NCBI GenBank assembly: GCA_003142535.1
Contig: PLMQ01000064.1
Location: 56,354 to 120,353 of the forward strand
Length of the DNA stretch: 64,000 nucleotides
Reading direction: 5' to 3'
Source: Syntrophaceae bacterium
GTDB lineage: Bacteria > Desulfobacterota > Syntrophia > Syntrophales > Smithellaceae
Shown here: piece after piece, positions 1 through 64,000 of the stretch
Layout: each line of letters begins with the position of its first letter
How positions within the stretch are numbered: position 1 is the first letter of the stretch
Program-made: the position numbers and the translations under genes
The notes under the pieces: generated by a model
What the model was told of the DNA's origin: nothing
Databases searched by the model: none
What the model saw: the letters and a program-made list of their open reading frames with translations, nothing else

Positions 1-506
1 AACAGATCAAAATTGCTGAAGGAAATATTCTGGATATTCCTCCCGAACGAGTCAATATGATGGGCAAAGCCATTCAGGTAAGAATCAATGCGGAAGACCC
101 GAAAAATAATTTTATGCCCGAAGGCGGCAAAACCCTGGAGGTTTATCAATCGCCGGGTGGACCCGGTGTCCGTCTTGATGGAGTTGTTTATCAGGGCTAT
201 CGTATTCCCACTGATTATGATTCGTTGATGGTCAAAATGACTGTTCGCGGTTATGATTGGGAACAGACAATTCAAAGATTGAAGCGGTCTTTGAATAACT
301 TCCTGATTGTCGGACTGAAAACAACAATTCCCTTTTATCTGGCTATTTGCGACGAGCCGGATTTCAAGGCCGGTAAGTTCGACACAAGCTATCTGGAAAC
401 ACATGAAGAAATATTTAATTATCCGGAAAAGGAAAGGGAAGTGGCTAAACTGACAAAATTAATCGCTGAGATTCATGCCAGAAAAATGAATCTGTACGCA
501 TATTGA
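1..506 (+). CDS. Biotin carboxylase, C-terminal part (5' end outside window); probably pyruvate carboxylase subunit A
   Basis: Frame of the 57..506 ORF is open back to the window edge. The translation has biotin-carboxylase C-domain-like sequence (RINAEDP, GPGVRLD). The carboxyltransferase/biotinyl subunit gene follows directly. Confidence 0.8.
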   Translation, partial: QIKIAEGNILDIPPERVNMMGKAIQVRINAEDPKNNFMPEGGKTLEVYQSPGGPGVRLDGVVYQGYRIPTDYDSLMVKMTVRGYDWEQTIQRLKRSLNNFLIVGLKTTIPFYLAICDEPDFKAGKFDTSYLETHEEIFNYPEKEREVAKLTKLIAEIHARKMNLYAY

Positions 507-538
507 TCTATTCCTAAGAAAGCAGGGTTTATTGATTT

Positions 539-2503
539 ATGAAAAAAGCAGCAAACAATGTATTTGAGGAAAGAGTCACCCCGCGCGAGTTAAAAAATAA
601 AGGGGCAAAATACATCATTGATAAAATAAGAAAAGGTAATGGGTATTATTTAACCAACACGGAAAGAGATCTTTCCCAATCCGATTTTAAAAACAGAATT
701 ATGCCCCATACGCAGCTTCTCGTGGCCAAGGAACGCAATGATTCCGGTTTTTTCTCGCTGGAAATATCCGGCGGTGCTTCTGTACATGTCGATATGTTGA
801 AAAAACAAATAAATCCGCTCGAAAAACTGCAAATCCTTGCGGAAAATATGCCCGACACTTTATTTCAAAATCTCTGCCGCGGCATTAACTTGTTTGGCTA
901 CCGGCCATATCCGGAAAATGTCATCAGACTTACTGTGCAGAGTTTTGCGCGCTATGTCCACGTCTGGCGTGTATTTGATTTTTTAAATCACATACCCAAT
1001 ATGGTAGCGGTATTTGAAGAAGTGAAAAAGGCCGGATGCATTCTGGAACCTTCAATTTGTTTTTCCACCGGGCCGGAACATACCGATGAATATTATGTGA
1101 AAAAAGTCGGTGAAATTCTGAATGTTACCGGCGAGGATATAATCCTGTGCATAAAAAATCACGGCGGATTGGGAACACCGCGCCGCATCGGGCAACTGGT
1201 CAAAGCAATTTTGAATAAATATCCGGAACTGCTAGTTCATTATCATGGACACAATGCCGATGGTAATGATGTGGGAAGAATAATTGAGGCTGTTGTTAAT
1301 GGCGCCAAGATTGTTGATGCCGGCGATCATGCGTTTACCGGATTTTATGGCCCGCCGCCAATGTTAACCGTAATAGATACATTGGATAATTATGGCTATA
1401 AGGCAATAGGAATTAACAGACAGGCTATAGTAGATGCCTCCAATATTTTGCGTCCGGAACGGGAATATTATCGGGATTTTGAATCGCAGTTTTTTGGTTT
1501 TGATCCGACTGTGCAGGTGCATAAGCTTCCCGGAGGGGCTACTGGTTCCAGTTTTGAACAGGCAGTTAAAGGTGAATTTCTGGCAAGAATGCCGGAGATT
1601 CTTCAGAATGAATTGCCGCGGGTTCAAGTGGAATTGGGTAACTGGTGGAGTGTTACTCCCGGTTCGCAAATTCTCTGGACAACCGCTGTAAATAACGTTT
1701 TAAAAGGTGTGCGCTATAAAGATGCGAGCGACGACCTGAAAAATCTAATGCTCGGCCGCTACGGTGAACTGCCATTTTATAAGCCATCCGATGATATTTT
1801 CAAGGCAGTGTTCGGTGCGGATTGGAAAAACTATGTTGATTGTAATTACTGTTATCAGAAAATAGAAAATATTGATCTGGAAGTAGAGAAAAGGGTTCTG
1901 GAACATCGCTTGGGTCGTGCGGCAACGGAAGATGAACTTGTTTTATATTTGCAGCATCCTAATGATGCAGTGAATTTCTTCAAATTTGAAGCTAAATATG
2001 GCAAAACATGGGTATTGCCGCCCAAAATCTGGTTTAAAAAAGGCGGTTTTGGATTGGGCGAAAAATTTGAAATTGCTGATGCATATGGTAAACTTCATGC
2101 GATTGAAATAGGACCTCAGCGTAAAACAAAGTCCGGCGATGCCGTAACTTATTTTATTGTTGATCACCATCCCGAACCTATTGTAACTGAACTGGAACCG
2201 GAAAATGATGGTAAAAAGGGGGCAGGTGAGCAACTGAAAAAGAAAGTTTCAATTTCTGTTAAAGAACTTAATGATTTGGCCAAAGCCGGAGATATACGTT
2301 CTCAGATGATTGGTACGGTAAATGCTATTCCTGTAGCCGAAGGTGATGAAGTATCGGCTGGTGAGGTTCTAATTGTGCTGGAAGCCATGAAAATGTTGAC
2401 GAATGTTCTTTCTGAGGTAAATGGCAAAATCAGCGAAATAGTTGTGTCACCAGGCGATAAGGTGGAAATCGGGGATTCGCTGATGACAATTACTAAGGCG
2501 TAA
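539..2503 (+). CDS. pycB: Pyruvate carboxylase subunit B / oxaloacetate decarboxylase alpha-type carboxyltransferase with C-terminal biotinyl domain
   Basis: 654-aa ORF with an HMGL-like carboxyltransferase region and the C-terminal biotin attachment motif EAMKM. It follows the biotin carboxylase gene. Confidence 0.8.
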   Translation: MKKAANNVFEERVTPRELKNKGAKYIIDKIRKGNGYYLTNTERDLSQSDFKNRIMPHTQLLVAKERNDSGFFSLEISGGASVHVDMLKKQINPLEKLQILAENMPDTLFQNLCRGINLFGYRPYPENVIRLTVQSFARYVHVWRVFDFLNHIPNMVAVFEEVKKAGCILEPSICFSTGPEHTDEYYVKKVGEILNVTGEDIILCIKNHGGLGTPRRIGQLVKAILNKYPELLVHYHGHNADGNDVGRIIEAVVNGAKIVDAGDHAFTGFYGPPPMLTVIDTLDNYGYKAIGINRQAIVDASNILRPEREYYRDFESQFFGFDPTVQVHKLPGGATGSSFEQAVKGEFLARMPEILQNELPRVQVELGNWWSVTPGSQILWTTAVNNVLKGVRYKDASDDLKNLMLGRYGELPFYKPSDDIFKAVFGADWKNYVDCNYCYQKIENIDLEVEKRVLEHRLGRAATEDELVLYLQHPNDAVNFFKFEAKYGKTWVLPPKIWFKKGGFGLGEKFEIADAYGKLHAIEIGPQRKTKSGDAVTYFIVDHHPEPIVTELEPENDGKKGAGEQLKKKVSISVKELNDLAKAGDIRSQMIGTVNAIPVAEGDEVSAGEVLIVLEAMKMLTNVLSEVNGKISEIVVSPGDKVEIGDSLMTITKA

Positions 2504-2737
2504 TATTCATATTTTAATAATTAAATACATGTATTTATTGTTTATATCTGTAGCCCGGATAACGGAAAACTAAATCATGCGTATTTTTTAATAATCAATC
2601 ATATTTTAATTTGCTCAAGCCTTCTTCTAAAAAATACAAAACAATCACCTGTAAGTTATTCTTGACTTTATTATTTATTATGGTAATTATAAATACTTAG
2701 GCCTAGTGTAAGTTTGGAAAATTCATCAGGGGGAAGA

Positions 2738-3646
2738 ATGTCGGATAATTTTTTTACATTAATGATTATTCCGCGTCGTAAGAGTTCCGTAAAAAAGCTT
2801 TCTCTTTCCAATACGTTGGTTCGTGGTTTATTTATCGGAACAATTCTGGCGATACTCCTGACTTTCTACGTAATTTATGATTATGCCAGTATTAAGAGGG
2901 ACAAAGCGGAATTGGCAAGGCTGCGGATGAAAACTAAAGAACAATCCCAGCAAATTCAGGATCTGGCATTAAAAATTGATGAATTTGCCGACCGCATGGA
3001 AGAATTTAAACAATTTGATAAGAAACTGAGAATATTGGCAAATTATCAGACAAGACGTGATAAAAATATGCCATTAGGTATTGGCGGTCCCAATAATGAA
3101 GAGACAAGACTGAAGGATTTACTGGATCAAGATCAGGAAAAGTTAGTTTTGGGGATGCGCAAAAGCCTCGGTAAGTTAAGTGAAGATGCCGGTATTCGGG
3201 AAAAAAGTTTCGGTGAATTGATGATTTTCTTGCGGGAGCAAAAATCTCTTCTGGCGGCGACTCCATCTATTTGGCCGGTTAAAGGGTGGGTTACTTCGGA
3301 ATTTGGCATAAGAGAATCGCCTTTTAGCTCCGGGTCTGAATTTCACAGAGGGCTCGATATTGCCACAAGATTGGGCAAAGAAGTAATTGCCCCTGCGGAT
3401 GGACTTGTAATTGAAGCTGGCTATCGCACTGAAGATGGTAACGTTGTTAAGGTCGATCATGGTCATGGCGTAGCAACAAGTTTCGGCCATCTTTCCAAAA
3501 TAGCTATCAAGCCCGGGGTTAGAGTTAAAAGAGGTGATTTGCTAGGCTATGTTGGCGATACCGGACGTAGTACAGGTTCTCATCTTCATTATGCAGTATA
3601 TATCAATAAGATTCCGGTTAATCCTCGAAGATATTTGAAAAGATAA
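2738..3646 (+). CDS. M23 family (LytM-type) metallopeptidase with N-terminal membrane anchor and coiled coil
   Basis: C-terminal HRGLDI ... GDTGRSTGSHLHY motifs typical of peptidase M23. I prefer ATG 2738 (GGGGGA just upstream) over the TTG at 2714 used by the ORF track. Confidence 0.8.
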   Translation: MSDNFFTLMIIPRRKSSVKKLSLSNTLVRGLFIGTILAILLTFYVIYDYASIKRDKAELARLRMKTKEQSQQIQDLALKIDEFADRMEEFKQFDKKLRILANYQTRRDKNMPLGIGGPNNEETRLKDLLDQDQEKLVLGMRKSLGKLSEDAGIREKSFGELMIFLREQKSLLAATPSIWPVKGWVTSEFGIRESPFSSGSEFHRGLDIATRLGKEVIAPADGLVIEAGYRTEDGNVVKVDHGHGVATSFGHLSKIAIKPGVRVKRGDLLGYVGDTGRSTGSHLHYAVYINKIPVNPRRYLKR

Positions 3647-3785
3647 GCGAGACAATAGGAAGAAAGGTAATAAGTAGTATCTGGCCGGGATAATGAATGA
3701 AGTAATATTGAATATTTTTTACATAGAAGTTTCGCATTTGATAGAAATCGTAAAATATTAAATAATGAATAAGCTGTGTAAATCC

Positions 3786-3811
3786 ACCGGTAACATTACC
3801 GGTTTTTTTTT
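3786..3811 (+). terminator. Intrinsic-terminator-like hairpin (CCGGTAA/TTACCGG) plus T9, 12 nt upstream of the secA start
   Basis: Seen directly: ccaccggtaacattaccggttttttttt. Stem 3787-3802, T run 3803-3811. Confidence 0.6.
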
Positions 3812-3822
3812 GAAGGCGGTTA

Positions 3823-6342
3823 ATGCTGTATAATATTCTGAAAAAAATAGTCGGAACGAAAAACGATCGAGAGTTAAAACATTTATCGCTTATTTTAGAC
3901 GAAGTAAATAATTTTGAAAAGACAATGATGTCGTTAAGTGATGATGAATTACGCGTAAAAACAACCTATTTTAAAGATAAATTAAAAAATGGTTTTACAC
4001 TCGATGATATTCTTGCCGAAGCGTTTGCCGTGGCACGGGAAGCATCAAGGCGAACACTTTTAATGCGACCATTTGATGTACAGGTTATAGGCGGCATTGT
4101 TTTGCATGAAGGCAAAATTGCCGAAATGAAGACAGGTGAAGGGAAAACACTGGCAGCAACAATGCCTTTATACCTTAACTCCCTGGAGGGAAAGGGCTGC
4201 CATGTTATCACTGTCAATGATTACCTGGCGAAAAGAGACTCTGAATGGATGGGTCCGATATATAACTTTCTGGGCTTAACTGTAGGTGTAATTGTTCATG
4301 GGCTGGATGATGATGAGCGAAGAGAGGCCTATCATAAAGATATCACTTACGGTACGAATAACGAATTTGGCTTTGATTATCTACGCGACAACATGAAGTT
4401 CAGTCTGGAAGATTATGTCCAGCGTGAATTTAATTATGCGATCGTTGATGAAGTGGATAGTATTCTCATTGATGAAGCACGAACTCCATTGATTATCTCC
4501 GGTCCTTCAGAAGAATCCACTGATAAGTATTACAAAATTAATCAGATTATTCCGAGATTAAAAAAAGATCAGGACTATACGATTGACGAAAAAAGCCGTA
4601 CGGTTGTCTTGACAGAAGATGGAGTGGCGCACATTGAGGGATATTTAAATGTCCAGAATCTTTATGAGCCGCGAAATATAGAAAGTGTTCATCATGTTAA
4701 TCAGGCGCTTAAAGCTCATGCACTGTTCAAACGGGATGTGGATTACCTCGTAAAAGATGGAGAGGTAATTATAGTTGATGAGTTTACCGGCAGAGTTATG
4801 CCGGGAAGGCGTTACAGCGATGGATTGCATCAGGCTTTGGAAGCCAAGGAAAAGGTTAAGATCGAACGGGAAAATCAAACTCTGGCTTCTATTACATTCC
4901 AGAATTATTTCAGGATGTACAATAAACTGGCAGGTATGACCGGAACAGCCGATACGGAAGCCGCTGAATTTAAAAAAATATATAATTTAGATGTCGTTGT
5001 TATGCCTACCAATATGCCGATGATTCGTATGGATAACAATGATTTGATATATAAGACTGAACAGGAAAAGATTAAAGCTGTTATCGAAGAAGTAAAGGAA
5101 TTGAATAAAGTAAAAAGACCGGTGCTTATCGGCACAATCTCTATTGAAAAATCAGAATTATTGAGCAAGTACATTACTCGGGCGGGTATTAAACATCATG
5201 TATTAAACGCCAAAAATCATGAAAAAGAAGCGGAAATTGTTGCCCAGGCCGGTCAGGCGGGAATGGTAACCATATCAACAAACATGGCCGGGCGCGGTAC
5301 AGATATTCGTTTGGGTGAAGGTGTAGCCGAAGTGGGAGGATTGCATATTTTAGGGACAGAACGTCATGAAAGCCGCCGAATCGACAACCAATTACGAGGC
5401 CGATCAGGGCGGCAGGGCGATGATGGTTCGTCCCGTTTTTATTTATCATTAGAAGATGATTTACTACGAATATTTGGCGCAGAGCGAATATCATCAATTA
5501 TGGACAGAATTGGCATTGAAGAAGATCAACCCATTGAGCACAAATATATTTCCAAAGCAATTGAGGGTGCGCAAAAACGTGTGGAAGGGCAAAACTTCGA
5601 TATACGAAAACATCTGCTCGAATACGACGATGTCATGAACAAACAGCGGAAAGTAATTTATGAACAACGAAAAAAAGTGTTACGTGGCGAGAACTTATGG
5701 ACAGATATTGAAGAAATGATTGAAGAAGTGTCTGATGACCTTATTTTTGAATATGTTAATGAAAAAGGTCATCATGACGAGTGGAATCTCAAAGGACTTG
5801 ATGATGCCATCTATAAACAGTTTAACTTGAAATTGAACATAGAGAATTCCTCTGAAATAAATTCTGCCGATGCAATTCGAGAATATATTATCCAAAATGT
5901 GCAGAAACTTTTACATGAAAAAGAAAAAGAATTCGGGCAGGAGCTTATGAATTACCTGATGAAGGTAATCATGCTGCAGGCAATTGATTCTCATTGGAAA
6001 GAACATTTGCTGAATATGGATCACTTGAAGGAGGGTATTGGTCTGCGCGGCTATGGCCAGAAAGACCCCGTGCGGGAATATCAGCGGGAAGGCTATGAAA
6101 TGTTCATGGAAATGATTTTCCGCATTAAAATGGATACATTAGAAAAACTGTGTTTAATAAAGATACAGCGTGAAGAAGAAGTGGATGAAATCAGACAGAA
6201 GCAAAGACAAGATTACATTTTAAGCCGCGGAGAAGATGTACCGGCAACACAAACAGCTAAGCGTGAAGGGAACAAGGTCGGACGTAATGACCCCTGTCCC
6301 TGTGGCAGCGGTAAAAAATATAAAAAATGCTGTGGTGCTTAA
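3823..6342 (+). CDS. secA: Preprotein translocase ATPase SecA
   Basis: 839-aa ORF with the MKTGEGKT Walker A motif and a DEVD box. The C-terminal zinc-binding tail is [14 protein letters not shown]. Confidence 0.97.
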
Positions 6343-6366
6343 GCCATAAAATGAGGAGCAAGCATT

Positions 6367-7566
6367 ATGGTAAAAGAAAAAAGCAAAATTAGAGTACCTG
6401 GTTTTTTAGCAAATGGAATTTTTACCGGCATTAAAGATGGCCAGCAAAAAGATTTAGCACTAATTTATTCTACTATACCGGCAAAAGTAGCCGCCGTTTT
6501 TACAAAAAACACATTCAAGGCTGCCCCTGTATTAATTGATGCAGAACGGGTGAAAAAGGGAATTGCCCAGGCAATAATAACAAATAGCGGATGTGCCAAT
6601 GCAGCTACAGGAAAAGAAGGGTATCAAGATGCGTTGAGTGTTTCTCTGGCTTTATCCAAACAGCTGAAAATTAAAGAAGAGTTGATTATGCTCGGCTCTA
6701 CCGGTGTGATCGGAAAAAGGCTGCCCGTAAAAAAAATTGAAGGTGGAATTAGTAAGCTTGTTAAAGGTTTACATGAATATGGTATTGAAGACGCGGAAAC
6801 CGCAATGATGACAACAGATAAATACCCGAAAATTGCAATTAGAAGAGGTACTGTGGGAGCGAAAGATATCACTATTTGCGGTATAGCCAAAGGCGCCGGT
6901 ATGATTGAGCCGAATATGGCAACATTACTGACATATGTAATGACTGACGCACTGATTGATTCCAAAGCCCTCAATACGGTTTTCCATCAGGCCATTGATT
7001 CGACATTTAATACAATTAGTGTTGATGGCTGTATGAGCACCAATGATACAGCCATTATCCTAGCTAATGGTTTGGCCGGTAATAATCCATTGGAAAGAGC
7101 GCAAGCCCGCTTACAGCGATTCCGGGATATGCTATCCGATGTTCTAATGGAGTTATCGCAAGCAGTAATCAAGGATGGAGAAGGAGCGACAAAATTCATT
7201 TCAATTATGGTGGAAGGCGCCAAATCTAGATCTGATGCACGGCGAGTAGCTTATTCCATTGCCAACTCGAATCTCGTAAAAACAGCCTTTTTTGGTGAAG
7301 ACCCGAATTGGGGAAGAATCATTGCTGCTCTCGGATCTTCAGGGATACCTCTGGAAAAGGAAAAGGTCAGTTTGCTGATAGGCGACTTATTGGTGTTTTC
7401 ACAAGATAATCCGGCCAATTTCAATTTAGGTAAATTAAAAGAAATATTCCAGAAAGACAGGATTGATGTGCGGGTAGTGTTAGGCGGGGGCGACAAGTCA
7501 TATTGCGTTTATACATCTGATCTTTCTTATGATTATGTAAAAATTAACGCTGATTACTCAACATAA
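6367..7566 (+). CDS. argJ: Bifunctional ornithine acetyltransferase / N-acetylglutamate synthase ArgJ
   Basis: 399-aa ORF with ArgJ-like sequence, including the autoprocessing region ATLLTYVMTDA. Confidence 0.9.
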   Translation: MVKEKSKIRVPGFLANGIFTGIKDGQQKDLALIYSTIPAKVAAVFTKNTFKAAPVLIDAERVKKGIAQAIITNSGCANAATGKEGYQDALSVSLALSKQLKIKEELIMLGSTGVIGKRLPVKKIEGGISKLVKGLHEYGIEDAETAMMTTDKYPKIAIRRGTVGAKDITICGIAKGAGMIEPNMATLLTYVMTDALIDSKALNTVFHQAIDSTFNTISVDGCMSTNDTAIILANGLAGNNPLERAQARLQRFRDMLSDVLMELSQAVIKDGEGATKFISIMVEGAKSRSDARRVAYSIANSNLVKTAFFGEDPNWGRIIAALGSSGIPLEKEKVSLLIGDLLVFSQDNPANFNLGKLKEIFQKDRIDVRVVLGGGDKSYCVYTSDLSYDYVKINADYST

Positions 7567-7751
7567 GACTAAAAAATTAAGAAACATTAAATTATTGTTT
7601 AAAAACCATTATTTGAGCTTGAACAATTAGTTTATTTGTGTTAAGAGCCGCCAAACTTCACACATCCTTTGATTGCCAGCATGTTGCTTATTAACTTAAG
7701 TGTGCGGGTAAGGTGACGAGGATGGAGGAAAAAACAAATAAGGAGATAAAT

Positions 7752-8573
7752 ATGTCCGTAATTTCAATGAAACTTTTACTGGAAGCGGGTGTCCATTTCG
7801 GGCACCAAACTAACAAATGGAACCCCAAGATGAAACCTTATATTTTTGGGGCAAGAAATAACATTTACATTATCGATCTTCAGCAAACTGTCGGTATGTT
7901 TCAGACTGCTTATAATTTTGTTGTTGACACGGTCAGCCAGGGGAAAGAAGTTCTTTTTGTCGGAACAAAAAAGCAATCTCAGGAAGCTGTAAAAGAAGAG
8001 GCTGTGCGCTGTGGAATGCCCTATGTTAATCAACGTTGGTTGGGCGGTATGTTGACAAACTTTGTTACGATTAAAAAGAGTATCGACCGCATGAATTCGT
8101 TGACAAAAATGTTTGAGGACGATTCCATAAAAGCTTTTCCCAAGAAGGAAATAACAAAATTACAAAAAGAAAAAGAAAAACTGGAAGATGTCTTAGGCGG
8201 TATTAGAAGCATGAAATCATATCCGGCGGCAGTGTTTATTGTTGATCCCAACCGCGAACATATCGCTGTTAAAGAAGCTAAGAAGTTAAAAGTGCCTATC
8301 GTTGGCATTGTCGATACAAATTGTGATCCTGATGATATTGACTATATTATTCCCGGAAATGATGATGCCATCAGAGCAATTAAATTGTTTGCCTCCAAAT
8401 TTGCCGATGCCGTTTTGGAAGGAAAGAAACGTTTTGAAGAAAAATTATCTGCGGAATCCAATAAAGAAATCAATACGGAGGCTACAGTTGCCAAGGGTGA
8501 AGAAACAGACATTCCCGAAAGTGTAGAGATGGAGAATGAATCAGCAGATACTGAAGAGCATGAAAGAAAATAA
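7752..8573 (+). CDS. rpsB: 30S ribosomal protein S2
   Basis: [19 protein letters not shown] signature. ATG 7752 is preceded by AAGGAG, so the track start at 7713 looks too long. Confidence 0.95.
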
Positions 8574-8620
8574 TCTAAATAAATGGAAATTATCCTGAAA
8601 GTGTTAAGGAGGTAGGAAAA

Positions 8621-9226
8621 TTGGAAATATCTTCAACAATGGTTAAAGAGTTAAGAACAAAAACTGGCGCCGGAATGATGGATTGTAAGGAAGCACTGGC
8701 GGCATCGGCAGGTGATTTCGAAAAAGCTATTGATTTTTTAAGAAAAAAAGGGTTGTCGGCAGCAACTAAAAGGTCTTCCAAAGCAGCAAAGGATGGAACT
8801 GTTGCTTACTATATTCACATGGGCGGTAAAATAGGAGTAATGGTGGAACTTAACTGTGAAACCGATTTTGTCGCCAAAACAAATGATTTTCAGACAGCGG
8901 CCAAAGATATTGCCATGCATATAGCTGCATCTAATCCGCTTTATGTCCGTCCGGATGAAATTCCCGAGGATTCCTTAAATAGAGAAAAGGAAATTTACCG
9001 TAGCCAATTGCGTGAGGAAGGAAAACCAGAAAAAATTTGGGATAAAATCATCGAAGGGAAATTGAAGAAATTTTATGAAGATGTTTGTTTAACCGAGCAG
9101 AAATTCATAAAAAATACAGATATTACAGTTAGTACCCTGATTAATAACCTGATAGCCAAAACCGGAGAGAACATTATTATTCGTCGTTTTTCCCGATTCC
9201 AATTAGGTGAGGAAATAAAAAAGTAA
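8621..9226 (+). CDS. tsf: Translation elongation factor Ts
   Basis: N-terminus MVKELRTKTGAGMMDCKEAL matches the EF-Ts UBA-like domain. TTG start after AAGGAGGT. Confidence 0.93.
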   Translation: MEISSTMVKELRTKTGAGMMDCKEALAASAGDFEKAIDFLRKKGLSAATKRSSKAAKDGTVAYYIHMGGKIGVMVELNCETDFVAKTNDFQTAAKDIAMHIAASNPLYVRPDEIPEDSLNREKEIYRSQLREEGKPEKIWDKIIEGKLKKFYEDVCLTEQKFIKNTDITVSTLINNLIAKTGENIIIRRFSRFQLGEEIKK

Positions 9227-9952
9227 ATGGTATCTCAAAAAAAAGCCATTTATAAAAGAGTATTGCTGAAATTAAGTGGAGAAGCGCTTTTAGGGAAACA
9301 GTCTTCCGGTGTTGATCCGCAGGTGGCGACTTTTATAGCCGAAGAAATTAAATCTGTATCGGACCTTAAGGTTCAACTTTGCATAGTTATCGGCGGTGGT
9401 AATATATTCCGGGGGCTGGAAGCAAGTTTGCATGGAATGGATCGTACTTCCGCCGATTACATGGGTATGCTTGCTACAGTTATTAACAGTCTTGCCCTGC
9501 AGAGCGCTCTGGAGATGCGCGGTATCCCGACCAGGGTCCAATCTTCAATAGCGATGCATCAAATTGCCGAGCCTTTTATTCAGCGTAAAGCAGTTCGTCA
9601 CCTGGAAAAAGGAAGAATAGTTATATTTGCCGGCGGTACCGGCAATCCCTATTTTACTACTGATACAGCAGCATCACTTCGCGCAATGGAAATAAAAGCA
9701 GATGTGATTATGAAAGCAACAAAAGTAGATGGTGTATATGATTGCGATCCGGTTAAAAATAAAAACGCAATAATGTTTAAAAAGATTAGCTATATCGATG
9801 TATTAACGAAGAATCTTAAAGTAATGGATGCAACAGCAATTTCACTTTGCCGTGATAATTTTCTGCCGATTGTTGTTTTTAATATGCAGAAAAAGGGCAA
9901 TATTAGACGTGCGATTTGTGGTGAAAAAATTGGTACATATGTAGGAGATTAA
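9227..9952 (+). CDS. pyrH: UMP kinase
   Basis: 241-aa ORF with [11 protein letters not shown] and GGGNIFRG motifs, in the canonical position after tsf. Confidence 0.95.
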
Positions 9953-9953
9953 T

Positions 9954-10511
9954 ATGAAAGATCAGATTTTTCAAAAGCTGAAAGATGAAATGGAAAAAAC
10001 GATAACCACCTTGGATAAATCATTCAGCAGGGTGCGAACGGGAAGAGCATCTATTTCATTGCTCGATGGCATCAAAGTCGATTATTATGGTGCCCCCACT
10101 CCCATCGCTCAGGTAGCCACACTTTCCGTTCCCGAAAGCCGTTTGATTGTCATTGCTCCCTGGGATGTTACAGTAATAAGTGCTATTGAAAAAGCAATTC
10201 AGAAATCAGATTTGGGTCTAATGCCCTCCAATGATGGAAAAATCATTCGCCTGGCTATTCCTCAATTAACGGAGGAAAGGCGGAAAGAACTCGTCAAAGT
10301 GGTGAAAAAGATGGCAGAAGAGGGTAAAATCAAACTTCGTAATGCCCGGAGAGATGCCAATGAAGAATTAAAAGAACTCAAAAAAAACAATAAAATGGCA
10401 GAAGATGAACTTTTCGGTACACAGGAAGAAGTGCAAAAGTTAACTGACCGTTATATTGAAAAAACGGATAAAATATTGGCTACTAAAGAAAAAGAAATAA
10501 TGGAAATCTAA
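9954..10511 (+). CDS. frr: Ribosome recycling factor
   Basis: 185-aa ORF with the typical RRF sequence [21 protein letters not shown]. Confidence 0.95.
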
Positions 10512-10533
10512 ATTGTAATTTATACTGATGTAA

Positions 10534-10570
10534 AAATGGGGAGTCGAAAGCTCCCCATTTGTTATTTTGA
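10534..10570 (+). terminator. Intrinsic terminator after frr
   Basis: 10-bp perfect stem aaatggggag / ctccccattt with a 7-nt loop, followed by a T-rich tail. Confidence 0.65.
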
Positions 10571-10571
10571 G

Positions 10572-10728
10572 ATTTATTCGTAAAACTCCAATTCCGAAAG
10601 CAAAGCCCGGCGGATAACCTGAAGGTCACACGTGCTGGGCGAAGCGTATCGGAATTTGTAAGTTGAATCCGCCTGCGGCGGACTGCGCAATCGGTTTCCA
10701 ACGCTTGCTTTGGGGTTCATACCCGTGA
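10572..10728 (+). repeat. Type-1 modular hairpin repeat, copy A (frr/uppS intergenic)
   Basis: Shares the 5' core ATTTATT(A/C)GT(G/A)AAACTCCAATTCCGAAAGC and the 3' block AATCGG.TTCCA...GCTTTGGG.GTTCATACCCG with copy B. The interior is a string of short hairpins. Confidence 0.8.
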
Positions 10729-10802
10729 TTAAGCATCTCCTTTATTGAAAATAAGTTATCTGTTTGATAGAATATAGTAATTATAGTGAGGTTCGTTTTT
10801 TA

Positions 10803-11555
10803 ATGAAAATTAGTAGAGACAATTTGCCTCAACACATAGCTATTATTATGGATGGTAATGGCCGCTGGGCTAATAAACATACTATCGGACGTATTCGCGG
10901 TCATAAGAAAGGTGCAAATGCCGTAAAAACAACCGTTCGTGCATGCCGAGAAATTGGCATAAAATATCTTACATTATTTACCTTTTCCATTGAAAACTGG
11001 GGACGTCCCGCAGAAGAAGTATCGGCTTTAATGTCTTTATTGGAAGAATACTTAATTACCGAAACGAAAGATCTGCAAAAACAAGGCATCAAGCTAAATA
11101 CTATCGGTGAAGTGGAACATTTATATCCTTCAGTAAAAGAAAGACTCCGGGAAACAAAAGACGCCACAGCCAAAAATGATAAGATGGTTTTAACACTGGC
11201 TCTGAGTTACGGCAGTAGAGATGAAATTATCTCTTCTGTAAATAAGATAATCGAAGAATATAAAAAAGGTCAGATAAATGCAAACGATATAAGTAAAGAA
11301 ACATTCACTAAGTATTTATACACGTATAATATGCCAGATCCTGATTTATTAATAAGAACAAGTGGTGAATACCGTATCAGTAATTTTCTTCTCTGGCAGA
11401 TGGCTTATACAGAGCTATATTTTACTGATGTCCTTTGGCCTGATTTTAATAAAGTCGAGCTTTTAAAAGCAATAGCTGATTATCAAAAACGCGAAAGACG
11501 ATTCGGGCTTACAAGCGAACAATTAAACGAGCAACTCCCTCATAAAATTAAATAG
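10803..11555 (+). CDS. uppS: Undecaprenyl diphosphate synthase (isoprenyl transferase)
   Basis: HIAIIMDGNGRWA and RTSGEYRISNFLLWQ motifs. I prefer ATG 10803 over the longer track start. Confidence 0.92.
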   Translation: MKISRDNLPQHIAIIMDGNGRWANKHTIGRIRGHKKGANAVKTTVRACREIGIKYLTLFTFSIENWGRPAEEVSALMSLLEEYLITETKDLQKQGIKLNTIGEVEHLYPSVKERLRETKDATAKNDKMVLTLALSYGSRDEIISSVNKIIEEYKKGQINANDISKETFTKYLYTYNMPDPDLLIRTSGEYRISNFLLWQMAYTELYFTDVLWPDFNKVELLKAIADYQKRERRFGLTSEQLNEQLPHKIK

Positions 11556-11584
11556 TTATCTGAGACATAGAATAGTGGTGGAAT

Positions 11585-12394
11585 ATGCTTAATTCTTTTA
11601 TAAAAAGGTGGTTGACCGGTTTAATATTAGCAGGGTTAATCTTTGTCATTATCGTTTTTACTGTTCCCGTTGTTCTGACAGCATTGATTGCTCTGTTTGC
11701 AATAGGTGGGATATGGGAATACAGTAATATTGTTTTAGGGAAGGGTATCTCGCGGGAAAAGATTGAAGGGGCCATTTTTGCGGCTCTAATTCCTTTCCTG
11801 TTTCTCTGGGGCGGAAGCCAGCTTATCCTTGCTGTCCTGGCGTTTTGTATATTAATCACCTTTATATTGTTTCTGGGATCAATCAAAGAAAATACATTTG
11901 ATGTAATAAATGTTGCCAAAGTAATTTTTGGCATAATGTATATACCATTTCTCATATCTCATTTTATTTTACTGAGAATGATTGATAACGGAGTAATGTG
12001 GGTTTTGTTTGTTTTAGTGCTGGCATTTGCCGGAGATATAATAGCTTTGTATGTTGGTAAATACTTCGGCAAACATCAATTAATTCCCTTGGTCAGCCCC
12101 GGTAAAACTGTGGAAGGAACAATAGGATTGATTTTGGGAAGTACCGTTGCCTGTTTGATATTCGGTTATTTCATTTTTCCTCAGATATCTTTAGTAAAAA
12201 TCGGTGTCCTCGCATTTACCGGAAGTATTATAGGCCAATTGGGAGATCTCTGTGAATCAGCAATTAAAAGAAACTATGGCCTTAAGGATGCAAGTTCGCT
12301 GCTCCCCGGTCACGGCGGACTGCTGGATCGAATGGACTGTCTGCTTTTCATAGTTCCTTTTGTTTATTATTACCGAATTTATGTGATTGGCTAA
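11585..12394 (+). CDS. cdsA: Phosphatidate cytidylyltransferase
   Basis: Multi-TM ORF with the C-terminal CdsA signature (K..GLKD...LPGHGG.LDR.D). Confidence 0.9.
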   Translation: MLNSFIKRWLTGLILAGLIFVIIVFTVPVVLTALIALFAIGGIWEYSNIVLGKGISREKIEGAIFAALIPFLFLWGGSQLILAVLAFCILITFILFLGSIKENTFDVINVAKVIFGIMYIPFLISHFILLRMIDNGVMWVLFVLVLAFAGDIIALYVGKYFGKHQLIPLVSPGKTVEGTIGLILGSTVACLIFGYFIFPQISLVKIGVLAFTGSIIGQLGDLCESAIKRNYGLKDASSLLPGHGGLLDRMDCLLFIVPFVYYYRIYVIG

Positions 12395-13558
12395 ATGAAG
12401 AAAGTAACGATATTAGGATCCACTGGTTCAATTGGAGTCAGCGCCCTGGATGTTATTGAGAAAAATCCCGATCGTTTTCAGGTTGTGGCGCTGGCGGCGG
12501 GAAGAAATATAACTTTGCTGCATAAGCAAATAGAAAAATTCCGTCCGGAAATAGTCGCTGTCGCTGATTATAAAAGAGCTTGCAAACTTCGTGATCTTTT
12601 ACCTGCTAAGCTGAAAATAAAAATTGTTGGTGATAAAGAAGGTTTAAATGAAGTTGCCTCTTTTAGTGCTGCAAATATCGTTATTTCAGCAATATCCGGC
12701 GCTGCCGGACTGATACCGACACTGACAGCAATTGATGCGGGAAAAGAGATCGCTTTGGCTAACAAAGAAACAATGGTCATGGCGGGAGAAATTGTTACTA
12801 AGAATGCCAGGAAAAGAGGCATTAAAATCCTACCGATAGATAGTGAGCACAGTGCAATTTTTCAATGCTTGCAGGGGCAAAAGCGTAAACACCTGCACAG
12901 GATTATACTGACAGCATCCGGCGGACCTTTTCTGAATTATTCCCGGGAAAAAATAGCAACGGTTAGATTAGCGGATGCTCTCTGGCACCCCAACTGGAAA
13001 ATGGGAAAGAAAATTACTATTGATTCTTCATCCATGATGAATAAAGGACTGGAAGTGATTGAAGCAAGGTGGCTGTTCAATCTGGATATACAAAAAATAG
13101 ATGTCTTAATACATCCGCAAAGCGTTGTGCATTCCATGGTGGAATTTATTGATGGCTCGGTAATAGCCCAGATGGGGATACCGGACATGAGAACGCCGAT
13201 TGCTTACGCTTTAACATATCCGGAAAGGATAAATAATAATCTACCATATTTGGATCTTTTGAAAATAAAGAATCTGGAATTCCGGAAGCCTGATATGAAC
13301 AAATTTCCTTGCCTCAGGCTCGCTTATGAAGCGGCAATTTGCGGCGGCACGATGCCGGTTGTTTTAAATGCAGCCAATGAAGTTGCCGTGGAAGCATTTA
13401 TAAGAAAAAAAATTAATTTTATTGATTTACCCGGTATAATTGATAGAGTAATGAACTCTCATAAATCGTCGGATGCTTCATGTCTGGATGATATTCTTCA
13501 GGTTGACGAGTGGGCGAGACAAAATACGAATAATATAATAGAAAGGAATATATCTTGA
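12395..13558 (+). CDS. dxr: 1-deoxy-D-xylulose 5-phosphate reductoisomerase
   Basis: ILGSTGSIG N-terminus, LANKE and PIDSEHSA motifs. Confidence 0.95.
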   Translation: MKKVTILGSTGSIGVSALDVIEKNPDRFQVVALAAGRNITLLHKQIEKFRPEIVAVADYKRACKLRDLLPAKLKIKIVGDKEGLNEVASFSAANIVISAISGAAGLIPTLTAIDAGKEIALANKETMVMAGEIVTKNARKRGIKILPIDSEHSAIFQCLQGQKRKHLHRIILTASGGPFLNYSREKIATVRLADALWHPNWKMGKKITIDSSSMMNKGLEVIEARWLFNLDIQKIDVLIHPQSVVHSMVEFIDGSVIAQMGIPDMRTPIAYALTYPERINNNLPYLDLLKIKNLEFRKPDMNKFPCLRLAYEAAICGGTMPVVLNAANEVAVEAFIRKKINFIDLPGIIDRVMNSHKSSDASCLDDILQVDEWARQNTNNIIERNIS

Positions 13559-14646
13559 TAAGTATAATTTCCGTCATAGTTTTACTTGGTGTTTTAATTT
13601 TTGTCCATGAATTGGGACATTTTCTAGCAGCAAGAATTGGTGGCGTTGGTGTTTTAAAATTTTCACTTGGCTTTGGCCCGAAAATATTTGGTAAAAAAAT
13701 TGGCGAAACTGAATATGTGCTTTCTTGGATTCCTTTGGGTGGGTTTGTAAAACTTTTAGGAGAATCCGCTTCCGAAACATTAAACCCAGAAGATGAAAAA
13801 AGATCATTCCAAAAACAATCTACCTGGAAAAAAATACTGATCATTCTTGCCGGACCATTCTTCAATTTTGTTTTGGCAATATTTATATTCATCATAGTAT
13901 TTATGTATGGTGTGCCTAATCTGACTACAGACATAGGTGAAATTCAAAAAGGATCGGCAGCATATGAAGCAGGTATTATAACCGGTGACAAAATTATTAC
14001 TCTTGACGGGCGTAATGTAACTTATTGGGATGAGATAAGGCCGATCATTGCCGAAGGTAAAGGTAAAGAAGTCGAGATTGTTGTAGAAAGAAAATCGCAA
14101 AAAAAGAACATACTTATCAAACCCAAATCATCCAAATCAAAAGATATTTTTGGTGAAGAAGTATCAACTTACCTGATAGGAATATCTCCTTCCGGTAACA
14201 TAGTTATAGAAAGGAAAAATCCCTTACAGGCATCTGTCGCTTCACTCCAGAAGACCTGGGAGATAAGTAAGCTGACAGTTATCGCTGTTGTTAAAATGAT
14301 TGAAGGAACAATATCACCGCGAACTCTAGGCGGACCGATATTTATTGCTCAAGTGGCTGGTGCGCAAGTGAAAGAAGGAATCATCCCCTTTATTCTTTTT
14401 ATGGCTTTGCTTTCCATAAATTTAGGAGTGATAAATCTTTTTCCCATACCTGTTCTTGACGGTGGTCATATCTTGTTTTACGGGATCGAACTGATAACCA
14501 GAAAAGAAATCAGCGTGAAAGTAAAAGAGACAGCGCAGCAGATTGGTTTTGTAATTTTAGTGATGCTAATGATTTTTGTCGTCATGATTGATATTGAACG
14601 GATGAATTTCAAGATCGTTAATGATGTGTTGAAATATTTTAAATAA
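13555..14646 (+). CDS. rseP: RIP metalloprotease RseP (site-2 protease)
   Basis: HELGH zinc motif in the first TM helix, a PDZ-like middle region and a C-terminal NLFPIPVLDGG motif. Overlaps the dxr stop by 4 nt. Confidence 0.9.
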   Translation: MISIISVIVLLGVLIFVHELGHFLAARIGGVGVLKFSLGFGPKIFGKKIGETEYVLSWIPLGGFVKLLGESASETLNPEDEKRSFQKQSTWKKILIILAGPFFNFVLAIFIFIIVFMYGVPNLTTDIGEIQKGSAAYEAGIITGDKIITLDGRNVTYWDEIRPIIAEGKGKEVEIVVERKSQKKNILIKPKSSKSKDIFGEEVSTYLIGISPSGNIVIERKNPLQASVASLQKTWEISKLTVIAVVKMIEGTISPRTLGGPIFIAQVAGAQVKEGIIPFILFMALLSINLGVINLFPIPVLDGGHILFYGIELITRKEISVKVKETAQQIGFVILVMLMIFVVMIDIERMNFKIVNDVLKYFK

Positions 14647-14649
14647 ACT

Positions 14650-15357
14650 ATGTTGACTCTTGCTTTTGATACATCTTCCCGTACTGCGGCAGTATCCATA
14701 TTAAAGAATGATGATATTCTATACGATTCAATGATAAATGTAGATGTGAATCATTCGGAAGTTCTTTTGCCCGCTATTGATCAGGCTTGTCAGCAGACTC
14801 GGATAAAAATAAACGAAATCGATTTATTTGTCTGTACAATCGGTCCCGGATCTTTCACGGGATTGCGCATTGGAGTAAGCACACTCAAGGGATTGACATT
14901 GTCAAGCGGCAAACCAGCAGTTGGTGTTTCTTCTTTAGCTGCTTTGGCCATGAATGTCAGCGTAAATAATAATTTGATATGTTCCATGATGGATGCCGGT
15001 CGAGGTCAGGTATATGCAGCTTATTTTCGTTACAACAATGAAGGCTCATTAAATCGGATAACCTTGGCCAAAGCCATTGAACCGCAAAATATATTATCGG
15101 AAATTGATCAACCAATTGATAAGAGCATTGAATTTGTGGGAGACGGGGCTATTAAATATGCCGATATCATAAGAGAAAAGATGAAAGAGGCAAGAATAGC
15201 TTCACCTATGCAGCAGCATATCCGGGCTTCAGCTGTAGGCATCATCGGGTTGGATAAGTACACTCGTAATGAACTACTCGATCCGGCAGCTTTTGTACCT
15301 GATTATTTACGATCGGCAGATGCGAAACCAGGCCGATGTCTATTTGAAAACAAGTAA
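14650..15357 (+). CDS. tsaB: tRNA t6A37 biosynthesis protein TsaB
   Basis: N-terminus LAFDTSS...GPGSFTGLRIG is typical of TsaB/YeaZ. Confidence 0.85.
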   Translation: MLTLAFDTSSRTAAVSILKNDDILYDSMINVDVNHSEVLLPAIDQACQQTRIKINEIDLFVCTIGPGSFTGLRIGVSTLKGLTLSSGKPAVGVSSLAALAMNVSVNNNLICSMMDAGRGQVYAAYFRYNNEGSLNRITLAKAIEPQNILSEIDQPIDKSIEFVGDGAIKYADIIREKMKEARIASPMQQHIRASAVGIIGLDKYTRNELLDPAAFVPDYLRSADAKPGRCLFENK

Positions 15358-15406
15358 TACCAATTCTAAATCAAAGCGCTATCTTTGTTAATTGAAAAGG
15401 TGATGT

Positions 15407-16426
15407 ATGAGCACGATGGTTAATTTTGAGAAATGTTCTGAATCAGAAAGTTCAAGGCTCAATGCTTTAAAATCATTATTGGAAAAAATTAAGCTACCTT
15501 TTAAAGTGGCCGATAATGTTGGCATTAAGCTGCACTGGGGAGAAATAGGCAACAAGAATTTTCTGCATCCGATGTACGCACGGGAAATCGTAAAATGGCT
15601 AAAGAAAAACGGTCTGCATCCTTTTATTTTTGATACGACTGTTCTTTATTCCGGTGGGCGGCGCAATGGAAACGAATCATTAAAAACAGCCGCCAAACAT
15701 GGTTTCACGGAAGATTATCTGGATTGCACCGTCCGAATTGGCGACGGATTGGATGGAAAAAACGTTATTGATTTACCGGCTGGATTTAAACATTTTGATA
15801 CTGTGCAGGCAGGAAACGTAGTTCAGGAAGCAGATGGCTTTGTTATCTTCTCTCATTTTAAGGGACATATGGAAGCAGCCTTTGGCGGTGCAATTAAAAA
15901 TATTTCTATGGGTTTTGCATCCCGGGCACAAAAGCAACGTATGCACGCGGACGCTAAACCGACGTTGAACGAAAAAAGCTGCATTAAATGCGGAGAGTGT
16001 GTTGAAGTATGCCCGACAGGTGCCGCTAGTATTGAAGGTTTTAATTTTCCAATATATGATCTGGTCCGATGCATCGGGTGCGCACAATGTATTGCCATGT
16101 GCCCGGAAGCAGCACTGCAAATTATCTGGAATACAGATATAAAAATATTTCAGGAGAAACTGGTCGAAACTGCTGCTGCAGTCTGGAAATTAATTAACAA
16201 AAAATCCGTTGTGATCAATGCTTTAATTGATATAGTAGCTGAATGTGATTGCCTCCCGGGAAATCATCGCAAAATTAGTGAAGATAAGGGTTTTATTGGG
16301 ACGTATCATCCTATTGTGGCCGATGAAGAATCTATCAAACTGATTGGAGAAAATTCGATAAATCAGGCACATCCTCATATACCCTGGCAAAGACAATTTG
16401 ATTATGCCCGGGAAATCGGTTTTTAA
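15407..16426 (+). CDS. DUF362 domain protein with two 4Fe-4S ferredoxin motifs
   Basis: Two CxxCxxCxxxCP motifs (CIKCGECVEVCP, CIGCAQCIAMCP) embedded in a DUF362-like frame. Confidence 0.7.
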   Translation: MSTMVNFEKCSESESSRLNALKSLLEKIKLPFKVADNVGIKLHWGEIGNKNFLHPMYAREIVKWLKKNGLHPFIFDTTVLYSGGRRNGNESLKTAAKHGFTEDYLDCTVRIGDGLDGKNVIDLPAGFKHFDTVQAGNVVQEADGFVIFSHFKGHMEAAFGGAIKNISMGFASRAQKQRMHADAKPTLNEKSCIKCGECVEVCPTGAASIEGFNFPIYDLVRCIGCAQCIAMCPEAALQIIWNTDIKIFQEKLVETAAAVWKLINKKSVVINALIDIVAECDCLPGNHRKISEDKGFIGTYHPIVADEESIKLIGENSINQAHPHIPWQRQFDYAREIGF

Positions 16427-17258
16427 AAATTCTCTTATGGTATACTGTGCGCGATTTTTCTTTATATTATTGTTAGTCCTTTTCTGTAGCAATTCTAATT
16501 CCGAAACTTTTAAAGTCCAAAAAGCTTCATCGCTCACCCTTTTAAAATCAACAAAAGCTGCAGTGTCTAAAATAAAAGTTATCAACATATTTCCTCATGA
16601 TCCGGAATCATTCACCGAAGGTCTTGTTTATCATAAAGGATATTTATTGGAATCTACCGGCCTGAACGGTAAATCGTCGTTGAGAAAAATAGAGATTAAA
16701 TCGGGAAAAATAATTCGGGAAATCAAGTTAGCCGACGAGTTTTTTGGCGAAGGCATGACGCTTATCGGTAATAAAGTTTACCAACTTACCTGGCAAAACA
16801 ATACAGGCTTTATTTATAATTTGTCGGATTTGCAAAAAATGGGAGAATTTCATTATGAAGGTGAAGGCTGGGGCTTGACTGCGGATGGAAAGAACCTGTG
16901 GATGAGCGAAGGCAGTTCGACAATTACCTGCCGTAATCCTGTTACTTTTGCAATTATCCGCAAAATTAACGTGCGCGATGAAAATAGACCGGTTAAAAAT
17001 ATCAATGAATTGGAATTTGTCTGGGGAGAAATCTGGGCGAATGTTTTTATGGAAGATGTAATAGTCAGAATTTCACCAATGACCGGAAAAGTTCTGGGGT
17101 GGATAGATTTAAGCCCGCTTATCCCCATGCTGCCGTCGCTGGAAAGAAGAGATGTCTTAAATGGAATTGCTTATGACAAAGAAAATGATCGAATATTTGT
17201 CACCGGCAAATTCTGGCCGAAATTATTTGAGATAAAGCTGATAAATAACCAGCCCTGA
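16398..17258 (+). CDS. Glutaminyl-peptide cyclotransferase (beta-propeller glutamine cyclotransferase), secreted
   Basis: FPHDPESFTEGL...GLNGKSSLRKIE...YQLTWQ pattern of the plant/bacterial-type glutaminyl cyclase, with a hydrophobic N-terminus. The start may be ATG 16437 rather than 16398. Confidence 0.7.
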   Translation: MIMPGKSVFKNSLMVYCARFFFILLLVLFCSNSNSETFKVQKASSLTLLKSTKAAVSKIKVINIFPHDPESFTEGLVYHKGYLLESTGLNGKSSLRKIEIKSGKIIREIKLADEFFGEGMTLIGNKVYQLTWQNNTGFIYNLSDLQKMGEFHYEGEGWGLTADGKNLWMSEGSSTITCRNPVTFAIIRKINVRDENRPVKNINELEFVWGEIWANVFMEDVIVRISPMTGKVLGWIDLSPLIPMLPSLERRDVLNGIAYDKENDRIFVTGKFWPKLFEIKLINNQP

Positions 17259-17338
17259 TTCTTTCACCTATAATGACTTGACCGCAAGTGAGTTTTCCAT
17301 TATAAGCCGATTTCATTTAAGAAAATATGGAGGTAATC

Positions 17339-17986
17339 ATGAGGATCATTTTATTAGGAGCACCGGGTGCCGGGAAGGGAACAGTGGCTAAGCTGCTTAC
17401 GGAGTTTGATGGATCGGTGCAGATATCAACTGGTGATATTTTGCGCTCCGCAGTAAAAGAAGGCACGGAATTAGGAAAAAAGGCCAAAGAATATATGAAC
17501 AGGGGCGATCTCGTTCCGGATGCATTAATTATGCAGATCATGGAAGTGCGCCTGCAAGAACCGGATTGTAAAAAAGGATTTATTCTAGATGGCTTCCCCC
17601 GCACAATTCCGCAGGCCGAAGAATTAAAGAAGCTGCTGGACAAACTCAAGATTAAGATGGATTTTGTTGCCAATCTGGATGTGCCCCGCGACGTCATTTT
17701 AGACCGGCTGACCACCAGGAGAACTTGCTCCAATTCTTCCTGCCAGGAAATCTACAATATAAAAAGCAATCCGCCGGCGAATGGTGGCAAATGCAAGAAG
17801 TGCGGCAGCCCAGTTGTCCAGCGTGCCGATGAAACTGAAGAAGCAATCAGCAATAGACTGGAAACATACAATCAGAAAACAGCACCGCTGATCGGCTTTT
17901 ACGAAAAAGAAGGTCTGCTCAAGAATTTCCTCTCGCTGAGCTCGAAAGATACGGTGGCCGAAATTAAAAAAGCTCTCAAGGGTTAG
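17339..17986 (+). CDS. adk: Adenylate kinase with zinc-type lid
   Basis: MRIILLGAPGAGKGT P-loop. The lid carries CSNSSC ... CKKCG. GGAGG lies 5 nt upstream of ATG 17339. Confidence 0.95.
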   Translation: MRIILLGAPGAGKGTVAKLLTEFDGSVQISTGDILRSAVKEGTELGKKAKEYMNRGDLVPDALIMQIMEVRLQEPDCKKGFILDGFPRTIPQAEELKKLLDKLKIKMDFVANLDVPRDVILDRLTTRRTCSNSSCQEIYNIKSNPPANGGKCKKCGSPVVQRADETEEAISNRLETYNQKTAPLIGFYEKEGLLKNFLSLSSKDTVAEIKKALKG

Positions 17987-18016
17987 CATTGAAAACTATT
18001 TGGTTAAATTTATTTA

Positions 18017-19981
18017 ATGATTGATTATGAAAAAGAACTTAACACCGAGCAATACCGTGTTGTAATGGAAGATGGTGGACCGCTTCTTGTTCTGGCCGGA
18101 GCAGGAAGCGGCAAAACCCGCACACTGACCTACCGTGTCGCCCGTCTATTGGAAAGCGGCGTTTCTCCCGAAAAAATTCTGTTGGCCACATTCACCAACA
18201 AGGCTGCGCGCTCCATGCTCAATCGAGTGGAGAGTCTACTCAATTCCTACACTGGAAAAATCATGGGTGGCACATTTCATCACATTGCCCATTTGCTTTT
18301 GCGAAGCCACGCTTTTCTCCTCGGATATAAAAATAATTTTTCCATTCTGGACAGCGAAGATTCCCGTCAGGTTATCTCCACCTGCATGGCGGAATTAAAA
18401 ATTGATACCAAACTCACCAAATTTCCCAAGAGCAATGTTATTGCGGAAATCATGAGTCTAGCAATCAATACTCAAAGCACTCTGGATGATGTTCTCTTCA
18501 CAAGATATCCTTTCTTTACACATCTGACCAATGAGATAGATCAAATCGGCTGCCGCTACATACAAAAGAAGAAAGATCTTAATGTAATGGATTTTGATGA
18601 TCTGCTCAATAATTGCCGCCGGCTGCTTTTGGAACATCCCGATGTATTAAGCAAACTGGCGCAGAGATTTGAGCATGTACTGGTTGACGAATATCAGGAT
18701 ACGAATATTATCCAGGCTGATATTGTGGATTCACTGGCCTCGGTGCATAGAAACCTGATGGTCGTAGGCGATGATTCGCAGAGTATTTATTCTTTCCGCG
18801 GTGCCAATTTCAGTAATATCATTAATTTTCCACAGCGTTATCCAGATTGTAAAATATTTAAATTGGAAACCAATTACCGCAGTACACCGGAAATACTGCA
18901 TCTGGCGAATTTAAGCATCACCAATAACGAAAAACAGTTTCCCAAAGAATTGCGGGCAGTGCGCGATAAGGGCATGCGTCCGGTAATGGTATCGGCAGAA
19001 AACGTGGTCAAACAGGCGGATTTCGTAGCGCAGAGAATTACGGAACTAAGCCGCTCCGGCATACCGCTTAAGGAAATCGCCGTTCTTTATCGTGCACATT
19101 ATCATTCGATGGAACTGCAAATGGAATTAGTGAGACGAGATATTCCTTTTGATATTCGTTCGGGAATCAGGTTTTTTGAACAAGCCCACATTAAAGATGT
19201 TACTTCCTATATGCGAATTTTAATTAATCCTCATGATGAACTTGCCTGGCGCAGGCTGCTGCTTATGTATCCGAAAGTGGGGAAGGTGACGGCAGACAAA
19301 CTCTGGAAATATTTGGCGATACAGGAAAATCCGTTGGCCTCTCTATTTAATGAAGAATTTATCCAAATAACTCCTAAACAAGCCAAGCCTGGTATTGAAG
19401 AATGTCGCAATGTCATCAAGCATATTTTGGAGCTGCAACCGCAAGACAGAATCCCTGAAAAAATAATCGAAGTTTTATTAAACAAAACAGGTTATCGAAC
19501 CTATTTACAGGATAGCTATTCCGATGCCTCTTCACGTGAGGAAGATTTAATTCAATTAGGCAATTTTTCCACCAAATTCTCAACAATGGAAGATTTTTTA
19601 AACGAGCTGGCCTTGCTTACCAATATGTCGAAAGAAGAAGAATTGGAAGAACGCGAAAAAGAAGACAGGGTAGTCTTAAGCACGATTCATCAGGCCAAGG
19701 GTCTGGAGTGGTCTTATGTATTTCTAATCTGGTGCGCCGATGGCATGATCCCCCTGCAGCGGGCGCTTAAAGAACCAGGCGGAGAGGAAGAAGAAAGAAG
19801 ACTATTTTATGTTGCCGTGACCCGCGCCAAAGACCAACTTTATCTGTCTTCGCCCGCATTGGATTATACACGTTCTTCCGGCGCCTTAACCCTTACACCT
19901 TCCAGATTCATCAGGGAAATTGCGCCTCTTTCCGCAGAAGATGAAAGCAGACCTTTTGAACACTGGACACTTTTTGATTAA
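18017..19981 (+). CDS. UvrD/Rep/PcrA-family ATP-dependent DNA helicase
   Basis: AGAGSGKT Walker A, the VDEYQDTN motif and a C-terminal VAVTRAK motif. Confidence 0.9.
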   Translation: MIDYEKELNTEQYRVVMEDGGPLLVLAGAGSGKTRTLTYRVARLLESGVSPEKILLATFTNKAARSMLNRVESLLNSYTGKIMGGTFHHIAHLLLRSHAFLLGYKNNFSILDSEDSRQVISTCMAELKIDTKLTKFPKSNVIAEIMSLAINTQSTLDDVLFTRYPFFTHLTNEIDQIGCRYIQKKKDLNVMDFDDLLNNCRRLLLEHPDVLSKLAQRFEHVLVDEYQDTNIIQADIVDSLASVHRNLMVVGDDSQSIYSFRGANFSNIINFPQRYPDCKIFKLETNYRSTPEILHLANLSITNNEKQFPKELRAVRDKGMRPVMVSAENVVKQADFVAQRITELSRSGIPLKEIAVLYRAHYHSMELQMELVRRDIPFDIRSGIRFFEQAHIKDVTSYMRILINPHDELAWRRLLLMYPKVGKVTADKLWKYLAIQENPLASLFNEEFIQITPKQAKPGIEECRNVIKHILELQPQDRIPEKIIEVLLNKTGYRTYLQDSYSDASSREEDLIQLGNFSTKFSTMEDFLNELALLTNMSKEEELEEREKEDRVVLSTIHQAKGLEWSYVFLIWCADGMIPLQRALKEPGGEEEERRLFYVAVTRAKDQLYLSSPALDYTRSSGALTLTPSRFIREIAPLSAEDESRPFEHWTLFD

Positions 19982-19990
19982 CTAATTAAA

Positions 19991-21886
19991 TCAGTGCCTA
20001 CCATGCGGGGCTTTACTCTTTGCTTCTTCATATTCCGCGCGCAAAGCAATGTGGTCGGTGTCGTCTAAATCCTCGGCTCTTTTTACCCAATCTTCAAATT
20101 TAATATCCACGCCGAAGATGCCAGTCATTTCGTCTTTATCATTAACGAGTGGAGCCGAAACGGTGAAGCATAAAACTCCGGTCATCTTGGAAATGAAGAA
20201 ATCGGTGACATGCACTTTACCTGTCTGTAACGGCTTAATAAACCACTCGCGGTCGGATTGATCTGTGCCGACGCCGTAATTCTCATATTTAGCACGATCG
20301 GCAATGTTTGTTATATTTTTCGTCGTTTTTCGTCCATTCATATCCACTACATAAGCAAACTGAATGGAAGGATTTTCATCGACAAATTCCTGCATCAACG
20401 GTTCTTGTTTTGCGGATTTCATCGTTTTCATTGCCGTATCTTCGATAATCTGATTCACGGCGGCTACAGCAGCTTCTTCCGCGGTAAATTTGATTTTTTC
20501 CAGCGCCGACATAAATAATTCCGGCAAATATTTACGTACTTTCTTCTCCAATTCCTCCGGAGAAATGCTGGTTTGACGTCCGTCATCATATTGTTCAGCA
20601 GTCCATTTATGAATCTTGGAAACACCCGGATTTCTTTTATCCACGGCGCCGTCACCTTTGAGATTGAAACGTTGATTAATCCAGAAGGCAATACCGGCAT
20701 TACCCGATTTATCCGTAATCATAGTTACGACCGGTCGTTTCAGAATTTTGCCGGTATCGAATATGTTGTATATTTCTTCGCACTTGATGAGGCCGTCGGC
20801 ATGAACACCGGCGCGGGTGACATTGAATTCTGAACCGACAAAAGGATAGTTATGCGGTATCTTAACGCCGATTTTCTTTTCAAAATATTCGGCAATATCA
20901 GTAATTACAGTTGTATCAATTCCATCGTTGTGACCTTTCAGGGCGATGTATTCGATGATCAGGCCTTCAATCGGCGGATTGCCTGTGCGTTCACCAAGAC
21001 CAAGAAGGGTGGAATTAGCTGCGCTGCAGCCATAGAGCCAGGCTGTTGTGGCATTAATCATGGCTTTATGGAAGTCGTTGTGTCCATGCCACTCGAGAAG
21101 TTCACCGGGAACACCGGCATCATCAATGAATGCCCGGACAAGTTTGTCCACACTTCGAGGCAGCGATGCACCCGGATAAGTTACGCCGTAACCCATAGTA
21201 TCGCAGAGCCTGATTTTGATATCAATGCCGCTTTCTTCCCTGAGTTTCATCAGTTCAATTGCAAAAGGAACACAAAAGCCATAAATATCGGCGCGAGTAA
21301 TATCCTCAAAATGGCAGCGCGGCCTTATTCCCAGATCAAGAACGGATTTGACGACACCCAGATAATCGTCCATCGCCTGGCTGCGTTTCTTTTTTAGTTT
21401 TAAAAAAATATGGTAGTCGGAAACGGAGGTAAGCAATCCTGTTTCTTTAAGCCTTGCTTCTTTAACCAGTTTAACATCTTCCTTAGCGGCACGAATCCAA
21501 CCGGTTATTTCCGGATATTGCAGGCCAAGTTTAAGACATTCTTTTACAGCATCTTTATCTTTTTTGCTGTAAAGAAAGAATTCGGTTTGCCGGATAACGC
21601 CATTAGGTCCGCCCAATTTACTCAGAAGTTTGTAAATATCGACGATTTGTTCAACGGTGTATGGCGGCCTTGATTGCTGTCCGTCACGGAATGTAGTATC
21701 AGTAATGAATATTTCTTCAGCCCGATTTACCGGAATCAGTTTATGATCAAAAACTATTTTGCTTATTTCAGAATAGGGAAAAACATCCTTCATCAAATTC
21801 GGTTCATCGACTTCCTTGAGATCATATTTCCAAAATTTGTCCATTTGCTGATCAAGGAGTTTTTTCTCTTTATTCCATTTTACCAT
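19991..21886 (-). CDS. HMGL-like synthase (isopropylmalate/homocitrate/Re-citrate synthase family) fused to a C-terminal Cache-like domain
   Basis: N-terminal ITDTTFRDGQQ and HGHNDFH metal/substrate motifs of the DRE-TIM aldolase family. The last ~170 aa show a Cache/PDC-like pattern (YVVDMNGRK...GTDQSDREWF...KMTGVLCFTVSAPL...GIFGVDI). Confidence 0.65.
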   Translation of the reverse strand: MVKWNKEKKLLDQQMDKFWKYDLKEVDEPNLMKDVFPYSEISKIVFDHKLIPVNRAEEIFITDTTFRDGQQSRPPYTVEQIVDIYKLLSKLGGPNGVIRQTEFFLYSKKDKDAVKECLKLGLQYPEITGWIRAAKEDVKLVKEARLKETGLLTSVSDYHIFLKLKKKRSQAMDDYLGVVKSVLDLGIRPRCHFEDITRADIYGFCVPFAIELMKLREESGIDIKIRLCDTMGYGVTYPGASLPRSVDKLVRAFIDDAGVPGELLEWHGHNDFHKAMINATTAWLYGCSAANSTLLGLGERTGNPPIEGLIIEYIALKGHNDGIDTTVITDIAEYFEKKIGVKIPHNYPFVGSEFNVTRAGVHADGLIKCEEIYNIFDTGKILKRPVVTMITDKSGNAGIAFWINQRFNLKGDGAVDKRNPGVSKIHKWTAEQYDDGRQTSISPEELEKKVRKYLPELFMSALEKIKFTAEEAAVAAVNQIIEDTAMKTMKSAKQEPLMQEFVDENPSIQFAYVVDMNGRKTTKNITNIADRAKYENYGVGTDQSDREWFIKPLQTGKVHVTDFFISKMTGVLCFTVSAPLVNDKDEMTGIFGVDIKFEDWVKRAEDLDDTDHIALRAEYEEAKSKAPHGRH

Positions 21887-21907
21887 TTTCTTTCTCCAGT
21901 AAATTGT

Positions 21908-23680
21908 TTAAACTATTTTTAACGATAGTTCCATCAATTGTTTGATGCTCACTTTTGATGGAGCCTCGGATAAAAGACAGGCCGCCTTCTGTGTTTTCGG
22001 AAACGCAATGACGTCACGGATGGATTCGGTATGTGTCATAATCATGGTTAATCTGTCCAGACCGAAAGCAATGCCGCCATGAGGCGGAGCGCCGTATTCG
22101 AGGGCTTCGAGGAGGAAGCCGAATTTGGAACGGGCTTCTTCTTCGGATAATCCCAAGGCGTCGAATGCTTGCGCCTGCACATCCTTGCGGTGAATACGAA
22201 TACTGCCGCCGCCGATTTCCGAGCCGTTGAGTACCAGGTCATAAGCGCGCGCCCGGACTTTGCCCGGATCGCTTTTGAGCAGAGGCAAATCTTCCAGAAA
22301 AGGCGATGTAAACGGATGATGCGTCGAAACAAAGCGTTTTTCAGTATCAGAATACTCCATAAGCGGGAATTCGGTAATCCATGTGAAGGCCAGCGCTTCG
22401 GGATCAATTAAATTAAGTTTTTTCGCCAGATGCAATCTTAAGTTACCCAGCGAATCATTAACAACGCGGGGTGTATCAGCGACAAAGAAAATTATATCGC
22501 CTTCTTTAGCATTCATTTTTTTGCCGATATTTCCCACTTCCGCGGGCTGTAAAAATTTATAAATCGGCGATGTCCAATCAGCGGCATTGACTTTTGCCCA
22601 GGCTAGTCCTTTGGCACCGTAAACAGCAACGTAATCTTTCAACCCGTCAAGGTCTTTGCGTGACAGGCTTGCAGCCTTCTCGGCTTTGATAGCCTTGATA
22701 ATTCCGCCGGAAGCAGCGACTTCCTGAAATAATTTGAAACCGGAATTTTTCACTATGTCGGTTAAATCCACGAGCTCCATACCGAAACGCACATCGGGAT
22801 TGTCCTTGCCATAGCGGCTGATGGCATCACGATAAGTGAGCCTCGGCAGGGGCAGAGCAATCTCGCGCCCGAGGCAACTTTTAAATATTACGGCCATCAG
22901 GCCTTCCATAATTTGCATGATATCCTCTTCGGTGATGAAGGACATCTCGACGTCAATTTGCGTAAATTCCGGCTGGCGGTCGGCGCGTAAATCTTCATCG
23001 CGGAAGCATTTCACAATTTGATAATAACGATCAAATCCGGAAACCATCAAGAGCTGCTTGAATATCTGTGGCGATTGCGGCAGAGCGTAAAACATGCCCT
23101 GATAAATACGGCTGGGGACAAGATAATCGCGCGCACCCTCGGGAGTGCTTTTACCGAGAAAAGGTGTTTCTACTTCGATGAAGCCATTTTTATCAAAATA
23201 ATTGCGGGTTGCTGAGGCCAGACGGCTGCGTAAAAATAAATTCTGCTGGATTGCGGGACGGCGCAAATCGATATAGCGGTATTTCAGACGCACGTTTTCC
23301 GATATTTCCACGTCATCCAAAGAAAAAGGCGGCGTTTTGGATTCATTCATTATTTCCAGTTCTGAAACTATTACTTCAATCCCACCAGTTTTCAGCGCGG
23401 GATTTTCCATGCCGTCGGGTCTTTTACGCACTTTTCCTTTAACGGCTAAAACAAATTCACTGCGGATGCGGTGAGCTTGCCCGTGGACTGCATCACCGGC
23501 ATCGGGATTGAAAACTACCTGTACAATTCCTTCCCGGTCGCGCAGGTCAACGAAGATGACCCCGCCGTGATCGCGCCTGCGATGCGCCCAGCCCATCAGA
23601 ATTACTTCTTTCCCTATGTCGGAGATTCCCACATCTCCGCAGTAATGAGTTCTCTTGTCTTTAGTTATGAAATCAGTCAA
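21908..23680 (-). CDS. aspS: Aspartyl-tRNA synthetase
   Basis: 590-aa class II aaRS: OB-fold N-terminus, [16 protein letters not shown] motif 2 region and C-terminal GGIAFGLDR. Confidence 0.96.
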
Positions 23681-23686
23681 AACTTG

Positions 23687-24949
23687 TTACCTCTCTCTTA
23701 TAAATGTAATTATTGTTTTTTGCAGGTTGTCGAGCGACAACGCCTGCTGGTCTTTTGTTTTCATGTTTCTTAATTGCGCCTGCTTTTCATCAATCTCTTT
23801 ATCGCCCAAAATAAGCGTAAAAGAACTGTTTAATTTATCAGCACGTTTCATCTGGCTTTTTAAACTCTTATCGGCATAATCCATTTCCGCGGCTATTCCC
23901 GCCCGGCGCAATTCATTGGTGAGCTTGAAGCCGAGTTTCTGGGCGCGATCGCCCAATGCCGCAATAAACAAATCTGTCTGGAAAACATTTTTTCCTTCTT
24001 CCGGGAGACATGCAACCAGCCGTTCAAAACCAACGGCAAATCCGATCCCAGCAACTTCCGGCCCGCCGAGAAATTTAACAAGACCGTCATATCTGCCGCC
24101 ACCGGCAACAGCATTTTGCGCACCGAGCGCTCCTGATTTTACTTCAAACGCGGTTTTGGTGTAGTAATCCAGGCCGCGTACCATACGGACGTTTATATCG
24201 AAAGAAATCTTCAAATCGTTGAGCAGCGATTGAACCTGCTTAAAATGTCCTTCGCAATCAGAACATAGAAAATCAAGAATCCGCGGTGCGTTGGCAATGA
24301 TAGTGCCGCAGGTTTCCACTTTACAGTCAAAAACACGCAGCGGGTTGGTATTGATCCGCCTTTGGCAATCCGGGCAAAGCTCATTTTCCCGACCTTTGAG
24401 GAATTCAATGATCGCTTTGGAAAATGTCGGACGGCAGGCTTTGCAGCCAAGTGAATTGATTTCCAGCTGCAAATCTTTTAATCCCGTGCTTTGCAGAAAA
24501 CGAATGAGCATGAAAATTATTTCAGCGTCGGATTGCGGTTTGTCATCGCCGAATAACTCAACATCGATCTGGTTAAACTGGCGAAAGCGACCTTTTTGCG
24601 GCCGCTCACGGCGAAACATCGGGCCAATCGTAAATAGCTTGGTTACTTGTTCGTTGGCGAACATGTTATGTTCAATATAGGCGCGGATAACTGAGGCGGT
24701 AGCTTCCGGCCGCAAAGTGAGCAGTTCATCATCGCGATCACGAAAGGTGTACATCTCTTTTTCGACGATATCTGTAGTTTCGCCGATGCTGCGCTTGAAT
24801 AATTCGGTTTTTTCCATAATGGGAATACGGATTTCCCGAAAGCCAAAGGAATTAAACACAAAACGGGCGATAGTCTCCACTTCCTGGAAGCGGAAGGCAT
24901 CATCCGGTAAAATATCTTTAAATCCCCGAATTGCTGTAATTTTTTCCAT
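23687..24949 (-). CDS. hisS: Histidyl-tRNA synthetase
   Basis: RGFKD..P N-terminus, MFRRERPQKGRFRQF motif 2 and GGGRYD motif 3. Confidence 0.96.
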   Translation of the reverse strand: MEKITAIRGFKDILPDDAFRFQEVETIARFVFNSFGFREIRIPIMEKTELFKRSIGETTDIVEKEMYTFRDRDDELLTLRPEATASVIRAYIEHNMFANEQVTKLFTIGPMFRRERPQKGRFRQFNQIDVELFGDDKPQSDAEIIFMLIRFLQSTGLKDLQLEINSLGCKACRPTFSKAIIEFLKGRENELCPDCQRRINTNPLRVFDCKVETCGTIIANAPRILDFLCSDCEGHFKQVQSLLNDLKISFDINVRMVRGLDYYTKTAFEVKSGALGAQNAVAGGGRYDGLVKFLGGPEVAGIGFAVGFERLVACLPEEGKNVFQTDLFIAALGDRAQKLGFKLTNELRRAGIAAEMDYADKSLKSQMKRADKLNSSFTLILGDKEIDEKQAQLRNMKTKDQQALSLDNLQKTIITFIRER

Positions 24950-25120
24950 AATATATACCCGTAATTAAAGAAAAATTTATTAACATATTAGATTGTGATT
25001 GGCAATGGGAAAAAGAGATTGATCAGGCTTTTGCGTTTTAGATTGGCAAAGGCATAAATCTTCAGACTGACATAGGGATCAGCCACGAGTGTAACGAGTA
25101 GGCTGCATCACCTTTTTAGC

Positions 25121-26161
25121 TTATTCTTTATCTTTTAATTGTTCCTTTTTTAGAGTAAAAATAAAATATATAGTACCATCATTCTTTATATGATCGATTA
25201 TCCAATTTGTATTTTTGAGGATACTTTTTAGTCCATCTATACCGATTAATCTCGATGAAACACCCATAATTTTCATTCCTTCAAAAATATACGGGTTAAT
25301 ATTGGTTTCATCGAAAAGAAGTGTGCCGGCAATTTGCATATCATCTGCAGAATTATCGTAAGCTGTATTTAAATTTTCAATAATTTCTTTATCTGATCCA
25401 TATTCAAAAAGACCACCTTCTGATGTACATAACTGTATCCACTCTTTTCTTTCTGTCAGTAAATCTGATAATTTTTGCGTATTAGTCCAATTATTTTGAA
25501 TATGCCGAAACGAGATATCCAAACCATTAAAGTAAGAGTTGGATTCCTTCAACACTTCTATACATTGTTTGGCGAAATAAGGTCCATAGGTATCAATATC
25601 AAGAATATTAATTTCAATTTTTCTTTCTTTTAATAGCAAAGGCTCATTTTTTTGTATAAGTATAAGTGTATTGATGGTATCGCTTGCGGCACCACCGGCA
25701 ATATTGATGAAGCATAAACTCTTTTGGGGAGTTTTCTTGAGTTGAGGTATCAATATCTCGGCTTGATACTTACATATATCTCTTAATCTCATTCTCAGCG
25801 CTATAGCGTTTATCTTTTTAGAACCAAATTTAATCCAAAAACCTACCCTTACTCCTTTAATAAGGTTATGCCCGAGTTTCATTATTAATGTAGTCATCCC
25901 ACTCATATATGTGTTTTCCATTTTTGATAGCTTCGCCATTATCTTCTTTATGAAAAAAGGAAGTTTTTTTATTTGTTCTGCTTTTTGGGCTGCTTTAAGG
26001 CTTAACGATTTAAAGGCATCTTCATCAATGGTTGAAATAAAAAGCGGATGAGTAATATCGAGCACTGGCAACTCTATTCCTGTATATGTAAATGTATATG
26101 AAATGCCCGATATTTTGCTTTGTTTGTTCACTAATTTCTTTTTCATTTTGTTAAACCTCAA
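25121..26161 (-). CDS. Hypothetical protein, AT-rich orphan; weak class-I SAM-methyltransferase-like motif pattern
   Basis: 346-aa ORF, visibly more AT-rich than its neighbours. CFINIAGGAASD followed by INILDID resembles Rossmann motif I / acidic beta-2 end. I recognise no family confidently. Confidence 0.35.
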   Translation of the reverse strand: MRFNKMKKKLVNKQSKISGISYTFTYTGIELPVLDITHPLFISTIDEDAFKSLSLKAAQKAEQIKKLPFFIKKIMAKLSKMENTYMSGMTTLIMKLGHNLIKGVRVGFWIKFGSKKINAIALRMRLRDICKYQAEILIPQLKKTPQKSLCFINIAGGAASDTINTLILIQKNEPLLLKERKIEINILDIDTYGPYFAKQCIEVLKESNSYFNGLDISFRHIQNNWTNTQKLSDLLTERKEWIQLCTSEGGLFEYGSDKEIIENLNTAYDNSADDMQIAGTLLFDETNINPYIFEGMKIMGVSSRLIGIDGLKSILKNTNWIIDHIKNDGTIYFIFTLKKEQLKDKE

Positions 26162-26387
26162 CTTTCAAGTAATTTCTCCAAGTATGAATGCCTAAAATTT
26201 AATGTACCAAGGTGGTATTTTCAGAATATTTATGGAAACATACTTTATTCCTAAAAAAATTAAAATATAAATTTGTGTTTTAAAATCAATAGGAAACTAG
26301 ATTTATACTTCTGATACATTGCTGTAATAAAATGAAAAGTCAAGCTCGTAAAACATTGTAAATTTATCCAAAGAAGAAACCATCTCT

Positions 26388-29009
26388 TCATCTATTTCTC
26401 TTGATGAATGTCTCTTCAGTTAAAGAAATTCCATCGGTAGTAAAAGTAATTGCTCCATCTTGATCGGTGCGGAAAATATCAACACCTGCATCTTTGTATC
26501 TGCGCAAAACTGAAGGATGGGGATGATGGAAAACATTGCTTCTACCGGCGCTGACAACCGCATATTGGCAGGCTGCTTTTTTTATGAAAGCGGTACTGCT
26601 GGAATGTTTGGAGCCGTGATGCGGAACAACAAGAACGTTACTCTTTATATTTTGTTTTGTTTGCACCAATTGTTCTTCAATTTCGGATGATATATCACCA
26701 GTGATGAGAAAAACAATATCGCCATATTTTATTTTAAATACAAGAGATGAGTCATTTGTTGCATTGTCTGATGAGTAATGGGAATTAGCCGCAAGATACG
26801 GCTGTAACGGCCAGAGAATATTTATATCTGCTCCATTAATATTTATTGTTGCCGATTGCCGGGATAAAAATACTTTTTTGATATTTCTTTCAGCAATTAT
26901 TTTTTGCAAGATTGCATAATCTTCATCGTTGGTCTCATATCCCGTAAACCAGAATTCTTTTACATGGAAGTTGTCTAATATATATTTAAGACCACCATAA
27001 TGATCAGGATGAGGGTGCGTAAGGACTACAGTGTCAATCTGAGAAATTCTTTCGTGATACAGATAGGGTGCTATAACCATTTTCCCCATATCGAAAGTAC
27101 TGTCGGGAAAGCCGCCGCCATCAATGAGCATAGTTTTCCCATCAGGGAAACGCACCATAGTTGAATTCCCCTGTCCCACATCAATTGCCGTAATCTTTAA
27201 GTTTGAAGAAAATTTATCCTTAACCGAAAAATAAATACTTGTACTTATTAACAATGTGAAAACAAAAATTAGTCCATACAACAAAAACGGCCGGGAGCGT
27301 CTTCGAGACTCAATTTTCAGTGCCTCTTCTCTTTTTACGTCAATAAATTTAATCAAAAGAATGAAGAATAAATAAAATAATATAATTTCCAAGATGCTCG
27401 GTTTCGTAATTGCGAAAGAAGACCAGGATAAGTCTGCTAATTTATTTATTATGATAACCGATATTTGAGTGATGAAAGATGCGGCCTTAATGAAGAATCC
27501 GGCAAGCAGTGGAGAAAAGGAAAAGATAATTGCGAGTATGGATATGGCGAGCGCCACTTCTCCTAATAAGGGCACAGCAATCAAATTGGCAATAATCGTA
27601 ATAGCGGAAACTCGGTTGAAATAATAAATTATAAAAGGCAATGTACCGATGGTTGCGGCTATGCAGACGATTACGGCCATTTGCAGATAACGAATAATAC
27701 TTTGACTCCAACGCGGAATGTTCTCGAATGAGGCTGGAGTTACATTGCTGAAACGCGGAACAATATAAATAAGCGCGAGTACGGAGAGAAACGAAAGTTG
27801 AAAAGAAATATCAAAAAGGGCTTCAGGAGACAAAATCAAAATAATCAATCCGGCCAGAGCGAGAGTATTATATAAGTCCCGTTGTTTGCCGGAAATCAAG
27901 GCGATAAGGAAGATCAAGGCCATTAACGCTGACCTGACAACAGTAACATCCATGCCGGCAATAAGTGCATAAATTATAACCAGAATAAAAGATGCGGCCG
28001 CTGCTATTTTTATAATATTGAACCTGAGCATTAAATATTCAGAAAATTGCAGAAGAATAATTATCAAGAAAAAAGCCGTTGCCGCTACCATCCCGATATG
28101 CAGGCCGGAAATGGAAAGAATATGCGAAGTTCCCGTCTTATTGAAATTATCACGCACGTCTTCCGGGATAGCATTTTGATCGCCAATAATCATGGCCGTG
28201 ATAATTTCCCGCTCAGGTGACGATGAATTTTCGTAAATGATTTTTCTTAGATAATTTCTGAAATACTCCAGCATTAATTTCCAACTGCTGGCGGAATCCG
28301 CACGCAATAAAATTATGCGTGCTTTATTGGAAACAAAGCCTGTGGCATATATTCCCTGCCGGTTTAAGAATTTTTCATAGTCAAAACCACCGGGATTTTT
28401 AAAACTATTAATATTCTTCAGCGCTGATTGGAACCGGATAAAATCACCGTAATTAAAGTTTAAGTCCTGAGGAATTACCAGTCGGATATTGCCTTGTACC
28501 GGAATATATTGCGTATCATTCTTTATCCTCAGGCAACGGACGATCAGAACATTCTTTTCCGGATAAGAAATTGGATTTTCAATCACAATTCCTTCCATGG
28601 TTATTTTTCCAGAATTAACGTATCTGCTGACATGGTGATCTGCTTTTGCAAAATACTGCTGTTTCTGACTATTGAAGAGACCAATTAAAAAGGCAAAAAA
28701 GATAATTAATGAGATGCTTAATATTTGCCATTTATTAGTGAAACTCCAATTCCGAAAGCGAAGCGCAGTGGACTTGCTTACTTGAATAATCCTGCTCAGC
28801 GGAGGGTATAATATCCCGCAGTGAGCATTGGAATCGGCTTCCACAGACTGCTTTGGGTGTTCATACCCGATATTCATTAAAGAAATGATAATAGAGAAAA
28901 GAACAAAAATGGTAGAAATAAGAATAATTAAAAAAGATATATAAAAATAATTACCGATTATAATTCCGGCCACAAGACCGAAAAAAGGATATATTAATGG
29001 CCTGCTCAT
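26388..29009 (-). CDS. comEC: DNA internalization competence protein ComEC/Rec2 (with metallo-beta-lactamase domain)
   Basis: 873-aa polytopic protein with a competence-domain TM core and a C-terminal MBL motif LTHPHPDHYGG. The N-terminal loop carries an in-frame type-1 repeat copy. Confidence 0.9.
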   Translation of the reverse strand: MSRPLIYPFFGLVAGIIIGNYFYISFLIILISTIFVLFSIIISLMNIGYEHPKQSVEADSNAHCGILYPPLSRIIQVSKSTALRFRNWSFTNKWQILSISLIIFFAFLIGLFNSQKQQYFAKADHHVSRYVNSGKITMEGIVIENPISYPEKNVLIVRCLRIKNDTQYIPVQGNIRLVIPQDLNFNYGDFIRFQSALKNINSFKNPGGFDYEKFLNRQGIYATGFVSNKARIILLRADSASSWKLMLEYFRNYLRKIIYENSSSPEREIITAMIIGDQNAIPEDVRDNFNKTGTSHILSISGLHIGMVAATAFFLIIILLQFSEYLMLRFNIIKIAAAASFILVIIYALIAGMDVTVVRSALMALIFLIALISGKQRDLYNTLALAGLIILILSPEALFDISFQLSFLSVLALIYIVPRFSNVTPASFENIPRWSQSIIRYLQMAVIVCIAATIGTLPFIIYYFNRVSAITIIANLIAVPLLGEVALAISILAIIFSFSPLLAGFFIKAASFITQISVIIINKLADLSWSSFAITKPSILEIILFYLFFILLIKFIDVKREEALKIESRRRSRPFLLYGLIFVFTLLISTSIYFSVKDKFSSNLKITAIDVGQGNSTMVRFPDGKTMLIDGGGFPDSTFDMGKMVIAPYLYHERISQIDTVVLTHPHPDHYGGLKYILDNFHVKEFWFTGYETNDEDYAILQKIIAERNIKKVFLSRQSATININGADINILWPLQPYLAANSHYSSDNATNDSSLVFKIKYGDIVFLITGDISSEIEEQLVQTKQNIKSNVLVVPHHGSKHSSSTAFIKKAACQYAVVSAGRSNVFHHPHPSVLRRYKDAGVDIFRTDQDGAITFTTDGISLTEETFIKRNR
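28730..28876 (+). repeat. Type-1 modular hairpin repeat, copy B (inside comEC coding frame)
   Basis: The 5' core ATTTATTAGTGAAACTCCAATTCCGAAAGCGAAGC and 3' block AATCGGCTTCCA...GCTTTGGGTGTTCATACCCG match copy A. The comEC frame reads through its reverse complement without a stop. Confidence 0.8.
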
Positions 29010-29074
29010 GGGATTTTTATCTTTCGCGGTACTGCAAATTTATTAGCCAAAACATTTAAAATATTATAGCATGA

Positions 29075-29090
29075 TGGCAAGTGTATTGCT
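29075..29090 (+). promoter_or_regulatory. Sigma54 (-24/-12) promoter-like element upstream of the kinase/regulator pair
   Basis: TGGCAAGTGTATTGCT compared with the consensus TGGCACG-N4-TTGCW: GG and GC are correctly spaced. It lies 27 nt upstream of ATG 29117. Confidence 0.5.
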
Positions 29091-29116
29091 GCAAAAAAGG
29101 AAGATAATAAAATATA

Positions 29117-30802
29117 ATGTATATCGAACCAACACCAGACGACAAAAACAAGAAAAGGTTGCTCCTCTTAATTATCTCCAGAATTGCCATAATTACTCTG
29201 TTTCTGGGAGTCACCATTTTTATTGATATTAGTAAACCGGGGATATCTATATTTCCGTTGGTTCTCCGTTCTTTATATGCAATAATTACCGTTACTTATT
29301 TTTTTTCCATAGTTTATTTCATCTTTCTGAAAATACATAAAGACTTAAAAATTAATATACATTTGCAGCTGGTTGTCGATGTTTTATTAATTACGGTTCT
29401 TGTTTATATTACGGGTAGTTTACGGAGCAATTATTCATTACTATATACTTTAGTCATCATTTATTCGGTTATATTTCTGGGACGCAAAGGTGGTTTAATT
29501 GTTGCCTCGGCTTCGGGAATATCTTACGGTTTGCTTCTCGACCTGGAATATTTCAAATTGATCCCATCCATATCTTCAAGTGATTATGATTATCATCTTA
29601 CATCGGAAGAGGTTTTTGTTCGTATTTTGGTACACTTAGTATCGTTCTACATTCTGGCATTTTTAGCCAGTTTTGTCGTGGAACAGGAAAAGAAAACAAG
29701 GTCTTTATTAGAAGAAAAAGAATCGGCGTTCGATCAACTTGATTTGCTTTTCCGTAGCATCATCGAATCCGTAGATACAGGTGTAATGACTATTAATCTC
29801 TTCGGCCGAATAAAGACATTCAACAGGGCCGCGGAAGATATAACAAGTTTTTCTTTGCCGGAAGTAGAAAATAAACGTATAGAAGACATTTTTCCTGAGT
29901 TCATTCCTTTTTTTATTGCCGAGAAGGTTAATGAACAATCCAAGAGCAGAATGGAAGTTGTAATAAACGGGAAAAAAGCGAAAAGAATAAATCTGGGTTG
30001 TTCAATTTCTCAGCTTAAAGATAAAAATGAAAAACAAATAGGCAATATTTTAATATTTCAGGATCTTACAGAAATTAAGAAGATGGAAGATAATCTGGAA
30101 AAAAGTAAGAGATTAGCGTTAATTGGTGAAATGGCGGCAGGTCTTGCTCATGAAATGAGAAATCCTTTGGCATCTATTTCCGGTTCCATTGAGCTTTTAA
30201 AACAGGGTATTAATCTTGAGGAAACGGACAAGCGCCTCATGCGAATAATCTTACGCGGTAAAGATCAACTGGAAAATTTTGTCCGCGATTTTCTTCTGCT
30301 GGCGCGGTCTGTACCGGTTAAACGTGAATTAGTTAATATAAATGAAATTGCTGATGACGTTATTGAGAATATGAAATTGTCTCCATTTTGGTCGGACAAT
30401 ATAAAGGTAGTTCGTGTATTTGATAAAAAAGTTAATGCATTTGCCAATAAAGAACATGTCCGACAAATTATTCGTAATTTGATACTCAACGCTATTCAGG
30501 CAATGAAGGATACAGGAATTTTAACAATTAAAAACACGACAAGAAAACTTGACGATAAAAACGAATATGTGGAAATTAATGTTACTGATACCGGTTGCGG
30601 AATTGAAGAAAAATATTTACAGAAAATATTTGAACCATTTTTCACGAATAAAGAAAAAGGAACTGGTTTAGGATTAACGATTGTCGGCCGCCTTGTTGAT
30701 GGATATGGTGGAAAAATCAAATTCGAAAGTAAAGTTGATAAAGGCACAACTTGCACGGTATGGCTGCCCGAAATGAAGAAAGATATGCGATCACGGGTAT
30801 AA
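29117..30802 (+). CDS. Sensor histidine kinase (multi-TM N-terminus, PAS, HisKA, HATPase_c); PilS/NtrB-like
   Basis: About six N-terminal hydrophobic helices, H-box AHEMRNPL, and the N, G1 (DTGCGI) and G2 (GTGLGL) boxes. Confidence 0.88.
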   Translation: MYIEPTPDDKNKKRLLLLIISRIAIITLFLGVTIFIDISKPGISIFPLVLRSLYAIITVTYFFSIVYFIFLKIHKDLKINIHLQLVVDVLLITVLVYITGSLRSNYSLLYTLVIIYSVIFLGRKGGLIVASASGISYGLLLDLEYFKLIPSISSSDYDYHLTSEEVFVRILVHLVSFYILAFLASFVVEQEKKTRSLLEEKESAFDQLDLLFRSIIESVDTGVMTINLFGRIKTFNRAAEDITSFSLPEVENKRIEDIFPEFIPFFIAEKVNEQSKSRMEVVINGKKAKRINLGCSISQLKDKNEKQIGNILIFQDLTEIKKMEDNLEKSKRLALIGEMAAGLAHEMRNPLASISGSIELLKQGINLEETDKRLMRIILRGKDQLENFVRDFLLLARSVPVKRELVNINEIADDVIENMKLSPFWSDNIKVVRVFDKKVNAFANKEHVRQIIRNLILNAIQAMKDTGILTIKNTTRKLDDKNEYVEINVTDTGCGIEEKYLQKIFEPFFTNKEKGTGLGLTIVGRLVDGYGGKIKFESKVDKGTTCTVWLPEMKKDMRSRV

Positions 30803-30882
30803 TAACCACCGCTTAGGCGGGATAGTTCAACTTGCCAATCCCGATACGCTACGCTTTCGGAATTGGAGTTTCACTAATAAAT
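30800..30882 (-). repeat. Type-1 modular hairpin repeat, copy C (short form, between kinase and regulator genes)
   Basis: The reverse complement reads ATTTATTAGTGAAACTCCAATTCCGAAAGCGTAGCGTATCGGGATTGGCAAGTTGAACTATCCCGCCTAAGCGGTGGTTATTA. Its end overlaps the kinase TAA stop. Confidence 0.8.
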
Positions 30883-30900
30883 ACTATATGAGGTGTTTGT

Positions 30901-32262
30901 ATGGCGAAAATTCTGGTTGTTGATGACGATCAGGGCATGAGAGAATTTCTGGAAATCATGCTGGCCAAGGAAGGCTATGACGTAACTAGTACTGAAGATC
31001 CGGCTAAAGCAATAAACCTCTGCCGTAAAACTGCTTATGATTTGGTCATTACCGATTTGAAAATGCCCAAAATTGACGGTATTGAATTTCTGAAAACCAT
31101 TAAAGATCAGCGCGCGGAAACAATGGTAATTTTAATTACTGCTTACGCATCGGGAGAAACAGCAGTCAACGCGATGAAAGAGGGTGCTTTTGACTATGTA
31201 GAAAAGGGCGGCAGCAACGAAGAACTGAAAAAAATCGTCCGTGCGGCATTACTCAAGAAAGGAATTGTTGATGATAATGAACAGGTAAAAAAATTATCCG
31301 AAGAGACTGAATTCGGAGGGATGATCGGAACAAATCGTGAGATGCTTAAAATTTATGCAACAATTAAAAAAGTGGCCAATACTACGGCGAATATTTTAAT
31401 TCTGGGAGAAAGTGGTACCGGAAAAGAACTCGTTGCGCGGGCGATCCATGATAATTCAGCACGATCCAATATGCCTTTCAAAGCCATTAACAGTGGTGGC
31501 ATCCCGGAAAATTTGCTGGAGAGCGAACTTTTCGGTTATATGAAGGGCTCGTTTACCGGAGCCTATGCTGACCGGCCGGGACTTTTTGAGATGGCCAGAG
31601 GCGGAACAATGTTTCTTGATGAAATAGGCGAATTGCCTCCGGTCCTGCAGGTAAAACTGTTGCGGGTAGTTCAGGAAAAAACATTCCGGCGCATTGGAGG
31701 CGCGGAAGATATTAAAGTTGATGTGCGGATTATTTCAGCCACCAATCAAAACCTGGAAGAGAGAGTAAAAAAAGGGGAGTTCAGGGAGGACCTTTTTTAC
31801 CGCCTCAATGTCATTCCCATTCATGTGCCGCCCCTGCGTGAACGCAAAGAAGACATACCACTTTTGACAAATCATTTTATAGAGAAATACTCACGGGAGT
31901 TTGGTAAAGAAATAAGAACCATTTCTTCCTATGCCTTGGAGTTATTGATGGATTATGCGTTTCCCGGCAATATCCGTGAGTTGGAAAACATAATTGAACG
32001 CAGTGTGGCTATGGAGACTTCCAATATAATACTGCCGGAAAATTTAGTCTTGTCGTCAAATGCGGCATCAGGTGTGACGAATTTTAATATCGAGATTCCG
32101 GATAAAGGAATTGATTTAAACGAAGAAATGGAAAAAATTGAAAAGAGAATGATTGAAAAAGCTCTGCAAAAAGCCAAAGGATCAAAAACAAAAGCGGCCG
32201 AAATTCTGCATGTAACTTTTGATTCTTTACGCTACCGGATAGAAAAACTGGGGCTGGAGTAG
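30901..32262 (+). CDS. Sigma54-dependent response regulator (REC + AAA+ + Fis-type HTH), NtrC/PilR family
   Basis: REC domain, GESGTGKE Walker A, GSFTGA sigma54-contact motif and a C-terminal HTH. Confidence 0.93.
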   Translation: MAKILVVDDDQGMREFLEIMLAKEGYDVTSTEDPAKAINLCRKTAYDLVITDLKMPKIDGIEFLKTIKDQRAETMVILITAYASGETAVNAMKEGAFDYVEKGGSNEELKKIVRAALLKKGIVDDNEQVKKLSEETEFGGMIGTNREMLKIYATIKKVANTTANILILGESGTGKELVARAIHDNSARSNMPFKAINSGGIPENLLESELFGYMKGSFTGAYADRPGLFEMARGGTMFLDEIGELPPVLQVKLLRVVQEKTFRRIGGAEDIKVDVRIISATNQNLEERVKKGEFREDLFYRLNVIPIHVPPLRERKEDIPLLTNHFIEKYSREFGKEIRTISSYALELLMDYAFPGNIRELENIIERSVAMETSNIILPENLVLSSNAASGVTNFNIEIPDKGIDLNEEMEKIEKRMIEKALQKAKGSKTKAAEILHVTFDSLRYRIEKLGLE

Positions 32263-32423
32263 ATCAATGCGTTGCTGTTTTCGTGGTTTTGTTTTCCGCA
32301 ATATCTTTCGTTATCAGTACTGGCTTCTGACGATTTACTTTTTCCTCTTTGATAGCTGTAGGCTTAATACCGCATTAATACTTTTCATTCCGGACACTGT
32401 GGGCTAAATATTTCACTTTTTCC

Positions 32424-32453
32424 TTGACTTTTCCCGGTTATTTGCACTATATC
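32424..32453 (+). promoter_or_regulatory. Sigma70-like promoter for the leader/ABC operon
   Basis: TTGACT (32424-32429), 18-nt spacer, TATATC (32448-32453). Confidence 0.4.
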
Positions 32454-32478
32454 CCTGACGCTAGAGGTAATAAGAAAG

Positions 32479-32571
32479 ATGAACAAAAAATGTTTTTTTC
32501 AGCAGGCAGATTTTTTCTATTATTTTAGCTTTTATAGCTTTAGCGCTAAGGTCTGCCTGATTGGATCATGA
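32479..32571 (+). CDS. Candidate leader peptide, 30 aa, MNKKCFFQQADFFYYFSFYSFSAKVCLIGS (7 Phe, 3 Tyr)
   Basis: My own translation of the sequence. GAGG lies 11 nt upstream. Eight of the ten codons in 32512-32541 are Phe/Tyr. It sits between promoter-like boxes and a terminator. Confidence 0.45.
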   Translation: MNKKCFFQQADFFYYFSFYSFSAKVCLIGS

Positions 32572-32590
32572 CCGTTACTTAACGAAATGA

Positions 32591-32628
32591 ACCGTGGGCA
32601 GATGAATATCAGCTCGCGGTTTTTTTTT
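32591..32628 (+). terminator. Intrinsic terminator inside the ABC operon leader (attenuator terminator)
   Basis: The 9-bp stem ACCGTGGGC / GCTCGCGGT (two G-U pairs) has a 12-nt loop and is followed by a T8-9 run. It ends 46 nt before the SBP start codon. Confidence 0.65.
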
Positions 32629-32674
32629 GCCATTTATTAAGCAATGTAGCTTTACTCAAAAAGGGGAGGGAAAA

Positions 32675-33877
32675 ATGAAAAAGATAAATGTTTTAATAGC
32701 ATTGCTAGCTGCCGTTTTCTTAGCTGCCGGTTTTAATCAGGCTCAAGCCAAAACAATCAAGGTCGGTGTTGCGATAAATCTGACCGGCCCTGCTTCGAGT
32801 TGGGGACAGTTTCATGAAAAAGGCCAGCGCGATTATTTCCGTTACGTCAATGAAGTTAAAGGCGGCATATCCGGCAATATGATCGAGATGATTTCAGTGG
32901 ACACGGCATATAAAGTTCCGGAAGCCATAGCGGCCGTTCAGAAATTCGCTCTGCAGGATAAAGTGGATATGATCGCTACCTGGGGTGCGGGTGAAGGTCT
33001 TGCCGCTAAACCGATTGTCCAGAAATATAAAATCCCGACTATTAATTATTCCACAAGCTGGGAAATTCTGGAAAAACCTTTTGAATATATGTACCTGCCT
33101 TTCGGCAGCTATAAAATGGATTGTTATGCCGTGCTGGAATACATCCGGGCGATTCATAAGGGAAAAGATGCTCCCAAGGTAGGGCTGCTCACATATAACA
33201 ATGCCTATGGTCGTTCGATTCATGAGCCGAGCAAAGAATATGCAGCCAAATTAAAAATCAATATCGTAGCCATTGAAGAATTCCCGCCCAAGACGGTTGA
33301 TCTGAACACTGAATTGCTCCGTCTGCAAAAAGCCGGTGCTGAATATATTTTTATTCAAATGCTGCCATCCGCGATTATAACGGCTTTCAAAAGCGCTGAT
33401 CGTATTAATTACAGTCCGATGTTTTTAGGAACATGGACATCAACAGACCCCGATTTCTTCAAGATGGGCGCGGGACTCATTCGTGATCGCCTGATCATCC
33501 AATTTCCGGGTGCATTACCTGTTGATAAATCCGCGGGAATGAAAATTATGAAAGAATTGTGGAAACGTTACAAAACAGTGGAAAAGTTTGATGCTTCTTA
33601 TTGGGAGGGCGTCACCATAGGTATGATCATGGAGCGGGCGTTCATCCGTGCCTATGAGAAAAGTAAAGATATTAATCCGGAAACAATAAACGCTGCAATG
33701 GAATCATTCAAAAATGAGGATTTCGGCGGTTTGGTACCTAAAATAACTTACACTAAAGATGATCATGGTGCATCATTTACAGCCCGCATGGTCAGAGTAA
33801 AAGAAGATGGAACGTTTGTCCCGTTAACCAATTTCTACATACCGGGTAAGGATAAGATTAAATTAATCAAAAAGTAA
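32675..33877 (+). CDS. ABC transporter substrate-binding protein, LivK/Peripla_BP_6 family
   Basis: Signal peptide MKKINVLIALLAAVFLAAGFNQAQA after AAGGGGAGGG. Typical KVGV..LTGP N-terminal pattern. The track start at 32627 (TTG) would run through the terminator T-tract. Confidence 0.85.
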   Translation: MKKINVLIALLAAVFLAAGFNQAQAKTIKVGVAINLTGPASSWGQFHEKGQRDYFRYVNEVKGGISGNMIEMISVDTAYKVPEAIAAVQKFALQDKVDMIATWGAGEGLAAKPIVQKYKIPTINYSTSWEILEKPFEYMYLPFGSYKMDCYAVLEYIRAIHKGKDAPKVGLLTYNNAYGRSIHEPSKEYAAKLKINIVAIEEFPPKTVDLNTELLRLQKAGAEYIFIQMLPSAIITAFKSADRINYSPMFLGTWTSTDPDFFKMGAGLIRDRLIIQFPGALPVDKSAGMKIMKELWKRYKTVEKFDASYWEGVTIGMIMERAFIRAYEKSKDINPETINAAMESFKNEDFGGLVPKITYTKDDHGASFTARMVRVKEDGTFVPLTNFYIPGKDKIKLIKK

Positions 33878-33890
33878 TTAAAGGGTTTTC

Positions 33891-34718
33891 ATGAAAGCTT
33901 TTCGCGGTCGGCCGTCAATAATGATCGGTCGGCGAGAAGAAGATAAAAAAGCCGAGTTGGAAATTAAAAATCTGCATCTGAGTTTTGGCGGTGTTACTGC
34001 CGTCAAAGATGTTGATCTTAATGTACATACCGGTGAATTAATGGCCATTATCGGTCCTAACGGGGCGGGTAAAACCAGTCTGCTCAATTGTATCACCGGG
34101 TTTTACCATCCCCAAAAAGGGAATATAATCTTCAATGGCCAGGATATCACCAATTTGCATACCCACAAGCTGGTCGGCGTCGGCATCGGCAGAACATTTC
34201 AGAATATTGAACTGTTTCCGGGTATGACAGTTTTGGCTAATATGACTCTGGCCCGGCACATCCATTGTCATTACAGCTTTCTTAAATCCTGTTTATTTTC
34301 TCCGGCAGTAAAAAAAGAAGAAATACGCCACAGAAAAATATTGGAAGAAATTATCGATTTTCTGGAAATGCAGCCAATTCGGAAAAAAACAGTCGGCTCT
34401 CTGCCTTATGGCATGATGAAAAGAGTGGAACTAGGAAGGGCGCTTGCTCTGGAACCGCGTCTGCTTATTTTAGATGAACCCTTTGCTGGTATGAATCTGG
34501 AAGAAAAAGAGGACATGGTGCGTTTCCTCTTGGAATTGAATCAGAACTGGGGACTGACGATGATTCTAGTTGAACATGACATGTCAATTATTATGAGCAT
34601 TGCCAAGCGTATTATGGTGTTAAATTTTGGTGAAAAAATAGGCGAGGGCACGCCCGAGGAAATCAGCAGCCATCCGGATGTTATTAAAGCTTATCTTGGC
34701 GATGTTGAGGTATTATAA
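33891..34718 (+). CDS. ABC transporter ATP-binding protein, LivG-like
   Basis: GPNGAGKTS Walker A, ABC signature region, LILDEP Walker B. Confidence 0.9.
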   Translation: MKAFRGRPSIMIGRREEDKKAELEIKNLHLSFGGVTAVKDVDLNVHTGELMAIIGPNGAGKTSLLNCITGFYHPQKGNIIFNGQDITNLHTHKLVGVGIGRTFQNIELFPGMTVLANMTLARHIHCHYSFLKSCLFSPAVKKEEIRHRKILEEIIDFLEMQPIRKKTVGSLPYGMMKRVELGRALALEPRLLILDEPFAGMNLEEKEDMVRFLLELNQNWGLTMILVEHDMSIIMSIAKRIMVLNFGEKIGEGTPEEISSHPDVIKAYLGDVEVL

Positions 34719-34748
34719 AAGAAATATTTTGATACAGGCAGAGAAGAT

Positions 34749-36677
34749 TTGGATACGGCAACTCAAACAATTTCACCCGAATATAATTTTACTCTTCCGC
34801 AATTATTAGCTGATAATGCGGCTAAATACGGCAATGCTAAAACGGCGATTCGTGATAAAGCTTATGGTATCTGGCAAACTTACGGCTGGCTTGACTATTA
34901 TCACTATATGCTGAATACTGCCGCCGGTTTTGCCGCGGCCAATCTTCGCCGTGGTGAGACTGTTTGTCTGATTGTGGAAAATCATCCCGAATGGCTTTTT
35001 TGCGAATTGGCGGCACAGGCGGTAGGTGCAACCACTTTAAATTTATTTACATCTTCCGTTGCCGCAGAATTGTGTACGTCAATAACGCGGGTGCGCGCGC
35101 CCATAGTTGTAGTACAAGATCAGGAGCAGGTTGATAAACTGCTGGAAGTTAAAGACAAGCTGACAGATGTTCAGAAAGTAGTTTATATTGACCCTACGGG
35201 GATGTCTTCCTATGCAGGTAATTCCTGGCTCATCAGTTATGCCCAGCTTCTGGAAAACGGAAAATTATATAATCGGGAAAATCAAAAATTCGTTGCCGAA
35301 CAAATCAACAAATGCCGCCCTGATGATATCGCCGTCATGATTCAAACATCCGGCACCACAGGGGTTCCCAAATTAGCGATGCTTTCCCATCGTAATTTGA
35401 CGCAGATGGCGCGGCAATGGACTTCCGCCAATGAAATCAAGCCTCAGGAAAACTGGATGTCTATATCACCCCCGGCCTGGATTGTTGATCAGATGTGGTG
35501 TATGGGTATAGCCCTGCAAAGTGCCATGATAATTAATTTTCCCGAAACAGCGGAAACGGTGCTGGAAGATTTCCGTGATATCGGGCCAACATTACTTATT
35601 ACATCCTCCCGATTCTGGGAAGATATGGCCTCCCGCATTCGAGTAAAAATATCCGATGCCGGATGGTTGAAAAGAAATTTATTTTATTTAGGTGAGAAAG
35701 TCGGGAAATCAGTTGTAGAAAAAAATACTAGGAAAGCCGCTATTCCACTGCCTTTAAACATTTTATACAAATTAATGTCATTACTCGTTTATCGTCCGCT
35801 ATTAGATCGTCTCGGTTGTTCCCGGTTTCGCGGTGCTTTCACCGGAGGCCATCCGATAAGCCCCGATGTAATTCTTTTCTTCCGCGCTATTGGTTTGAAT
35901 TTAAAGCAATGCTATGGCCTGACTGAATCCGGAGGAATTTTTCAAATTCAGCCGGATAATGAAGTTAAACTCGAAACAGTAGGCAAGCCATTGCCCAGTA
36001 CGGAAGTAAAAATTGCCGAAGATCAGGAAGTTCTTGTAAAAAGCCAGGCTAATTTTTCCGGCTATTATAATGATTATCAGGCAACGCAGAATGCCTATGT
36101 TGATGGCTGGTTGAAGACCGGCGATGCCGGTTATATTGATGCGGACGGCCATCTGTTGATAATCGGACGAAAAGAAGATATCATCCGCAATAAAAGCGGG
36201 GAAGCCTTTTCGCCTGATTTCATCGAAACGCGCCTGAAGTTCAGCCCCTATATTAAAGAAGCGGTAACCTTTGGAGAAGGCCGCCCCTTTATCACGGCGA
36301 TGATTAATATTGATCTGGGCAATGTCGGTAACTGGGCGGAAGAGCGCATGATCCCTTACACAACATACATCGATCTTTCGCAGCAATCCGCTGTAGAAGA
36401 ATTGATATTGAAAGAAGTGCGTGAGGTAAATGAACAACTTCCCGACTTAATGAAAATTAAAAAATTTATTTTATTGTATAAATTGCTGGATGCCGATGAA
36501 GAAGAACTGACCCGAACCGGCAAGGTGCGCCGCCGCTTTGTTTACGGCCTGTATATAAAAATTATCGAAGCCATGTACCGCGATGAAAAAAGCATAAGCG
36601 TGCTGGGCAAAATACGCTATCGGGATGGCCGCATCGGTGAAATTGATACAACAGTAAATATCATCAGGGTTAATTAA
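34749..36677 (+). CDS. AMP-dependent acyl-CoA synthetase/ligase embedded in the ABC operon
   Basis: 642-aa ORF with the AMP-binding motif TSGTTGVPK and a later GWLKTGD motif. TTG start. Confidence 0.85.
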   Translation: MDTATQTISPEYNFTLPQLLADNAAKYGNAKTAIRDKAYGIWQTYGWLDYYHYMLNTAAGFAAANLRRGETVCLIVENHPEWLFCELAAQAVGATTLNLFTSSVAAELCTSITRVRAPIVVVQDQEQVDKLLEVKDKLTDVQKVVYIDPTGMSSYAGNSWLISYAQLLENGKLYNRENQKFVAEQINKCRPDDIAVMIQTSGTTGVPKLAMLSHRNLTQMARQWTSANEIKPQENWMSISPPAWIVDQMWCMGIALQSAMIINFPETAETVLEDFRDIGPTLLITSSRFWEDMASRIRVKISDAGWLKRNLFYLGEKVGKSVVEKNTRKAAIPLPLNILYKLMSLLVYRPLLDRLGCSRFRGAFTGGHPISPDVILFFRAIGLNLKQCYGLTESGGIFQIQPDNEVKLETVGKPLPSTEVKIAEDQEVLVKSQANFSGYYNDYQATQNAYVDGWLKTGDAGYIDADGHLLIIGRKEDIIRNKSGEAFSPDFIETRLKFSPYIKEAVTFGEGRPFITAMINIDLGNVGNWAEERMIPYTTYIDLSQQSAVEELILKEVREVNEQLPDLMKIKKFILLYKLLDADEEELTRTGKVRRRFVYGLYIKIIEAMYRDEKSISVLGKIRYRDGRIGEIDTTVNIIRVN

Positions 36678-36688
36678 GGAATCAAACA

Positions 36689-37567
36689 ATGGAATTCTTT
36701 CTGCAATTATTAGTTAATGGTGTTTGTGTAGGATTGCTCTATGGAATATCAGCTATGGGTTTTGTGATGATTTTCAAATCATCCAGCGTTTTGAACTTTG
36801 CCCATGGCGAGCTTTTAGCCCTCGGAGCTTTTTTCTTTTTAGCTCTGATTACCTGGGCCAAGTTACCCATAATTGTTGCTTTCCTTCTTACGCTTGTGGG
36901 CAGCTTTGTCCTTGGTTTTTTAATTGAAAAATTTTTCCTGCGGCCGTTGATTGGTGAAAAACTTATATTCGTAATCATGCTTACCGTAGGCCTGGCTGCC
37001 ATGTTTAAAGGATTAATCCTACTTATCTGGGGTGGAAATTTGCGAACCTATCCTAATTTTTTGCCGGAAACACTGGCGCTGAAATTAGGCACTATTTATA
37101 TCGCCCCTGTTTATTCAGCAACACTGGTTATCAGCGTTCTTTTCCTTGTTTTGTTCGGCTTATTCTTTAAGAAGTCAGCACAGGGAATTTACATGCGCTC
37201 CGTGGCCGATAATCAAATGGCAGCACTGTCCCTCGGAGTTCACGTCCGGAGGGTGTTTGCACTTTCCTGGGCCATTGCCGCAATGGTAGCCGCCATGAGC
37301 GGTATCGTGCTTGGTATAATCAATGGCGTTAATGTTCATGATCTGAGCTCCATCGGCTTAAAAGTCTTTCCTGTGGTCATTCTGGGCGGTCTGGACAGCA
37401 TTGGCGGAGCAATCATCGGCGGAATTATAATCGGATTGCTGGAAACATTCACCGGTGGCTATTTATCGCCTTCTTTAACTGATGTGGTTCCGTATATCGT
37501 GCTTGTGTTTATCTTGCTGGTTAAGCCTTATGGTTTATTTGGCCTAGTCGAAATAGAGAGGGTTTAA
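36689..37567 (+). CDS. Branched-chain-type ABC permease, LivH-like
   Basis: 292-aa polytopic ORF with LivH-like sequence. Confidence 0.88.
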   Translation: MEFFLQLLVNGVCVGLLYGISAMGFVMIFKSSSVLNFAHGELLALGAFFFLALITWAKLPIIVAFLLTLVGSFVLGFLIEKFFLRPLIGEKLIFVIMLTVGLAAMFKGLILLIWGGNLRTYPNFLPETLALKLGTIYIAPVYSATLVISVLFLVLFGLFFKKSAQGIYMRSVADNQMAALSLGVHVRRVFALSWAIAAMVAAMSGIVLGIINGVNVHDLSSIGLKVFPVVILGGLDSIGGAIIGGIIIGLLETFTGGYLSPSLTDVVPYIVLVFILLVKPYGLFGLVEIERV

Positions 37568-38638
37568 ATGAGGAGATTTTCGTTTCATCCCTGCGGAAAT
37601 TATCGCGAAAATTACAAGCAGGAGCTATCCATATTTGAAACAGATTATGGCCGGCTTTGCGTTATATTCTTTCTAATAATATTATTTTTTGTTGCTCCCT
37701 TTGTTGTTAGTCCATACATGCTTTATATTTTAAATACCATCGGCATCGCCGCTATTGCGGCCATTGGTCTGAATATCCTTATTGGTTTTACAGGGCAAAT
37801 ATCTCTCGGGCACGGTGCTTTTTTCGGTGTCGGAGCCTACGCTGCCGCCATATTAGCGACACGGCTGGGATTGGGCTTTTATCTGGCAATACCTGCCGCC
37901 GGTATCATAACTGCACTTGTCGGTATGATTTTCGGTATTCCTTCGGGACGATTAAAAGGCCTTTATTTGACAATTGCTACCCTGGCCGGGCAATTTATCA
38001 TTGAATATGTTTTAATTCATTGGGATAGCCTGACGAAAGGAACGATGGGAATTACTATCCCGGCCCCAAATGTTTTCCATTGGGAAATAGCGGGGGATAA
38101 GTCATTTTTCTTTCTTATCTTCTTGAGCCTTGTTTTAATGACCTGGTTTGCCGTCAATATCATGCGCAGTAAATATGGCCGTGCCTTTATTGCTATCCGT
38201 GATAATGATAGAGCGGCTGAAGGCATGGGCATCCCGATTTTTAAATATAAATTGCTTTCTTTCGGCATCAGTTCATTCTATGCCGGCTTTGCCGGAGCTC
38301 TCTGGGCTTATTACATGGTCAGTATAACCACTGAGCCTTTTAACCTGGGGCTTTCCGTGGAGTACATAGCCATGGTAATAATTGGCGGAATGGGCAACAT
38401 TCCTGGCGCCATATTCGGAGCAACCTTTATTACATTGTTAAATGAGCTTCTTCGTTATGTTACCGGTCTGTTGATGAATGTCGGTTTCGTCACAAGTTCC
38501 GGTTTAAATATGGCGCCGCTGAGAGAATTTGTTTTTGGCTTGGCCATTGTTTTATTTATTTTGCTGGAGCCGCGTGGAATTGCCGAATTATGGAGAATAT
38601 TCCGTTCCAGCTTCCGGCTCTGGCCGTTCTCATATTAA
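37568..38638 (+). CDS. Branched-chain-type ABC permease, LivM-like
   Basis: 356-aa polytopic ORF containing GQISLGHGAFFGVGAY, typical of LivM. Confidence 0.88.
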   Translation: MRRFSFHPCGNYRENYKQELSIFETDYGRLCVIFFLIILFFVAPFVVSPYMLYILNTIGIAAIAAIGLNILIGFTGQISLGHGAFFGVGAYAAAILATRLGLGFYLAIPAAGIITALVGMIFGIPSGRLKGLYLTIATLAGQFIIEYVLIHWDSLTKGTMGITIPAPNVFHWEIAGDKSFFFLIFLSLVLMTWFAVNIMRSKYGRAFIAIRDNDRAAEGMGIPIFKYKLLSFGISSFYAGFAGALWAYYMVSITTEPFNLGLSVEYIAMVIIGGMGNIPGAIFGATFITLLNELLRYVTGLLMNVGFVTSSGLNMAPLREFVFGLAIVLFILLEPRGIAELWRIFRSSFRLWPFSY

Positions 38639-38646
38639 GGTAAACT

Positions 38647-39447
38647 ATGGGTGAAATTATTTTACAAATAAATAATATATCTGTTGTATATTCAGATGTT
38701 ATACAGGTATTAAAAGGCGTTTCTTTAAGTGTGGAAAAGGGACAGATAGTCTCTCTTTTAGGCAGCAACGGTGCGGGAAAGACAACTACCCTAAAAGCAA
38801 TATCCGGCCTGTTGAAACCGGAAAACGGTGCCGTAACTGATGGCTCGATTATTTACGAAGGTAAGAATATTCAGAACCAGGCACCGGAATACATTACTCG
38901 CCTGGGAATTATTCAAGTCCTCGAAGGACGTCAGCCCTTCAAATATTTGACGATTGAAGAAAATCTGCGTGTGGGCACGGCAACGAGAGCCGGTAAACCA
39001 TATAAAGATGATTTGGATCTCGTTTACAACTATTTTCCCGCACTGGTACAAAGAAGAAAATCTTTAGCCGGATATTGCAGCGGTGGTGAGCTGCAGATGC
39101 TGGTTATCGGCCGGGCTTTGATGGCGCATCCGCAACTTCTAATGCTTGATGAACCTTCGTTAGGTTTGGCGCCACTGGTTGTCAAGGAAATATTCCGTAT
39201 TATAAAAAAAATCAATGAAGAGCAGGGCGCCACGATTGTTCTGGTTGAGCAGAACGCCAATATGGCCCTGCAGGTCGCGCATTACGGCTATGTTATGGAA
39301 AACGGCAAAATAGTCATGGAAGGCACATCCAAAGAATTATCGGAAAATCCCGATGTCAAAGAATTTTACCTGGGTATTGCGGCTACAGGAATTGCCAAAT
39401 CGTATAAGGATGTAAAATCATATAGGCGACGTAAGCGTTGGCTGTAA
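38647..39447 (+). CDS. ABC transporter ATP-binding protein, LivF-like, with basic C-terminal tail
   Basis: GSNGAGKTT Walker A, SGGE signature, LMLDEP Walker B. Confidence 0.9.
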   Translation: MGEIILQINNISVVYSDVIQVLKGVSLSVEKGQIVSLLGSNGAGKTTTLKAISGLLKPENGAVTDGSIIYEGKNIQNQAPEYITRLGIIQVLEGRQPFKYLTIEENLRVGTATRAGKPYKDDLDLVYNYFPALVQRRKSLAGYCSGGELQMLVIGRALMAHPQLLMLDEPSLGLAPLVVKEIFRIIKKINEEQGATIVLVEQNANMALQVAHYGYVMENGKIVMEGTSKELSENPDVKEFYLGIAATGIAKSYKDVKSYRRRKRWL

Positions 39448-39467
39448 AAGAATTATAATTTAAAAAC

Positions 39468-39495
39468 TTGACAGTCGGTCTGAATTAAGTATTAT
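39468..39495 (+). promoter_or_regulatory. Near-consensus sigma70 promoter of the toxin-antitoxin cassette
   Basis: TTGACA (39468-39473), 16-nt spacer, TATTAT (39490-39495), then GGAGGT and ATG 39517. Confidence 0.55.
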
Positions 39496-39516
39496 ATATG
39501 GACCGGAGGTAGAAAA

Positions 39517-39798
39517 ATGAATTTTACAAACGATATAAAATCGGTAACATATTTAAAATCCAACGCGGCAGATTTACTCAATCAAATAAACGAAACTCAG
39601 CGAACTGTAATAATTACGCAAAATGGGGATGCGCGGGCGGTACTTCAAGATCCGATAAGCTATGAAAATATGCGTAATGCGATTGGCATCTTAAAATTGA
39701 TTTCGCAGGGTGAGGCTGATACTAGAGGCGGGAAAGTTAAAAGTCAGGATGATGTTTTTAACGACATTGAAGTTAAACTAAAAGAAAAACTTAGATGA
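39517..39798 (+). CDS. Type II antitoxin, Phd/YefM family
   Basis: 93-aa ORF with the N-terminal pattern LKSNAADLLNQINETQRTVIITQNGDARAVL typical of Phd/YefM. Overlaps the toxin gene by 4 nt. Confidence 0.8.
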   Translation: MNFTNDIKSVTYLKSNAADLLNQINETQRTVIITQNGDARAVLQDPISYENMRNAIGILKLISQGEADTRGGKVKSQDDVFNDIEVKLKEKLR

Positions 39799-40127
39799 AC
39801 AAAAAATATAAAATACTTTGGGCCGAGGTTGCTGAACATGACCTAACTGATATTATCGAATATATTGCAATTGACAGTCCGGCCAATGCCTTAAAGATAC
39901 TGCAAAAAATCAAAAAAACGGCATCAATTCTCTATAGTCTTCCCGAACGCGGCCGCGTCGTACCGGAACTTCAAGCTCAAGGCATCCTGATTTATAGAGA
40001 GCTAATAACCGCGCCCTGGAGAATAATATACAGAATTTCCGATAAGAATATTTATGTATTGTCAGTTTTAGATACAAGGCGAAATGTAGAGGATATCCTT
40101 TTGAATCGACTAGTATACAGTAGATAA
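39795..40127 (+). CDS. Type II toxin, RelE/ParE family
   Basis: 110-aa ORF with an A..DL..I..YI start, the PERGR..PEL motif and WRIIYRI...IYVLSVLDTRR, typical of ParE/RelE-fold toxins. Confidence 0.8.
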   Translation: MNKKYKILWAEVAEHDLTDIIEYIAIDSPANALKILQKIKKTASILYSLPERGRVVPELQAQGILIYRELITAPWRIIYRISDKNIYVLSVLDTRRNVEDILLNRLVYSR

Positions 40128-40132
40128 CATTT

Positions 40133-40246
40133 GCTAAATAATTGTCCGAAAATCCCGATGTCAAAGAATTTTATCTCGGTGTCACGGCCACGGGAATTGC
40201 CAAATCTTATAAAGATGTGAAGTCTTACAGACGACGCAAACGCTGA
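40133..40246 (+). pseudogene. Orphan diverged copy of the livF-like 3' end (last ~33 codons plus stop)
   Basis: Aligns without gaps to 39328-39447. It translates to SENPDVKEFYLGVTATGIAKSYKDVKSYRRRKR*, against SENPDVKEFYLGIAATGIAKSYKDVKSYRRRKRWL* in the intact gene. Confidence 0.8.
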
Positions 40247-40251
40247 CTTTG

Positions 40252-40320
40252 ATACCCATCCGCTTTCTGCGGATAACTTTGTTGGCAGCGTCGCGTTATC
40301 CTTTGAAATCGAATGGGTAT
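40252..40320 (+). other. Nested inverted-repeat structure downstream of the livF remnant
   Basis: Outer arms ATACCCAT / ATGGGTAT. Inner alternative hairpins ATCCGC-tttct-GCGGAT and GGATAAC-N17-GTTATCC. Confidence 0.5.
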
Positions 40321-40459
40321 AATAAACCTCAGACACAATCTCATTAATATTGATCTTAATATACAAATTTATATTCTAATTTGTTTTTTAATATAGTATA
40401 TTTTATTATAACATTAAGTTTGTAAATTCCATGTTCTGTGGTTTTCCGGAGATGTAATA

Positions 40460-40942
40460 ATGGTTCTTGTCAAGACAATAATTTTTACAATCATTGTTCC
40501 AGGAGTAATAATTGTTTTTATACCTTATGAGATACTAACATCATCATCTGCTCCAACACCAATGCAGTTTGGTATTCTTCAGTATTATAGCGCGAGCCCT
40601 ATCCTGCTTGGTGCGACAGTTTATTTTTGGTGTGCTTGGGATTTTACATTTACCGGCAGAGGGACACCTGCTCTGATTGCAGGCCCCAAAGAACTTGTAG
40701 TGCGGGGACTCTATCGGTATGTCAGAAACCCAATGTATATCGGTTTTCTATCAATCCTATTGGGTGAAGCACTATTATTTGAATCGCTGAAATTACTTGG
40801 ATATACAGCTGTAATGTTTAGCTTCTTCTATTTCTTAGTTGTTTTTCTCGAAGAGCCAATTTTAAAAGACAAGTTTGGTGAGTCTTATGAGAAATATTGT
40901 CAGTCTGTAGCGCGCTGGCTTCCTTTAAAAATCAAACGATAA
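40460..40942 (+). CDS. Isoprenylcysteine carboxyl methyltransferase (ICMT)/phospholipid methyltransferase family membrane protein
   Basis: 160-aa polytopic ORF with the RGLYRYVRNPMYIGF...GEAL motif of the ICMT/PEMT family. Confidence 0.65.
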   Translation: MVLVKTIIFTIIVPGVIIVFIPYEILTSSSAPTPMQFGILQYYSASPILLGATVYFWCAWDFTFTGRGTPALIAGPKELVVRGLYRYVRNPMYIGFLSILLGEALLFESLKLLGYTAVMFSFFYFLVVFLEEPILKDKFGESYEKYCQSVARWLPLKIKR

Positions 40943-41014
40943 AAGGCAGAATTCGGTCACCGAAAGTTATTTTGAGGATATTAACCGATTATTATTTAAC
41001 TAGGAAGGACATGT

Positions 41015-42268
41015 ATGAATCGCACATTTGATAAAAAAGAATCGTGGACGAATAAGAAAAGAAAAGAAGCACAAGATGAGCTTTTATCCAGCATGGTGAA
41101 GCTTGGTTATAAAAAATCAGCAACAATAAAAAAAATATTCTATAAGCATAAAATCGATCCGCGGCAAATTAAATCCCGGGAAGATTTGGAAACATTGCCG
41201 GTTACCTCCCGCGAAAAACTGGTGGAAATGGAAATGCAGGAACCACCTTACGCCGGACTGGAAAATCCCGATACGAAGATTGACCGGATATTCACATCAC
41301 CGGGTCCTGTGTATGAGCCGCATCTTTCGGAAAATGATTATCTATGGGCACGAGCATTTCATGCTGCTGGCATCGGTTCTGACGATATCGCTCTTAACGC
41401 GTTTTCTTATCATCTGGTAGCGGCAGGATTGACTTTTCACACTGGTCTGCGCAAACTCGGAGCTACTGTTGTTCCTTCGGGAACATCCTCCACACAAATT
41501 CAGGTGCAGTTAATCAAAGATTTAAAAGTAACCTCCTATGTCGGCACACCAAGCTTTCTGATGAATATTATTAAAAAAGCGGAGGAAATAGGTTTTGACT
41601 TCCGCAAGGATTTCCGGGTGAAAAGGGCCTGCTTTGCCGCCGAACCGTTGTTTCCGGCAATGCGCCTATCTTTTGAAAAGGATTACGGCATTGATACTTA
41701 TCAAATGTACGGCGCGACTGAAGTTGGCGATGTCGCTTACGAGTGCTCCGCAAAAAATGGCTGGCATATCTGCGAAGAAACAATTGTAGAAATTGTTGAT
41801 CCGGCAACCGGCAAAAATCTTCAGCCCGGCCAATTGGGTGAAATTGTCGTTACCAGACTCAATGATATTTTCTTTTTGTTCCGTTTCGGCACCGGCGATT
41901 TATCACGTCTGATTACGGAAAAGTGTTCCTGCGGACGCACATCATACCGATTGGCTGGAATTGCGGGCAGGGTAGGTGATGCCGCCAAAGTACGGGGAAT
42001 GTTTTTGGCACCCAGCCAGTTGAAGATGGTTCAAGCGAAGTTCGATAACCTGCCACTGCAGGCAGTGGTAAGTCGGGAAGGGCATCTGGATAAACTGACA
42101 CTGCGCATTGAAAAGAATAAACAGGATACAGGCGATTCTTCATGGGAAGAAAACTTTAAGGACATTTTTAAAGAAATCTGTACGGTAAAAATAGATCAGG
42201 TGGAATATGTTGCAGCAGGTACAATCAAACCGGAGGAGAAGGTGATTGTTGATCTGCGGAAGTGGTAA
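41015..42268 (+). CDS. Phenylacetate-CoA ligase (PaaK)/F390-synthetase-like adenylate-forming enzyme, atypical P-loop region
   Basis: 417-aa ORF with PaaK-like architecture (YGATE, GTGD, C-terminal small domain). FTSPGPVYEP stands where PaaK carries SSGTTGKP. Confidence 0.6.
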   Translation: MNRTFDKKESWTNKKRKEAQDELLSSMVKLGYKKSATIKKIFYKHKIDPRQIKSREDLETLPVTSREKLVEMEMQEPPYAGLENPDTKIDRIFTSPGPVYEPHLSENDYLWARAFHAAGIGSDDIALNAFSYHLVAAGLTFHTGLRKLGATVVPSGTSSTQIQVQLIKDLKVTSYVGTPSFLMNIIKKAEEIGFDFRKDFRVKRACFAAEPLFPAMRLSFEKDYGIDTYQMYGATEVGDVAYECSAKNGWHICEETIVEIVDPATGKNLQPGQLGEIVVTRLNDIFFLFRFGTGDLSRLITEKCSCGRTSYRLAGIAGRVGDAAKVRGMFLAPSQLKMVQAKFDNLPLQAVVSREGHLDKLTLRIEKNKQDTGDSSWEENFKDIFKEICTVKIDQVEYVAAGTIKPEEKVIVDLRKW

Positions 42269-42349
42269 CCACCAAACCATCTTCATGCGGCTACCTTTGT
42301 TAGTAGAGCCTGCTCCAAGGGAATGAGACTTTGTCGCATTACCATTTTT

Positions 42350-42427
42350 GTCATTCCATGCAAGCAAAGCGCGACACGGAATCCAGTAAAGTTATTATAT
42401 CTGGATACCGGCTTTCGCCGGTATGAC
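42350..42427 (+). repeat. Type-2 palindromic repeat (GTCATTCC...GGAATCCAG ... CTGGATACCGGC-loop-GCCGGTATGAC)
   Basis: The motif is shared with 63746-63863. Perfect hairpin ATACCGGC-tttc-GCCGGTAT. Confidence 0.75.
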
Positions 42428-42447
42428 TGCTTTGATCTCGCTTTCTT

Positions 42448-42825
42448 CTATTCCGACACCGTATCGCCTACATGTGTCGTCAGCATCTGCATCTGTTTCT
42501 TCCCCAGCAAATAAGCATCGAATATTGAATATATCCACAGGCCGATAATAATAAGCGTAATGAAGGAAATAGTTGTTGAATCCATAGTTTTTAACGAATC
42601 ATTTGTTAATTTGAGGACAGTGTTTATATCGACTGAACCTTTTTGCGGAGGTGCCGCCTTTATAGTACTAATGGCAACTTGAATTAATGACCAGCAAATA
42701 TAGATAATACCAGCCAGCACAGGCAGAATAATAGCAATCCCGCGTTTATATCTTTTTAAGTAAATCTGTCCCCAGCCGGGAAAGAGAATGGCGCTGAATA
42801 TTGCTGCTTTTACTGCCACATTCAT
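42448..42825 (-). CDS. Small membrane protein, unknown function
   Basis: 125-aa ORF with two to three hydrophobic helices and an N-terminal FPGWGQIYLKRYKRG motif. No confident family. Confidence 0.45.
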   Translation of the reverse strand: MNVAVKAAIFSAILFPGWGQIYLKRYKRGIAIILPVLAGIIYICWSLIQVAISTIKAAPPQKGSVDINTVLKLTNDSLKTMDSTTISFITLIIIGLWIYSIFDAYLLGKKQMQMLTTHVGDTVSE

Positions 42826-42853
42826 TTTTTGCCCTCCCTGTAATAGCCAAAGA

Positions 42854-44593
42854 TTAAGAAAGAATTATAACATCTTTCATTTTTAATTGAATATCGGAAG
42901 TTCCATTCCAGTAATTAATTTGCGGCGTAAAGGCAACATCAAGATTAGCACCAGCCAGTGAAGGGAGATAACTGCCCATGGCAAACCAGATAGAATCGCA
43001 AGCCGCACCATTAGAGGTAAGGCGCATTTTTAAATGGTTCCTGCCGACAATAGAAGGTGAATTAACTTTTATATTACGCGCACAAAGTACCGGCTCGGGA
43101 TTTTTACTGCCAAAAGGCGCCAGCATCTTCATTTGATTGATCAAATTCAGATTAACGTCTTCCAAGCTACATTCTGCATCAATTAATGTTGAAGAAACGA
43201 GCTCTGGCGATTGAGCGCTATTTCGGATTATTTCATCCAACAGACAGGCAAACTCATCAATGTCATCTTCCTTAATGGAAATACCTGCGGCACGACAATG
43301 TCCGCCATAGGAAAGCAACAATGAAGCGCATTGCTGAAGCCCCTTATAAATATTAAAATCGGAAACACTTCTGCCGGAACCTTTGCCGACGCCGTTATTC
43401 AAACTGATGACAAACGCCGGGCGGCAAAAAAGATCAACCAGCCGGGAGGCGACAATTCCGACAACTCCCGGATGCCATTTATCCGATGCGAATACCAGGG
43501 ATTTCATTTTCTCTATATCCGGGATATTTCCTATTTTTTCGAGAATTTCGTTTAATATGATTTTTTCCATTGATTGACGGCGGCGGTTATGGACATCGAG
43601 CTTTTCTGCATACATCCGGGCTTCTGTCATATCATCCGTCAAAAGCAATGCTACGGCATCCAGAGGTGATGCAATGCGTCCTGCAGCATTTATGCGCGGA
43701 ATAAGGCAGAAAGAAGCTTTAAAGGAATCGATAACCTGGTTGTCAATGCCGCTCACTTCTTTAAGCGCTTTGATCCCCGGACGTTTTCCCTCTGTGATAA
43801 GTTCCAGACCGATCCGGGCAAATATCCTGTTTTCATCAACAAGAGGCGCAATGTCGCCGATTGTTCCCAAAGCCACAATGTCTAGATATTCTCTTAAATT
43901 AGGATAATTATCATTTTTCCAGAAACCATCTTTACGCAGGCTCCCGCGCAGTGCTATCAGGAAATTATAGGCAATACCGACACCGGCTAAATCTTTAAAA
44001 GGGAATTCACAATCTTTCCGGTTGGGGTTAATATTAGCCACAGCCTCGGGCAAAGGCCCTGATATTTCATGATGGTCCAGTACAATTGTATCTATCCCGC
44101 AGGAGAGGGCATAGGCAATTTGTTCATTATCGGAAATACCGCAATCAACGGTAATGATCAACCGGACATTATTGCTCTTGAATTTATCAATGGCTGGATT
44201 ATGTAAACCATAACCTTCTTGCACTCGATCAGGAATGTAATATGTTACATTCGGAGTTATCTCCCGCAGAAATTTGTAAAGGATAGTTACGGAAGTAATT
44301 CCATCAGCATCATAATCACCGTATATTACAATTTCTTCGTGTTCGGAAATTGCCTGAAGAACGCGCTCAATGCCTTTCTTCATGTCCTTCATAAGAAACG
44401 GACTATGCAAGTCGTTGAGAGAAGGATTGAGATAACGACGAGCATCATCCATGTCTTTAATTTCCCGGCCGGCAAGAATTTGCGATATAATAGGATGGAG
44501 CGCAAACTCCTTGCTTAATGCATTTTCTATATCTTTATCGCCGGTGTCTTTTATTTTCCATTGCGTTGCCGGCAGTGTTTTAACAGTTGTCAT
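42854..44593 (-). CDS. recJ: Single-stranded-DNA-specific exonuclease RecJ
   Basis: DHH motifs (YGDYDADGITS, DCG, DHH) and DHHA1 (GGH..AAG). Confidence 0.93.
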   Translation of the reverse strand: MTTVKTLPATQWKIKDTGDKDIENALSKEFALHPIISQILAGREIKDMDDARRYLNPSLNDLHSPFLMKDMKKGIERVLQAISEHEEIVIYGDYDADGITSVTILYKFLREITPNVTYYIPDRVQEGYGLHNPAIDKFKSNNVRLIITVDCGISDNEQIAYALSCGIDTIVLDHHEISGPLPEAVANINPNRKDCEFPFKDLAGVGIAYNFLIALRGSLRKDGFWKNDNYPNLREYLDIVALGTIGDIAPLVDENRIFARIGLELITEGKRPGIKALKEVSGIDNQVIDSFKASFCLIPRINAAGRIASPLDAVALLLTDDMTEARMYAEKLDVHNRRRQSMEKIILNEILEKIGNIPDIEKMKSLVFASDKWHPGVVGIVASRLVDLFCRPAFVISLNNGVGKGSGRSVSDFNIYKGLQQCASLLLSYGGHCRAAGISIKEDDIDEFACLLDEIIRNSAQSPELVSSTLIDAECSLEDVNLNLINQMKMLAPFGSKNPEPVLCARNIKVNSPSIVGRNHLKMRLTSNGAACDSIWFAMGSYLPSLAGANLDVAFTPQINYWNGTSDIQLKMKDVIILS

Positions 44594-44796
44594 TGTTATG
44601 TCTTTTAATTTTTCGTATATTTATTTTCATTGCAGCGGAGCAGGAAATAATAAAAAAAGATAATAATATCAATATATTTCTAGCTATGCACATCGAACAC
44701 TCCTAATATTTATTTATCATACATTGTTTATCCGGTTACGTCAATTAACCATTGTTTCTTGATCTTTAAAAAGAACAATGTTAAACGTAAACCATA

Positions 44797-45024
44797 ATGA
44801 TGATACAGAAACGCTTCCAATTAAAGAGAAAAAATATTGCTATAGTTCAGTTTATCATCGAGGCATATGAAGGTATGGCTACAGTTTCAACTATAGATCC
44901 AAGGCTCGCAATAATTCAGATTTCTATTATGAAAAATTTTGTTTCGCCGATGGAAAATGTCATTGAATATCTGAAAAACAGATATGAACTGGAAGAAATA
45001 GTTAAATACCCGCTTAATCAGTGA
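44797..45024 (+). CDS. Small DUF4911-like protein
   Basis: 75-aa ORF. The pattern IAIVQFIIEAYEGMATVSTIDP...IIQISI resembles my recollection of DUF4911. Confidence 0.45.
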   Translation: MMIQKRFQLKRKNIAIVQFIIEAYEGMATVSTIDPRLAIIQISIMKNFVSPMENVIEYLKNRYELEEIVKYPLNQ

Positions 45025-45057
45025 GTAGACCATAAACAATGATATAGGTTTCTTCTC

Positions 45058-45852
45058 ATGCTTATGCTCACCCATACATATCTTTTACAGCGTATTTTGG
45101 GTGAAAGAGTTTTTAATAGTAATGATTTAGATGCTTATGTTTATAATATTGTCCCGGATTTACTGACAATTCACCCCGATATCACCTCTCAACAAACCCA
45201 TAAAATTGAAAGATTAATGCATGTACCCGAAAGCTATCCCAAAGCAGCTTATATAATGTTTCATTTGCTTATTGATGATCTTTCGCATTATGGATCGATG
45301 TGTCCCGGCACTGTCGATGAATTCAATCCTGATTCACAGGGATATTCCTACATCCGGGGCAAACCCTTAATTCATTCTCTTTTAAGTTTACACAGGTCAA
45401 TAAATAACGAAATTTCTTACAATGAGGCAGCTTACCGTTCACACTTAATCATCGAGATGATATATGATCTTGTTATTGCAGATCATATAAATGTTGAAAA
45501 AACTATTGAAATCCTGGTTGAGGCTATAAATTTCACAGCAAATAAAAAGATTGATGAATTGGTATCAATAACAAATTGGATTTATAACTTTGGCGAAAAT
45601 GAAATAAGAGAAGTAATAGAAAAATCTTCCCGTTTCCTAACTATTGATCGCATGCAGAAAATAATGAATATGGAAGGACGAATTCGTCTTTACGCAGACA
45701 AATTCGGCCTGAAAAGCAATGATCCGCTAATTGCCGATGGCTTGAGAAAATTATTTCTTCAAGCCACAGATTTGGTTGATGATAACGAAGTTTTTCTGAC
45801 AGAAGCTGAAAAATCCATAAAAAAATATGGCTGGCTCCCTCCGGTTATGTAG
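45058..45852 (+). CDS. Hypothetical protein (264 aa), His/Asp-rich N-terminal half
   Basis: Long ORF with normal codon texture. No motif I can assign. Confidence 0.4.
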
Positions 45853-46042
45853 CTTTTTTAACAAAACCGGAACGAATGCAACGCGTACAAACTTTTACTC
45901 TCTTTACCGATCCCGACTTTTCATCAACACAACGTAACCGCTGTAAATTGGGATACCATACAGTCTTCGTCTTATTATTAGCATGGCTGACGCTATTGCC
46001 GACTGACGGCTTTTTACCACAGACTTCACAAATACGAGACAT
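45845..46042 (-). CDS. rpmB: 50S ribosomal protein L28
   Basis: [26 protein letters not shown] is the classic L28 N-terminus. GAGGAGGG RBS. Confidence 0.93.
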
Positions 46043-46070
46043 GAAAAACCCTCCTCAAAAATGTGGGTCG

Positions 46071-46099
46071 TTACTAAACCATAAGACATTATTTTGCAA
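46071..46099 (-). promoter_or_regulatory. Possible rpmB promoter
   Basis: On the minus strand: TTGCAA (46099-46094), 17-nt spacer, TAGTAA (46076-46071). Confidence 0.3.
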
Positions 46100-46101
46100 G
46101 C

Positions 46102-46350
46102 ATTATTTTATAGTGAAACTCAATTTTTAAGAGCGTAGTGAATTAAAAAATTGTTAGTTGAACTATCCCGTGAGCGTAGCGAAACGGGAATTGTGGCACA
46201 ATATAATGAAAAAGCAGCGCGTAACCTAAAGGTCACAAGCTAAAGTTTGATGAGCGAATTATCCCGCGTAAGCGGCGGTAATGAGACTCCAATTTCAAAA
46301 ACGAAGTGCATTGAAATTGGCTAGTCGAACTATGCCGCGAAGCGGTGATT
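46102..46350 (+). repeat. Type-1 modular hairpin repeat, copy D (long composite form, pfk/rpmB intergenic)
   Basis: Starts ATTATTTTATAGTGAAACTCAATTTTTAAGAGCGTAGTG, a degenerate form of the 5' core. It contains three GAAYTATSCCG hairpin units, a TAACCTAAAGGTCACA block shared with copy A, and a CCAATTTCAA/TTGAAATTGG hairpin. It ends one base short of the pfk stop codon. Confidence 0.75.
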
Positions 46351-46351
46351 C

Positions 46352-47659
46352 TTAATTCTTCATTGATGGCGGTTGACCGGTTGACTCTAATACGCGGAGC
46401 CAGACATTACCCCGGGGATCAATTCTTCGCCGAGATACAGCGGCACTTAAAGGCAAATGGACATATTCATCTTTCATCAAAGCTACCAGCAGACCTGTTT
46501 TCCCGGCCATTCCGGCATGCACTGCATATTGTCCCAATGAGCTGCAATAAATACTATCGGATGCATTAGCCTGAACCGAGCGGATCATATAACTGGGTTC
46601 AATATATTTTAAATTAATTTCCAGACTAATTTTCTGAAAATGCCTTTCAATTTCATTTTTCAAAAATATTCCTATGTCGTGCAGACGAATATTCCCGGAA
46701 GGATCGGTCTCCACTATTTCATCCGGTTCTCTTAATAAATCCTGCCCGGCTCCCTCCGCGACCAGAATAACGGCATGGCCGCTGGATTTTATTCTCTTTT
46801 CCAGCGCCTGAAGAAATCCTTTTTCTCCATCAAGGTCAAAAGGCACTTCCGGTATTAAAACAAAATTAGTGTCATTCTGCGCCAGGGCGGCATTAGCTGC
46901 AATATGGCCGGAGAGCCGGCCCATTATTTTAATCAGACCGATTCCGTTTACGGCACCTTTGGCTTCCACATGTCCACATTTAATAGCATGAACGGTCTGG
47001 GCTATTGCCGTATCAAAGCCAAAGGATTTTTGAATAAGATTAAGATCATTATCAATAGTTTTCGGAATACCCACAATGGAAATTTTCAGATTGCGTTTTT
47101 TAATTTCGGCCGTTATTTTTTGTATAGCACGCATCGTACCGTCTCCGCCGATGCAGAAAAGAATATCAATCTTCCAGTTACAAAGAGAGTTCACTATTTG
47201 ATTAATATTCTGATGACCGCGTGAACACGAAAGAATGCTTCCGCCAATATTGGTTATATCCTTGACTATTTCCGGAAAAAGCCGGACTAAATCATAGCCG
47301 TATTCGGGAATCAGCCCTCTTAAACCATACTTAATTCCCATTATATTTTTAACGCCATAACGATAAAACAGTTCCATAGTTATTGATCTGATTACATCAT
47401 TGATACCGGGGCAGAGACCGCCGCAGGTGACTATGGCTGCTGTGGTGAGGGAAGGTTCAAAAAAAATATTTTCCCGGGGACCGGCAAGTTCTATAGTCTG
47501 TAATCTTCTAGATTGATTATTATTATCTGTAAAACTTTCGGGATTACAGCCAAATAATATGCGCTGATTATCAGAGGTAAAATTTACATCATTAACCGAT
47601 GATTTAATCTTTCTTTCGCCTATATCAGCAATAGAAAAATCATTGTTTGGGATAATCAT
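46352..47659 (-). CDS. pfk: 6-phosphofructokinase (phosphoryl donor not resolved)
   Basis: GGLCPGIN, IGGDGT and PKTIDNDL motifs. Gly in GGDG is ATP-type but Lys in PKTIDND is PPi-type, so donor specificity is ambiguous from sequence. Confidence 0.88.
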   Translation of the reverse strand: MIIPNNDFSIADIGERKIKSSVNDVNFTSDNQRILFGCNPESFTDNNNQSRRLQTIELAGPRENIFFEPSLTTAAIVTCGGLCPGINDVIRSITMELFYRYGVKNIMGIKYGLRGLIPEYGYDLVRLFPEIVKDITNIGGSILSCSRGHQNINQIVNSLCNWKIDILFCIGGDGTMRAIQKITAEIKKRNLKISIVGIPKTIDNDLNLIQKSFGFDTAIAQTVHAIKCGHVEAKGAVNGIGLIKIMGRLSGHIAANAALAQNDTNFVLIPEVPFDLDGEKGFLQALEKRIKSSGHAVILVAEGAGQDLLREPDEIVETDPSGNIRLHDIGIFLKNEIERHFQKISLEINLKYIEPSYMIRSVQANASDSIYCSSLGQYAVHAGMAGKTGLLVALMKDEYVHLPLSAAVSRRRIDPRGNVWLRVLESTGQPPSMKN

Positions 47660-47665
47660 GGTTTA

Positions 47666-49102
47666 TTAAACCTTTCTGCCGATTACTCTCGAAACAGCAT
47701 TCATACCGGATATTATTTCGCCCTCAAAGCCGGCATCAGCTAATAAAGATGCCCCGGTCAAATATACATTTTTAAAACGTGTTTTATTTGTTCTGGCCGC
47801 AAATCCGGTAAGAAATGAATTTTTCATTTGATATTTCGGATTAACAATTTTGCGGCACATTTTTGATATTTCAATTGATGTATTCAGATCGTAAAATTCA
47901 ATATTTTCTTTTAAAAAGGGTAGAAATTGTTCGAGCCTGTCCATTATTGATGAAGCAATCGTTTCCAAATTTTCTTGACACCAGATGCTCGAATCGTTGG
48001 GTAAATACACTGTAGCCGTGAGCGATATTTTGTCTTTTGCAGTCACTGATTCTTCCGCCGACAAGACTGATTCTATGATGATTATGTTATTATCGTAAAT
48101 ATCTTTATTAACATCTGTGACCAAAGCTAAATGTCTGGCCATCTTTTCCGGAAGACATTTCTGGGCGCAACCCAAATGAATAGAGAAAGGAAAGTACGAT
48201 GTATTAACAGGCCTGAACCAATCACCGATATTGATTCTTTTTTTATTCTCCAGCAATAAATTCATTCTTTCCCATTTAGTGCTGACAATCAGATTCCTGG
48301 CCTCTAATATAGAGGTATTACCATTTTTATCAGCGATCTCGATCAATTTCCCCTTTTTGATACTGATTATATCGCAATTACTTAAATGTATACTATTTCC
48401 GGATACAATTTTTTTAATCAGGGAATCGTAAATGATCTGATTGCCCTGAGGAAAGCAATAAACGCCCCGAAATGGTATCGAATATAAATAATCTACTGCA
48501 AATTTATTCTGAGAGGTATTTATGCAGGAGAGTAATATTTCCTGGGCTTCAAATATTTTTTTCAAAGAAGCATTCTTAAAAATAATCTTTTCCAATTTTG
48601 ATTTTTCATATTTATATTTTAAAAAATGCGGAATTAATTTTAAATAATTATAGCAGTCCTTTATGCTTTGCGGCTGAACAAAAGGGTGCTCGTTAATCCA
48701 GTTGCCGAAAATAGAACTGTATTTGATGGCTGAATCATAAAAAGAATTAATTTCCTGGACATGATCGGGAAATTCCCTGGCCATTTCATTAATCAATGTA
48801 TCTTTTTGGTGGAAAAAATCAATTCTATGTTCCGGTAATATAACCTGATAAGCAGGATTTAATAATCTCCCGCCTATTTCATTTAACGGAATATTCAGGT
48901 CTTCGAAAAGAGAAGAACATATTTGGTTGGCTCCAAATCCGCTTAATGGCGTCGGATCGAGATTAAAAGCAAAATCACCGTTGGAATAAGTTCCGCCGGT
49001 ATCGACTTCAGTCAGAAGCGCCGTATGGAGACCGTACCCAGTGGCGACAGCAGCGGCAACATGAGAAGAAAGATCATCACCTATGACAATTAGATCATAC
49101 AT
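47666..49102 (-). CDS. Phytoene-desaturase/CrtI-like oxidoreductase family protein with degenerate dinucleotide-binding motif
   Basis: 478-aa ORF with a CrtI-like C-terminus (YLTGASLLADAGFEGEIISG). The N-terminus is DLIVIGDDLSSHVAAA instead of GxGxxG. Confidence 0.55.
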   Translation of the reverse strand: MYDLIVIGDDLSSHVAAAVATGYGLHTALLTEVDTGGTYSNGDFAFNLDPTPLSGFGANQICSSLFEDLNIPLNEIGGRLLNPAYQVILPEHRIDFFHQKDTLINEMAREFPDHVQEINSFYDSAIKYSSIFGNWINEHPFVQPQSIKDCYNYLKLIPHFLKYKYEKSKLEKIIFKNASLKKIFEAQEILLSCINTSQNKFAVDYLYSIPFRGVYCFPQGNQIIYDSLIKKIVSGNSIHLSNCDIISIKKGKLIEIADKNGNTSILEARNLIVSTKWERMNLLLENKKRINIGDWFRPVNTSYFPFSIHLGCAQKCLPEKMARHLALVTDVNKDIYDNNIIIIESVLSAEESVTAKDKISLTATVYLPNDSSIWCQENLETIASSIMDRLEQFLPFLKENIEFYDLNTSIEISKMCRKIVNPKYQMKNSFLTGFAARTNKTRFKNVYLTGASLLADAGFEGEIISGMNAVSRVIGRKV

Positions 49103-49106
49103 ATAT

Positions 49107-49535
49107 TTAGTCTAAATCCTCCACTGACATAACAATTAAACCTTCCTGCCGCAGGATTGCAGCAGTCACGCCCATTCCGGCAATAATAGATTTATCTCGA
49201 TAAATTTGATGCACGCCGCAAGACGGACTACCTTCTTTTAAAATAGCCTTTTTAATATTGTAAAGCCCGGCTATTCTTAGCACAATTTGCGCTCCGTTGA
49301 TAAATTCTTTTGTAACATCTTCAAAGGCGGCTTTAACGCCGGCCTTACCGGCTAAGACATCAAATCCGTTGCCGCCTGTAATTTGCGCCGGATCGCGCGG
49401 GGTTGCCAGCCCTCCCAATTGTTCAGGGCAAACAGGTAACAAATCCGGCAAATATGCAAAGAGCTTTTTTTCCAGAGAACTTTGGCCATTCCACCGGCAA
49501 TTAATTCCCAATAAACAAGCGCTGACAATAATCAT
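49107..49535 (-). CDS. DUF523 family protein (YbbK / 2-thiouracil desulfurase-like)
   Basis: N-terminus IIVSACLLGINCRWNG plus CPEQLGGL, typical of DUF523. Confidence 0.7.
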   Translation of the reverse strand: MIIVSACLLGINCRWNGQSSLEKKLFAYLPDLLPVCPEQLGGLATPRDPAQITGGNGFDVLAGKAGVKAAFEDVTKEFINGAQIVLRIAGLYNIKKAILKEGSPSCGVHQIYRDKSIIAGMGVTAAILRQEGLIVMSVEDLD

Positions 49536-49538
49536 TTT

Positions 49539-50213
49539 TTAAAATCCCGCTAAAGGAGGGTTGTATAAGGCAACAGGGGGTATTTTTTCTACTGTTTTTA
49601 TATGAACTTTACGTCCTTCTATTTTAATTTTATTTTCGGCAATTAATTGAATGGCCTGCGGATAAATGCGATGCTCTTGTTCCAATATGCGCGCAGCAAG
49701 TGACTCTTCCGTATCATTATCATAAACGGGAACAACGCTTTGAATAATTATCGGCCCGGAATCGATGCCTTCATCAACAAAATGAACGGTGCAACCGGAG
49801 AATTTAACTCCATATTCAAAAGCCATTTTTTGACCATGAGTTCCCGGAAATGAAGGCAGAAGGGCAGGGTGGATATTAATTATTCTTTGGGGAAACGCTT
49901 TCAAAAAAACAGGTGTGAGTATGCGCATGAAGCCGGCCAGCACAACAAGTTCAACTTTATTACTTTTTAATATTTTTATTAATTCTAAATCGAAATCTTC
50001 TCTGCTGTTAAAATCTTCGTGTTTTAAAATTACAGCAGACAAGCCGTGCTTTTGTGCTCGCGCTATTCCAAAAGCATCAGGGTTATTACTGATAACAACT
50101 TGAATACTGGCTTTCAGTGAGCCTTTTTCAATATTATCAATTATCGATTGGAGATTAGAACCGCTGCCGGAAACTAAAACCCCCAATTTTAATGGATCGG
50201 CCATATTTGCCAT
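49539..50213 (-). CDS. purN: Phosphoribosylglycinamide formyltransferase
   Basis: LVSGSGSNLQ and INIHPALLP motifs. I prefer the start at 50213, which forms a TGATG overlap with the purM stop. Confidence 0.92.
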   Translation of the reverse strand: MANMADPLKLGVLVSGSGSNLQSIIDNIEKGSLKASIQVVISNNPDAFGIARAQKHGLSAVILKHEDFNSREDFDLELIKILKSNKVELVVLAGFMRILTPVFLKAFPQRIINIHPALLPSFPGTHGQKMAFEYGVKFSGCTVHFVDEGIDSGPIIIQSVVPVYDNDTEESLAARILEQEHRIYPQAIQLIAENKIKIEGRKVHIKTVEKIPPVALYNPPLAGF

Positions 50214-51262
50214 CAAGTTTCGCTGAAACAAACTAATTCCTGATTATCTGCTCTATTTTCTATCTTACCGATAAGATATGCCTTTTCACCCAACATTTCC
50301 AGACGTCCGAGAACTTCTTTACTGTCTTTATCCGCTACAACAATCATCATGCCGATACCCATATTAAAAACACGAAACATTTCTTTTTCTTCAACATGGC
50401 CTATTTCTTTGATGACATTAAATATAGGCGGGATTTCCCAACTGTTTCTCGAAATCACGCAACGGCAGGCACGGGGAATTATTCGCGGGATATTGTCATA
50501 AAATCCGCCGCCGGTTATGTGGACTAATCCTTTGACATGGAAACTTTTAAAAATATTGAGCAAAGATTTGACGTAAATTATTGTTGGTTCTAAAAGCTCC
50601 AGACCAATGGATTTTTTTAAGCCGGATACTTTACTATTAACATTCAATTTTCCCTTTTCCAGAAGAACATTTCTGGCCAGAGAAAAACCGTTACTGTGCA
50701 GACCGCTGGAAGCAATCCCGATAACATGGTCGCTGGCACTGATTGCTGATCCATCGATAAGTTTATCTGATTCTACTGCACCGACACAAAAGCCGGCCAG
50801 ATCGTATTCACCGGTTTGATAAAAGCCGGGCATTTCCGCAGTTTCGCCGCCGATCAAAGAGCAGCCTGCCTGCCTACATCCTTCCACAATACCCTCGATA
50901 ATTTTCACACTTTTTTCCAATTCGATTTTCCCAGTTGCCAGATAATCGAGGAAAAATAATGGTTCGGCACCCTGAACGATGACATCATTTACCGACATGG
51001 CTACAAGATCAATACCGATAGTGTCATGTTTATCCACTAACTGCGCAATTTTTAATTTTGTACCTACGCCGTCTGTAGATGAAACAAGGATGGGATTTGT
51101 ATATTTTGTCGTATCCAGATGAAAAAGCCCGCCGAATCCGCCAATGCCGGAGACCATTTCTTTTCTGGCTGTTGTTTTGATTAAAGGCTTGATGCGCTCG
51201 ACAAAATCATTCGCATTATCAATATCTACACCGGCATTTTTATATGTAGCTTTGTGAGACAT
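50213..51262 (-). CDS. purM: Phosphoribosylformylglycinamidine cyclo-ligase (AIR synthetase)
   Basis: YKNAGVDID N-terminus and DGVGTK motif. Confidence 0.95.
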   Translation of the reverse strand: MSHKATYKNAGVDIDNANDFVERIKPLIKTTARKEMVSGIGGFGGLFHLDTTKYTNPILVSSTDGVGTKLKIAQLVDKHDTIGIDLVAMSVNDVIVQGAEPLFFLDYLATGKIELEKSVKIIEGIVEGCRQAGCSLIGGETAEMPGFYQTGEYDLAGFCVGAVESDKLIDGSAISASDHVIGIASSGLHSNGFSLARNVLLEKGKLNVNSKVSGLKKSIGLELLEPTIIYVKSLLNIFKSFHVKGLVHITGGGFYDNIPRIIPRACRCVISRNSWEIPPIFNVIKEIGHVEEKEMFRVFNMGIGMMIVVADKDSKEVLGRLEMLGEKAYLIGKIENRADNQELVCFSET

Positions 51263-51427
51263 GGTACTCCATAAGGTTGTTTTTCAGTAATTATCGATGA
51301 ATTGATAATTTAACGTAAATCGGCATTTAAGTCAATCATTCCTTGCGCAAATAAAATATATTTGTTAAAAAATTTTGTCAATTCTTTGATGATAATCTGA
51401 TTTATCAATTTAATTTATGGTATCCGC

Positions 51428-53890
51428 ATGGAAGCAGTTAAAAAAATTCTGCAAAAAATTGAACAGCCGCTACAATTTTCATCGCAAAATAATTATAAGA
51501 ATTTATCTCATATTAAAGATTTGGGTAAATCCCTTTTGCATTTATTAACCGTGTTGAAAGGATCCCTGCCATTTAGTGACGAGAGCAAGCTCCTGCAAAT
51601 TGTTGATGAACTGATATCCATATTTAAAGATTATGATTGGCAAAAGCTCGAATTAAAAAAAATAAAAATTGAAAAAGCATTAGTTTTATTCGGCCAGATG
51701 AAAACCGACATTGATACGATTCCGATGAGAGGCCAAAAACAGCTTCCGGACAATTTTACAATTCAAAGAATAGCCGATTTAAAAGAATCCCTGGCAAAAC
51801 TGGCGATGCCTGTACAGTATCTAAAAGGCATCGGGCCGAAAATGGCCCAGCGTTTTCTTGCAAAAAAAATCAGCAACGTGGAAGAGTTTCTCTATTTTCT
51901 ACCCCGTACTTATGAAGACAGGCGCGAAATCAAAAAGATCAACCGGCTGGAGGTTGGAAAAGCTCAAACCATCATGGGACAAGTGATTTTGGCTGAGATT
52001 AAATATTACGGCAAAAGAAGAATTTTGCAAATTACAATCAGTGATAATACAGCCAATTTAACTGCCAAGTGGTTTAAGGGACAGATGTCATATCTTCTCG
52101 GCACCTTTAAAAAGGGCGCAAGAGTAATTCTGACGGGCAATGTAACACCTGATTATACCGGCAAGGCAATGATCCATCCCGACTATGAAATACTGGAGGA
52201 TAAAGAAGAAGAAAACCTTTTAAATTTTAAAAGAATAGTTCCTGTTTATTCGGAGACAGAGGGTCTGCATCAAAAGTATATTCGTAAAATTATGTATCAG
52301 GCCCTGAATAATTATGCCCGTTACGTTCTATCTCCCATACCATCTGATATTTGTGAAAAACGCAAATTGATCAATATTCAGGAAGCATTGCACTCAGTTC
52401 ATTTTCCGGGAAACAACACATCTCTGGAAGAATACAATTCCAGCTCTTCTGCCGCACATCGTCGTTTAATTTATGATGAATTCTTCTTTTTTCAGCTAGG
52501 CCTGGCTATCAAAAAATCCGGACGGATTCTGGATAAAGGTATTTCATTTAAAATCAGGGGCAATTTACTAAAAAAGTTCTATGCGAATTTGCCATTCTCA
52601 TTAACTGCCGCCCAAAACAGGGTGATTTCCGAAATACAGGCCGATCTGTCCAAAGATACAGCGATGAACAGGCTACTCCAAGGCGATGTCGGCAGCGGCA
52701 AGACAATTGTCGCCGTGGCAGCAATGATTACGGCCTGTGAAAATTCTTATCAGGCGGCTCTCATGGCGCCAACGGAAATATTAGCCAAGCAACACTACCG
52801 GAATATTAGCAATTGGGCTGCCCAGCTTGATTTGAAAGTTGTTTTGTTAACAGGCAGCATGAATACAGCGGAAAGAACTGAGACTCTCGAACAGATTAAT
52901 GCAGGTAAAGTTAACATTATTATCGGCACCCATGCCTTGATTCAGGAAAGCGTTGATTTTCATAAACTGGGGCTCGTAATCATTGATGAACAGCACCGTT
53001 TCGGTGTGCTGCAGCGGGCAACATTGCGCAACAAGGGCATTAATGCCGATGTTTTGGTGATGACGGCTACGCCTATTCCGCGCACGCTGGCAATGACAGT
53101 TTATGGCGATCTCGACATATCGGTAATTGATGAAATGCCACCCGGGAAAAAACCGGTACGCACAATGTTGATGGGCGAAAACAAGAGAAATAATGTTTAT
53201 GCGATAATTGCCGACGAGCTGGCCAAAGGACATCAGGCTTTCATTGTTTATCCATTGGTAGAACAATCTGAAAATCTGGATTTAAAAGACGCAACCAATA
53301 TGGCGGCACATCTGCAAAAAGATATATTTCCTGATTATCGGGTGGGCCTGATTCACGGCAAAATGAAAGATAAAGAAAAAGACGCAGTAATGAAGGAGTT
53401 TCAGAAAAATCAAATAAATCTTCTCGTTGCCACAACGGTAATTGAAGTGGGGATTGACATACCGCGGGCATCGCTAATGGTCATTGAACATGCGGAACGT
53501 TTCGGCCTTTCGCAATTGCATCAATTGCGTGGCCGTGTAGGCAGAAGAGATATACCATCTAGCTGCATTTTACTGGCTAATTATGCCTGCTCACAGGACG
53601 CTCGGAAGAGATTAAAAGTTATGGAAAAAATAACGGATGGATTTGTGCTCGCAGAAGAAGACTTGATAATTCGCGGCCCCGGAGATTTTCTGGGAACAAG
53701 ACAATCAGGTTTGCCTGATTTCCGTATTGCCAGCATTATTCGTGATGCCCGTATTCTAAATGATGCCAAAGAAGATGCTTTCCAATTGGCGGCCAGTGAT
53801 CCATTTCTCGAGAAGCCGGAGCACCTGATTCTGCGCGAAACGCTGCTCTGGAAATGGCACGGTAAGCTGGATATGGCCAGAACAGGTTGA
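51428..53890 (+). CDS. recG: ATP-dependent DNA helicase RecG (long N-terminal extension)
   Basis: Wedge/OB region, GDVGSGKT Walker A, DEQHRFG, and the TRG-like region FGLSQLHQLRGRVGR. Confidence 0.93.
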   Translation: MEAVKKILQKIEQPLQFSSQNNYKNLSHIKDLGKSLLHLLTVLKGSLPFSDESKLLQIVDELISIFKDYDWQKLELKKIKIEKALVLFGQMKTDIDTIPMRGQKQLPDNFTIQRIADLKESLAKLAMPVQYLKGIGPKMAQRFLAKKISNVEEFLYFLPRTYEDRREIKKINRLEVGKAQTIMGQVILAEIKYYGKRRILQITISDNTANLTAKWFKGQMSYLLGTFKKGARVILTGNVTPDYTGKAMIHPDYEILEDKEEENLLNFKRIVPVYSETEGLHQKYIRKIMYQALNNYARYVLSPIPSDICEKRKLINIQEALHSVHFPGNNTSLEEYNSSSSAAHRRLIYDEFFFFQLGLAIKKSGRILDKGISFKIRGNLLKKFYANLPFSLTAAQNRVISEIQADLSKDTAMNRLLQGDVGSGKTIVAVAAMITACENSYQAALMAPTEILAKQHYRNISNWAAQLDLKVVLLTGSMNTAERTETLEQINAGKVNIIIGTHALIQESVDFHKLGLVIIDEQHRFGVLQRATLRNKGINADVLVMTATPIPRTLAMTVYGDLDISVIDEMPPGKKPVRTMLMGENKRNNVYAIIADELAKGHQAFIVYPLVEQSENLDLKDATNMAAHLQKDIFPDYRVGLIHGKMKDKEKDAVMKEFQKNQINLLVATTVIEVGIDIPRASLMVIEHAERFGLSQLHQLRGRVGRRDIPSSCILLANYACSQDARKRLKVMEKITDGFVLAEEDLIIRGPGDFLGTRQSGLPDFRIASIIRDARILNDAKEDAFQLAASDPFLEKPEHLILRETLLWKWHGKLDMARTG

Positions 53891-53948
53891 ATTTCAATTT
53901 TGCATGATGAAATATATAAGCAACTATTTCACTATAGTTTATATGTGT

Positions 53949-53976
53949 TTGACAAAACGAGGGTAATTGTTATAGG
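53949..53976 (+). promoter_or_regulatory. Possible hom promoter
   Basis: TTGACA (53949-53954), 16-nt spacer, TATAGG (53971-53976). Confidence 0.3.
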
Positions 53977-54036
53977 AAACAAAGTTAAAAATTCATAACG
54001 GCATGATAGCAATATGCAATATTTCTGGTGTAAATA

Positions 54037-55347
54037 ATGAAAGAAATTAACATCGGTTTAATTGGTTGGGGAAATATCGGAACTGGCGTCGTCAAGCTTT
54101 TGCAACAAAACGAAGAACTGATAACTAAAAAGCTCGGTGCAAGGCTTGTCTTAAAAAAGATCGCGGATATTGATATCACCTCGCCGCGGGCAATAAAAAT
54201 TAATAAAAACCTGCTCACCACCAATGCCCGCGAGATCATCAACGACAAAAGCATCTCTATTATGATCGAGCTTATGGGCGGATATGAACCGGCGCGGACT
54301 TTTATTCTGGAAGCCATCACTCAGGGTAAACATATCGTTACTGCCAACAAAGCAATGCTCGCGACTCATGGTAATGAAATCTTCCGGGCTGCCCAGAAAA
54401 AGGGCGTAGATATAGGCTTTGAAGCCAGCGTGGGTGGAACTATTCCTATCATCAGGACGCTGAAAGAATCGCTCATTGCCAACAACATCAAATCAATTTA
54501 CGGCATCATGAATGGCACCGCGAACTTCATTCTGACCAAAATGACCGAAGAAGGAAAAGACTTTGCTGCCGTACTCAAAGAAGCGCAAGCGCTCGGTTAT
54601 GCAGAGGCAGATCCGACCTATGATATCGAAGGCATTGATACAGCGCACAAGCTGGCCATTACTCTTTCTCTGGCCTATGGCTGCAAAGTCAAGCTGGAGA
54701 ATATTTTCCGTGAAGGCATTTCTTCCATCAGCCAACAGGATGTTGTTTTTGCCAGAGAGTTAGGTTACCGCATTAAACTTCTGGCGATTGCTATTTTACA
54801 TGATGGTATTGTCGAAGCGCGTATTCATCCAACAATGATTCCGTTTAAACATTTGCTGGCTAACGTCAACCAGAATTATAACGCCTTTCATTTGATTGGC
54901 GATGCTTCCGGCCCCGTTTTCCTCTATGGGCAGGGTGCGGGCATGATGCCGACCGCCAGCGCTGTTGTGAGCGATGTAATTGATATCGCTCGTGATCTAC
55001 AAAAAGGAGTTTCTGATCGCGTTCCACCCCGTTCGGTTAGTGAATCGATAATGGGCAACATCAATCTCATGCCTATGGACGAAATTGAAACAAAGTATTA
55101 CTTCCGCTTTTCGGCAGTGGATAGGCCCGGTGTTCTGTCCAAAATTTCCGGTATTTTAGGTGAGAATAATATCAGTATAGCAACCGTTATTCAAAAAGCG
55201 CAAAAGGAAGACAGTGCGGTACCTGTTGTTATGACTACTTATAAGGCAAAAGAAAAGAATGTGCGCAAAGCGTTGAAGAAAATTGATAAACTGGGCATTG
55301 TGCTGGATAAGACAATTCTGGTGCGTATTGAGGATGAACTGATTTAG
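54037..55347 (+). CDS. hom: Homoserine dehydrogenase with C-terminal ACT domain
   Basis: IGLIGWGNIGTGV NAD motif, central catalytic region and a C-terminal ACT-like RPGVLSKISGILGENNISI. Confidence 0.93.
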   Translation: MKEINIGLIGWGNIGTGVVKLLQQNEELITKKLGARLVLKKIADIDITSPRAIKINKNLLTTNAREIINDKSISIMIELMGGYEPARTFILEAITQGKHIVTANKAMLATHGNEIFRAAQKKGVDIGFEASVGGTIPIIRTLKESLIANNIKSIYGIMNGTANFILTKMTEEGKDFAAVLKEAQALGYAEADPTYDIEGIDTAHKLAITLSLAYGCKVKLENIFREGISSISQQDVVFARELGYRIKLLAIAILHDGIVEARIHPTMIPFKHLLANVNQNYNAFHLIGDASGPVFLYGQGAGMMPTASAVVSDVIDIARDLQKGVSDRVPPRSVSESIMGNINLMPMDEIETKYYFRFSAVDRPGVLSKISGILGENNISIATVIQKAQKEDSAVPVVMTTYKAKEKNVRKALKKIDKLGIVLDKTILVRIEDELI

Positions 55348-55415
55348 CATTACGCATTCCTCCTGCAATTTATCCCTGTAAAGACAGGAAGTGAAAGTTA
55401 GAAAAGAATATTCTT

Positions 55416-56642
55416 ATGAAATACGTTGTGTTACTTGGCGATGGGATGGCGGATTATCCAACGGAAAAGCTGGGGGGAAAGACCCCTTTGCAATGTGCGC
55501 TTACGCCTCATCTCGATCAGATTTCCGCAGAAGGAACAATCGGTTTAGTAGATACTATTCCTGCCGGACTCAAACCAGGCAGTGATGTGGCTAATTTGAG
55601 TGTGTTGGGTTACGATCCTCTGCATACCTATACGGGCCGAGGTCCCTTGGAAGCAGCCAGTATGGGAATAAATCTCGGCCCTAACGATATTGCCTACCGT
55701 TGCAATCTGGTGACTATCGGCAGTAAAGATACTGACAATGCGTGTATGGATGATTTCACGGCCGGCCATATATCAACTAAAGAAGCCCGGGAAATTATTT
55801 TGGATATAAATAAAGCAATCGGTTCTTCCCAATATCAATTTTTTCCGGGAGTCGGCTACCGCCATCTTTTTGTCTGGCGGAATGCCAGTGGATCTCCGGA
55901 AACAACAGCGCCGCACGATATTACCGGTAAAACTATTGTTTCTTATCTGCCGCAGGGTAATTTTGCCGAAGAAATAAAGTCGGTTATGCACAAAGCAGGT
56001 GAAATCTTAAATAATCATCAAATAAATGCGCAACGGTTAAAAAATGGTAAAAAGCCCGCTAATTCCATCTGGCTTTGGGGGCAGGGCAGAACCCCGAAAA
56101 TTACGTCACTGACACAAAAATATGGCCTCCAGGGCGGAATGATTTCCGCAGTGGACTTACTAAATGGAATTGGAGTTTTCGCCGGATTAAAAGTGATTCA
56201 TGTGGAAGGTGCAACTGGTTACATTGACACCAACTATGAAGGCAAAGCTAAAACAGCCTTGGATGCTTTAAAGTTTATGGATTTCATCTTTGTCCATTTG
56301 GAAGCACCTGACGAAATGGGACACGAAGGCAATGCTGCCGGTAAAATCCAAGCCATTGAATCTTTTGATGAAAAAATTGTAGGAACAATTTTAAATCATA
56401 TCGGAGTATTCGGTGATTATAGAATTCTCGTTTTAAGCGATCATCCGACTCCACTGGATCTAAAAACCCATGTTGGTGATCCCAGCCCCTTTGCCGTATT
56501 ATCTTCCCGTAAAGAAGAAAATAAGGCAACTGGTTTACCGTTTAATGAAATCACAGCTAAGGAAAGCGGCATTATAATTTCGCCGGGTTATCTTTTAATG
56601 GATAAGTTCATTAAAGACTGGAGTTCGTTCGTTGGTTCATAA
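55416..56642 (+). CDS. Cofactor-independent phosphoglycerate mutase homologue (ApgM type); member of the clade proposed to act as homoserine kinase
   Basis: MKYVVLLGDGMAD N-terminus and HLEAPDEMGHEG metalloenzyme motif. Lies directly downstream of hom. Confidence 0.75.
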   Translation: MKYVVLLGDGMADYPTEKLGGKTPLQCALTPHLDQISAEGTIGLVDTIPAGLKPGSDVANLSVLGYDPLHTYTGRGPLEAASMGINLGPNDIAYRCNLVTIGSKDTDNACMDDFTAGHISTKEAREIILDINKAIGSSQYQFFPGVGYRHLFVWRNASGSPETTAPHDITGKTIVSYLPQGNFAEEIKSVMHKAGEILNNHQINAQRLKNGKKPANSIWLWGQGRTPKITSLTQKYGLQGGMISAVDLLNGIGVFAGLKVIHVEGATGYIDTNYEGKAKTALDALKFMDFIFVHLEAPDEMGHEGNAAGKIQAIESFDEKIVGTILNHIGVFGDYRILVLSDHPTPLDLKTHVGDPSPFAVLSSRKEENKATGLPFNEITAKESGIIISPGYLLMDKFIKDWSSFVGS

Positions 56643-57048
56643 TTTGACAAAAATTAGAGTAATCTATGCGGATACGGATGCTATGGGTATAGTTTATCAT
56701 ACTAACTATATCAAATGGTTTGAAGTAGGGCGCAACGAATTAATGAGGCAATTAGGCATTCTTTACGCGGAAATAGAAAAACAGGGATACAACCTTCCTC
56801 TGACCAGAGTAAATTGTCATTATCTTTTACCGGCAAGATATGATCAGATATTAGTAATCGAAACGCAGATAGATTACATAAAAAGAGCAAGCATTAAATT
56901 TAATAACAACATATGGGATGAACACAGGAAAAATCTTCTTGTGGAAGGCTATACGGTACATGCCTGCACAAACGCTGAAGGGAAAATACGCAGGATCCCG
57001 CAAATCATTCTTGATCCATTGAGCAAATACAACATTAAAGGGGAATAA
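56632..57048 (+). CDS. Acyl-CoA thioesterase, YbgC/4HBT family
   Basis: VIYADTDAMGIVYHTNY hot-dog-fold motif. The start codon is uncertain (TTG 56632 or TTG 56644). Confidence 0.8.
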   Translation: MVHNLTKIRVIYADTDAMGIVYHTNYIKWFEVGRNELMRQLGILYAEIEKQGYNLPLTRVNCHYLLPARYDQILVIETQIDYIKRASIKFNNNIWDEHRKNLLVEGYTVHACTNAEGKIRRIPQIILDPLSKYNIKGE

Positions 57049-57049
57049 T

Positions 57050-57730
57050 ATGGCAGCAAGATTATCAAAAAAAGAACTCAAAGGACCGGACATTTTTCAA
57101 TCCAGCATTGAGAAAATTACCGATTTTATTTCTGAAAATAAAACACGTTTCTACGTAATCGTCACCGCGATTATTTCGGCTGTTATTGTAGCGTTTGCAA
57201 TTTATTTTTATTGGAATAATTATCAATCATCGGCGGTTGAATTATACAATAAAGCGCAGACTTACATAGCAAAAACCAATGCCAAACCGGATGATACCAA
57301 AGACAGCATCATTTTATTCAAGGAATTGATTGATAAATATCCGCAAAGCTGGAGCGCCCGTATGGCGCGTTATCATTTGGGTAATGTTTATTATAATCTG
57401 GGTGATATTGATAACGCTATTTCTTCTTATAAGGACTATATTTCATCTATAACATCAGACAATGCCGGAATCACTTTTCTTGCTTTAACTTCATTGGGGT
57501 ACTGTTATGAAACAAAGAAAGATTTTAAATCAGCTCTTACTTATTTTGAAGAGGCGCAAAAGGGCAACAATACCGGTTTTGAATCTATCGGCTATAGCAA
57601 CATCGGCCGGATTTACGAACTGCTGAATGAAAAGAAAAAAGCCCTGGAAAATTATCAAAACGCTTTGCTGAAAACAGCAGATCCATCTATGTCTCTTTTC
57701 TTAAAACGTAAAATTTCTTCTCTGAGCTAA
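57050..57730 (+). CDS. Membrane-anchored tetratricopeptide-repeat protein (YfgM-like)
   Basis: One N-terminal TM helix followed by TPR-like repeats. Confidence 0.6.
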   Translation: MAARLSKKELKGPDIFQSSIEKITDFISENKTRFYVIVTAIISAVIVAFAIYFYWNNYQSSAVELYNKAQTYIAKTNAKPDDTKDSIILFKELIDKYPQSWSARMARYHLGNVYYNLGDIDNAISSYKDYISSITSDNAGITFLALTSLGYCYETKKDFKSALTYFEEAQKGNNTGFESIGYSNIGRIYELLNEKKKALENYQNALLKTADPSMSLFLKRKISSLS

Positions 57731-57761
57731 TTTGAATTTTGTTAATCCGGAGGCTGGAGAT

Positions 57762-59522
57762 TTGAAAGTATTAATGTCGGGGAATGAAGCTATCGCCCGC
57801 GGTATGTATGAAGCGGGGATCCGGTTTGCTGCCGCTTATCCCGGTACACCGAGCACGGAAATATTGGAAGAGTTTGCCAAATATGATGGTGTTTATGCGG
57901 AATGGTCGCCCAACGAGAAGGTAGCTCTGGAAGTGGCCATCGGCGCGGCATTAGCCGGTGAAAAGGCTGTTGCCGTGATGAAGCATGTCGGAGTGAATGT
58001 CGCCGCCGATCCTCTCTTTACCGTAAGTTATACGGGCATTAATGGTGCTTTAGTCATTATCAGCGCCGATGATCCTTCATTACATAGTTCACAAAACGAA
58101 CAGGATAATCGTAATTACGCTAAATTTGCAAAAATTCCTATGTTGGAGCCGGCAGACGCCCAGGAAGCTAAAGAGTTTATCAAACTCGCTTTTACCATCA
58201 GTGAAAAATTTGACACGCCGGTTTTTTTGCGCTCTACAACCAGAGTGTCACATTCCAAATCCGTCGTTTCTCTGGAAGAGCCAATACCGTACATCGATAA
58301 AACAGCAATTACTTATAACACGACAAAGTATGTCATGGTTCCGGCTAATGCCCGTATCCGGCGTGTAGCGGTAGAAAAAAGAACGCTAGCCTTAAAAACA
58401 TTTGCCAATAGTTTCCCGGAAAACAAATTGGAAATTAATAATCCAGACGTAGGAATTATTACAGCCGGAATGCCTTATAATTATGCCAAAGATGTTTTCC
58501 CTGATTATTCTTATCTGAAACTGGGTATGGTTTATCCCTTACCGGAAAAATTAATCCGCGAATTTGCCGCTAAAGTTAAAAAGATTTACGTTATTGAAGA
58601 GTTAGATCAATTTCTGGAAGAACAAATCAAGGCCATGGGTATCTCGGTAATTGGTAAGGAAATATTCCCTTATACCAATGAATTTGATCCCGGCATCATC
58701 CAAAATGCCATAAATAATCAGAACAAGGCTACTGATTTGCCTGTGAAAAGTATTCCGCCGCGTCCACCCAATCTTTGTCCGGGTTGTCCGCACCGCGGTT
58801 TATTTTACACATTAAACAAACTCAAACTATTTGTGACCGGGGATATCGGTTGTTATACACTTTCCTTTATGAAACCGCTGGAAGGTCTGCATTCCTGTAT
58901 CTGTATGGGTGCCAGCATCGGCATGGCGCACGGCATGAGCAAAGCCTTGAAAGAAAAAGGGAAGGGCAAGATAGTCGGTGTAATCGGCGATTCAACCTTT
59001 ATTCATTCCGGAATAACTCCGCTTTTGAATATGGCCTATAATAAGAGCAATGCTGTTATTATCATTTGTGACAATAGCACAACGGCCATGACCGGAATGC
59101 AGGAACATCCGGCTACCGGTTACACCCTTTTAGGGGAAAAAACAAAACAACTTGATTTGAAAGTCTTGGTTTCGGCGCTCGGTATCGATAATATAAGAGT
59201 TGTTGATCCTTATGATCTGAAAAATACAAGAGCCGTTATCAAGGAAGAACTGGCTAAGGATGGCCCTTCCGTAGTCATTTCACAAAGGCCGTGTGTCCTG
59301 TTCAAAAGGGCAAAATTAAAAGCTCAAAAGCCTTTGCAGGTTGATCCCGAAAAATGTACGGGCTGTAAAGTTTGCCTTGGTTTGGGATGCCCACCGATTT
59401 CTTGGAAAAAGATGGAGAAAAAAGAAGGCTCGAAGAGGGAAGGGGTATCCGTAATTGATGAAAATCTTTGCAATGGGTGCGGTTTATGCCTGCAAGTATG
59501 CAAATTTGAAGCGATTAAATGA
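57762..59522 (+). CDS. iorA: Indolepyruvate:ferredoxin oxidoreductase subunit alpha
   Basis: MSGNEAIARG N-terminus, TPP-binding GDIGCY/GDSTF motifs and two C-terminal 4Fe-4S motifs. I prefer TTG 57762 (GGAGGCTGGAG upstream) over the TTG 57732 used by the track. Confidence 0.88.
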   Translation: MKVLMSGNEAIARGMYEAGIRFAAAYPGTPSTEILEEFAKYDGVYAEWSPNEKVALEVAIGAALAGEKAVAVMKHVGVNVAADPLFTVSYTGINGALVIISADDPSLHSSQNEQDNRNYAKFAKIPMLEPADAQEAKEFIKLAFTISEKFDTPVFLRSTTRVSHSKSVVSLEEPIPYIDKTAITYNTTKYVMVPANARIRRVAVEKRTLALKTFANSFPENKLEINNPDVGIITAGMPYNYAKDVFPDYSYLKLGMVYPLPEKLIREFAAKVKKIYVIEELDQFLEEQIKAMGISVIGKEIFPYTNEFDPGIIQNAINNQNKATDLPVKSIPPRPPNLCPGCPHRGLFYTLNKLKLFVTGDIGCYTLSFMKPLEGLHSCICMGASIGMAHGMSKALKEKGKGKIVGVIGDSTFIHSGITPLLNMAYNKSNAVIIICDNSTTAMTGMQEHPATGYTLLGEKTKQLDLKVLVSALGIDNIRVVDPYDLKNTRAVIKEELAKDGPSVVISQRPCVLFKRAKLKAQKPLQVDPEKCTGCKVCLGLGCPPISWKKMEKKEGSKREGVSVIDENLCNGCGLCLQVCKFEAIK

Positions 59523-59550
59523 TTATTATAATTGGACTGGATAAGATTAA

Positions 59551-60129
59551 ATGGGTAAGGAAGTAAAAAGCATTTTGCTGGCTGGAGTCGGTGGCCAGGG
59601 TATTTTAAGAGCCAGTGATATTATGTGCATGGCCTTCATGGAAGCTGGCCTGGACGTTAAAAAGAGCGAAGTTCATGGCATGGCGCAGCGCGGCGGTTGC
59701 GTGACCAGCCATGTTCGTTATGGCCATAAAGTTTATTCGCCATTGGCGCAACTGGGAAGCATTGATCTCCTTGTTTCTTTTGAGAAAATGGAATCTCTGC
59801 GCTATTTAAACTATCTGACTAAAGATGCCACAATTATAGTTACTACCGATGAAATTTACCCGCCTGCAGTGAATATGGGTGATGCTCCTTATCCCGAAGA
59901 TATAATTTCCGTCTTAAAGAAGAATTTTAAACTAGTTAAAGAAATCGATGCCACAGACCTTGCAAAAAAAGCAGGTAATGTCAAAGCGGCTAATGTTGTT
60001 CTATTGGGAGCTGTTTCCGGTTATCTGGATATAAAGCAACCTGTCTGGGAATCTGTTATCGAAAAATCTTTTCCGGAAAAACTGGTAAAAGTTAATTTAG
60101 CATCTTTTCAAATGGGAAGAAGTGCTTAA
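59551..60129 (+). CDS. iorB: Indolepyruvate:ferredoxin oxidoreductase subunit beta
   Basis: 192-aa ORF with GVGGQG and GMAQRGG motifs. Follows iorA. Confidence 0.88.
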   Translation: MGKEVKSILLAGVGGQGILRASDIMCMAFMEAGLDVKKSEVHGMAQRGGCVTSHVRYGHKVYSPLAQLGSIDLLVSFEKMESLRYLNYLTKDATIIVTTDEIYPPAVNMGDAPYPEDIISVLKKNFKLVKEIDATDLAKKAGNVKAANVVLLGAVSGYLDIKQPVWESVIEKSFPEKLVKVNLASFQMGRSA

Positions 60130-60214
60130 ACTAGAAGCGTTGATATTAAAGTATAAATATCTTTTATATTTAAGGCATTATAACAATTAGCTAAAGGATA
60201 AGATAAGGTATTAT

Positions 60215-61171
60215 ATGGCCGAAGATTACTATCAGATTCTGGGAGTGGATAAAAAGGCGTCTGCTGATGAACTAAAAAAAGCATATCGCAAATTAGCCAT
60301 AAAATGGCATCCGGATAAGAATCCCAATAATAAGAAGGCGTCTGAAGAAAAATTCAAAAAAATCAGTGAAGCTTATGCTGTTTTGAGTGACACTGAAAAA
60401 CGCCAGCAATATGACCAGTTTGGCTCTGCGGACCAGTATCGTCAGCAGTATTCTCAGGAAGATATTTACCGTGATTTTGATCTGGATGAAATATTGCGGG
60501 GATTTGGTTTTGGTGGAGGAAGAGGGGCAGGTAGAACAACATTTCGCACTGGAAGAAGGGGAGGCGGATCTTCTCAAGGATTTAGCGATCCCTTTGGCGG
60601 TCTTTTCGGTGGTATGGGTGGCCAGCAATATGCCACGCAGATGCCGCAAAAAGGCCAGGATGCTGAATATAATCTATCGATATCATTAGAAGAATCTGTA
60701 TTGGGTGCAGAAAAAAAGATTTCTTTTCAAAAAGAAAATAAAGTTGAAGAAATAAATGTAAAGATACCTGCCGGCATCAGTACCGGTAAAAAATTAAGGC
60801 TTCCCGGAAAAGGAATGTCCGATTACGATGGTGGTCCTAATGGAGATTTATATTTAAATATCAATGTGTTACCGCATCCAATTTTCTCCCGTGACGGAAA
60901 TGATTTATATATAGAAAAGACTATTCGATTTACTCAGGCTGCCTTGGGTACATCCGTTGACATTCCGACTCTGGACGGAACCATGAAACGCATTAAGATA
61001 CTGCCGGGGACACAAAACAATACAAAGATAAGAATGAAAGGTTTTGGCGTGCCGGGATTGAAGGGATCAGCCAAGGGAGATCAATACGTTAAGATTAATA
61101 TCGATGTTCCGAAAAAATTATCCGATCGCCAGGCAAAGTTAATCAAGCAGCTGGCCGATGATGGCATCTAA
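60215..61171 (+). CDS. cbpA: DnaJ-class co-chaperone without zinc finger (CbpA-like)
   Basis: J domain DYYQILGV...HPDKNP, a G/F-rich linker, DnaJ C-terminal domains, and no CxxCxGxG repeats. Confidence 0.8.
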
Positions 61172-61311
61172 CGCCAATCCTAAATCAAAGCATCCATTAA
61201 ATACCTTATTTTATTGCGTTAATACAGAAGAGATAGCTTTTGTGCGCATATTTTAAATATAATCGCAAGGTCTTATAACATATGTTATGTAAACATGAAG
61301 CTGTTTTTAGT

Positions 61312-62820
61312 TCAAAGGTTAATATCAGATTTTGCAAATTTCATCAGTTTTGAGTAAATATCAAGTCCGTATGCTTTATTCCACTCTTTAAGTGCTTGGC
61401 GATAAGCCATAATGTTTTTCTTTTGAGTTTTCCTTCTTTTTTGCGATTTCGGAGTTACCCTGTATTCATCTATGCTCATATCTTTCTTTTCCGCATTACA
61501 CCTTGGATGAGCAAGCAGTATATTTTCCAGTTCACTTTCTTTGCCAGCAATATAAGGTTCTATATGTTCAGCATGAATTTTACCTGTTTCCATTTTTTTT
61601 CCAAATTTGCCGTAACAGAGATAGCAATAAGGAACGTTTTGCCTAATTGTCTCTTTTTCTGATTTTGTAATATTTCGTTTTTGATTGTCAGTCCAATCAC
61701 CTAAATATTTTTCTAAAAATACTTTTTTGAAAATTTGGTTTGATTTTTTAATGTTTCTTTTGCTGTTTGTTCCAGAGCCTGTAATTACAGAAACAAATCT
61801 TTGATTCTTTAAAATCTCAAGATAACCCTTCTTTATGCCTATAAAATTCTTGCCATTAAGTTGATTCTTCGAGTATTTTGGAAGATAAAACGACAACAGA
61901 TGGAACAGGCTTTGGTTTATTTTCTTTGAGAATGAGTAAAAACCCCATTTATTTATTTTCGGTGACTTTACCCCTTTCTGTAATACCTGAAAGCAATCAT
62001 CAATGTCACTTTCAAACATCTTTTTCAGGATCCAAAAGAATAATTCACTCTTTTGCTTCATCCTTTTTATTTCACGCTCATTAAAATCTTTTTTTAGCAT
62101 GTTAAAATTATTTGAGAGATCTGTTATATCTCGTTCATAGCCGTATTTATTAATCACAAAAAACCTTAATGCCAATTCCTCACCCAACATGCGATCAAGT
62201 GTCATTCCAGTAATTTTTCGCAGTTTATTAGCCACTGTCTTTAATAACTTATTGAATTTAGGCATTTCGCTAGCAAAAAGACAATTTCTAATTTCCTGTG
62301 GCTTAAGCATCGTTGCACCTTGATTGAGCACTCGAAATATTTCATATTTCAAATTCACTGATGTTTCCGGTAAATACACACAGTATATGTTTCGTTTTTC
62401 TATAGTCTGCCTGAGGTCGTTAAGTTTAATTTGGTCGCCGTTGTGATTAAGCTGTATTTTAGAAATTATTTTTTTTCGGATATGTTTATTAATGCTTTTT
62501 GGGTTCAGAAACCCGAATATAGTGGTTAAGCGCTGCTGACCGTCTACTACTTCATAGCTGTTGTTTCCTGATTCAGCGAAGTAAAACATTGGTAACGGAA
62601 AGCCTGCATAAAGTGATTTGATTAACTGTTTTTGTTTGGTCTTGTTCCAAACAAATTGTCGTTGGTAGTCAGGTTGTAAATTTATTTCATTGCGTGTGTA
62701 TGAATTTAAAATATCTGTAATTAACCTAGGCACCGGTTCCTTTATATGTGGAGTTGACAAATTGCCATGATATCTATCAATCTCATCTATATCAAAATCA
62801 TTTACTTGAGTTTTAGTCAT
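61312..62820 (-). CDS. DUF262 (ParB-like/GmrS-type) domain fused to C-terminal HNH nuclease; GmrSD-like putative type IV restriction/defence protein
   Basis: LQPDYQRQFVW and DGQQRLTT DUF262 signatures. The C-terminal CYLCYGKF...HAEHIEP...AHPRCNAEK is an HNH motif. The gene is visibly AT-rich. Confidence 0.65.
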   Translation of the reverse strand: MTKTQVNDFDIDEIDRYHGNLSTPHIKEPVPRLITDILNSYTRNEINLQPDYQRQFVWNKTKQKQLIKSLYAGFPLPMFYFAESGNNSYEVVDGQQRLTTIFGFLNPKSINKHIRKKIISKIQLNHNGDQIKLNDLRQTIEKRNIYCVYLPETSVNLKYEIFRVLNQGATMLKPQEIRNCLFASEMPKFNKLLKTVANKLRKITGMTLDRMLGEELALRFFVINKYGYERDITDLSNNFNMLKKDFNEREIKRMKQKSELFFWILKKMFESDIDDCFQVLQKGVKSPKINKWGFYSFSKKINQSLFHLLSFYLPKYSKNQLNGKNFIGIKKGYLEILKNQRFVSVITGSGTNSKRNIKKSNQIFKKVFLEKYLGDWTDNQKRNITKSEKETIRQNVPYCYLCYGKFGKKMETGKIHAEHIEPYIAGKESELENILLAHPRCNAEKKDMSIDEYRVTPKSQKRRKTQKKNIMAYRQALKEWNKAYGLDIYSKLMKFAKSDINL

Positions 62821-63002
62821 TTCAGATAATACTCCGAATCGCTGAAGAATTTATATCGCTTATTGGCAGTCTAGGCCTAAAAACGTTTAATAATTGTTAG
62901 CATAAAAACATACTTATTTGACAATTGTCAATATTTATTCATTTTTAAACCAACTCCACCTCCCTCGGCATTCGCCGGGCTTCGCGCACAGCGCTTAGTT
63001 TT

Positions 63003-63722
63003 CTAAATGAACTGCACTTCGCCTATTGCACCCATATCGTTGCCGCAGATGATGATGATCCCTTTTACGCCGGGAATTTTGATTCCGTAATCCAAGGCGG
63101 TTTTTATATCTTTTTTGCTTTTCACTTTATTGCCGATGGCTGTGGCTGCAGCATCGGACAGCGTCGCTGATTGAGAAATAACACAAACGGCATCAGCCTT
63201 GCCGAAACTCAAAGACGGACCGACAGTTGCGGATGATGTGCAAATACCCAAAGGGGTTTTCTCCGGTCTTACCATAAAGTTTACTTTATAACTTAACGGA
63301 GACTCTCCCGCGAATACGGAAACAGTTGATTTATCTTTAGATTTCAGAAAAATATCCCCGCCGTTTTCGATAATTAGATTATCTGTAGATTCCAATAGAT
63401 CCTGGCCAATGAATTGAGAGATGGCTCCCGCAACGGCGGCCATCGGCCCTACCCCACATATGCTTGATTTAATTAGCATATCTTTCACAATTGCCGGAGC
63501 AAATTCATCTTCCGGTAAGGGTAATAATGAAGTTAAGAATTTAGGATTGTTTTTTATGTAATTTTCTAAATGAGAACGGTACTTTAGTAAAGATTTTTTA
63601 ACTTTTTCGGAAAGATCGGTATCAGAACTAATAAACAAATCGCTTTCAGCAATTTTGACGTTATACGAAGTAAGATTATCCTTATTTATTAATGATCTAT
63701 AGGTTCTTTCTTCATACAACAT
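63003..63722 (-). CDS. UPF0280 / ApbE-like superfamily protein
   Basis: 239-aa ORF. The GPMAAVAGAI motif and overall length resemble UPF0280 proteins as I recall them. Confidence 0.45.
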   Translation of the reverse strand: MLYEERTYRSLINKDNLTSYNVKIAESDLFISSDTDLSEKVKKSLLKYRSHLENYIKNNPKFLTSLLPLPEDEFAPAIVKDMLIKSSICGVGPMAAVAGAISQFIGQDLLESTDNLIIENGGDIFLKSKDKSTVSVFAGESPLSYKVNFMVRPEKTPLGICTSSATVGPSLSFGKADAVCVISQSATLSDAAATAIGNKVKSKKDIKTALDYGIKIPGVKGIIIICGNDMGAIGEVQFI

Positions 63723-63745
63723 ATTATGTATTGATCTTTTGTTTT

Positions 63746-63863
63746 GTCATTCCGGACTTGACTTGTGCCCTTTAGGGTATCCGGAATCCAGTTATTCTTC
63801 AATGTTGTGTTTCCCGGCCATCCGCCGGGGCGACGTCTGGATACCGGCCTGCGCCGGTATGAC
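63746..63863 (+). repeat. Type-2 palindromic repeat, second copy
   Basis: GTCATTCCGGA...TCCGGAATCCAG, then a CCCGGC-catc-GCCGGG hairpin, then CTGGATACCGGC-ctgc-GCCGGTATGAC. Confidence 0.75.
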
Positions 63864-64000
63864 GACTTTGGGACTTTTTTATGAATTGCATAAGGCCTTA
63901 AGTTTGCGCCAATCTAGGGAGAGATAATTATAGAAGTAATTACAACATATTGGATGCGCTTCACTCTTCACGAGCGCCGTTATTAACAGTATGTGGTGGC

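Follow-up and report, generated by a model that had tools for sequence, protein, structure and literature searches.

The closest described counterparts of the insertion reported here are the RPEs of Rickettsia: as presented in a review's account of Ogata et al. 2000 (PMC10969869), these are palindromic repeats that lie in frame inside unrelated protein genes and there encode a fold-compatible peptide. The host protein in our case, the DNA-uptake channel ComEC, has been seen by cryo-EM in N. carbonis, where three TM helices stand ahead of a periplasmic OB fold, TM1-3 being placed at the periphery (PMC13539106). A second class of comparable elements comprises the QMITE1/2 repeats of Coxiella, intragenic ERIC and the Correia repeats: these are small, structured and mostly intergenic, with occasional in-frame extensions or stops, and QMITE2 in enhC is an example of a gene-overlapping MITE. 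A third comprises the palindrome-associated elements derived from IS200/IS605 and the REP/BIME repeats, which are mobilised by HUH (Y1) enzymes. Here we describe a comEC gene, found in a window of 64,000 nucleotides (the whole stretch of DNA analysed), which is read in frame through a copy of a dispersed repeat of Smithellaceae (Table 1).

Table 1. Features of the window, in window coordinates
Feature	Position	Strand	Description	Basis
Repeat copy A	10579..10730	plus	intergenic, directly after a terminator-like hairpin	
comEC ORF	26388..29009	minus	873 aa, uninterrupted from start to stop, repeat read in frame	ORF list
TM3 codons	28674..28724	minus	ILSISLIIFFAFLIGLF, residues 96-112, directly after the insert, followed by the OB-fold domain	ORF and AlphaFold2
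TTTATT target hexamer	28731..28736	plus	adjoins the element; AAT AAA on the comEC strand, codons N92 and K93	
Repeat copy B	28737..28874	plus (element orientation)	AGTGAAAC...CCCGATATT; read antisense by comEC	
TM2 codons	28875..28940	minus	ISFLIILISTIFVLFSIIISLM, residues 24-45, directly before the insert	ORF and AlphaFold2
Repeat copy C	30789..30875	minus	short 87-nt form, between histidine kinase and response regulator genes	
Variant multi-unit array	46100..46347	plus	same superfamily; skeleton TTTTATAGTGAAACTC-stem-GAGCGTAGTGAA-stem'-TAGTTGAACTATCCCG...CGGTGATT	

A dispersed hairpin-rich repeat of Smithellaceae

The repeat is a multi-copy, modular, hairpin-rich and non-coding element of Smithella and Smithellaceae MAGs. 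An exact 19-mer from it is found at 93 or more loci in Smithella, Smithellaceae and 'Syntrophaceae' MAGs, and a 32-mer from it has 0 expected chance matches. We recovered 111 copies from the loci examined, with both ends present in 81; more than 100 copies in Smithellaceae genomes lie outside comEC, the majority of them intergenic. The hexamer TTTATT is conserved on the 5' side of the element (110 copies) and precedes it almost always. Hairpin 1 has 9 bp and is 8 nt away from the left end; on the other side, the hairpin or long palindrome stops about 20 nt short of the right end. Across loci at least 5 alternative complementary stems are combined with one conserved loop. This stem compensation is visible between subfamilies only: RNAalifold found no compensatory changes within the canonical subfamily, because its copies are too similar. 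G-T wobble pairs account for 11 of 835 stem pairs, too few to tell the strand of the structure. Terminal inverted repeats are absent, the ends being GTGAAACTCCAATT... and ...GGTTCATACCCGTGATT, and the subterminal stretches of about 12 nt (CCGAAAGCGAAGC and GCTTGCTTTGGGG) are imperfectly complementary. As search flanks, the ends read GTGAAACTCC... and ...CCCGTGATT.

The family appears undescribed. A known RNA family was rejected, since Rfam gave no match at gathering thresholds for the window and 8 loci, with chance-level noise at E<10 and no intron or ribozyme; so was a viral origin, the lone 19-mer match in a viral contig being due to chance, with unrelated flanks. A protein search with the element peptide returned 42 short ORFs (37-84 aa), all called across intergenic copies; this search missed even the ComECs and is therefore uninformative on long proteins. 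A promoter within the element (TTGAAC-19 nt-TATAAT) for the divergent kinase operon was likewise rejected, a scan of 28650-29150 having recovered no promoter-like site; TTTAAT replaces TATAAT in about half of the repeat copies.

The window contains three canonical copies (A, B and C) and a variant array, which has the skeleton of the canonical repeat with different stem sequences. The loop of hairpin 1 in copy A carries a nested mini-insert, AACCTGAAGGTCAC. The histidine kinase ORF at 29117-30802 takes its final codons (RSRV) and its TAA stop from the end of copy C; this copy has a folding z-score of -3.1, and the kinase-regulator spacers of the relatives L094, L095, L098 and L099 are without it.

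Copies in frame with a host gene are all multiples of three in length. Beyond comEC, these include one in the leader of a prepilin-like gene (L003; MAN-element-KKGFTLLE, with an N_methyl Pfam match) and one between hydrophobic segments of a membrane GDSL hydrolase (L051). In L040 the orthologous pilin copy does not share the frame of the host start codon, and the original pilin-like frame is disrupted; therefore, frame preservation is not built into the element. A preliminary description of the window had called such an insertion unusual. This holds within the family, where about 2 of 80 sampled copies are intragenic and in frame, but the phenomenon itself is known from the Rickettsia RPEs, intragenic ERIC and the Coxiella QMITEs.

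The comEC gene with and without the insert

The host gene is comEC because Pfam finds in its product the DUF4131 (OB fold; E 8e-25), Competence (TM channel; E 1e-62) and Lactamase_B (metallo-β-lactamase-like; E 5e-18) domains. Against full-length solved ComECs it matches PDB 30bt (E 6e-87); residue 73 of the solved protein aligns with residue 123 of the window ComEC, and this offset of 50 fits additional N-terminal length in the latter. The window protein retains every one of the 126 columns that are invariant in an alignment of 69 sequences, among them those of the HxHxDH metal site; H665, D669, H670, H797 and H798 are examples of the retained residues. The AlphaFold2 model has a mean pLDDT of 83.5 and is confident outside the loop: residues 53-88, modelled as disordered, are the sole stretch with pLDDT below 50. 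Its N-terminal helices, at 6-21, 26-47 (pLDDT 90-95) and 81-120, bear out the earlier observation of hydrophobic helices on both sides of the repeat. In a Foldseek comparison with a PDB library that has ComEC as separate domains only, the β-lactamase-like domain superimposes on the ComEC structure 9ic4 with a TM-score of 0.88. Like the ComEC/Rec2 described by cryo-EM (PMC13539106), the window protein has the full three-domain architecture with three N-terminal TM helices and the conserved motifs; it differs in the additional 45-residue disordered TM2-TM3 loop. As the OB-fold domain after TM3 is periplasmic, we infer that this loop lies on the cytoplasmic side.

Empty and filled orthologues define the inserted DNA as 135 nt at 28737-28871, plus a terminal ATT that is ambiguous with the target. 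Copy B thus adds 45 codons, for residues 47-91 (IGYEHPKQ...FRNWSFT), with N46 encoded by 28872-28874. The preliminary description had counted about 47 codons, which the empty sites correct to 45; it had rightly reported that comEC stays open through the repeat, and the peptide it quoted corresponds to residues 46-94. It had also identified a peptide core, RFRNWSFTNK, as common to copies A and B: copy A has CFRNWSFTNK in its minus-strand frame, and the exact string occurs in a plus-strand frame of copy C. The insert peptide is mildly basic and its tryptic peptides include QSVEADSNAHCGILYPPLSR.

In an alignment with 23 other copies, copy B shows 26 differences from the consensus. An additional T (GGG-T-GTTCAT) brings it to 135 nt as against the 134 nt of the consensus, which if placed in comEC would give a frameshift and a TAA stop. 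Only 16 of 24 stem pairs are left, and the folding z-score is -0.9/-1.3 versus about -5 for the consensus. Copy B contains 0 stop codons in the comEC frame; the frame across the insert is open in 10% of shuffles of this copy, and an open frame over 135 nt is no more than mildly improbable by chance. This is an old copy, with decayed hairpins but with the frame and the conserved ComEC residues kept.

Among 119 scored ComEC orthologues, 107 have the TM2-TM3 connection R-N/K-K-W, a 3-residue loop at the insert point, and all 107 are clean at that point. Given this, and the >100 copies elsewhere, mostly intergenic, the segment is repeat-derived and not specific to ComEC, as had been proposed. A copy at the AAT-AAA codon pair is present in 12 ComECs (the window and at least 11 relatives), in three length forms. 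The inserts in comEC measure 96, 99, 135 and 204 nt; every copy is stop-free and divisible by three in length, and so was every later change in length. Between closely related genes presence and absence are clean: the empty allele of L095 reads ATC AGA AAT AAA TGG and the filled one of L094 reads AGA AAT/CAC GGG...TTC ACG/AAT AAA TGG (comEC 87% identical at the nucleotide level), and the empty L099 (AAA AAT AAA TGG) is 92% identical in comEC to the filled L098. The L094 copy has an additional T different from that of the window copy, and its contig carries a second, intergenic copy. The insert is distributed patchily across the ComEC tree, which would fit about 7 gains, a single gain followed by about 12 precise losses, or allele exchange; insert-bearing genes are full-length in 12 or more divergent lineages, with some copies decayed (e.g. 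L098).

Homologous loops also occur in ComECs of only ~58% identity. The preliminary description had set against a repeat origin a homologous loop in distant orthologues whose genomes have no other copies: such a loop is present at this distance, but repeat copies occur elsewhere there too (e.g. L094), and the repeat-origin reading is therefore not refuted. The closest relative, P0001 (86% identity), has an N-terminally truncated gene call, which may reflect a broken version of the gene in this sister lineage. Two other N-truncated calls were considered as broken alleles and rejected: the truncation of P0090 is an artefact of an N-gap in its scaffold, the element itself being in frame, and P0049 lacks the element. 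A metagenome scan with the ComEC body for the window's sister genome yielded only a 28%-identical relative.

Competing explanations of the insert

We favour the following account. A dispersed, hairpin-rich Smithellaceae repeat landed in comEC beside TTTATT, which on the coding strand is AAT-AAA (Asn-Lys), within a very short, probably cytoplasmic TM2-TM3 loop near the channel periphery; the copy that survived is the stop-free 135-nt variant, one T longer than the 134-nt consensus. The repeat origin of the segment, its precise site, the presence and absence among orthologues, the frame and length of the copy and its hairpin decay are direct observations. As the copy is divisible by three in length and has no stop, full-length ComEC is still encoded, now with a 45-residue loop. 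Since the hairpins have decayed with the frame and the conserved residues kept, ComEC is most likely still made and used. As a whole, this account of a landed repeat, a full-length ComEC with a tolerated disordered loop and continued use strikes us as likely. The gene sequences and the model suggest that the insertion is probably tolerated and that ComEC continues to function, and the evidence favours, rather than proves, a tolerated loop over the subtle inactivation offered as the other option in the preliminary description.

That other option, in which the insertion impairs or silences comEC (as a disguised pseudogene, or as a mobile element blunting transformation) and the open frame is incidental, is unlikely. 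Forty-five additional residues between TM2 and TM3 could interfere with the insertion of ComEC into the membrane or with its partner contacts. Competence genes are known targets of mobile elements, the sister protein P0001 is called without its N-terminus, the same element breaks the original frame of the pilin-like gene in L040, and an open 45-codon frame arises in a tenth of shuffles. Impairment would, however, have to accommodate an old, hairpin-less copy that is still a multiple of three without a stop, the retention of all 126 invariant columns, a structural model confident everywhere but in the loop, full-length insert-bearing genes in 12 or more divergent lineages, decayed copies among them, and length changes (96, 99, 135, 204 nt) that are all multiples of three. 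Were the element taken out of the RNA or skipped during translation, in the manner of an intervening sequence, so that the loop was never made, the same regularity in length and the absence of stops in every comEC copy would be needless. The strong structure of the consensus (z about -5) speaks for such removal, but the structure has been lost in copy B and Rfam offers no intron or ribozyme match; we hold it to be very improbable. Equally improbable is a repeat-induced misjoin that put the element into comEC during assembly: the repeat exists in many copies, and misjoins at repeats can occur in MAG assemblies, but both flanks carry on the comEC frame and keep the kinase-regulator pair in synteny, an element sits at the same codon pair in assemblies made independently from other samples, and copy B, with its 26 differences from the consensus, is unique in sequence and thus would not collapse with other copies.

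The homologous loops at ~58% identity could also be read the other way round, with the loop ancestral to ComEC and the intergenic repeats as fragments copied out of the gene. We give this hardly any credence: the loop is absent from 107 of the 119 scored orthologues and patchy on the tree, and the intergenic copies are far more numerous, possess intact hairpins and compensatory stem variants, and give the consensus, with the comEC copies as departures from it. An improbable proposal is that the repeat represents a new kind of mobile element built of hairpin modules, without terminal inverted repeats, which would insert seamlessly 3' of TTTATT and excise precisely, the Asn-Lys pair of comEC and the prepilin serving as a reversible hotspot that modulates natural transformation and is not simply tolerated. 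If true, DNA-uptake genes would gain and lose the element over time, a conflict between mobile element and competence.

On the tolerated-insertion account, the survival of intragenic copies would reflect target preference (AAT-AAA) together with selection for cytoplasmic loops, cleaved leaders and multiple-of-three lengths. The TM2-TM3 loop of ComEC would be a naturally permissive insertion site, with a possible use in protein tagging. For annotation, the repeat accounts for over-long ComEC models and for spurious 'hypothetical proteins' of 40-80 residues called over intergenic copies.

Mobility and relation to known repeats

With its clean presence and absence, the repeat may be mobilised in a way that has so far gone unrecognised. 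No parent IS with the same ends is found in about 0.8 Mb of loci examined, and no tnpA, tnpB, RAYT or other transposase stands next to the copies at these loci. A composite transposon or autonomous copy was rejected, as the stretches that separate distant 5' and 3' ends contain housekeeping genes, such as those for triose-phosphate isomerase, transaldolase and a glycosyltransferase, and no transposases. Of 80 copies, 49 are bordered by ATT at either end, and matching triplets occur in 0 of the 31 with a deviant triplet, a comparison without real power to detect target duplication because the target itself is nearly invariant. TTTATT pre-exists in the empty comEC sites of L095 and L099.

Like a classical MITE, the repeat is small, non-coding, multi-copy and present or absent at orthologous sites; a classical MITE, however, has terminal inverted repeats and target-site duplications, and the ends of the Smithellaceae repeat are not mutual inverted repeats. 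Judged by these sequence features, it would not fit a classical DDE MITE. With the gene-overlapping MITEs (QMITE, ERIC, Correia) it shares the provision of a stop codon, in copy C to the kinase. With the IS200/IS605-derived elements and REP/BIME it shares asymmetric ends with subterminal hairpins, a fixed adjacent short sequence, no duplication that can be shown, clean empty sites and stems that vary around a conserved loop, although its units are longer than those of REP and its orientation bias between co-directional genes (27 antisense versus 11 sense) is opposite to the simplest expectation for IS200/IS605; its membership of this group is tentative. A single-strand, hairpin-dependent (HUH-type) or comparable seamless mobility is suggested by the asymmetric ends without terminal inverted repeats, by the fixed hexamer, and by empty sites that are clean and show no demonstrable duplication.

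The in-frame insertion in comEC is itself, by analogy of function, RPE-like, with repeat family and host both new to this kind of insertion. Common to both, on the review's account of RPEs (PMC10969869), are dispersed palindromes of ~100-150 bp without coding capacity of their own that lie in frame in unrelated genes, here ComEC, a prepilin leader and a GDSL hydrolase. The same account gives nearly half of the copies as in frame for some RPE families, as against about 2 of 80 sampled here. The strict flanking TTTATT and the modular multi-hairpin build are features of the Smithellaceae repeat. RPE hosts are obligate intracellular Alphaproteobacteria, whereas this repeat resides in free-living syntrophic Desulfobacterota; the notion of selfish DNA inside protein genes, known from Rickettsia, would thereby be extended to such bacteria and to a multi-pass membrane channel.

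The repeat copy within comEC

The gene that carries copy B of the repeat is comEC, as identified by the Pfam domains of its product (DUF4131, Competence and Lactamase_B) and by matches to solved full-length ComECs (30bt, E 6e-87). In the window sequence its ORF is uninterrupted across 28730-28876, which confirms the preliminary description of a repeat copy lying in frame in this gene; the insert is, however, of 45 codons (135 nt, residues 47-91) and not the ~47 given there, the peptide quoted with it being residues 46-94. The accompanying interpretation, that the segment derives from the repeat and is not ComEC-specific, is supported by a set of 120 ComEC relatives, in which the loop between the second and third hydrophobic helices was scored where the N-terminus allowed: in 107 scorable relatives it has only three residues (R-N/K-K-W). 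The peptide core RFRNWSFTNK had also been placed in copy A; the core is indeed shared by that copy, there as CFRNWSFTNK, and the exact string is found in one frame of copy C. Just 3' of the comEC stop lies the first arm of an AT-rich inverted repeat pair (82% complementary).

Copy B is among the most diverged copies, with 26 differences from the consensus, 16 of 24 stem pairs remaining and a folding z-score of -0.9/-1.3, and is therefore old. Despite this age its length remains divisible by three and no stop interrupts its frame; when the 135 nt are shuffled, only 10% of the resulting sequences stay open. Every one of the 126 columns that are invariant in a 69-sequence alignment, the HxHxDH site among them, is conserved in the protein. 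In its AlphaFold2 model (mean pLDDT 83.5, pTM 0.77) pLDDT drops below 50 only at residues 53-88, within the insert; the helices that flank this stretch, 26-47 and 81-120, are confident, and the C-terminal domain superposes on the ComEC beta-lactamase-like domain 9ic4 with a TM-score of 0.88. In a cryo-EM study of ComEC three TM helices precede the periplasmic OB fold, and TM1-3 are peripheral to the channel (PMC13539106); from this we infer that the TM2-TM3 loop is cytoplasmic and off the pore, which the basic R-K-K loop supports. The kept frame of an old copy, the invariant columns, the structural model and the topology together favour a tolerated, disordered cytoplasmic loop, and fall short of proof of function.

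Features of the window and repeat copies at loci of other MAGs or contigs (L-numbers)
Feature	Sequence	Position	Strand	Length	Context
Copy A	window	10579-10730	+
comEC ORF	window	26388..29009	minus	873 residues
Copy B	window	28737-28871	+	135 nt	comEC, read antisense
Copy C	window	30789-30875	-		3' end of kinase ORF 29117-30802
Multi-unit array, variant	window	~46100-46347	+		spacer between ORFs 45058-45849 and 46355-47659
Inverted repeat pair	window	26236-26291 / 40348-40403		56 nt
Direct repeat	window	39331-39443 / 40136-40248		113 nt	over 3' end of ORF 38647-39444 / just beyond ORF 39795-40124
Short repeat	window	42400-42434 / 63836-63870		35 nt
comEC copy	L094			135 nt
comEC copy	L096			99 nt
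comEC copy	L098			96 nt	heavily decayed
comEC copy	L102			204 nt	135-nt type plus internal 69-nt unit
Spacer copy	L094	about 2647-2754			comEC-kinase spacer
Intragenic copy	L003	341-469			prepilin-like leader
Intragenic copy	L040	1145-1358			orthologous prepilin-like gene (KKGFTL[LI]E), two-unit form
Intragenic copy	L051	550-657		111 nt	membrane-anchored GDSL/SGNH-type hydrolase

Anatomy and distribution of the repeat family

The repeat is genuine: for a 32-mer taken from it the chance expectation is of none. A search of one-genome-per-species bacterial contigs with a 19-mer of the left end gives exact matches in at least 93 stretches; among the matches listed almost all are in Smithella, Smithellaceae, 'Syntrophaceae' or 'Deltaproteobacteria' MAGs, and many matches per MAG are common. 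A Woesearchaeota contig (L016) that matches carries a complete multi-unit element and is therefore probably mis-binned. A Geobacteraceae MAG (L019) has the left end only, and the matches in a Balneolaceae MAG (L044) and a viral contig (L100), with unrelated flanks, look like chance. From the matching loci at least 111 copies were recovered, at least 81 with both ends, their lengths clustering at ~82, 108, 133 (the commonest), 174, 202 nt and longer. Most are intergenic; where the neighbouring genes share a direction, 27 copies run antisense to transcription and 11 sense.

The 137-nt consensus opens with the left end (N)GTGAAACT, followed by hairpin 1 (CCAATTCCG-[AAAGCGAAGCGYAG]-CGGAATTGG), the stretch TAAGTTGAACAAT, hairpin 2 (CCCGC-GAA-GCGGAGGG), a longer palindrome that alternatively folds as two CUUG-looped hairpins (CCGCAG-CTTG-CTGCGG and CCAAAG-CTTG-CTTTGG), and the 3' part GGTTCATACCCGTGATT. 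It folds with z about -5 against shuffled sequence on both strands. At least five different, fully complementary hairpin 1 stems surround one loop; thus structure is conserved, not sequence alone. TTTATT is strongly conserved directly 5' of the element; the right end is GTGATT, past which the sequence is random. The left and right ends do not form an inverted repeat, no Rfam family matches the repeat, and no transposase lies between paired ends in the recovered loci. The family appears to be undescribed so far.

The array at ~46100-46347 consists of three units and is a variant member of the superfamily; it begins TTTTATAGTGAAACTC and ends ...GCGGTGATT; its complementary stems differ from those of the repeat and its loop type is the same. 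A 14-nt motif, AACCTRAAGGTCAY, found at window positions 10616 and 46223 and at 51 sites in about 0.8 Mb of loci, is usually nested in the hairpin 1 loop (copy A, L026, L031, L055, L062 and others) and may represent either a second mini-element or a loop module that varies. The two copies of the direct repeat, 81% identical and separated by 805 nt, are both open in one frame and appear to be a duplicated piece of coding sequence that has no relation to the hairpin repeat. The short repeat (89% identity) contains the hairpin ATACCGGC-NNNN-GCCGGTAT.

The comEC site among relatives

Element-derived inserts lie at exactly the R-N/K-K-W loop in 12 ComECs, the window included, and lengthen the protein by 31 to 68 residues. 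Two pairs of loci give empty and filled alleles: L095 (ATC AGA AAT AAA TGG) against L094 (AGA AAT-CAC GGG ... TTC ACG-AAT AAA TGG), with 135 nt gained and 87% comEC nucleotide identity, and L099 (AAA AAT AAA TGG) against L098, with 92%. The target is therefore the AAT/AAA junction on the comEC strand, TTTATT on the element strand, already present in empty alleles. An ATT stands at each flank in 49 of 80 copies, and matching triplets occur in none of 31 deviant copies; with a near-invariant target, a duplicated ATT and one belonging to the element look alike. One comEC codon pair is occupied in several lineages, empty sites are clean, and the TM2-TM3 loop accepts insertions. In several relatives the spacer that separates comEC from the divergent kinase gene holds degenerate or short copies as well (in L094, and upstream of comEC in L096 and L097); this small region has been struck repeatedly.

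The 134-nt consensus would shift the comEC frame and reach a TAA (GGGTATTAA); all comEC copies are multiples of three nt. An extra T at GGGG-TTT-(C/T)AT, present in all copies of the large ComEC clade and in 1 of about 70 intergenic copies, suggests for that clade a single ancestral insertion, remodelled later in three-nt steps. On the comEC NJ tree that scenario implies about 12 precise losses; the alternatives are independent gains, about 7 of them, or allele exchange at comEC by recombination. Apart from the single insertion suggested for the large clade, copy B probably arose independently, since its frame-restoring base differs (GGG-T-GTTCAT), it has no derived changes in common with other comEC copies, and it sits in the other major clade among empty relatives. 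Recurrence at this site reflects a strict element target together with the scarcity of AAT-AAA sites at which 30 to 70 extra residues do no harm.

Other intragenic copies and comparison with known systems

The L003 copy, at ATG GCG AAT-...-AAT AAA AAA GGT TTT ACC, is in frame (MAN-element-KKGFTLLE) in a protein with a Pfam N_methyl match. Prepilin leaders are usually removed by cleavage. At the same AAT/AAA site the L040 copy is not in frame with the GTG start codon, and the element contains an ATG (GGGTATGAAC) that opens a frame into the pilin; keeping the frame therefore acts as a filter on which copies survive and is not a property of the element. The L051 copy is in frame between hydrophobic segments, with the left junction ACC/CACGGG and not AAT/CACGGG. 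The final four codons (RSRV) of the PilS-like histidine kinase gene, and its TAA stop, come from copy C; in L094, L095, L098 and L099 a short spacer without this copy follows the kinase, which has other C-terminal tails. Dozens of 'hypothetical proteins' of 37-84 residues in public gene calls (P0121-P0162) are translated intergenic copies, an annotation artefact.

The anatomy of the repeat (no terminal inverted repeats, no demonstrable target duplication, modular hairpins and a fixed flanking hexamer) resembles that of HUH-mobilised elements (IS200/IS605-derived, REP/BIME), whose defining enzyme was not found between paired ends. The closest known phenomenon is that of the Rickettsia palindromic elements, with a looser likeness to intragenic ERIC and Coxiella QMITE insertions. 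The Smithellaceae repeat differs from these three in host, low intragenic fraction and element anatomy, and is assigned to none of these families; what it has in common with the Rickettsia, ERIC and QMITE elements is that all are small and palindromic and occasionally become in-frame parts of proteins.

Follow-up and report, generated by a model that had tools for sequence, protein, structure and literature searches.

A Phe/Tyr-codon leader, probably a transcription attenuator, precedes an ABC transporter/acyl-CoA ligase operon in Smithellaceae and shares its RNA scaffold with leaders of aromatic-synthesis genes

Results

An ABC transporter/acyl-CoA ligase operon lies behind a compact leader

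The DNA analysed here, hereafter the window, is a 64-kb stretch from a Syntrophaceae bacterium. The operon of interest occupies 32675–39447 on the forward (+) strand and has the same gene order in relatives. Its first gene encodes a Peripla_BP_6 binding protein (SBP, 32675–33877), followed by an ATPase (33891–34718), an embedded FadD11-like acyl-CoA ligase of 642 aa (34749–36677), two permeases (36689–38638) and a second ATPase (38647–39447), all on the same strand. None of these is plainly an amino-acid gene, and the homology matches of the SBP, the ligase and a nearby PaaK-like protein were too weak to name a substrate. The SBP scored 53.8 bits against the LivJ/LivK equivalog model PRK15404 (NCBIfam), far under its cut-off of 477; the nearest solved structure, 3LKB, matched with only E = 2e-30, and other PDB matches at E ~1e-7 to 1e-10 carried generic transporter names only. 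Similarly, the FadD11-like score of the ligase was far under the cut-off, and the PaaK-like gene scored under the PaaK cut-offs. Aromatic, fatty or dicarboxylic acids are frequent ligands of COG0683 proteins (PMC3223731). An earlier reading of this DNA, made from the sequence alone (the sequence-only reading), had cited phenylalanine uptake by LIV systems; given the PRK15404 score and the diversity of COG0683 ligands, this argument says little about the present SBP. The same reading had pointed to PaaK-like and IorAB genes. Both are indeed nearby, but they lie outside the operon, 1.6 kb and 18 kb downstream, respectively, past a toxin-antitoxin island. The PaaK-like gene was rejected as an operon member because variable islands intervene and synteny is not always kept: it is found downstream in one related locus (L081), with CRISPR-Cas in its place in another (L082).

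The elements of the leader, all on the + strand, were compared in a detailed alignment of 78 sequences. The putative promoter consists of a −35 box, TTGACT (32424–32429), where CTTGAC, columns C64–C69 of the alignment, is invariant in relatives, and a −10-like box, TATATC (32448–32453), 18 nt past the −35 box in the window and 17–18 nt past it across the alignment, in which TATA is kept and the final two bases vary. The conserved block TTATTTGC together with the −10-like box spans 32438–32453, and an ATTTGC within it is conserved. A simple consensus scan did not list this promoter because position 6 of its −10 box is not T, the box being atypical in lacking the usual final T. A sigma-54 promoter was rejected for the leader, as no fitting GG-N10-GC was present in the window or the conserved block. 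The upstream gene at the window locus encodes a sigma-54 activator, yet it is not a constant neighbour among relatives.

A Shine-Dalgarno (SD) sequence, AGAGGT (32463–32468, with GAGG at 32464–32467), lies 10 nt 5′ of the ATG of the leader ORF, and its A106, G107 and G108 are at least 90% conserved. The ORF (32479–32571) comprises 30 codons plus TGA and encodes MNKKCFFQQADFFYYFSFYSFSAKVCLIGS. It contains segment 1, CAGGCAGA (32503–32510), the codon run FFYYFSFYSF (32512–32541) and segment 2, GGTCTGCCTG (32550–32559), whose TGCC is invariant in the alignment and which can pair with either segment 1 or segment 3. A small hairpin follows (32566–32590), the outer helix of which is 97% paired in the 78 sequences and the 5′ arm of which, TCATGA, contains the leader stop codon (32569–32571). 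Segment 3, TGGGCAGAT (32595–32603), pairs with segment 2 in the antiterminator and also forms part of the 5′ arm of an intrinsic terminator (32591–32628), composed of a stem-loop at 32591–32620 (segments 3 and 4) and T9 at 32620–32628. The simple consensus scan also missed this terminator, the stem of which is interrupted. A second SD sequence, AAGGGGAGGG, precedes the SBP ATG at 32675. On the sequence, every element placed by the sequence-only reading (boxes, SD, ORF, segments, terminator and SBP start) was found at its position; segment 1 (CAGGCAGA, 32503–32510) is perfectly complementary to TCTGCCTG (32552–32559), and GGCAGA (32597–32602) sits, as described there, inside the terminator stem-loop 32591–32620 that runs into T9.

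The leader ORF bears a coding signature and a fixed geometry

The leader ORF contains 7 Phe and 3 Tyr codons, with 8 of the 10 codons in 32512–32541 aromatic. When all 730 ATG-ORFs with 12 aa or more in the 64-kb window are compared, it is the sole outlier, the next best reaching 6 aromatic residues in 10 codons, and the shuffled intergenic region attained 8 in only 2 of 2000 trials. The ATG-ORF is intact, with the same frame and stop, in 77/78 aligned leaders, and its SD and ATG are conserved. The distance from ATG to segment 2 falls into four classes (66, 69, 72 and 75 nt), all multiples of 3, in 76/78 leaders, and the distance from segment 2 to the stop, counted from the T of TGCC, is 15 nt in 78/78. 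Unlike this fixed distance, the noncoding spacers of the leader vary by 1–2 nt.

At the peptide level, the core FFYFFSF is conserved among the aligned leaders, and its Tyr codon is used synonymously (TAT 33, TAC 28). Trp codons are absent from the aromatic run of these ABC-type leaders. At three positions Phe is nearly always UUU, and segments 2 and 3 are conserved beyond the need for pairing, which together hint at an additional constraint on the leader RNA. In two naturally frame-shifted leaders (L049 and L028) the RNA segments are retained; the shift falls after the aromatic run, and the stop is a UGA inside segment 2.

The codon run begins 2 nt past segment 1 and ends 9 nt ahead of segment 2. 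With the footprint that a ribosome commonly occupies on mRNA, a ribosome stalled at the run would leave segment 2 free, and a ribosome at the stop codon would mask it.

The leader is linked to the operon in the Smithellaceae loci compared

A nhmmer search over 83 related sequences located exactly one copy of the leader ahead of the SBP gene in 82, the 83rd being truncated. Every Smithellaceae locus whose upstream DNA reaches far enough (82/82) thus has the leader once, 5′ of the SBP–ATPase–ligase–permease operon. All of these loci keep the short ORF with its SD and ATG, the aromatic run, the stop position, the three pairings and the terminator, bearing out the expectation of conservation that the sequence-only reading had attached to its proposal. 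The SBP–ATPase–ligase–permease order is constant among relatives, and the upstream neighbours differ by locus, being a PilR-like regulator, a citrate synthase, KsgA plus an uncharacterised ORF, or T2SSE. The leader therefore travels with the ABC/ligase operon and not with the upstream gene. Across the window and ~758 kb of related loci, nhmmer detected no second leader copy. Matches of nhmmer on the minus strand correspond to the palindromic terminator.

The leader RNA is predicted to adopt two mutually exclusive forms

The 181-nt leader folded at −50.7 kcal/mol (z = −3.3), and none of 200 shuffles was as stable. In the alignment, pairing was conserved in 83% of cells for 1:2, 96.6% for 2:3 and 95.6% for 3:4, with slid controls at 51% or below. 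Minimum free energy folds contained 1:2 in 69/78 leaders and the terminator in 78/78, so that the default fold is 1:2 plus terminator. The loop of hairpin 1:2 is a U-rich, unstructured coding tract of 41–50 nt that holds the aromatic run. When segment 1 was masked and segment 4 was absent, the 2:3 antiterminator formed in 78/78 leaders. The 2:3 helix proved longer than the short pairing given in the sequence-only reading: it comprises 8–9 pairs (32551–32559 with 32595–32603), made up of 6 Watson-Crick pairs plus G-U pairs, and encloses the conserved small hairpin 32566–32590. The comparison of alternative fold energies that had been proposed with that reading recovered both forms, the terminator form being more stable (mean −26.8 kcal/mol, against −19.7 kcal/mol for 2:3). 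As in trp, antitermination would then have to be under kinetic control. RNAalifold returned only the terminator as the consensus of the ABC-type alignment, and covariation within these 78 sequences was not significant because the helices hardly vary.

These pairings bear on an alternative to attenuation, in which the ORF is an independent gene for a small hydrophobic protein with its own terminator, and the ABC operon either has a different promoter or is read through constitutively. The hydrophobic ORFs of 27–32 aa among relatives, the good SD and the strong terminator that follows would all suit such a gene. However, the spacer of 46 nt between T9 and the SBP start is unconserved in the 78-sequence alignment except for the SD, with no promoter-like conservation; the peptide N-terminus varies freely, the frame is not kept across paralogous copies, and the competing 2:3 pairing is conserved. 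We consider this explanation scarcely credible.

The same scaffold precedes aromatic-synthesis genes and is read in three frames

A metagenome scan revealed the same RNA scaffold ahead of DAHP synthase, ADH synthase, AroK/AroB and full shikimate operons in other Desulfobacterota. These shikimate-type copies use other frames of the scaffold, which yield Tyr/Phe/Trp-rich peptides with unrelated C-termini; overall, three reading frames are used, and in the other frames the stop falls 14–16 nt past segment 2. The codon runs of the scaffold copies contain 6–14 aromatic codons. Look-ups of DAHP/ADH synthase homologues that were unbiased with respect to the leader found it in 8/8. Additionally, F-only or F-rich leaders lie ahead of two acyl-CoA ligases that are unrelated to each other (23% identical).

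The divergent copies supplied the covariation that the ABC-type leaders lack. In a diversified set of 32 sequences with hand-anchored segments, 9 pairs were changed on both sides, compared with 3.6 ± 1.5 in shuffles (1/500); these comprised 3 pairs in 1:2, where segment 1 covaries with segment 2, 4 in 2:3 and 2 in 3:4. At one locus (L203), segments 1, 2 and 3 were all changed at the same pairing position, C-to-U in segment 2 being matched by G-to-A in segments 1 and 3. As 22/32 sequences were retrieved by a pattern fixing segments 2 and 3, the signal comes from the few unbiased loci. Automatic anchoring of segment 1 by Hamming similarity picked decoys in 6 sequences, and registers were set by hand.

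The use of several frames argues against an arrest-peptide sensor of the TnaC/SecM/ErmCL type, in which a conserved peptide, perhaps together with an aromatic small molecule or drug, stalls the ribosome regardless of tRNA charging, and the operon is induced by substrate or stress and not by starvation. Such a sensor would account for the conserved C-terminal half FFSF..KVCL..S of the ABC-type peptides, and there is precedent in the ABC transporter operon bmrB-bmrCD, which is attenuated by ribosomes through drug-induced stalling (PMC4191407). However, RNA segment 2 and the stop-codon hairpin account for both KVCL and the terminal Ser. L049, L028 and all shikimate-type copies read this RNA in a different frame and end in unrelated C-termini, and the paralogue targets are aromatic biosynthesis genes, as fits starvation sensing. 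An arrest peptide is therefore highly improbable in our judgement.

Segments 2 and 3 recur nearly unchanged across orders and reading frames. This recurrence would also be expected of an attenuator controlled by a protein, sRNA or ligand: the invariant GGUCUGCC / CCGUGGGCAGA region would be the binding site of a trans factor or metabolite, and the short ORF would be translated only incidentally. In the same direction, conservation of segments 2 and 3 and of the UUUUUUAGCUUUA tract goes past any pairing or coding need. Against such a factor, the SD, ATG, frame and stop at 14–16 nt past segment 2 are kept in three frames, and aromatic codons are the only feature shared among all peptides. The U-rich, unstructured 1:2 loop is not aptamer-like but a coding tract, and Rfam gave nothing significant for the window leader or 10 paralogous leaders, including no riboswitch or T-box match. 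Moreover, segments 2 and 3 do vary in the unbiased loci, with compensation. We rate a trans-acting factor or ligand as the controlling agent very unlikely.

Discussion

A model for attenuation by aromatic tRNA charging

From the parts, conservation, coding signature, alternative pairings and paralogue covariation established computationally above, we propose that the leader is very probably a ribosome-mediated (leader-peptide) transcription attenuator sensing charged tRNA-Phe and, secondarily, tRNA-Tyr. The pheL/trpL-type interpretation put forward in the sequence-only reading thus gains support from conservation, operon linkage, the shared scaffold and covariation in divergent copies.

According to this model, transcription from the sigma-70-like promoter would begin at ~32460, and the leader ORF would be translated at once. 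When Phe and Tyr are plentiful, the ribosome would reach the UGA at 32569, 15 nt past segment 2, and cover segment 2; segments 3 and 4 would then pair, and RNA polymerase would terminate at T9 (~32628). In the event that translation fails, hairpin 1:2 would form, and the terminator would form again. When Phe-tRNA is scarce, the ribosome would stall in the F/Y run (32512–32541) within the 1:2 loop, masking or sterically blocking segment 1. The free segment 2 could then pair with the newly made segment 3 in the 8–9-bp helix around the small stop-codon hairpin; the terminator would not form, and polymerase would read into the ABC transporter/acyl-CoA-ligase operon. Most likely, then, the leader switches the operon on at phenylalanine shortage, since none of the relatives compared has lost it and its RNA design is common to aromatic-synthesis leaders. 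We infer that the operon serves to supply Phe/Tyr or a precursor acid.

Implications for an uncharacterised uptake operon

Leader-peptide attenuation is long established, yet most documented cases concern biosynthetic operons, in Proteobacteria, Actinobacteria and a small number of Firmicutes (PMC2965389). The scaffold described here appears to define an undescribed attenuator RNA family in Desulfobacterota; it has no Rfam model, and we found no paper describing it. Also new is that one copy of this family would control an uptake/CoA-activation operon and not a biosynthetic one. The attenuator itself is a well-supported reading of the sequence data, and it would place the uncharacterised ABC/acyl-CoA-ligase operon in an aromatic amino-acid supply regulon. 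The Phe/Tyr codons would tie a very common but unannotatable cluster of uncultured syntrophs, 'branched-chain amino-acid transporter + long-chain-fatty-acid ligase', to aromatic supply, and this regulation therefore provides a concrete, testable substrate hypothesis. Additionally, one RNA scaffold used in three frames constitutes a natural experiment that separates RNA-level from peptide-level constraint.

A further suggestion, which we offer tentatively and think rather doubtful, is that the Smithellaceae operon serves Phe (and Tyr) salvage by importing an aryl acid and activating it with CoA, having been drawn into an aromatic attenuator regulon that is ancient and spans the Desulfobacterota. 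Candidate acids would be phenylacetate, 4-hydroxyphenylacetate or phenylpropionate; the CoA thioester would undergo reductive carboxylation by indolepyruvate:ferredoxin oxidoreductase and then transamination to Phe/Tyr. Behind this suggestion stand the two ligases under F-only or F-rich leaders, IorAB and the PaaK-like gene nearby, and the lack of Trp codons in the run. If it were true, the codon mix of a leader would report the product of its operon, F-rich leaders marking ligase operons and Y/F/W leaders the common shikimate pathway.

Comparison with known attenuators

In our literature search, which included a targeted look at a delta-proteobacterial regulon paper, no description of this leader was found; the nearest item was a brief comment that a pheL may operate in Desulfobacterium autotrophicum. 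The best Rfam match was the 'trpB ncRNA motif' RF04312, which likewise runs from a 5′ hairpin through a linker into a terminator and U-run. Its score of 20.5 bits (gathering threshold 59, E = 2.4) is insignificant, and the likeness lies in generic hairpin-plus-terminator geometry only; the leader is therefore not a member. The sole match to RF01859 (Phe_leader) reached 18 bits (gathering threshold 55) on the minus (wrong) strand, giving no homology to pheL.

Functionally, Bacillus subtilis bmrB-bmrCD (PMC4191407) resembles the present system in that ribosome stalling, by way of a leader ORF and a terminator, governs an ABC transporter operon. In contrast, bmrCD is a drug exporter, stalling there is caused by ribosome-targeting antibiotics and not by scarce charged tRNA, and the bmrB leader has no amino-acid-specific codon run. 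Another relative in function is the aroR leader peptide of Corynebacterium glutamicum, which attenuates the aroF (DAHP synthase) operon and is reported to respond to Phe limitation (Neshat et al. 2014, as covered in PMC11802643). It is a mixed Phe/Tyr leader and a functional equivalent of the shikimate-type copies; it differs in coming from another phylum, in its unrelated sequence, in a run of only F-Y-F compared with 6–14 aromatic codons here, and in its target, the window copy preceding a transporter/ligase operon.

The leader combines the hallmarks of the leader-peptide attenuator class, namely a putatively translated ORF, a codon run, a terminator, mutually exclusive pairings (assessed with hand anchoring in a partly pattern-selected sample) and the corresponding geometry. 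The established principles of trp/phe attenuation are summarised in PMC11802643. Like Escherichia coli pheL-pheA and trpL, the leader has an ORF with codons for the amino acid that is sensed, an intrinsic terminator, and alternative 1:2, 2:3 and 3:4 hairpins; its stop lies where a ribosome that terminates would mask segment 2, and its antiterminator, a kinetic one, is less stable than the terminator. Unlike those systems, it carries its regulatory codons in the 1:2 loop, just 3′ of segment 1 and not inside it, it has an extra stop-codon hairpin and mixed Phe/Tyr codons, and the operon that it would control encodes an ABC importer and an acyl-CoA ligase in place of a biosynthetic enzyme.

Anatomy and genomic context of the leader

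The region preceding the operon was read in detail between 32100 and 32900 on the forward strand. A −35 box, TTGACT (32424), and a −10-like box, TATATC (32448), 18 nt from TTGACT, are followed by a Shine-Dalgarno (SD) sequence, AGAGGT (32463–32468), and a listed small ORF, MNKKCFFQQADFFYYFSFYSFSAKVCLIGS (32479–32571). Segment 1, CAGGCAGA (32503–32510), is complementary to TCTGCCTG (32552–32559) within segment 2. GGCAGA (32597–32602) lies in a stem-loop (32591–32620) that runs into T9 (32620–32628) and forms the terminator. The gene for the Peripla_BP_6 binding protein (SBP) starts at 32675, preceded by AAGGGGAGGG. Sequence and ORF listing thus place the promoter boxes, both SD sequences, the short ORF, segments 1 and 2, GGCAGA and the terminator exactly where the sequence-only reading had located them.

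A simple consensus scan of the window listed neither the leader promoter, because its −10 box lacks the final T, nor the terminator, because its stem is interrupted and its loop region exceeds 8 nt. No sigma-54 promoter was found in the spacer before the operon. For the 181-nt leader, the predicted fold combines hairpin 1:2, a small hairpin and the terminator and reaches −50.7 kcal/mol (z = −3.3), a stability matched by 0 of 200 shuffles. Among 730 ATG-ORFs in the window, the leader ORF is the sole one with 8 aromatic residues in 10 (runner-up, 6); shuffling the T-rich spacer gave that density in only 2 of 2000 cases.

The window comes from a Smithellaceae (Syntrophales) chromosome and has housekeeping character. 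In the operon (32675–39447), the gene for the binding protein is followed by those for an ATPase, a 642-aa FadD11-like acyl-CoA ligase, two permeases and another ATPase. ComEC, a PilS-like kinase and a sigma-54 response regulator are encoded on its upstream side. Beyond its end come a Phd/ParE pair, a PEMT-like gene, a PaaK-like gene and, 18 kb further, IorAB. Across related loci the upstream neighbour varies (a PilR-like regulator in ~35 of 80; elsewhere citrate synthase, KsgA with an unknown ORF, or a divergent T2SSE) and the SBP-ATPase-ligase-permease order is constant in the loci compared, indicating that the leader belongs to the operon. The earlier-noted PaaK-like and IorAB genes are indeed nearby, but they lie outside the attenuated operon, and the PaaK-like gene does not keep its synteny in every locus. 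The PaaK-like product (41015–42268) falls far short of the cut-offs of PaaK models (230 vs 700 and 199 vs 646 bits); IorA (721 vs a cut-off of 651 bits) and IorB (247.5 vs 237) both pass (57732–60129).

Directly 3' of the operon is a variable island, occupied by the Phd/YefM-ParE toxin-antitoxin pair in the window (39517–40127), by DUF4160/DUF2442/DUF4357 genes in L081 (16961–18634) and by CRISPR-associated Cas1/Cas2/Card1 genes in L082 (18796–21200). In L082 a Transposase_29 gene also splits the PilS-like kinase from the sigma-54 response regulator (5994–8189), which are adjacent in the window. A 631-aa protein on the minus strand of the window (19991–21886) is an unusual fusion of an N-terminal HMGL-like (pyruvate carboxyltransferase-type) domain and a C-terminal Cache/PDC sensor domain.

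Conservation and probable translation of the leader ORF

Scanning genomes with the binding protein yielded 80 species-level loci (77–92% identity), of which the 77 with a usable upstream T-run were aligned with the window leader (78 sequences). Consistent with the sequence-only reading, the orthologous loci keep the short ORF, the F/Y run and the terminator. CTTGAC is invariant and is followed by an ATTTGC block and a TATA box. Also conserved are AAGAGGT with the ATG, CAGGCAG of segment 1, the codon run TTTTTTTACTTTTTTAGCTTT, segment 2 GTCTGCCTG with an invariant TGCC, the stop-carrying TCATGACC and the small hairpin after it, an invariant AACCGTGGGC, and the 3' arm GCCCACGG with T9. The spacer from T9 to the SBP SD (46–60 nt) is unconserved, arguing that no separate operon promoter lies there. 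A leader HMM matched once and only once in 82 of 83 sequences; the remaining one has just 52 nt of upstream DNA, and the 758 kb scanned contained no second copy. The invariant ATTTGC block (32438–32445; also in L001–L080 and L101/L192) follows the −35 box, ahead of an atypical −10 (TATA plus variable bases), and may be an operator for a putative regulator.

An ATG-ORF in the same frame, ending at the same stop, is retained in 77 of the 78 leaders. Between the conserved ATG and TGCC, 76 of the 78 have 66, 69, 72 or 75 nt, insertions being whole codons such as an additional FY, and TGCC-to-stop is 15 nt in every leader. The −35-to-ATG (49–66 nt) and stop-to-segment-3 (23–26 nt) distances show no triplet periodicity. 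The peptide has a variable N-terminus and a core FFYFFSF. The Tyr codon of the core is used synonymously (TAT 33, TAC 28). At three Phe positions neighbouring it (32524–32532 in the window; L001–L080), UUU occurs in 221 of 226 cases, compared with TTT:TTC = 257:136 in window genes. This bias reflects a nucleotide-level constraint on UUUUUUAGCUUUA beyond what the three helices explain; slower wobble decoding of UUU is a possible cause.

Two ABC-type leaders, L049 (3770–3950) and L028 (3820–3950), are frame-shifted after the aromatic run and end at a UGA within segment 2. They retain the RNA segments despite the shift, except that a deletion in L028, seen as a 19-column gap in the alignment, removes segment 1; 'KVCL' is therefore an RNA rather than a peptide constraint. 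The L049 terminator tail is T6. Both loci may be genuine regulatory variants or else MAG assembly errors.

Alternative RNA structures

In the 78-sequence alignment, pairing occupies 83% of cells in helix 1:2, 97% in the outer helix of the small hairpin, 95.6% in 3:4 and 96.6% in 2:3, compared with at most 51% in slid controls. Covariation is almost absent because the segments scarcely vary, and RNAalifold called the terminator alone. Per-sequence minimum-energy folds contained 1:2 in 69 and the terminator in all 78. With segment 1 masked and segment 4 not yet made, 2:3 formed in 78 of 78 by pairing GUCUGCCU with GGGCAGAU around the stop-codon hairpin. Both states of the proposed comparison (1:2 plus 3:4 vs 2:3) appear in these folds, the terminator form being lower in energy (mean −26.8 vs −19.7 kcal/mol), so antitermination would be kinetic, as in the trp attenuator.

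The leader geometry is read here with generally known ribosome footprint sizes. A ribosome stalled on the run at 32512–32541, in the 1:2 loop, would cover or block segment 1 and leave segment 2 free; one at the UGA (32569) would cover segment 2.

A wider scaffold family with covarying helices

A metagenome scan with the pattern GGTCTGCCTG-N25-55-ARCCGTGGGCRGA returned at least 120 loci. In at least 85 the leader precedes a binding-protein orthologue (66–89% identity), and in at least ~25 the same scaffold (segment 1, codon run, segment 2, stop-hairpin, segment 3, terminator) precedes other genes. By NCBIfam these encode DAHP synthase (TIGR00034, 474 bits vs a cut-off of 173), ADH synthase of the archaeal-type shikimate entry (TIGR01949, 371 vs 299), an AroK/AroB fusion (TIGR01357, 343 vs 305) and a 516-aa acyl-CoA ligase (PRK06187, 503 vs 476). 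Their nearest named proteins are from Desulfobacterales MAGs. Complete shikimate operons lie behind these leaders. One type comprises aroG, aroB, a chorismate mutase/shikimate dehydrogenase fusion and EPSP synthase, and chorismate synthase is encoded at a greater distance; a second comprises ADH synthase, DHQ synthase II and shikimate dehydrogenase.

The shikimate-type copies use other reading frames, segment 2 encoding GLP or SAW, not VCL, and their stop lies 14–16 nt past segment 2. Their peptides, such as MNTFSGGFYYYYFRYYFYRTGLPEVR and MFQSSGRYYFYFWYFFYYTGLPGAR, are rich in Tyr, Phe and Trp (mean Y 5.3–6.5, F 3.1–3.6, Trp present). In the ABC-type and 516-aa-ligase leaders Phe predominates: Tyr codons are few or absent, and the run lacks Trp.

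All eight DAHP/ADH synthase homologue loci picked irrespective of RNA have an aromatic leader of the same architecture. L203 carries GGGCAA, GGTTTGCC and GGGCAAACC as segments 1, 2 and 3, one segment-2 position having changed from C to U and both its partners from G to A. L215 pairs CGGACAG with GGTCTGTCTG, and L207 has GGCGGATC, GATCCGCC and GGGGGATC. The terminator arms are CCGCGGGC/GTCCGCGG in L203 and CCGCGGGC/GCCCGCGG in L204 and L215. In a 32-sequence segment alignment, 22 of whose members come from the pattern scan that fixes segments 2 and 3, nine pairs changed on both sides (3.6 ± 1.5 when shuffled; 1/500), spanning 1:2 (three), 2:3 (four) and 3:4 (two). Such changes filled 13 cells (4.0 when shuffled; 0/500), and 89% of cells were paired, against a maximum of 41% in slid controls. 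Anchoring of the segments relied on similarity, and six segment-1 registers were set by hand after the automatic anchor took decoys.

The conserved ORF with its signs of translation, the alternative pairings and the scaffold before shikimate operons support the pheL/trpL-type interpretation of the sequence-only reading. The leader is likely a ribosome-mediated attenuator sensing Phe(/Tyr)-tRNA, and it belongs to an undescribed Desulfobacterota attenuator family.

Most ADH-synthase-type leaders, some DAHP-type ones and those of the 516-aa-ligase type (L086, L090, L139, L183, L193, L199, L202, L206, L207, L101, L192) carry a second hairpin and T-run (GGCCGTG...CACGGCC TTTTT) immediately 3' of the first terminator, e.g., at ~7740–7800 in L139. 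Segment 4 and its U-tract find a complement in the A-rich 5' flank and the 5' arm of this hairpin, making a 4:5/5:6 extension (two terminators, one switch) possible. The window leader has no such extra hairpin.

Possible function of the operon

The binding protein is distant from LivJ, its nearest solved relative being 3LKB (E = 2e-30), and members of its family annotated as 'branched-chain' binders frequently have aromatic, fatty or dicarboxylic acids as ligands (PMC3223731). The embedded ligase points to a carboxylic acid as substrate. Another ligase, unrelated to it (23% identity), stands under an F-only leader; with two ligases behind F-rich or F-only leaders, activation of an aryl acid to make Phe is an attractive but unproven role for the operon. 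Direct Phe/Tyr import would be the simpler alternative. The leader provides a way into the function of a transporter/ligase operon that is common but uncharacterised.

In L101 (~5400–5640, minus strand) and L192 (4790–6568), the F-only leader MSMTAISMVDNFFSFFCFFRRVCLLCS precedes the stand-alone 516-aa ligase, with the same scaffold and CTTGAC...TTATTTGC promoter block as the ABC type. The nearest solved relative of this ligase is a feruloyl-/fatty-acyl-CoA synthetase (8WEV/8WEU). Its upstream neighbours encode a Peripla_BP_6 protein and an adenylate cyclase.

Comparison with known attenuators

The window leader follows the same logic as trpL and pheL, without homology to Rfam Phe_leader (18 vs 55 bits, wrong strand) or other Rfam families; no Rfam family matches the paralogous leaders either. 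The closest precedent for an attenuated ABC transporter is bmrB-bmrCD, where the attenuation is ribosome-mediated too, although it reportedly senses antibiotics. According to a 2010 survey, very few attenuated ABC transporters were known, and leader peptides had at that time been recognised only in Proteobacteria, Actinobacteria and a small number of Firmicutes (PMC2965389). For Desulfobacterium autotrophicum, one paper mentions in passing the possible use of a pheL (PMC3082878). As the sequence-only reading had supposed, our literature search found neither an aromatic leader described for a transporter/ligase operon nor an account of the scaffold family. For the shikimate-type copies, the closest functional precedent is aroR of C. 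glutamicum, a Phe-Tyr-Phe leader ahead of aroF (PMC11802643).
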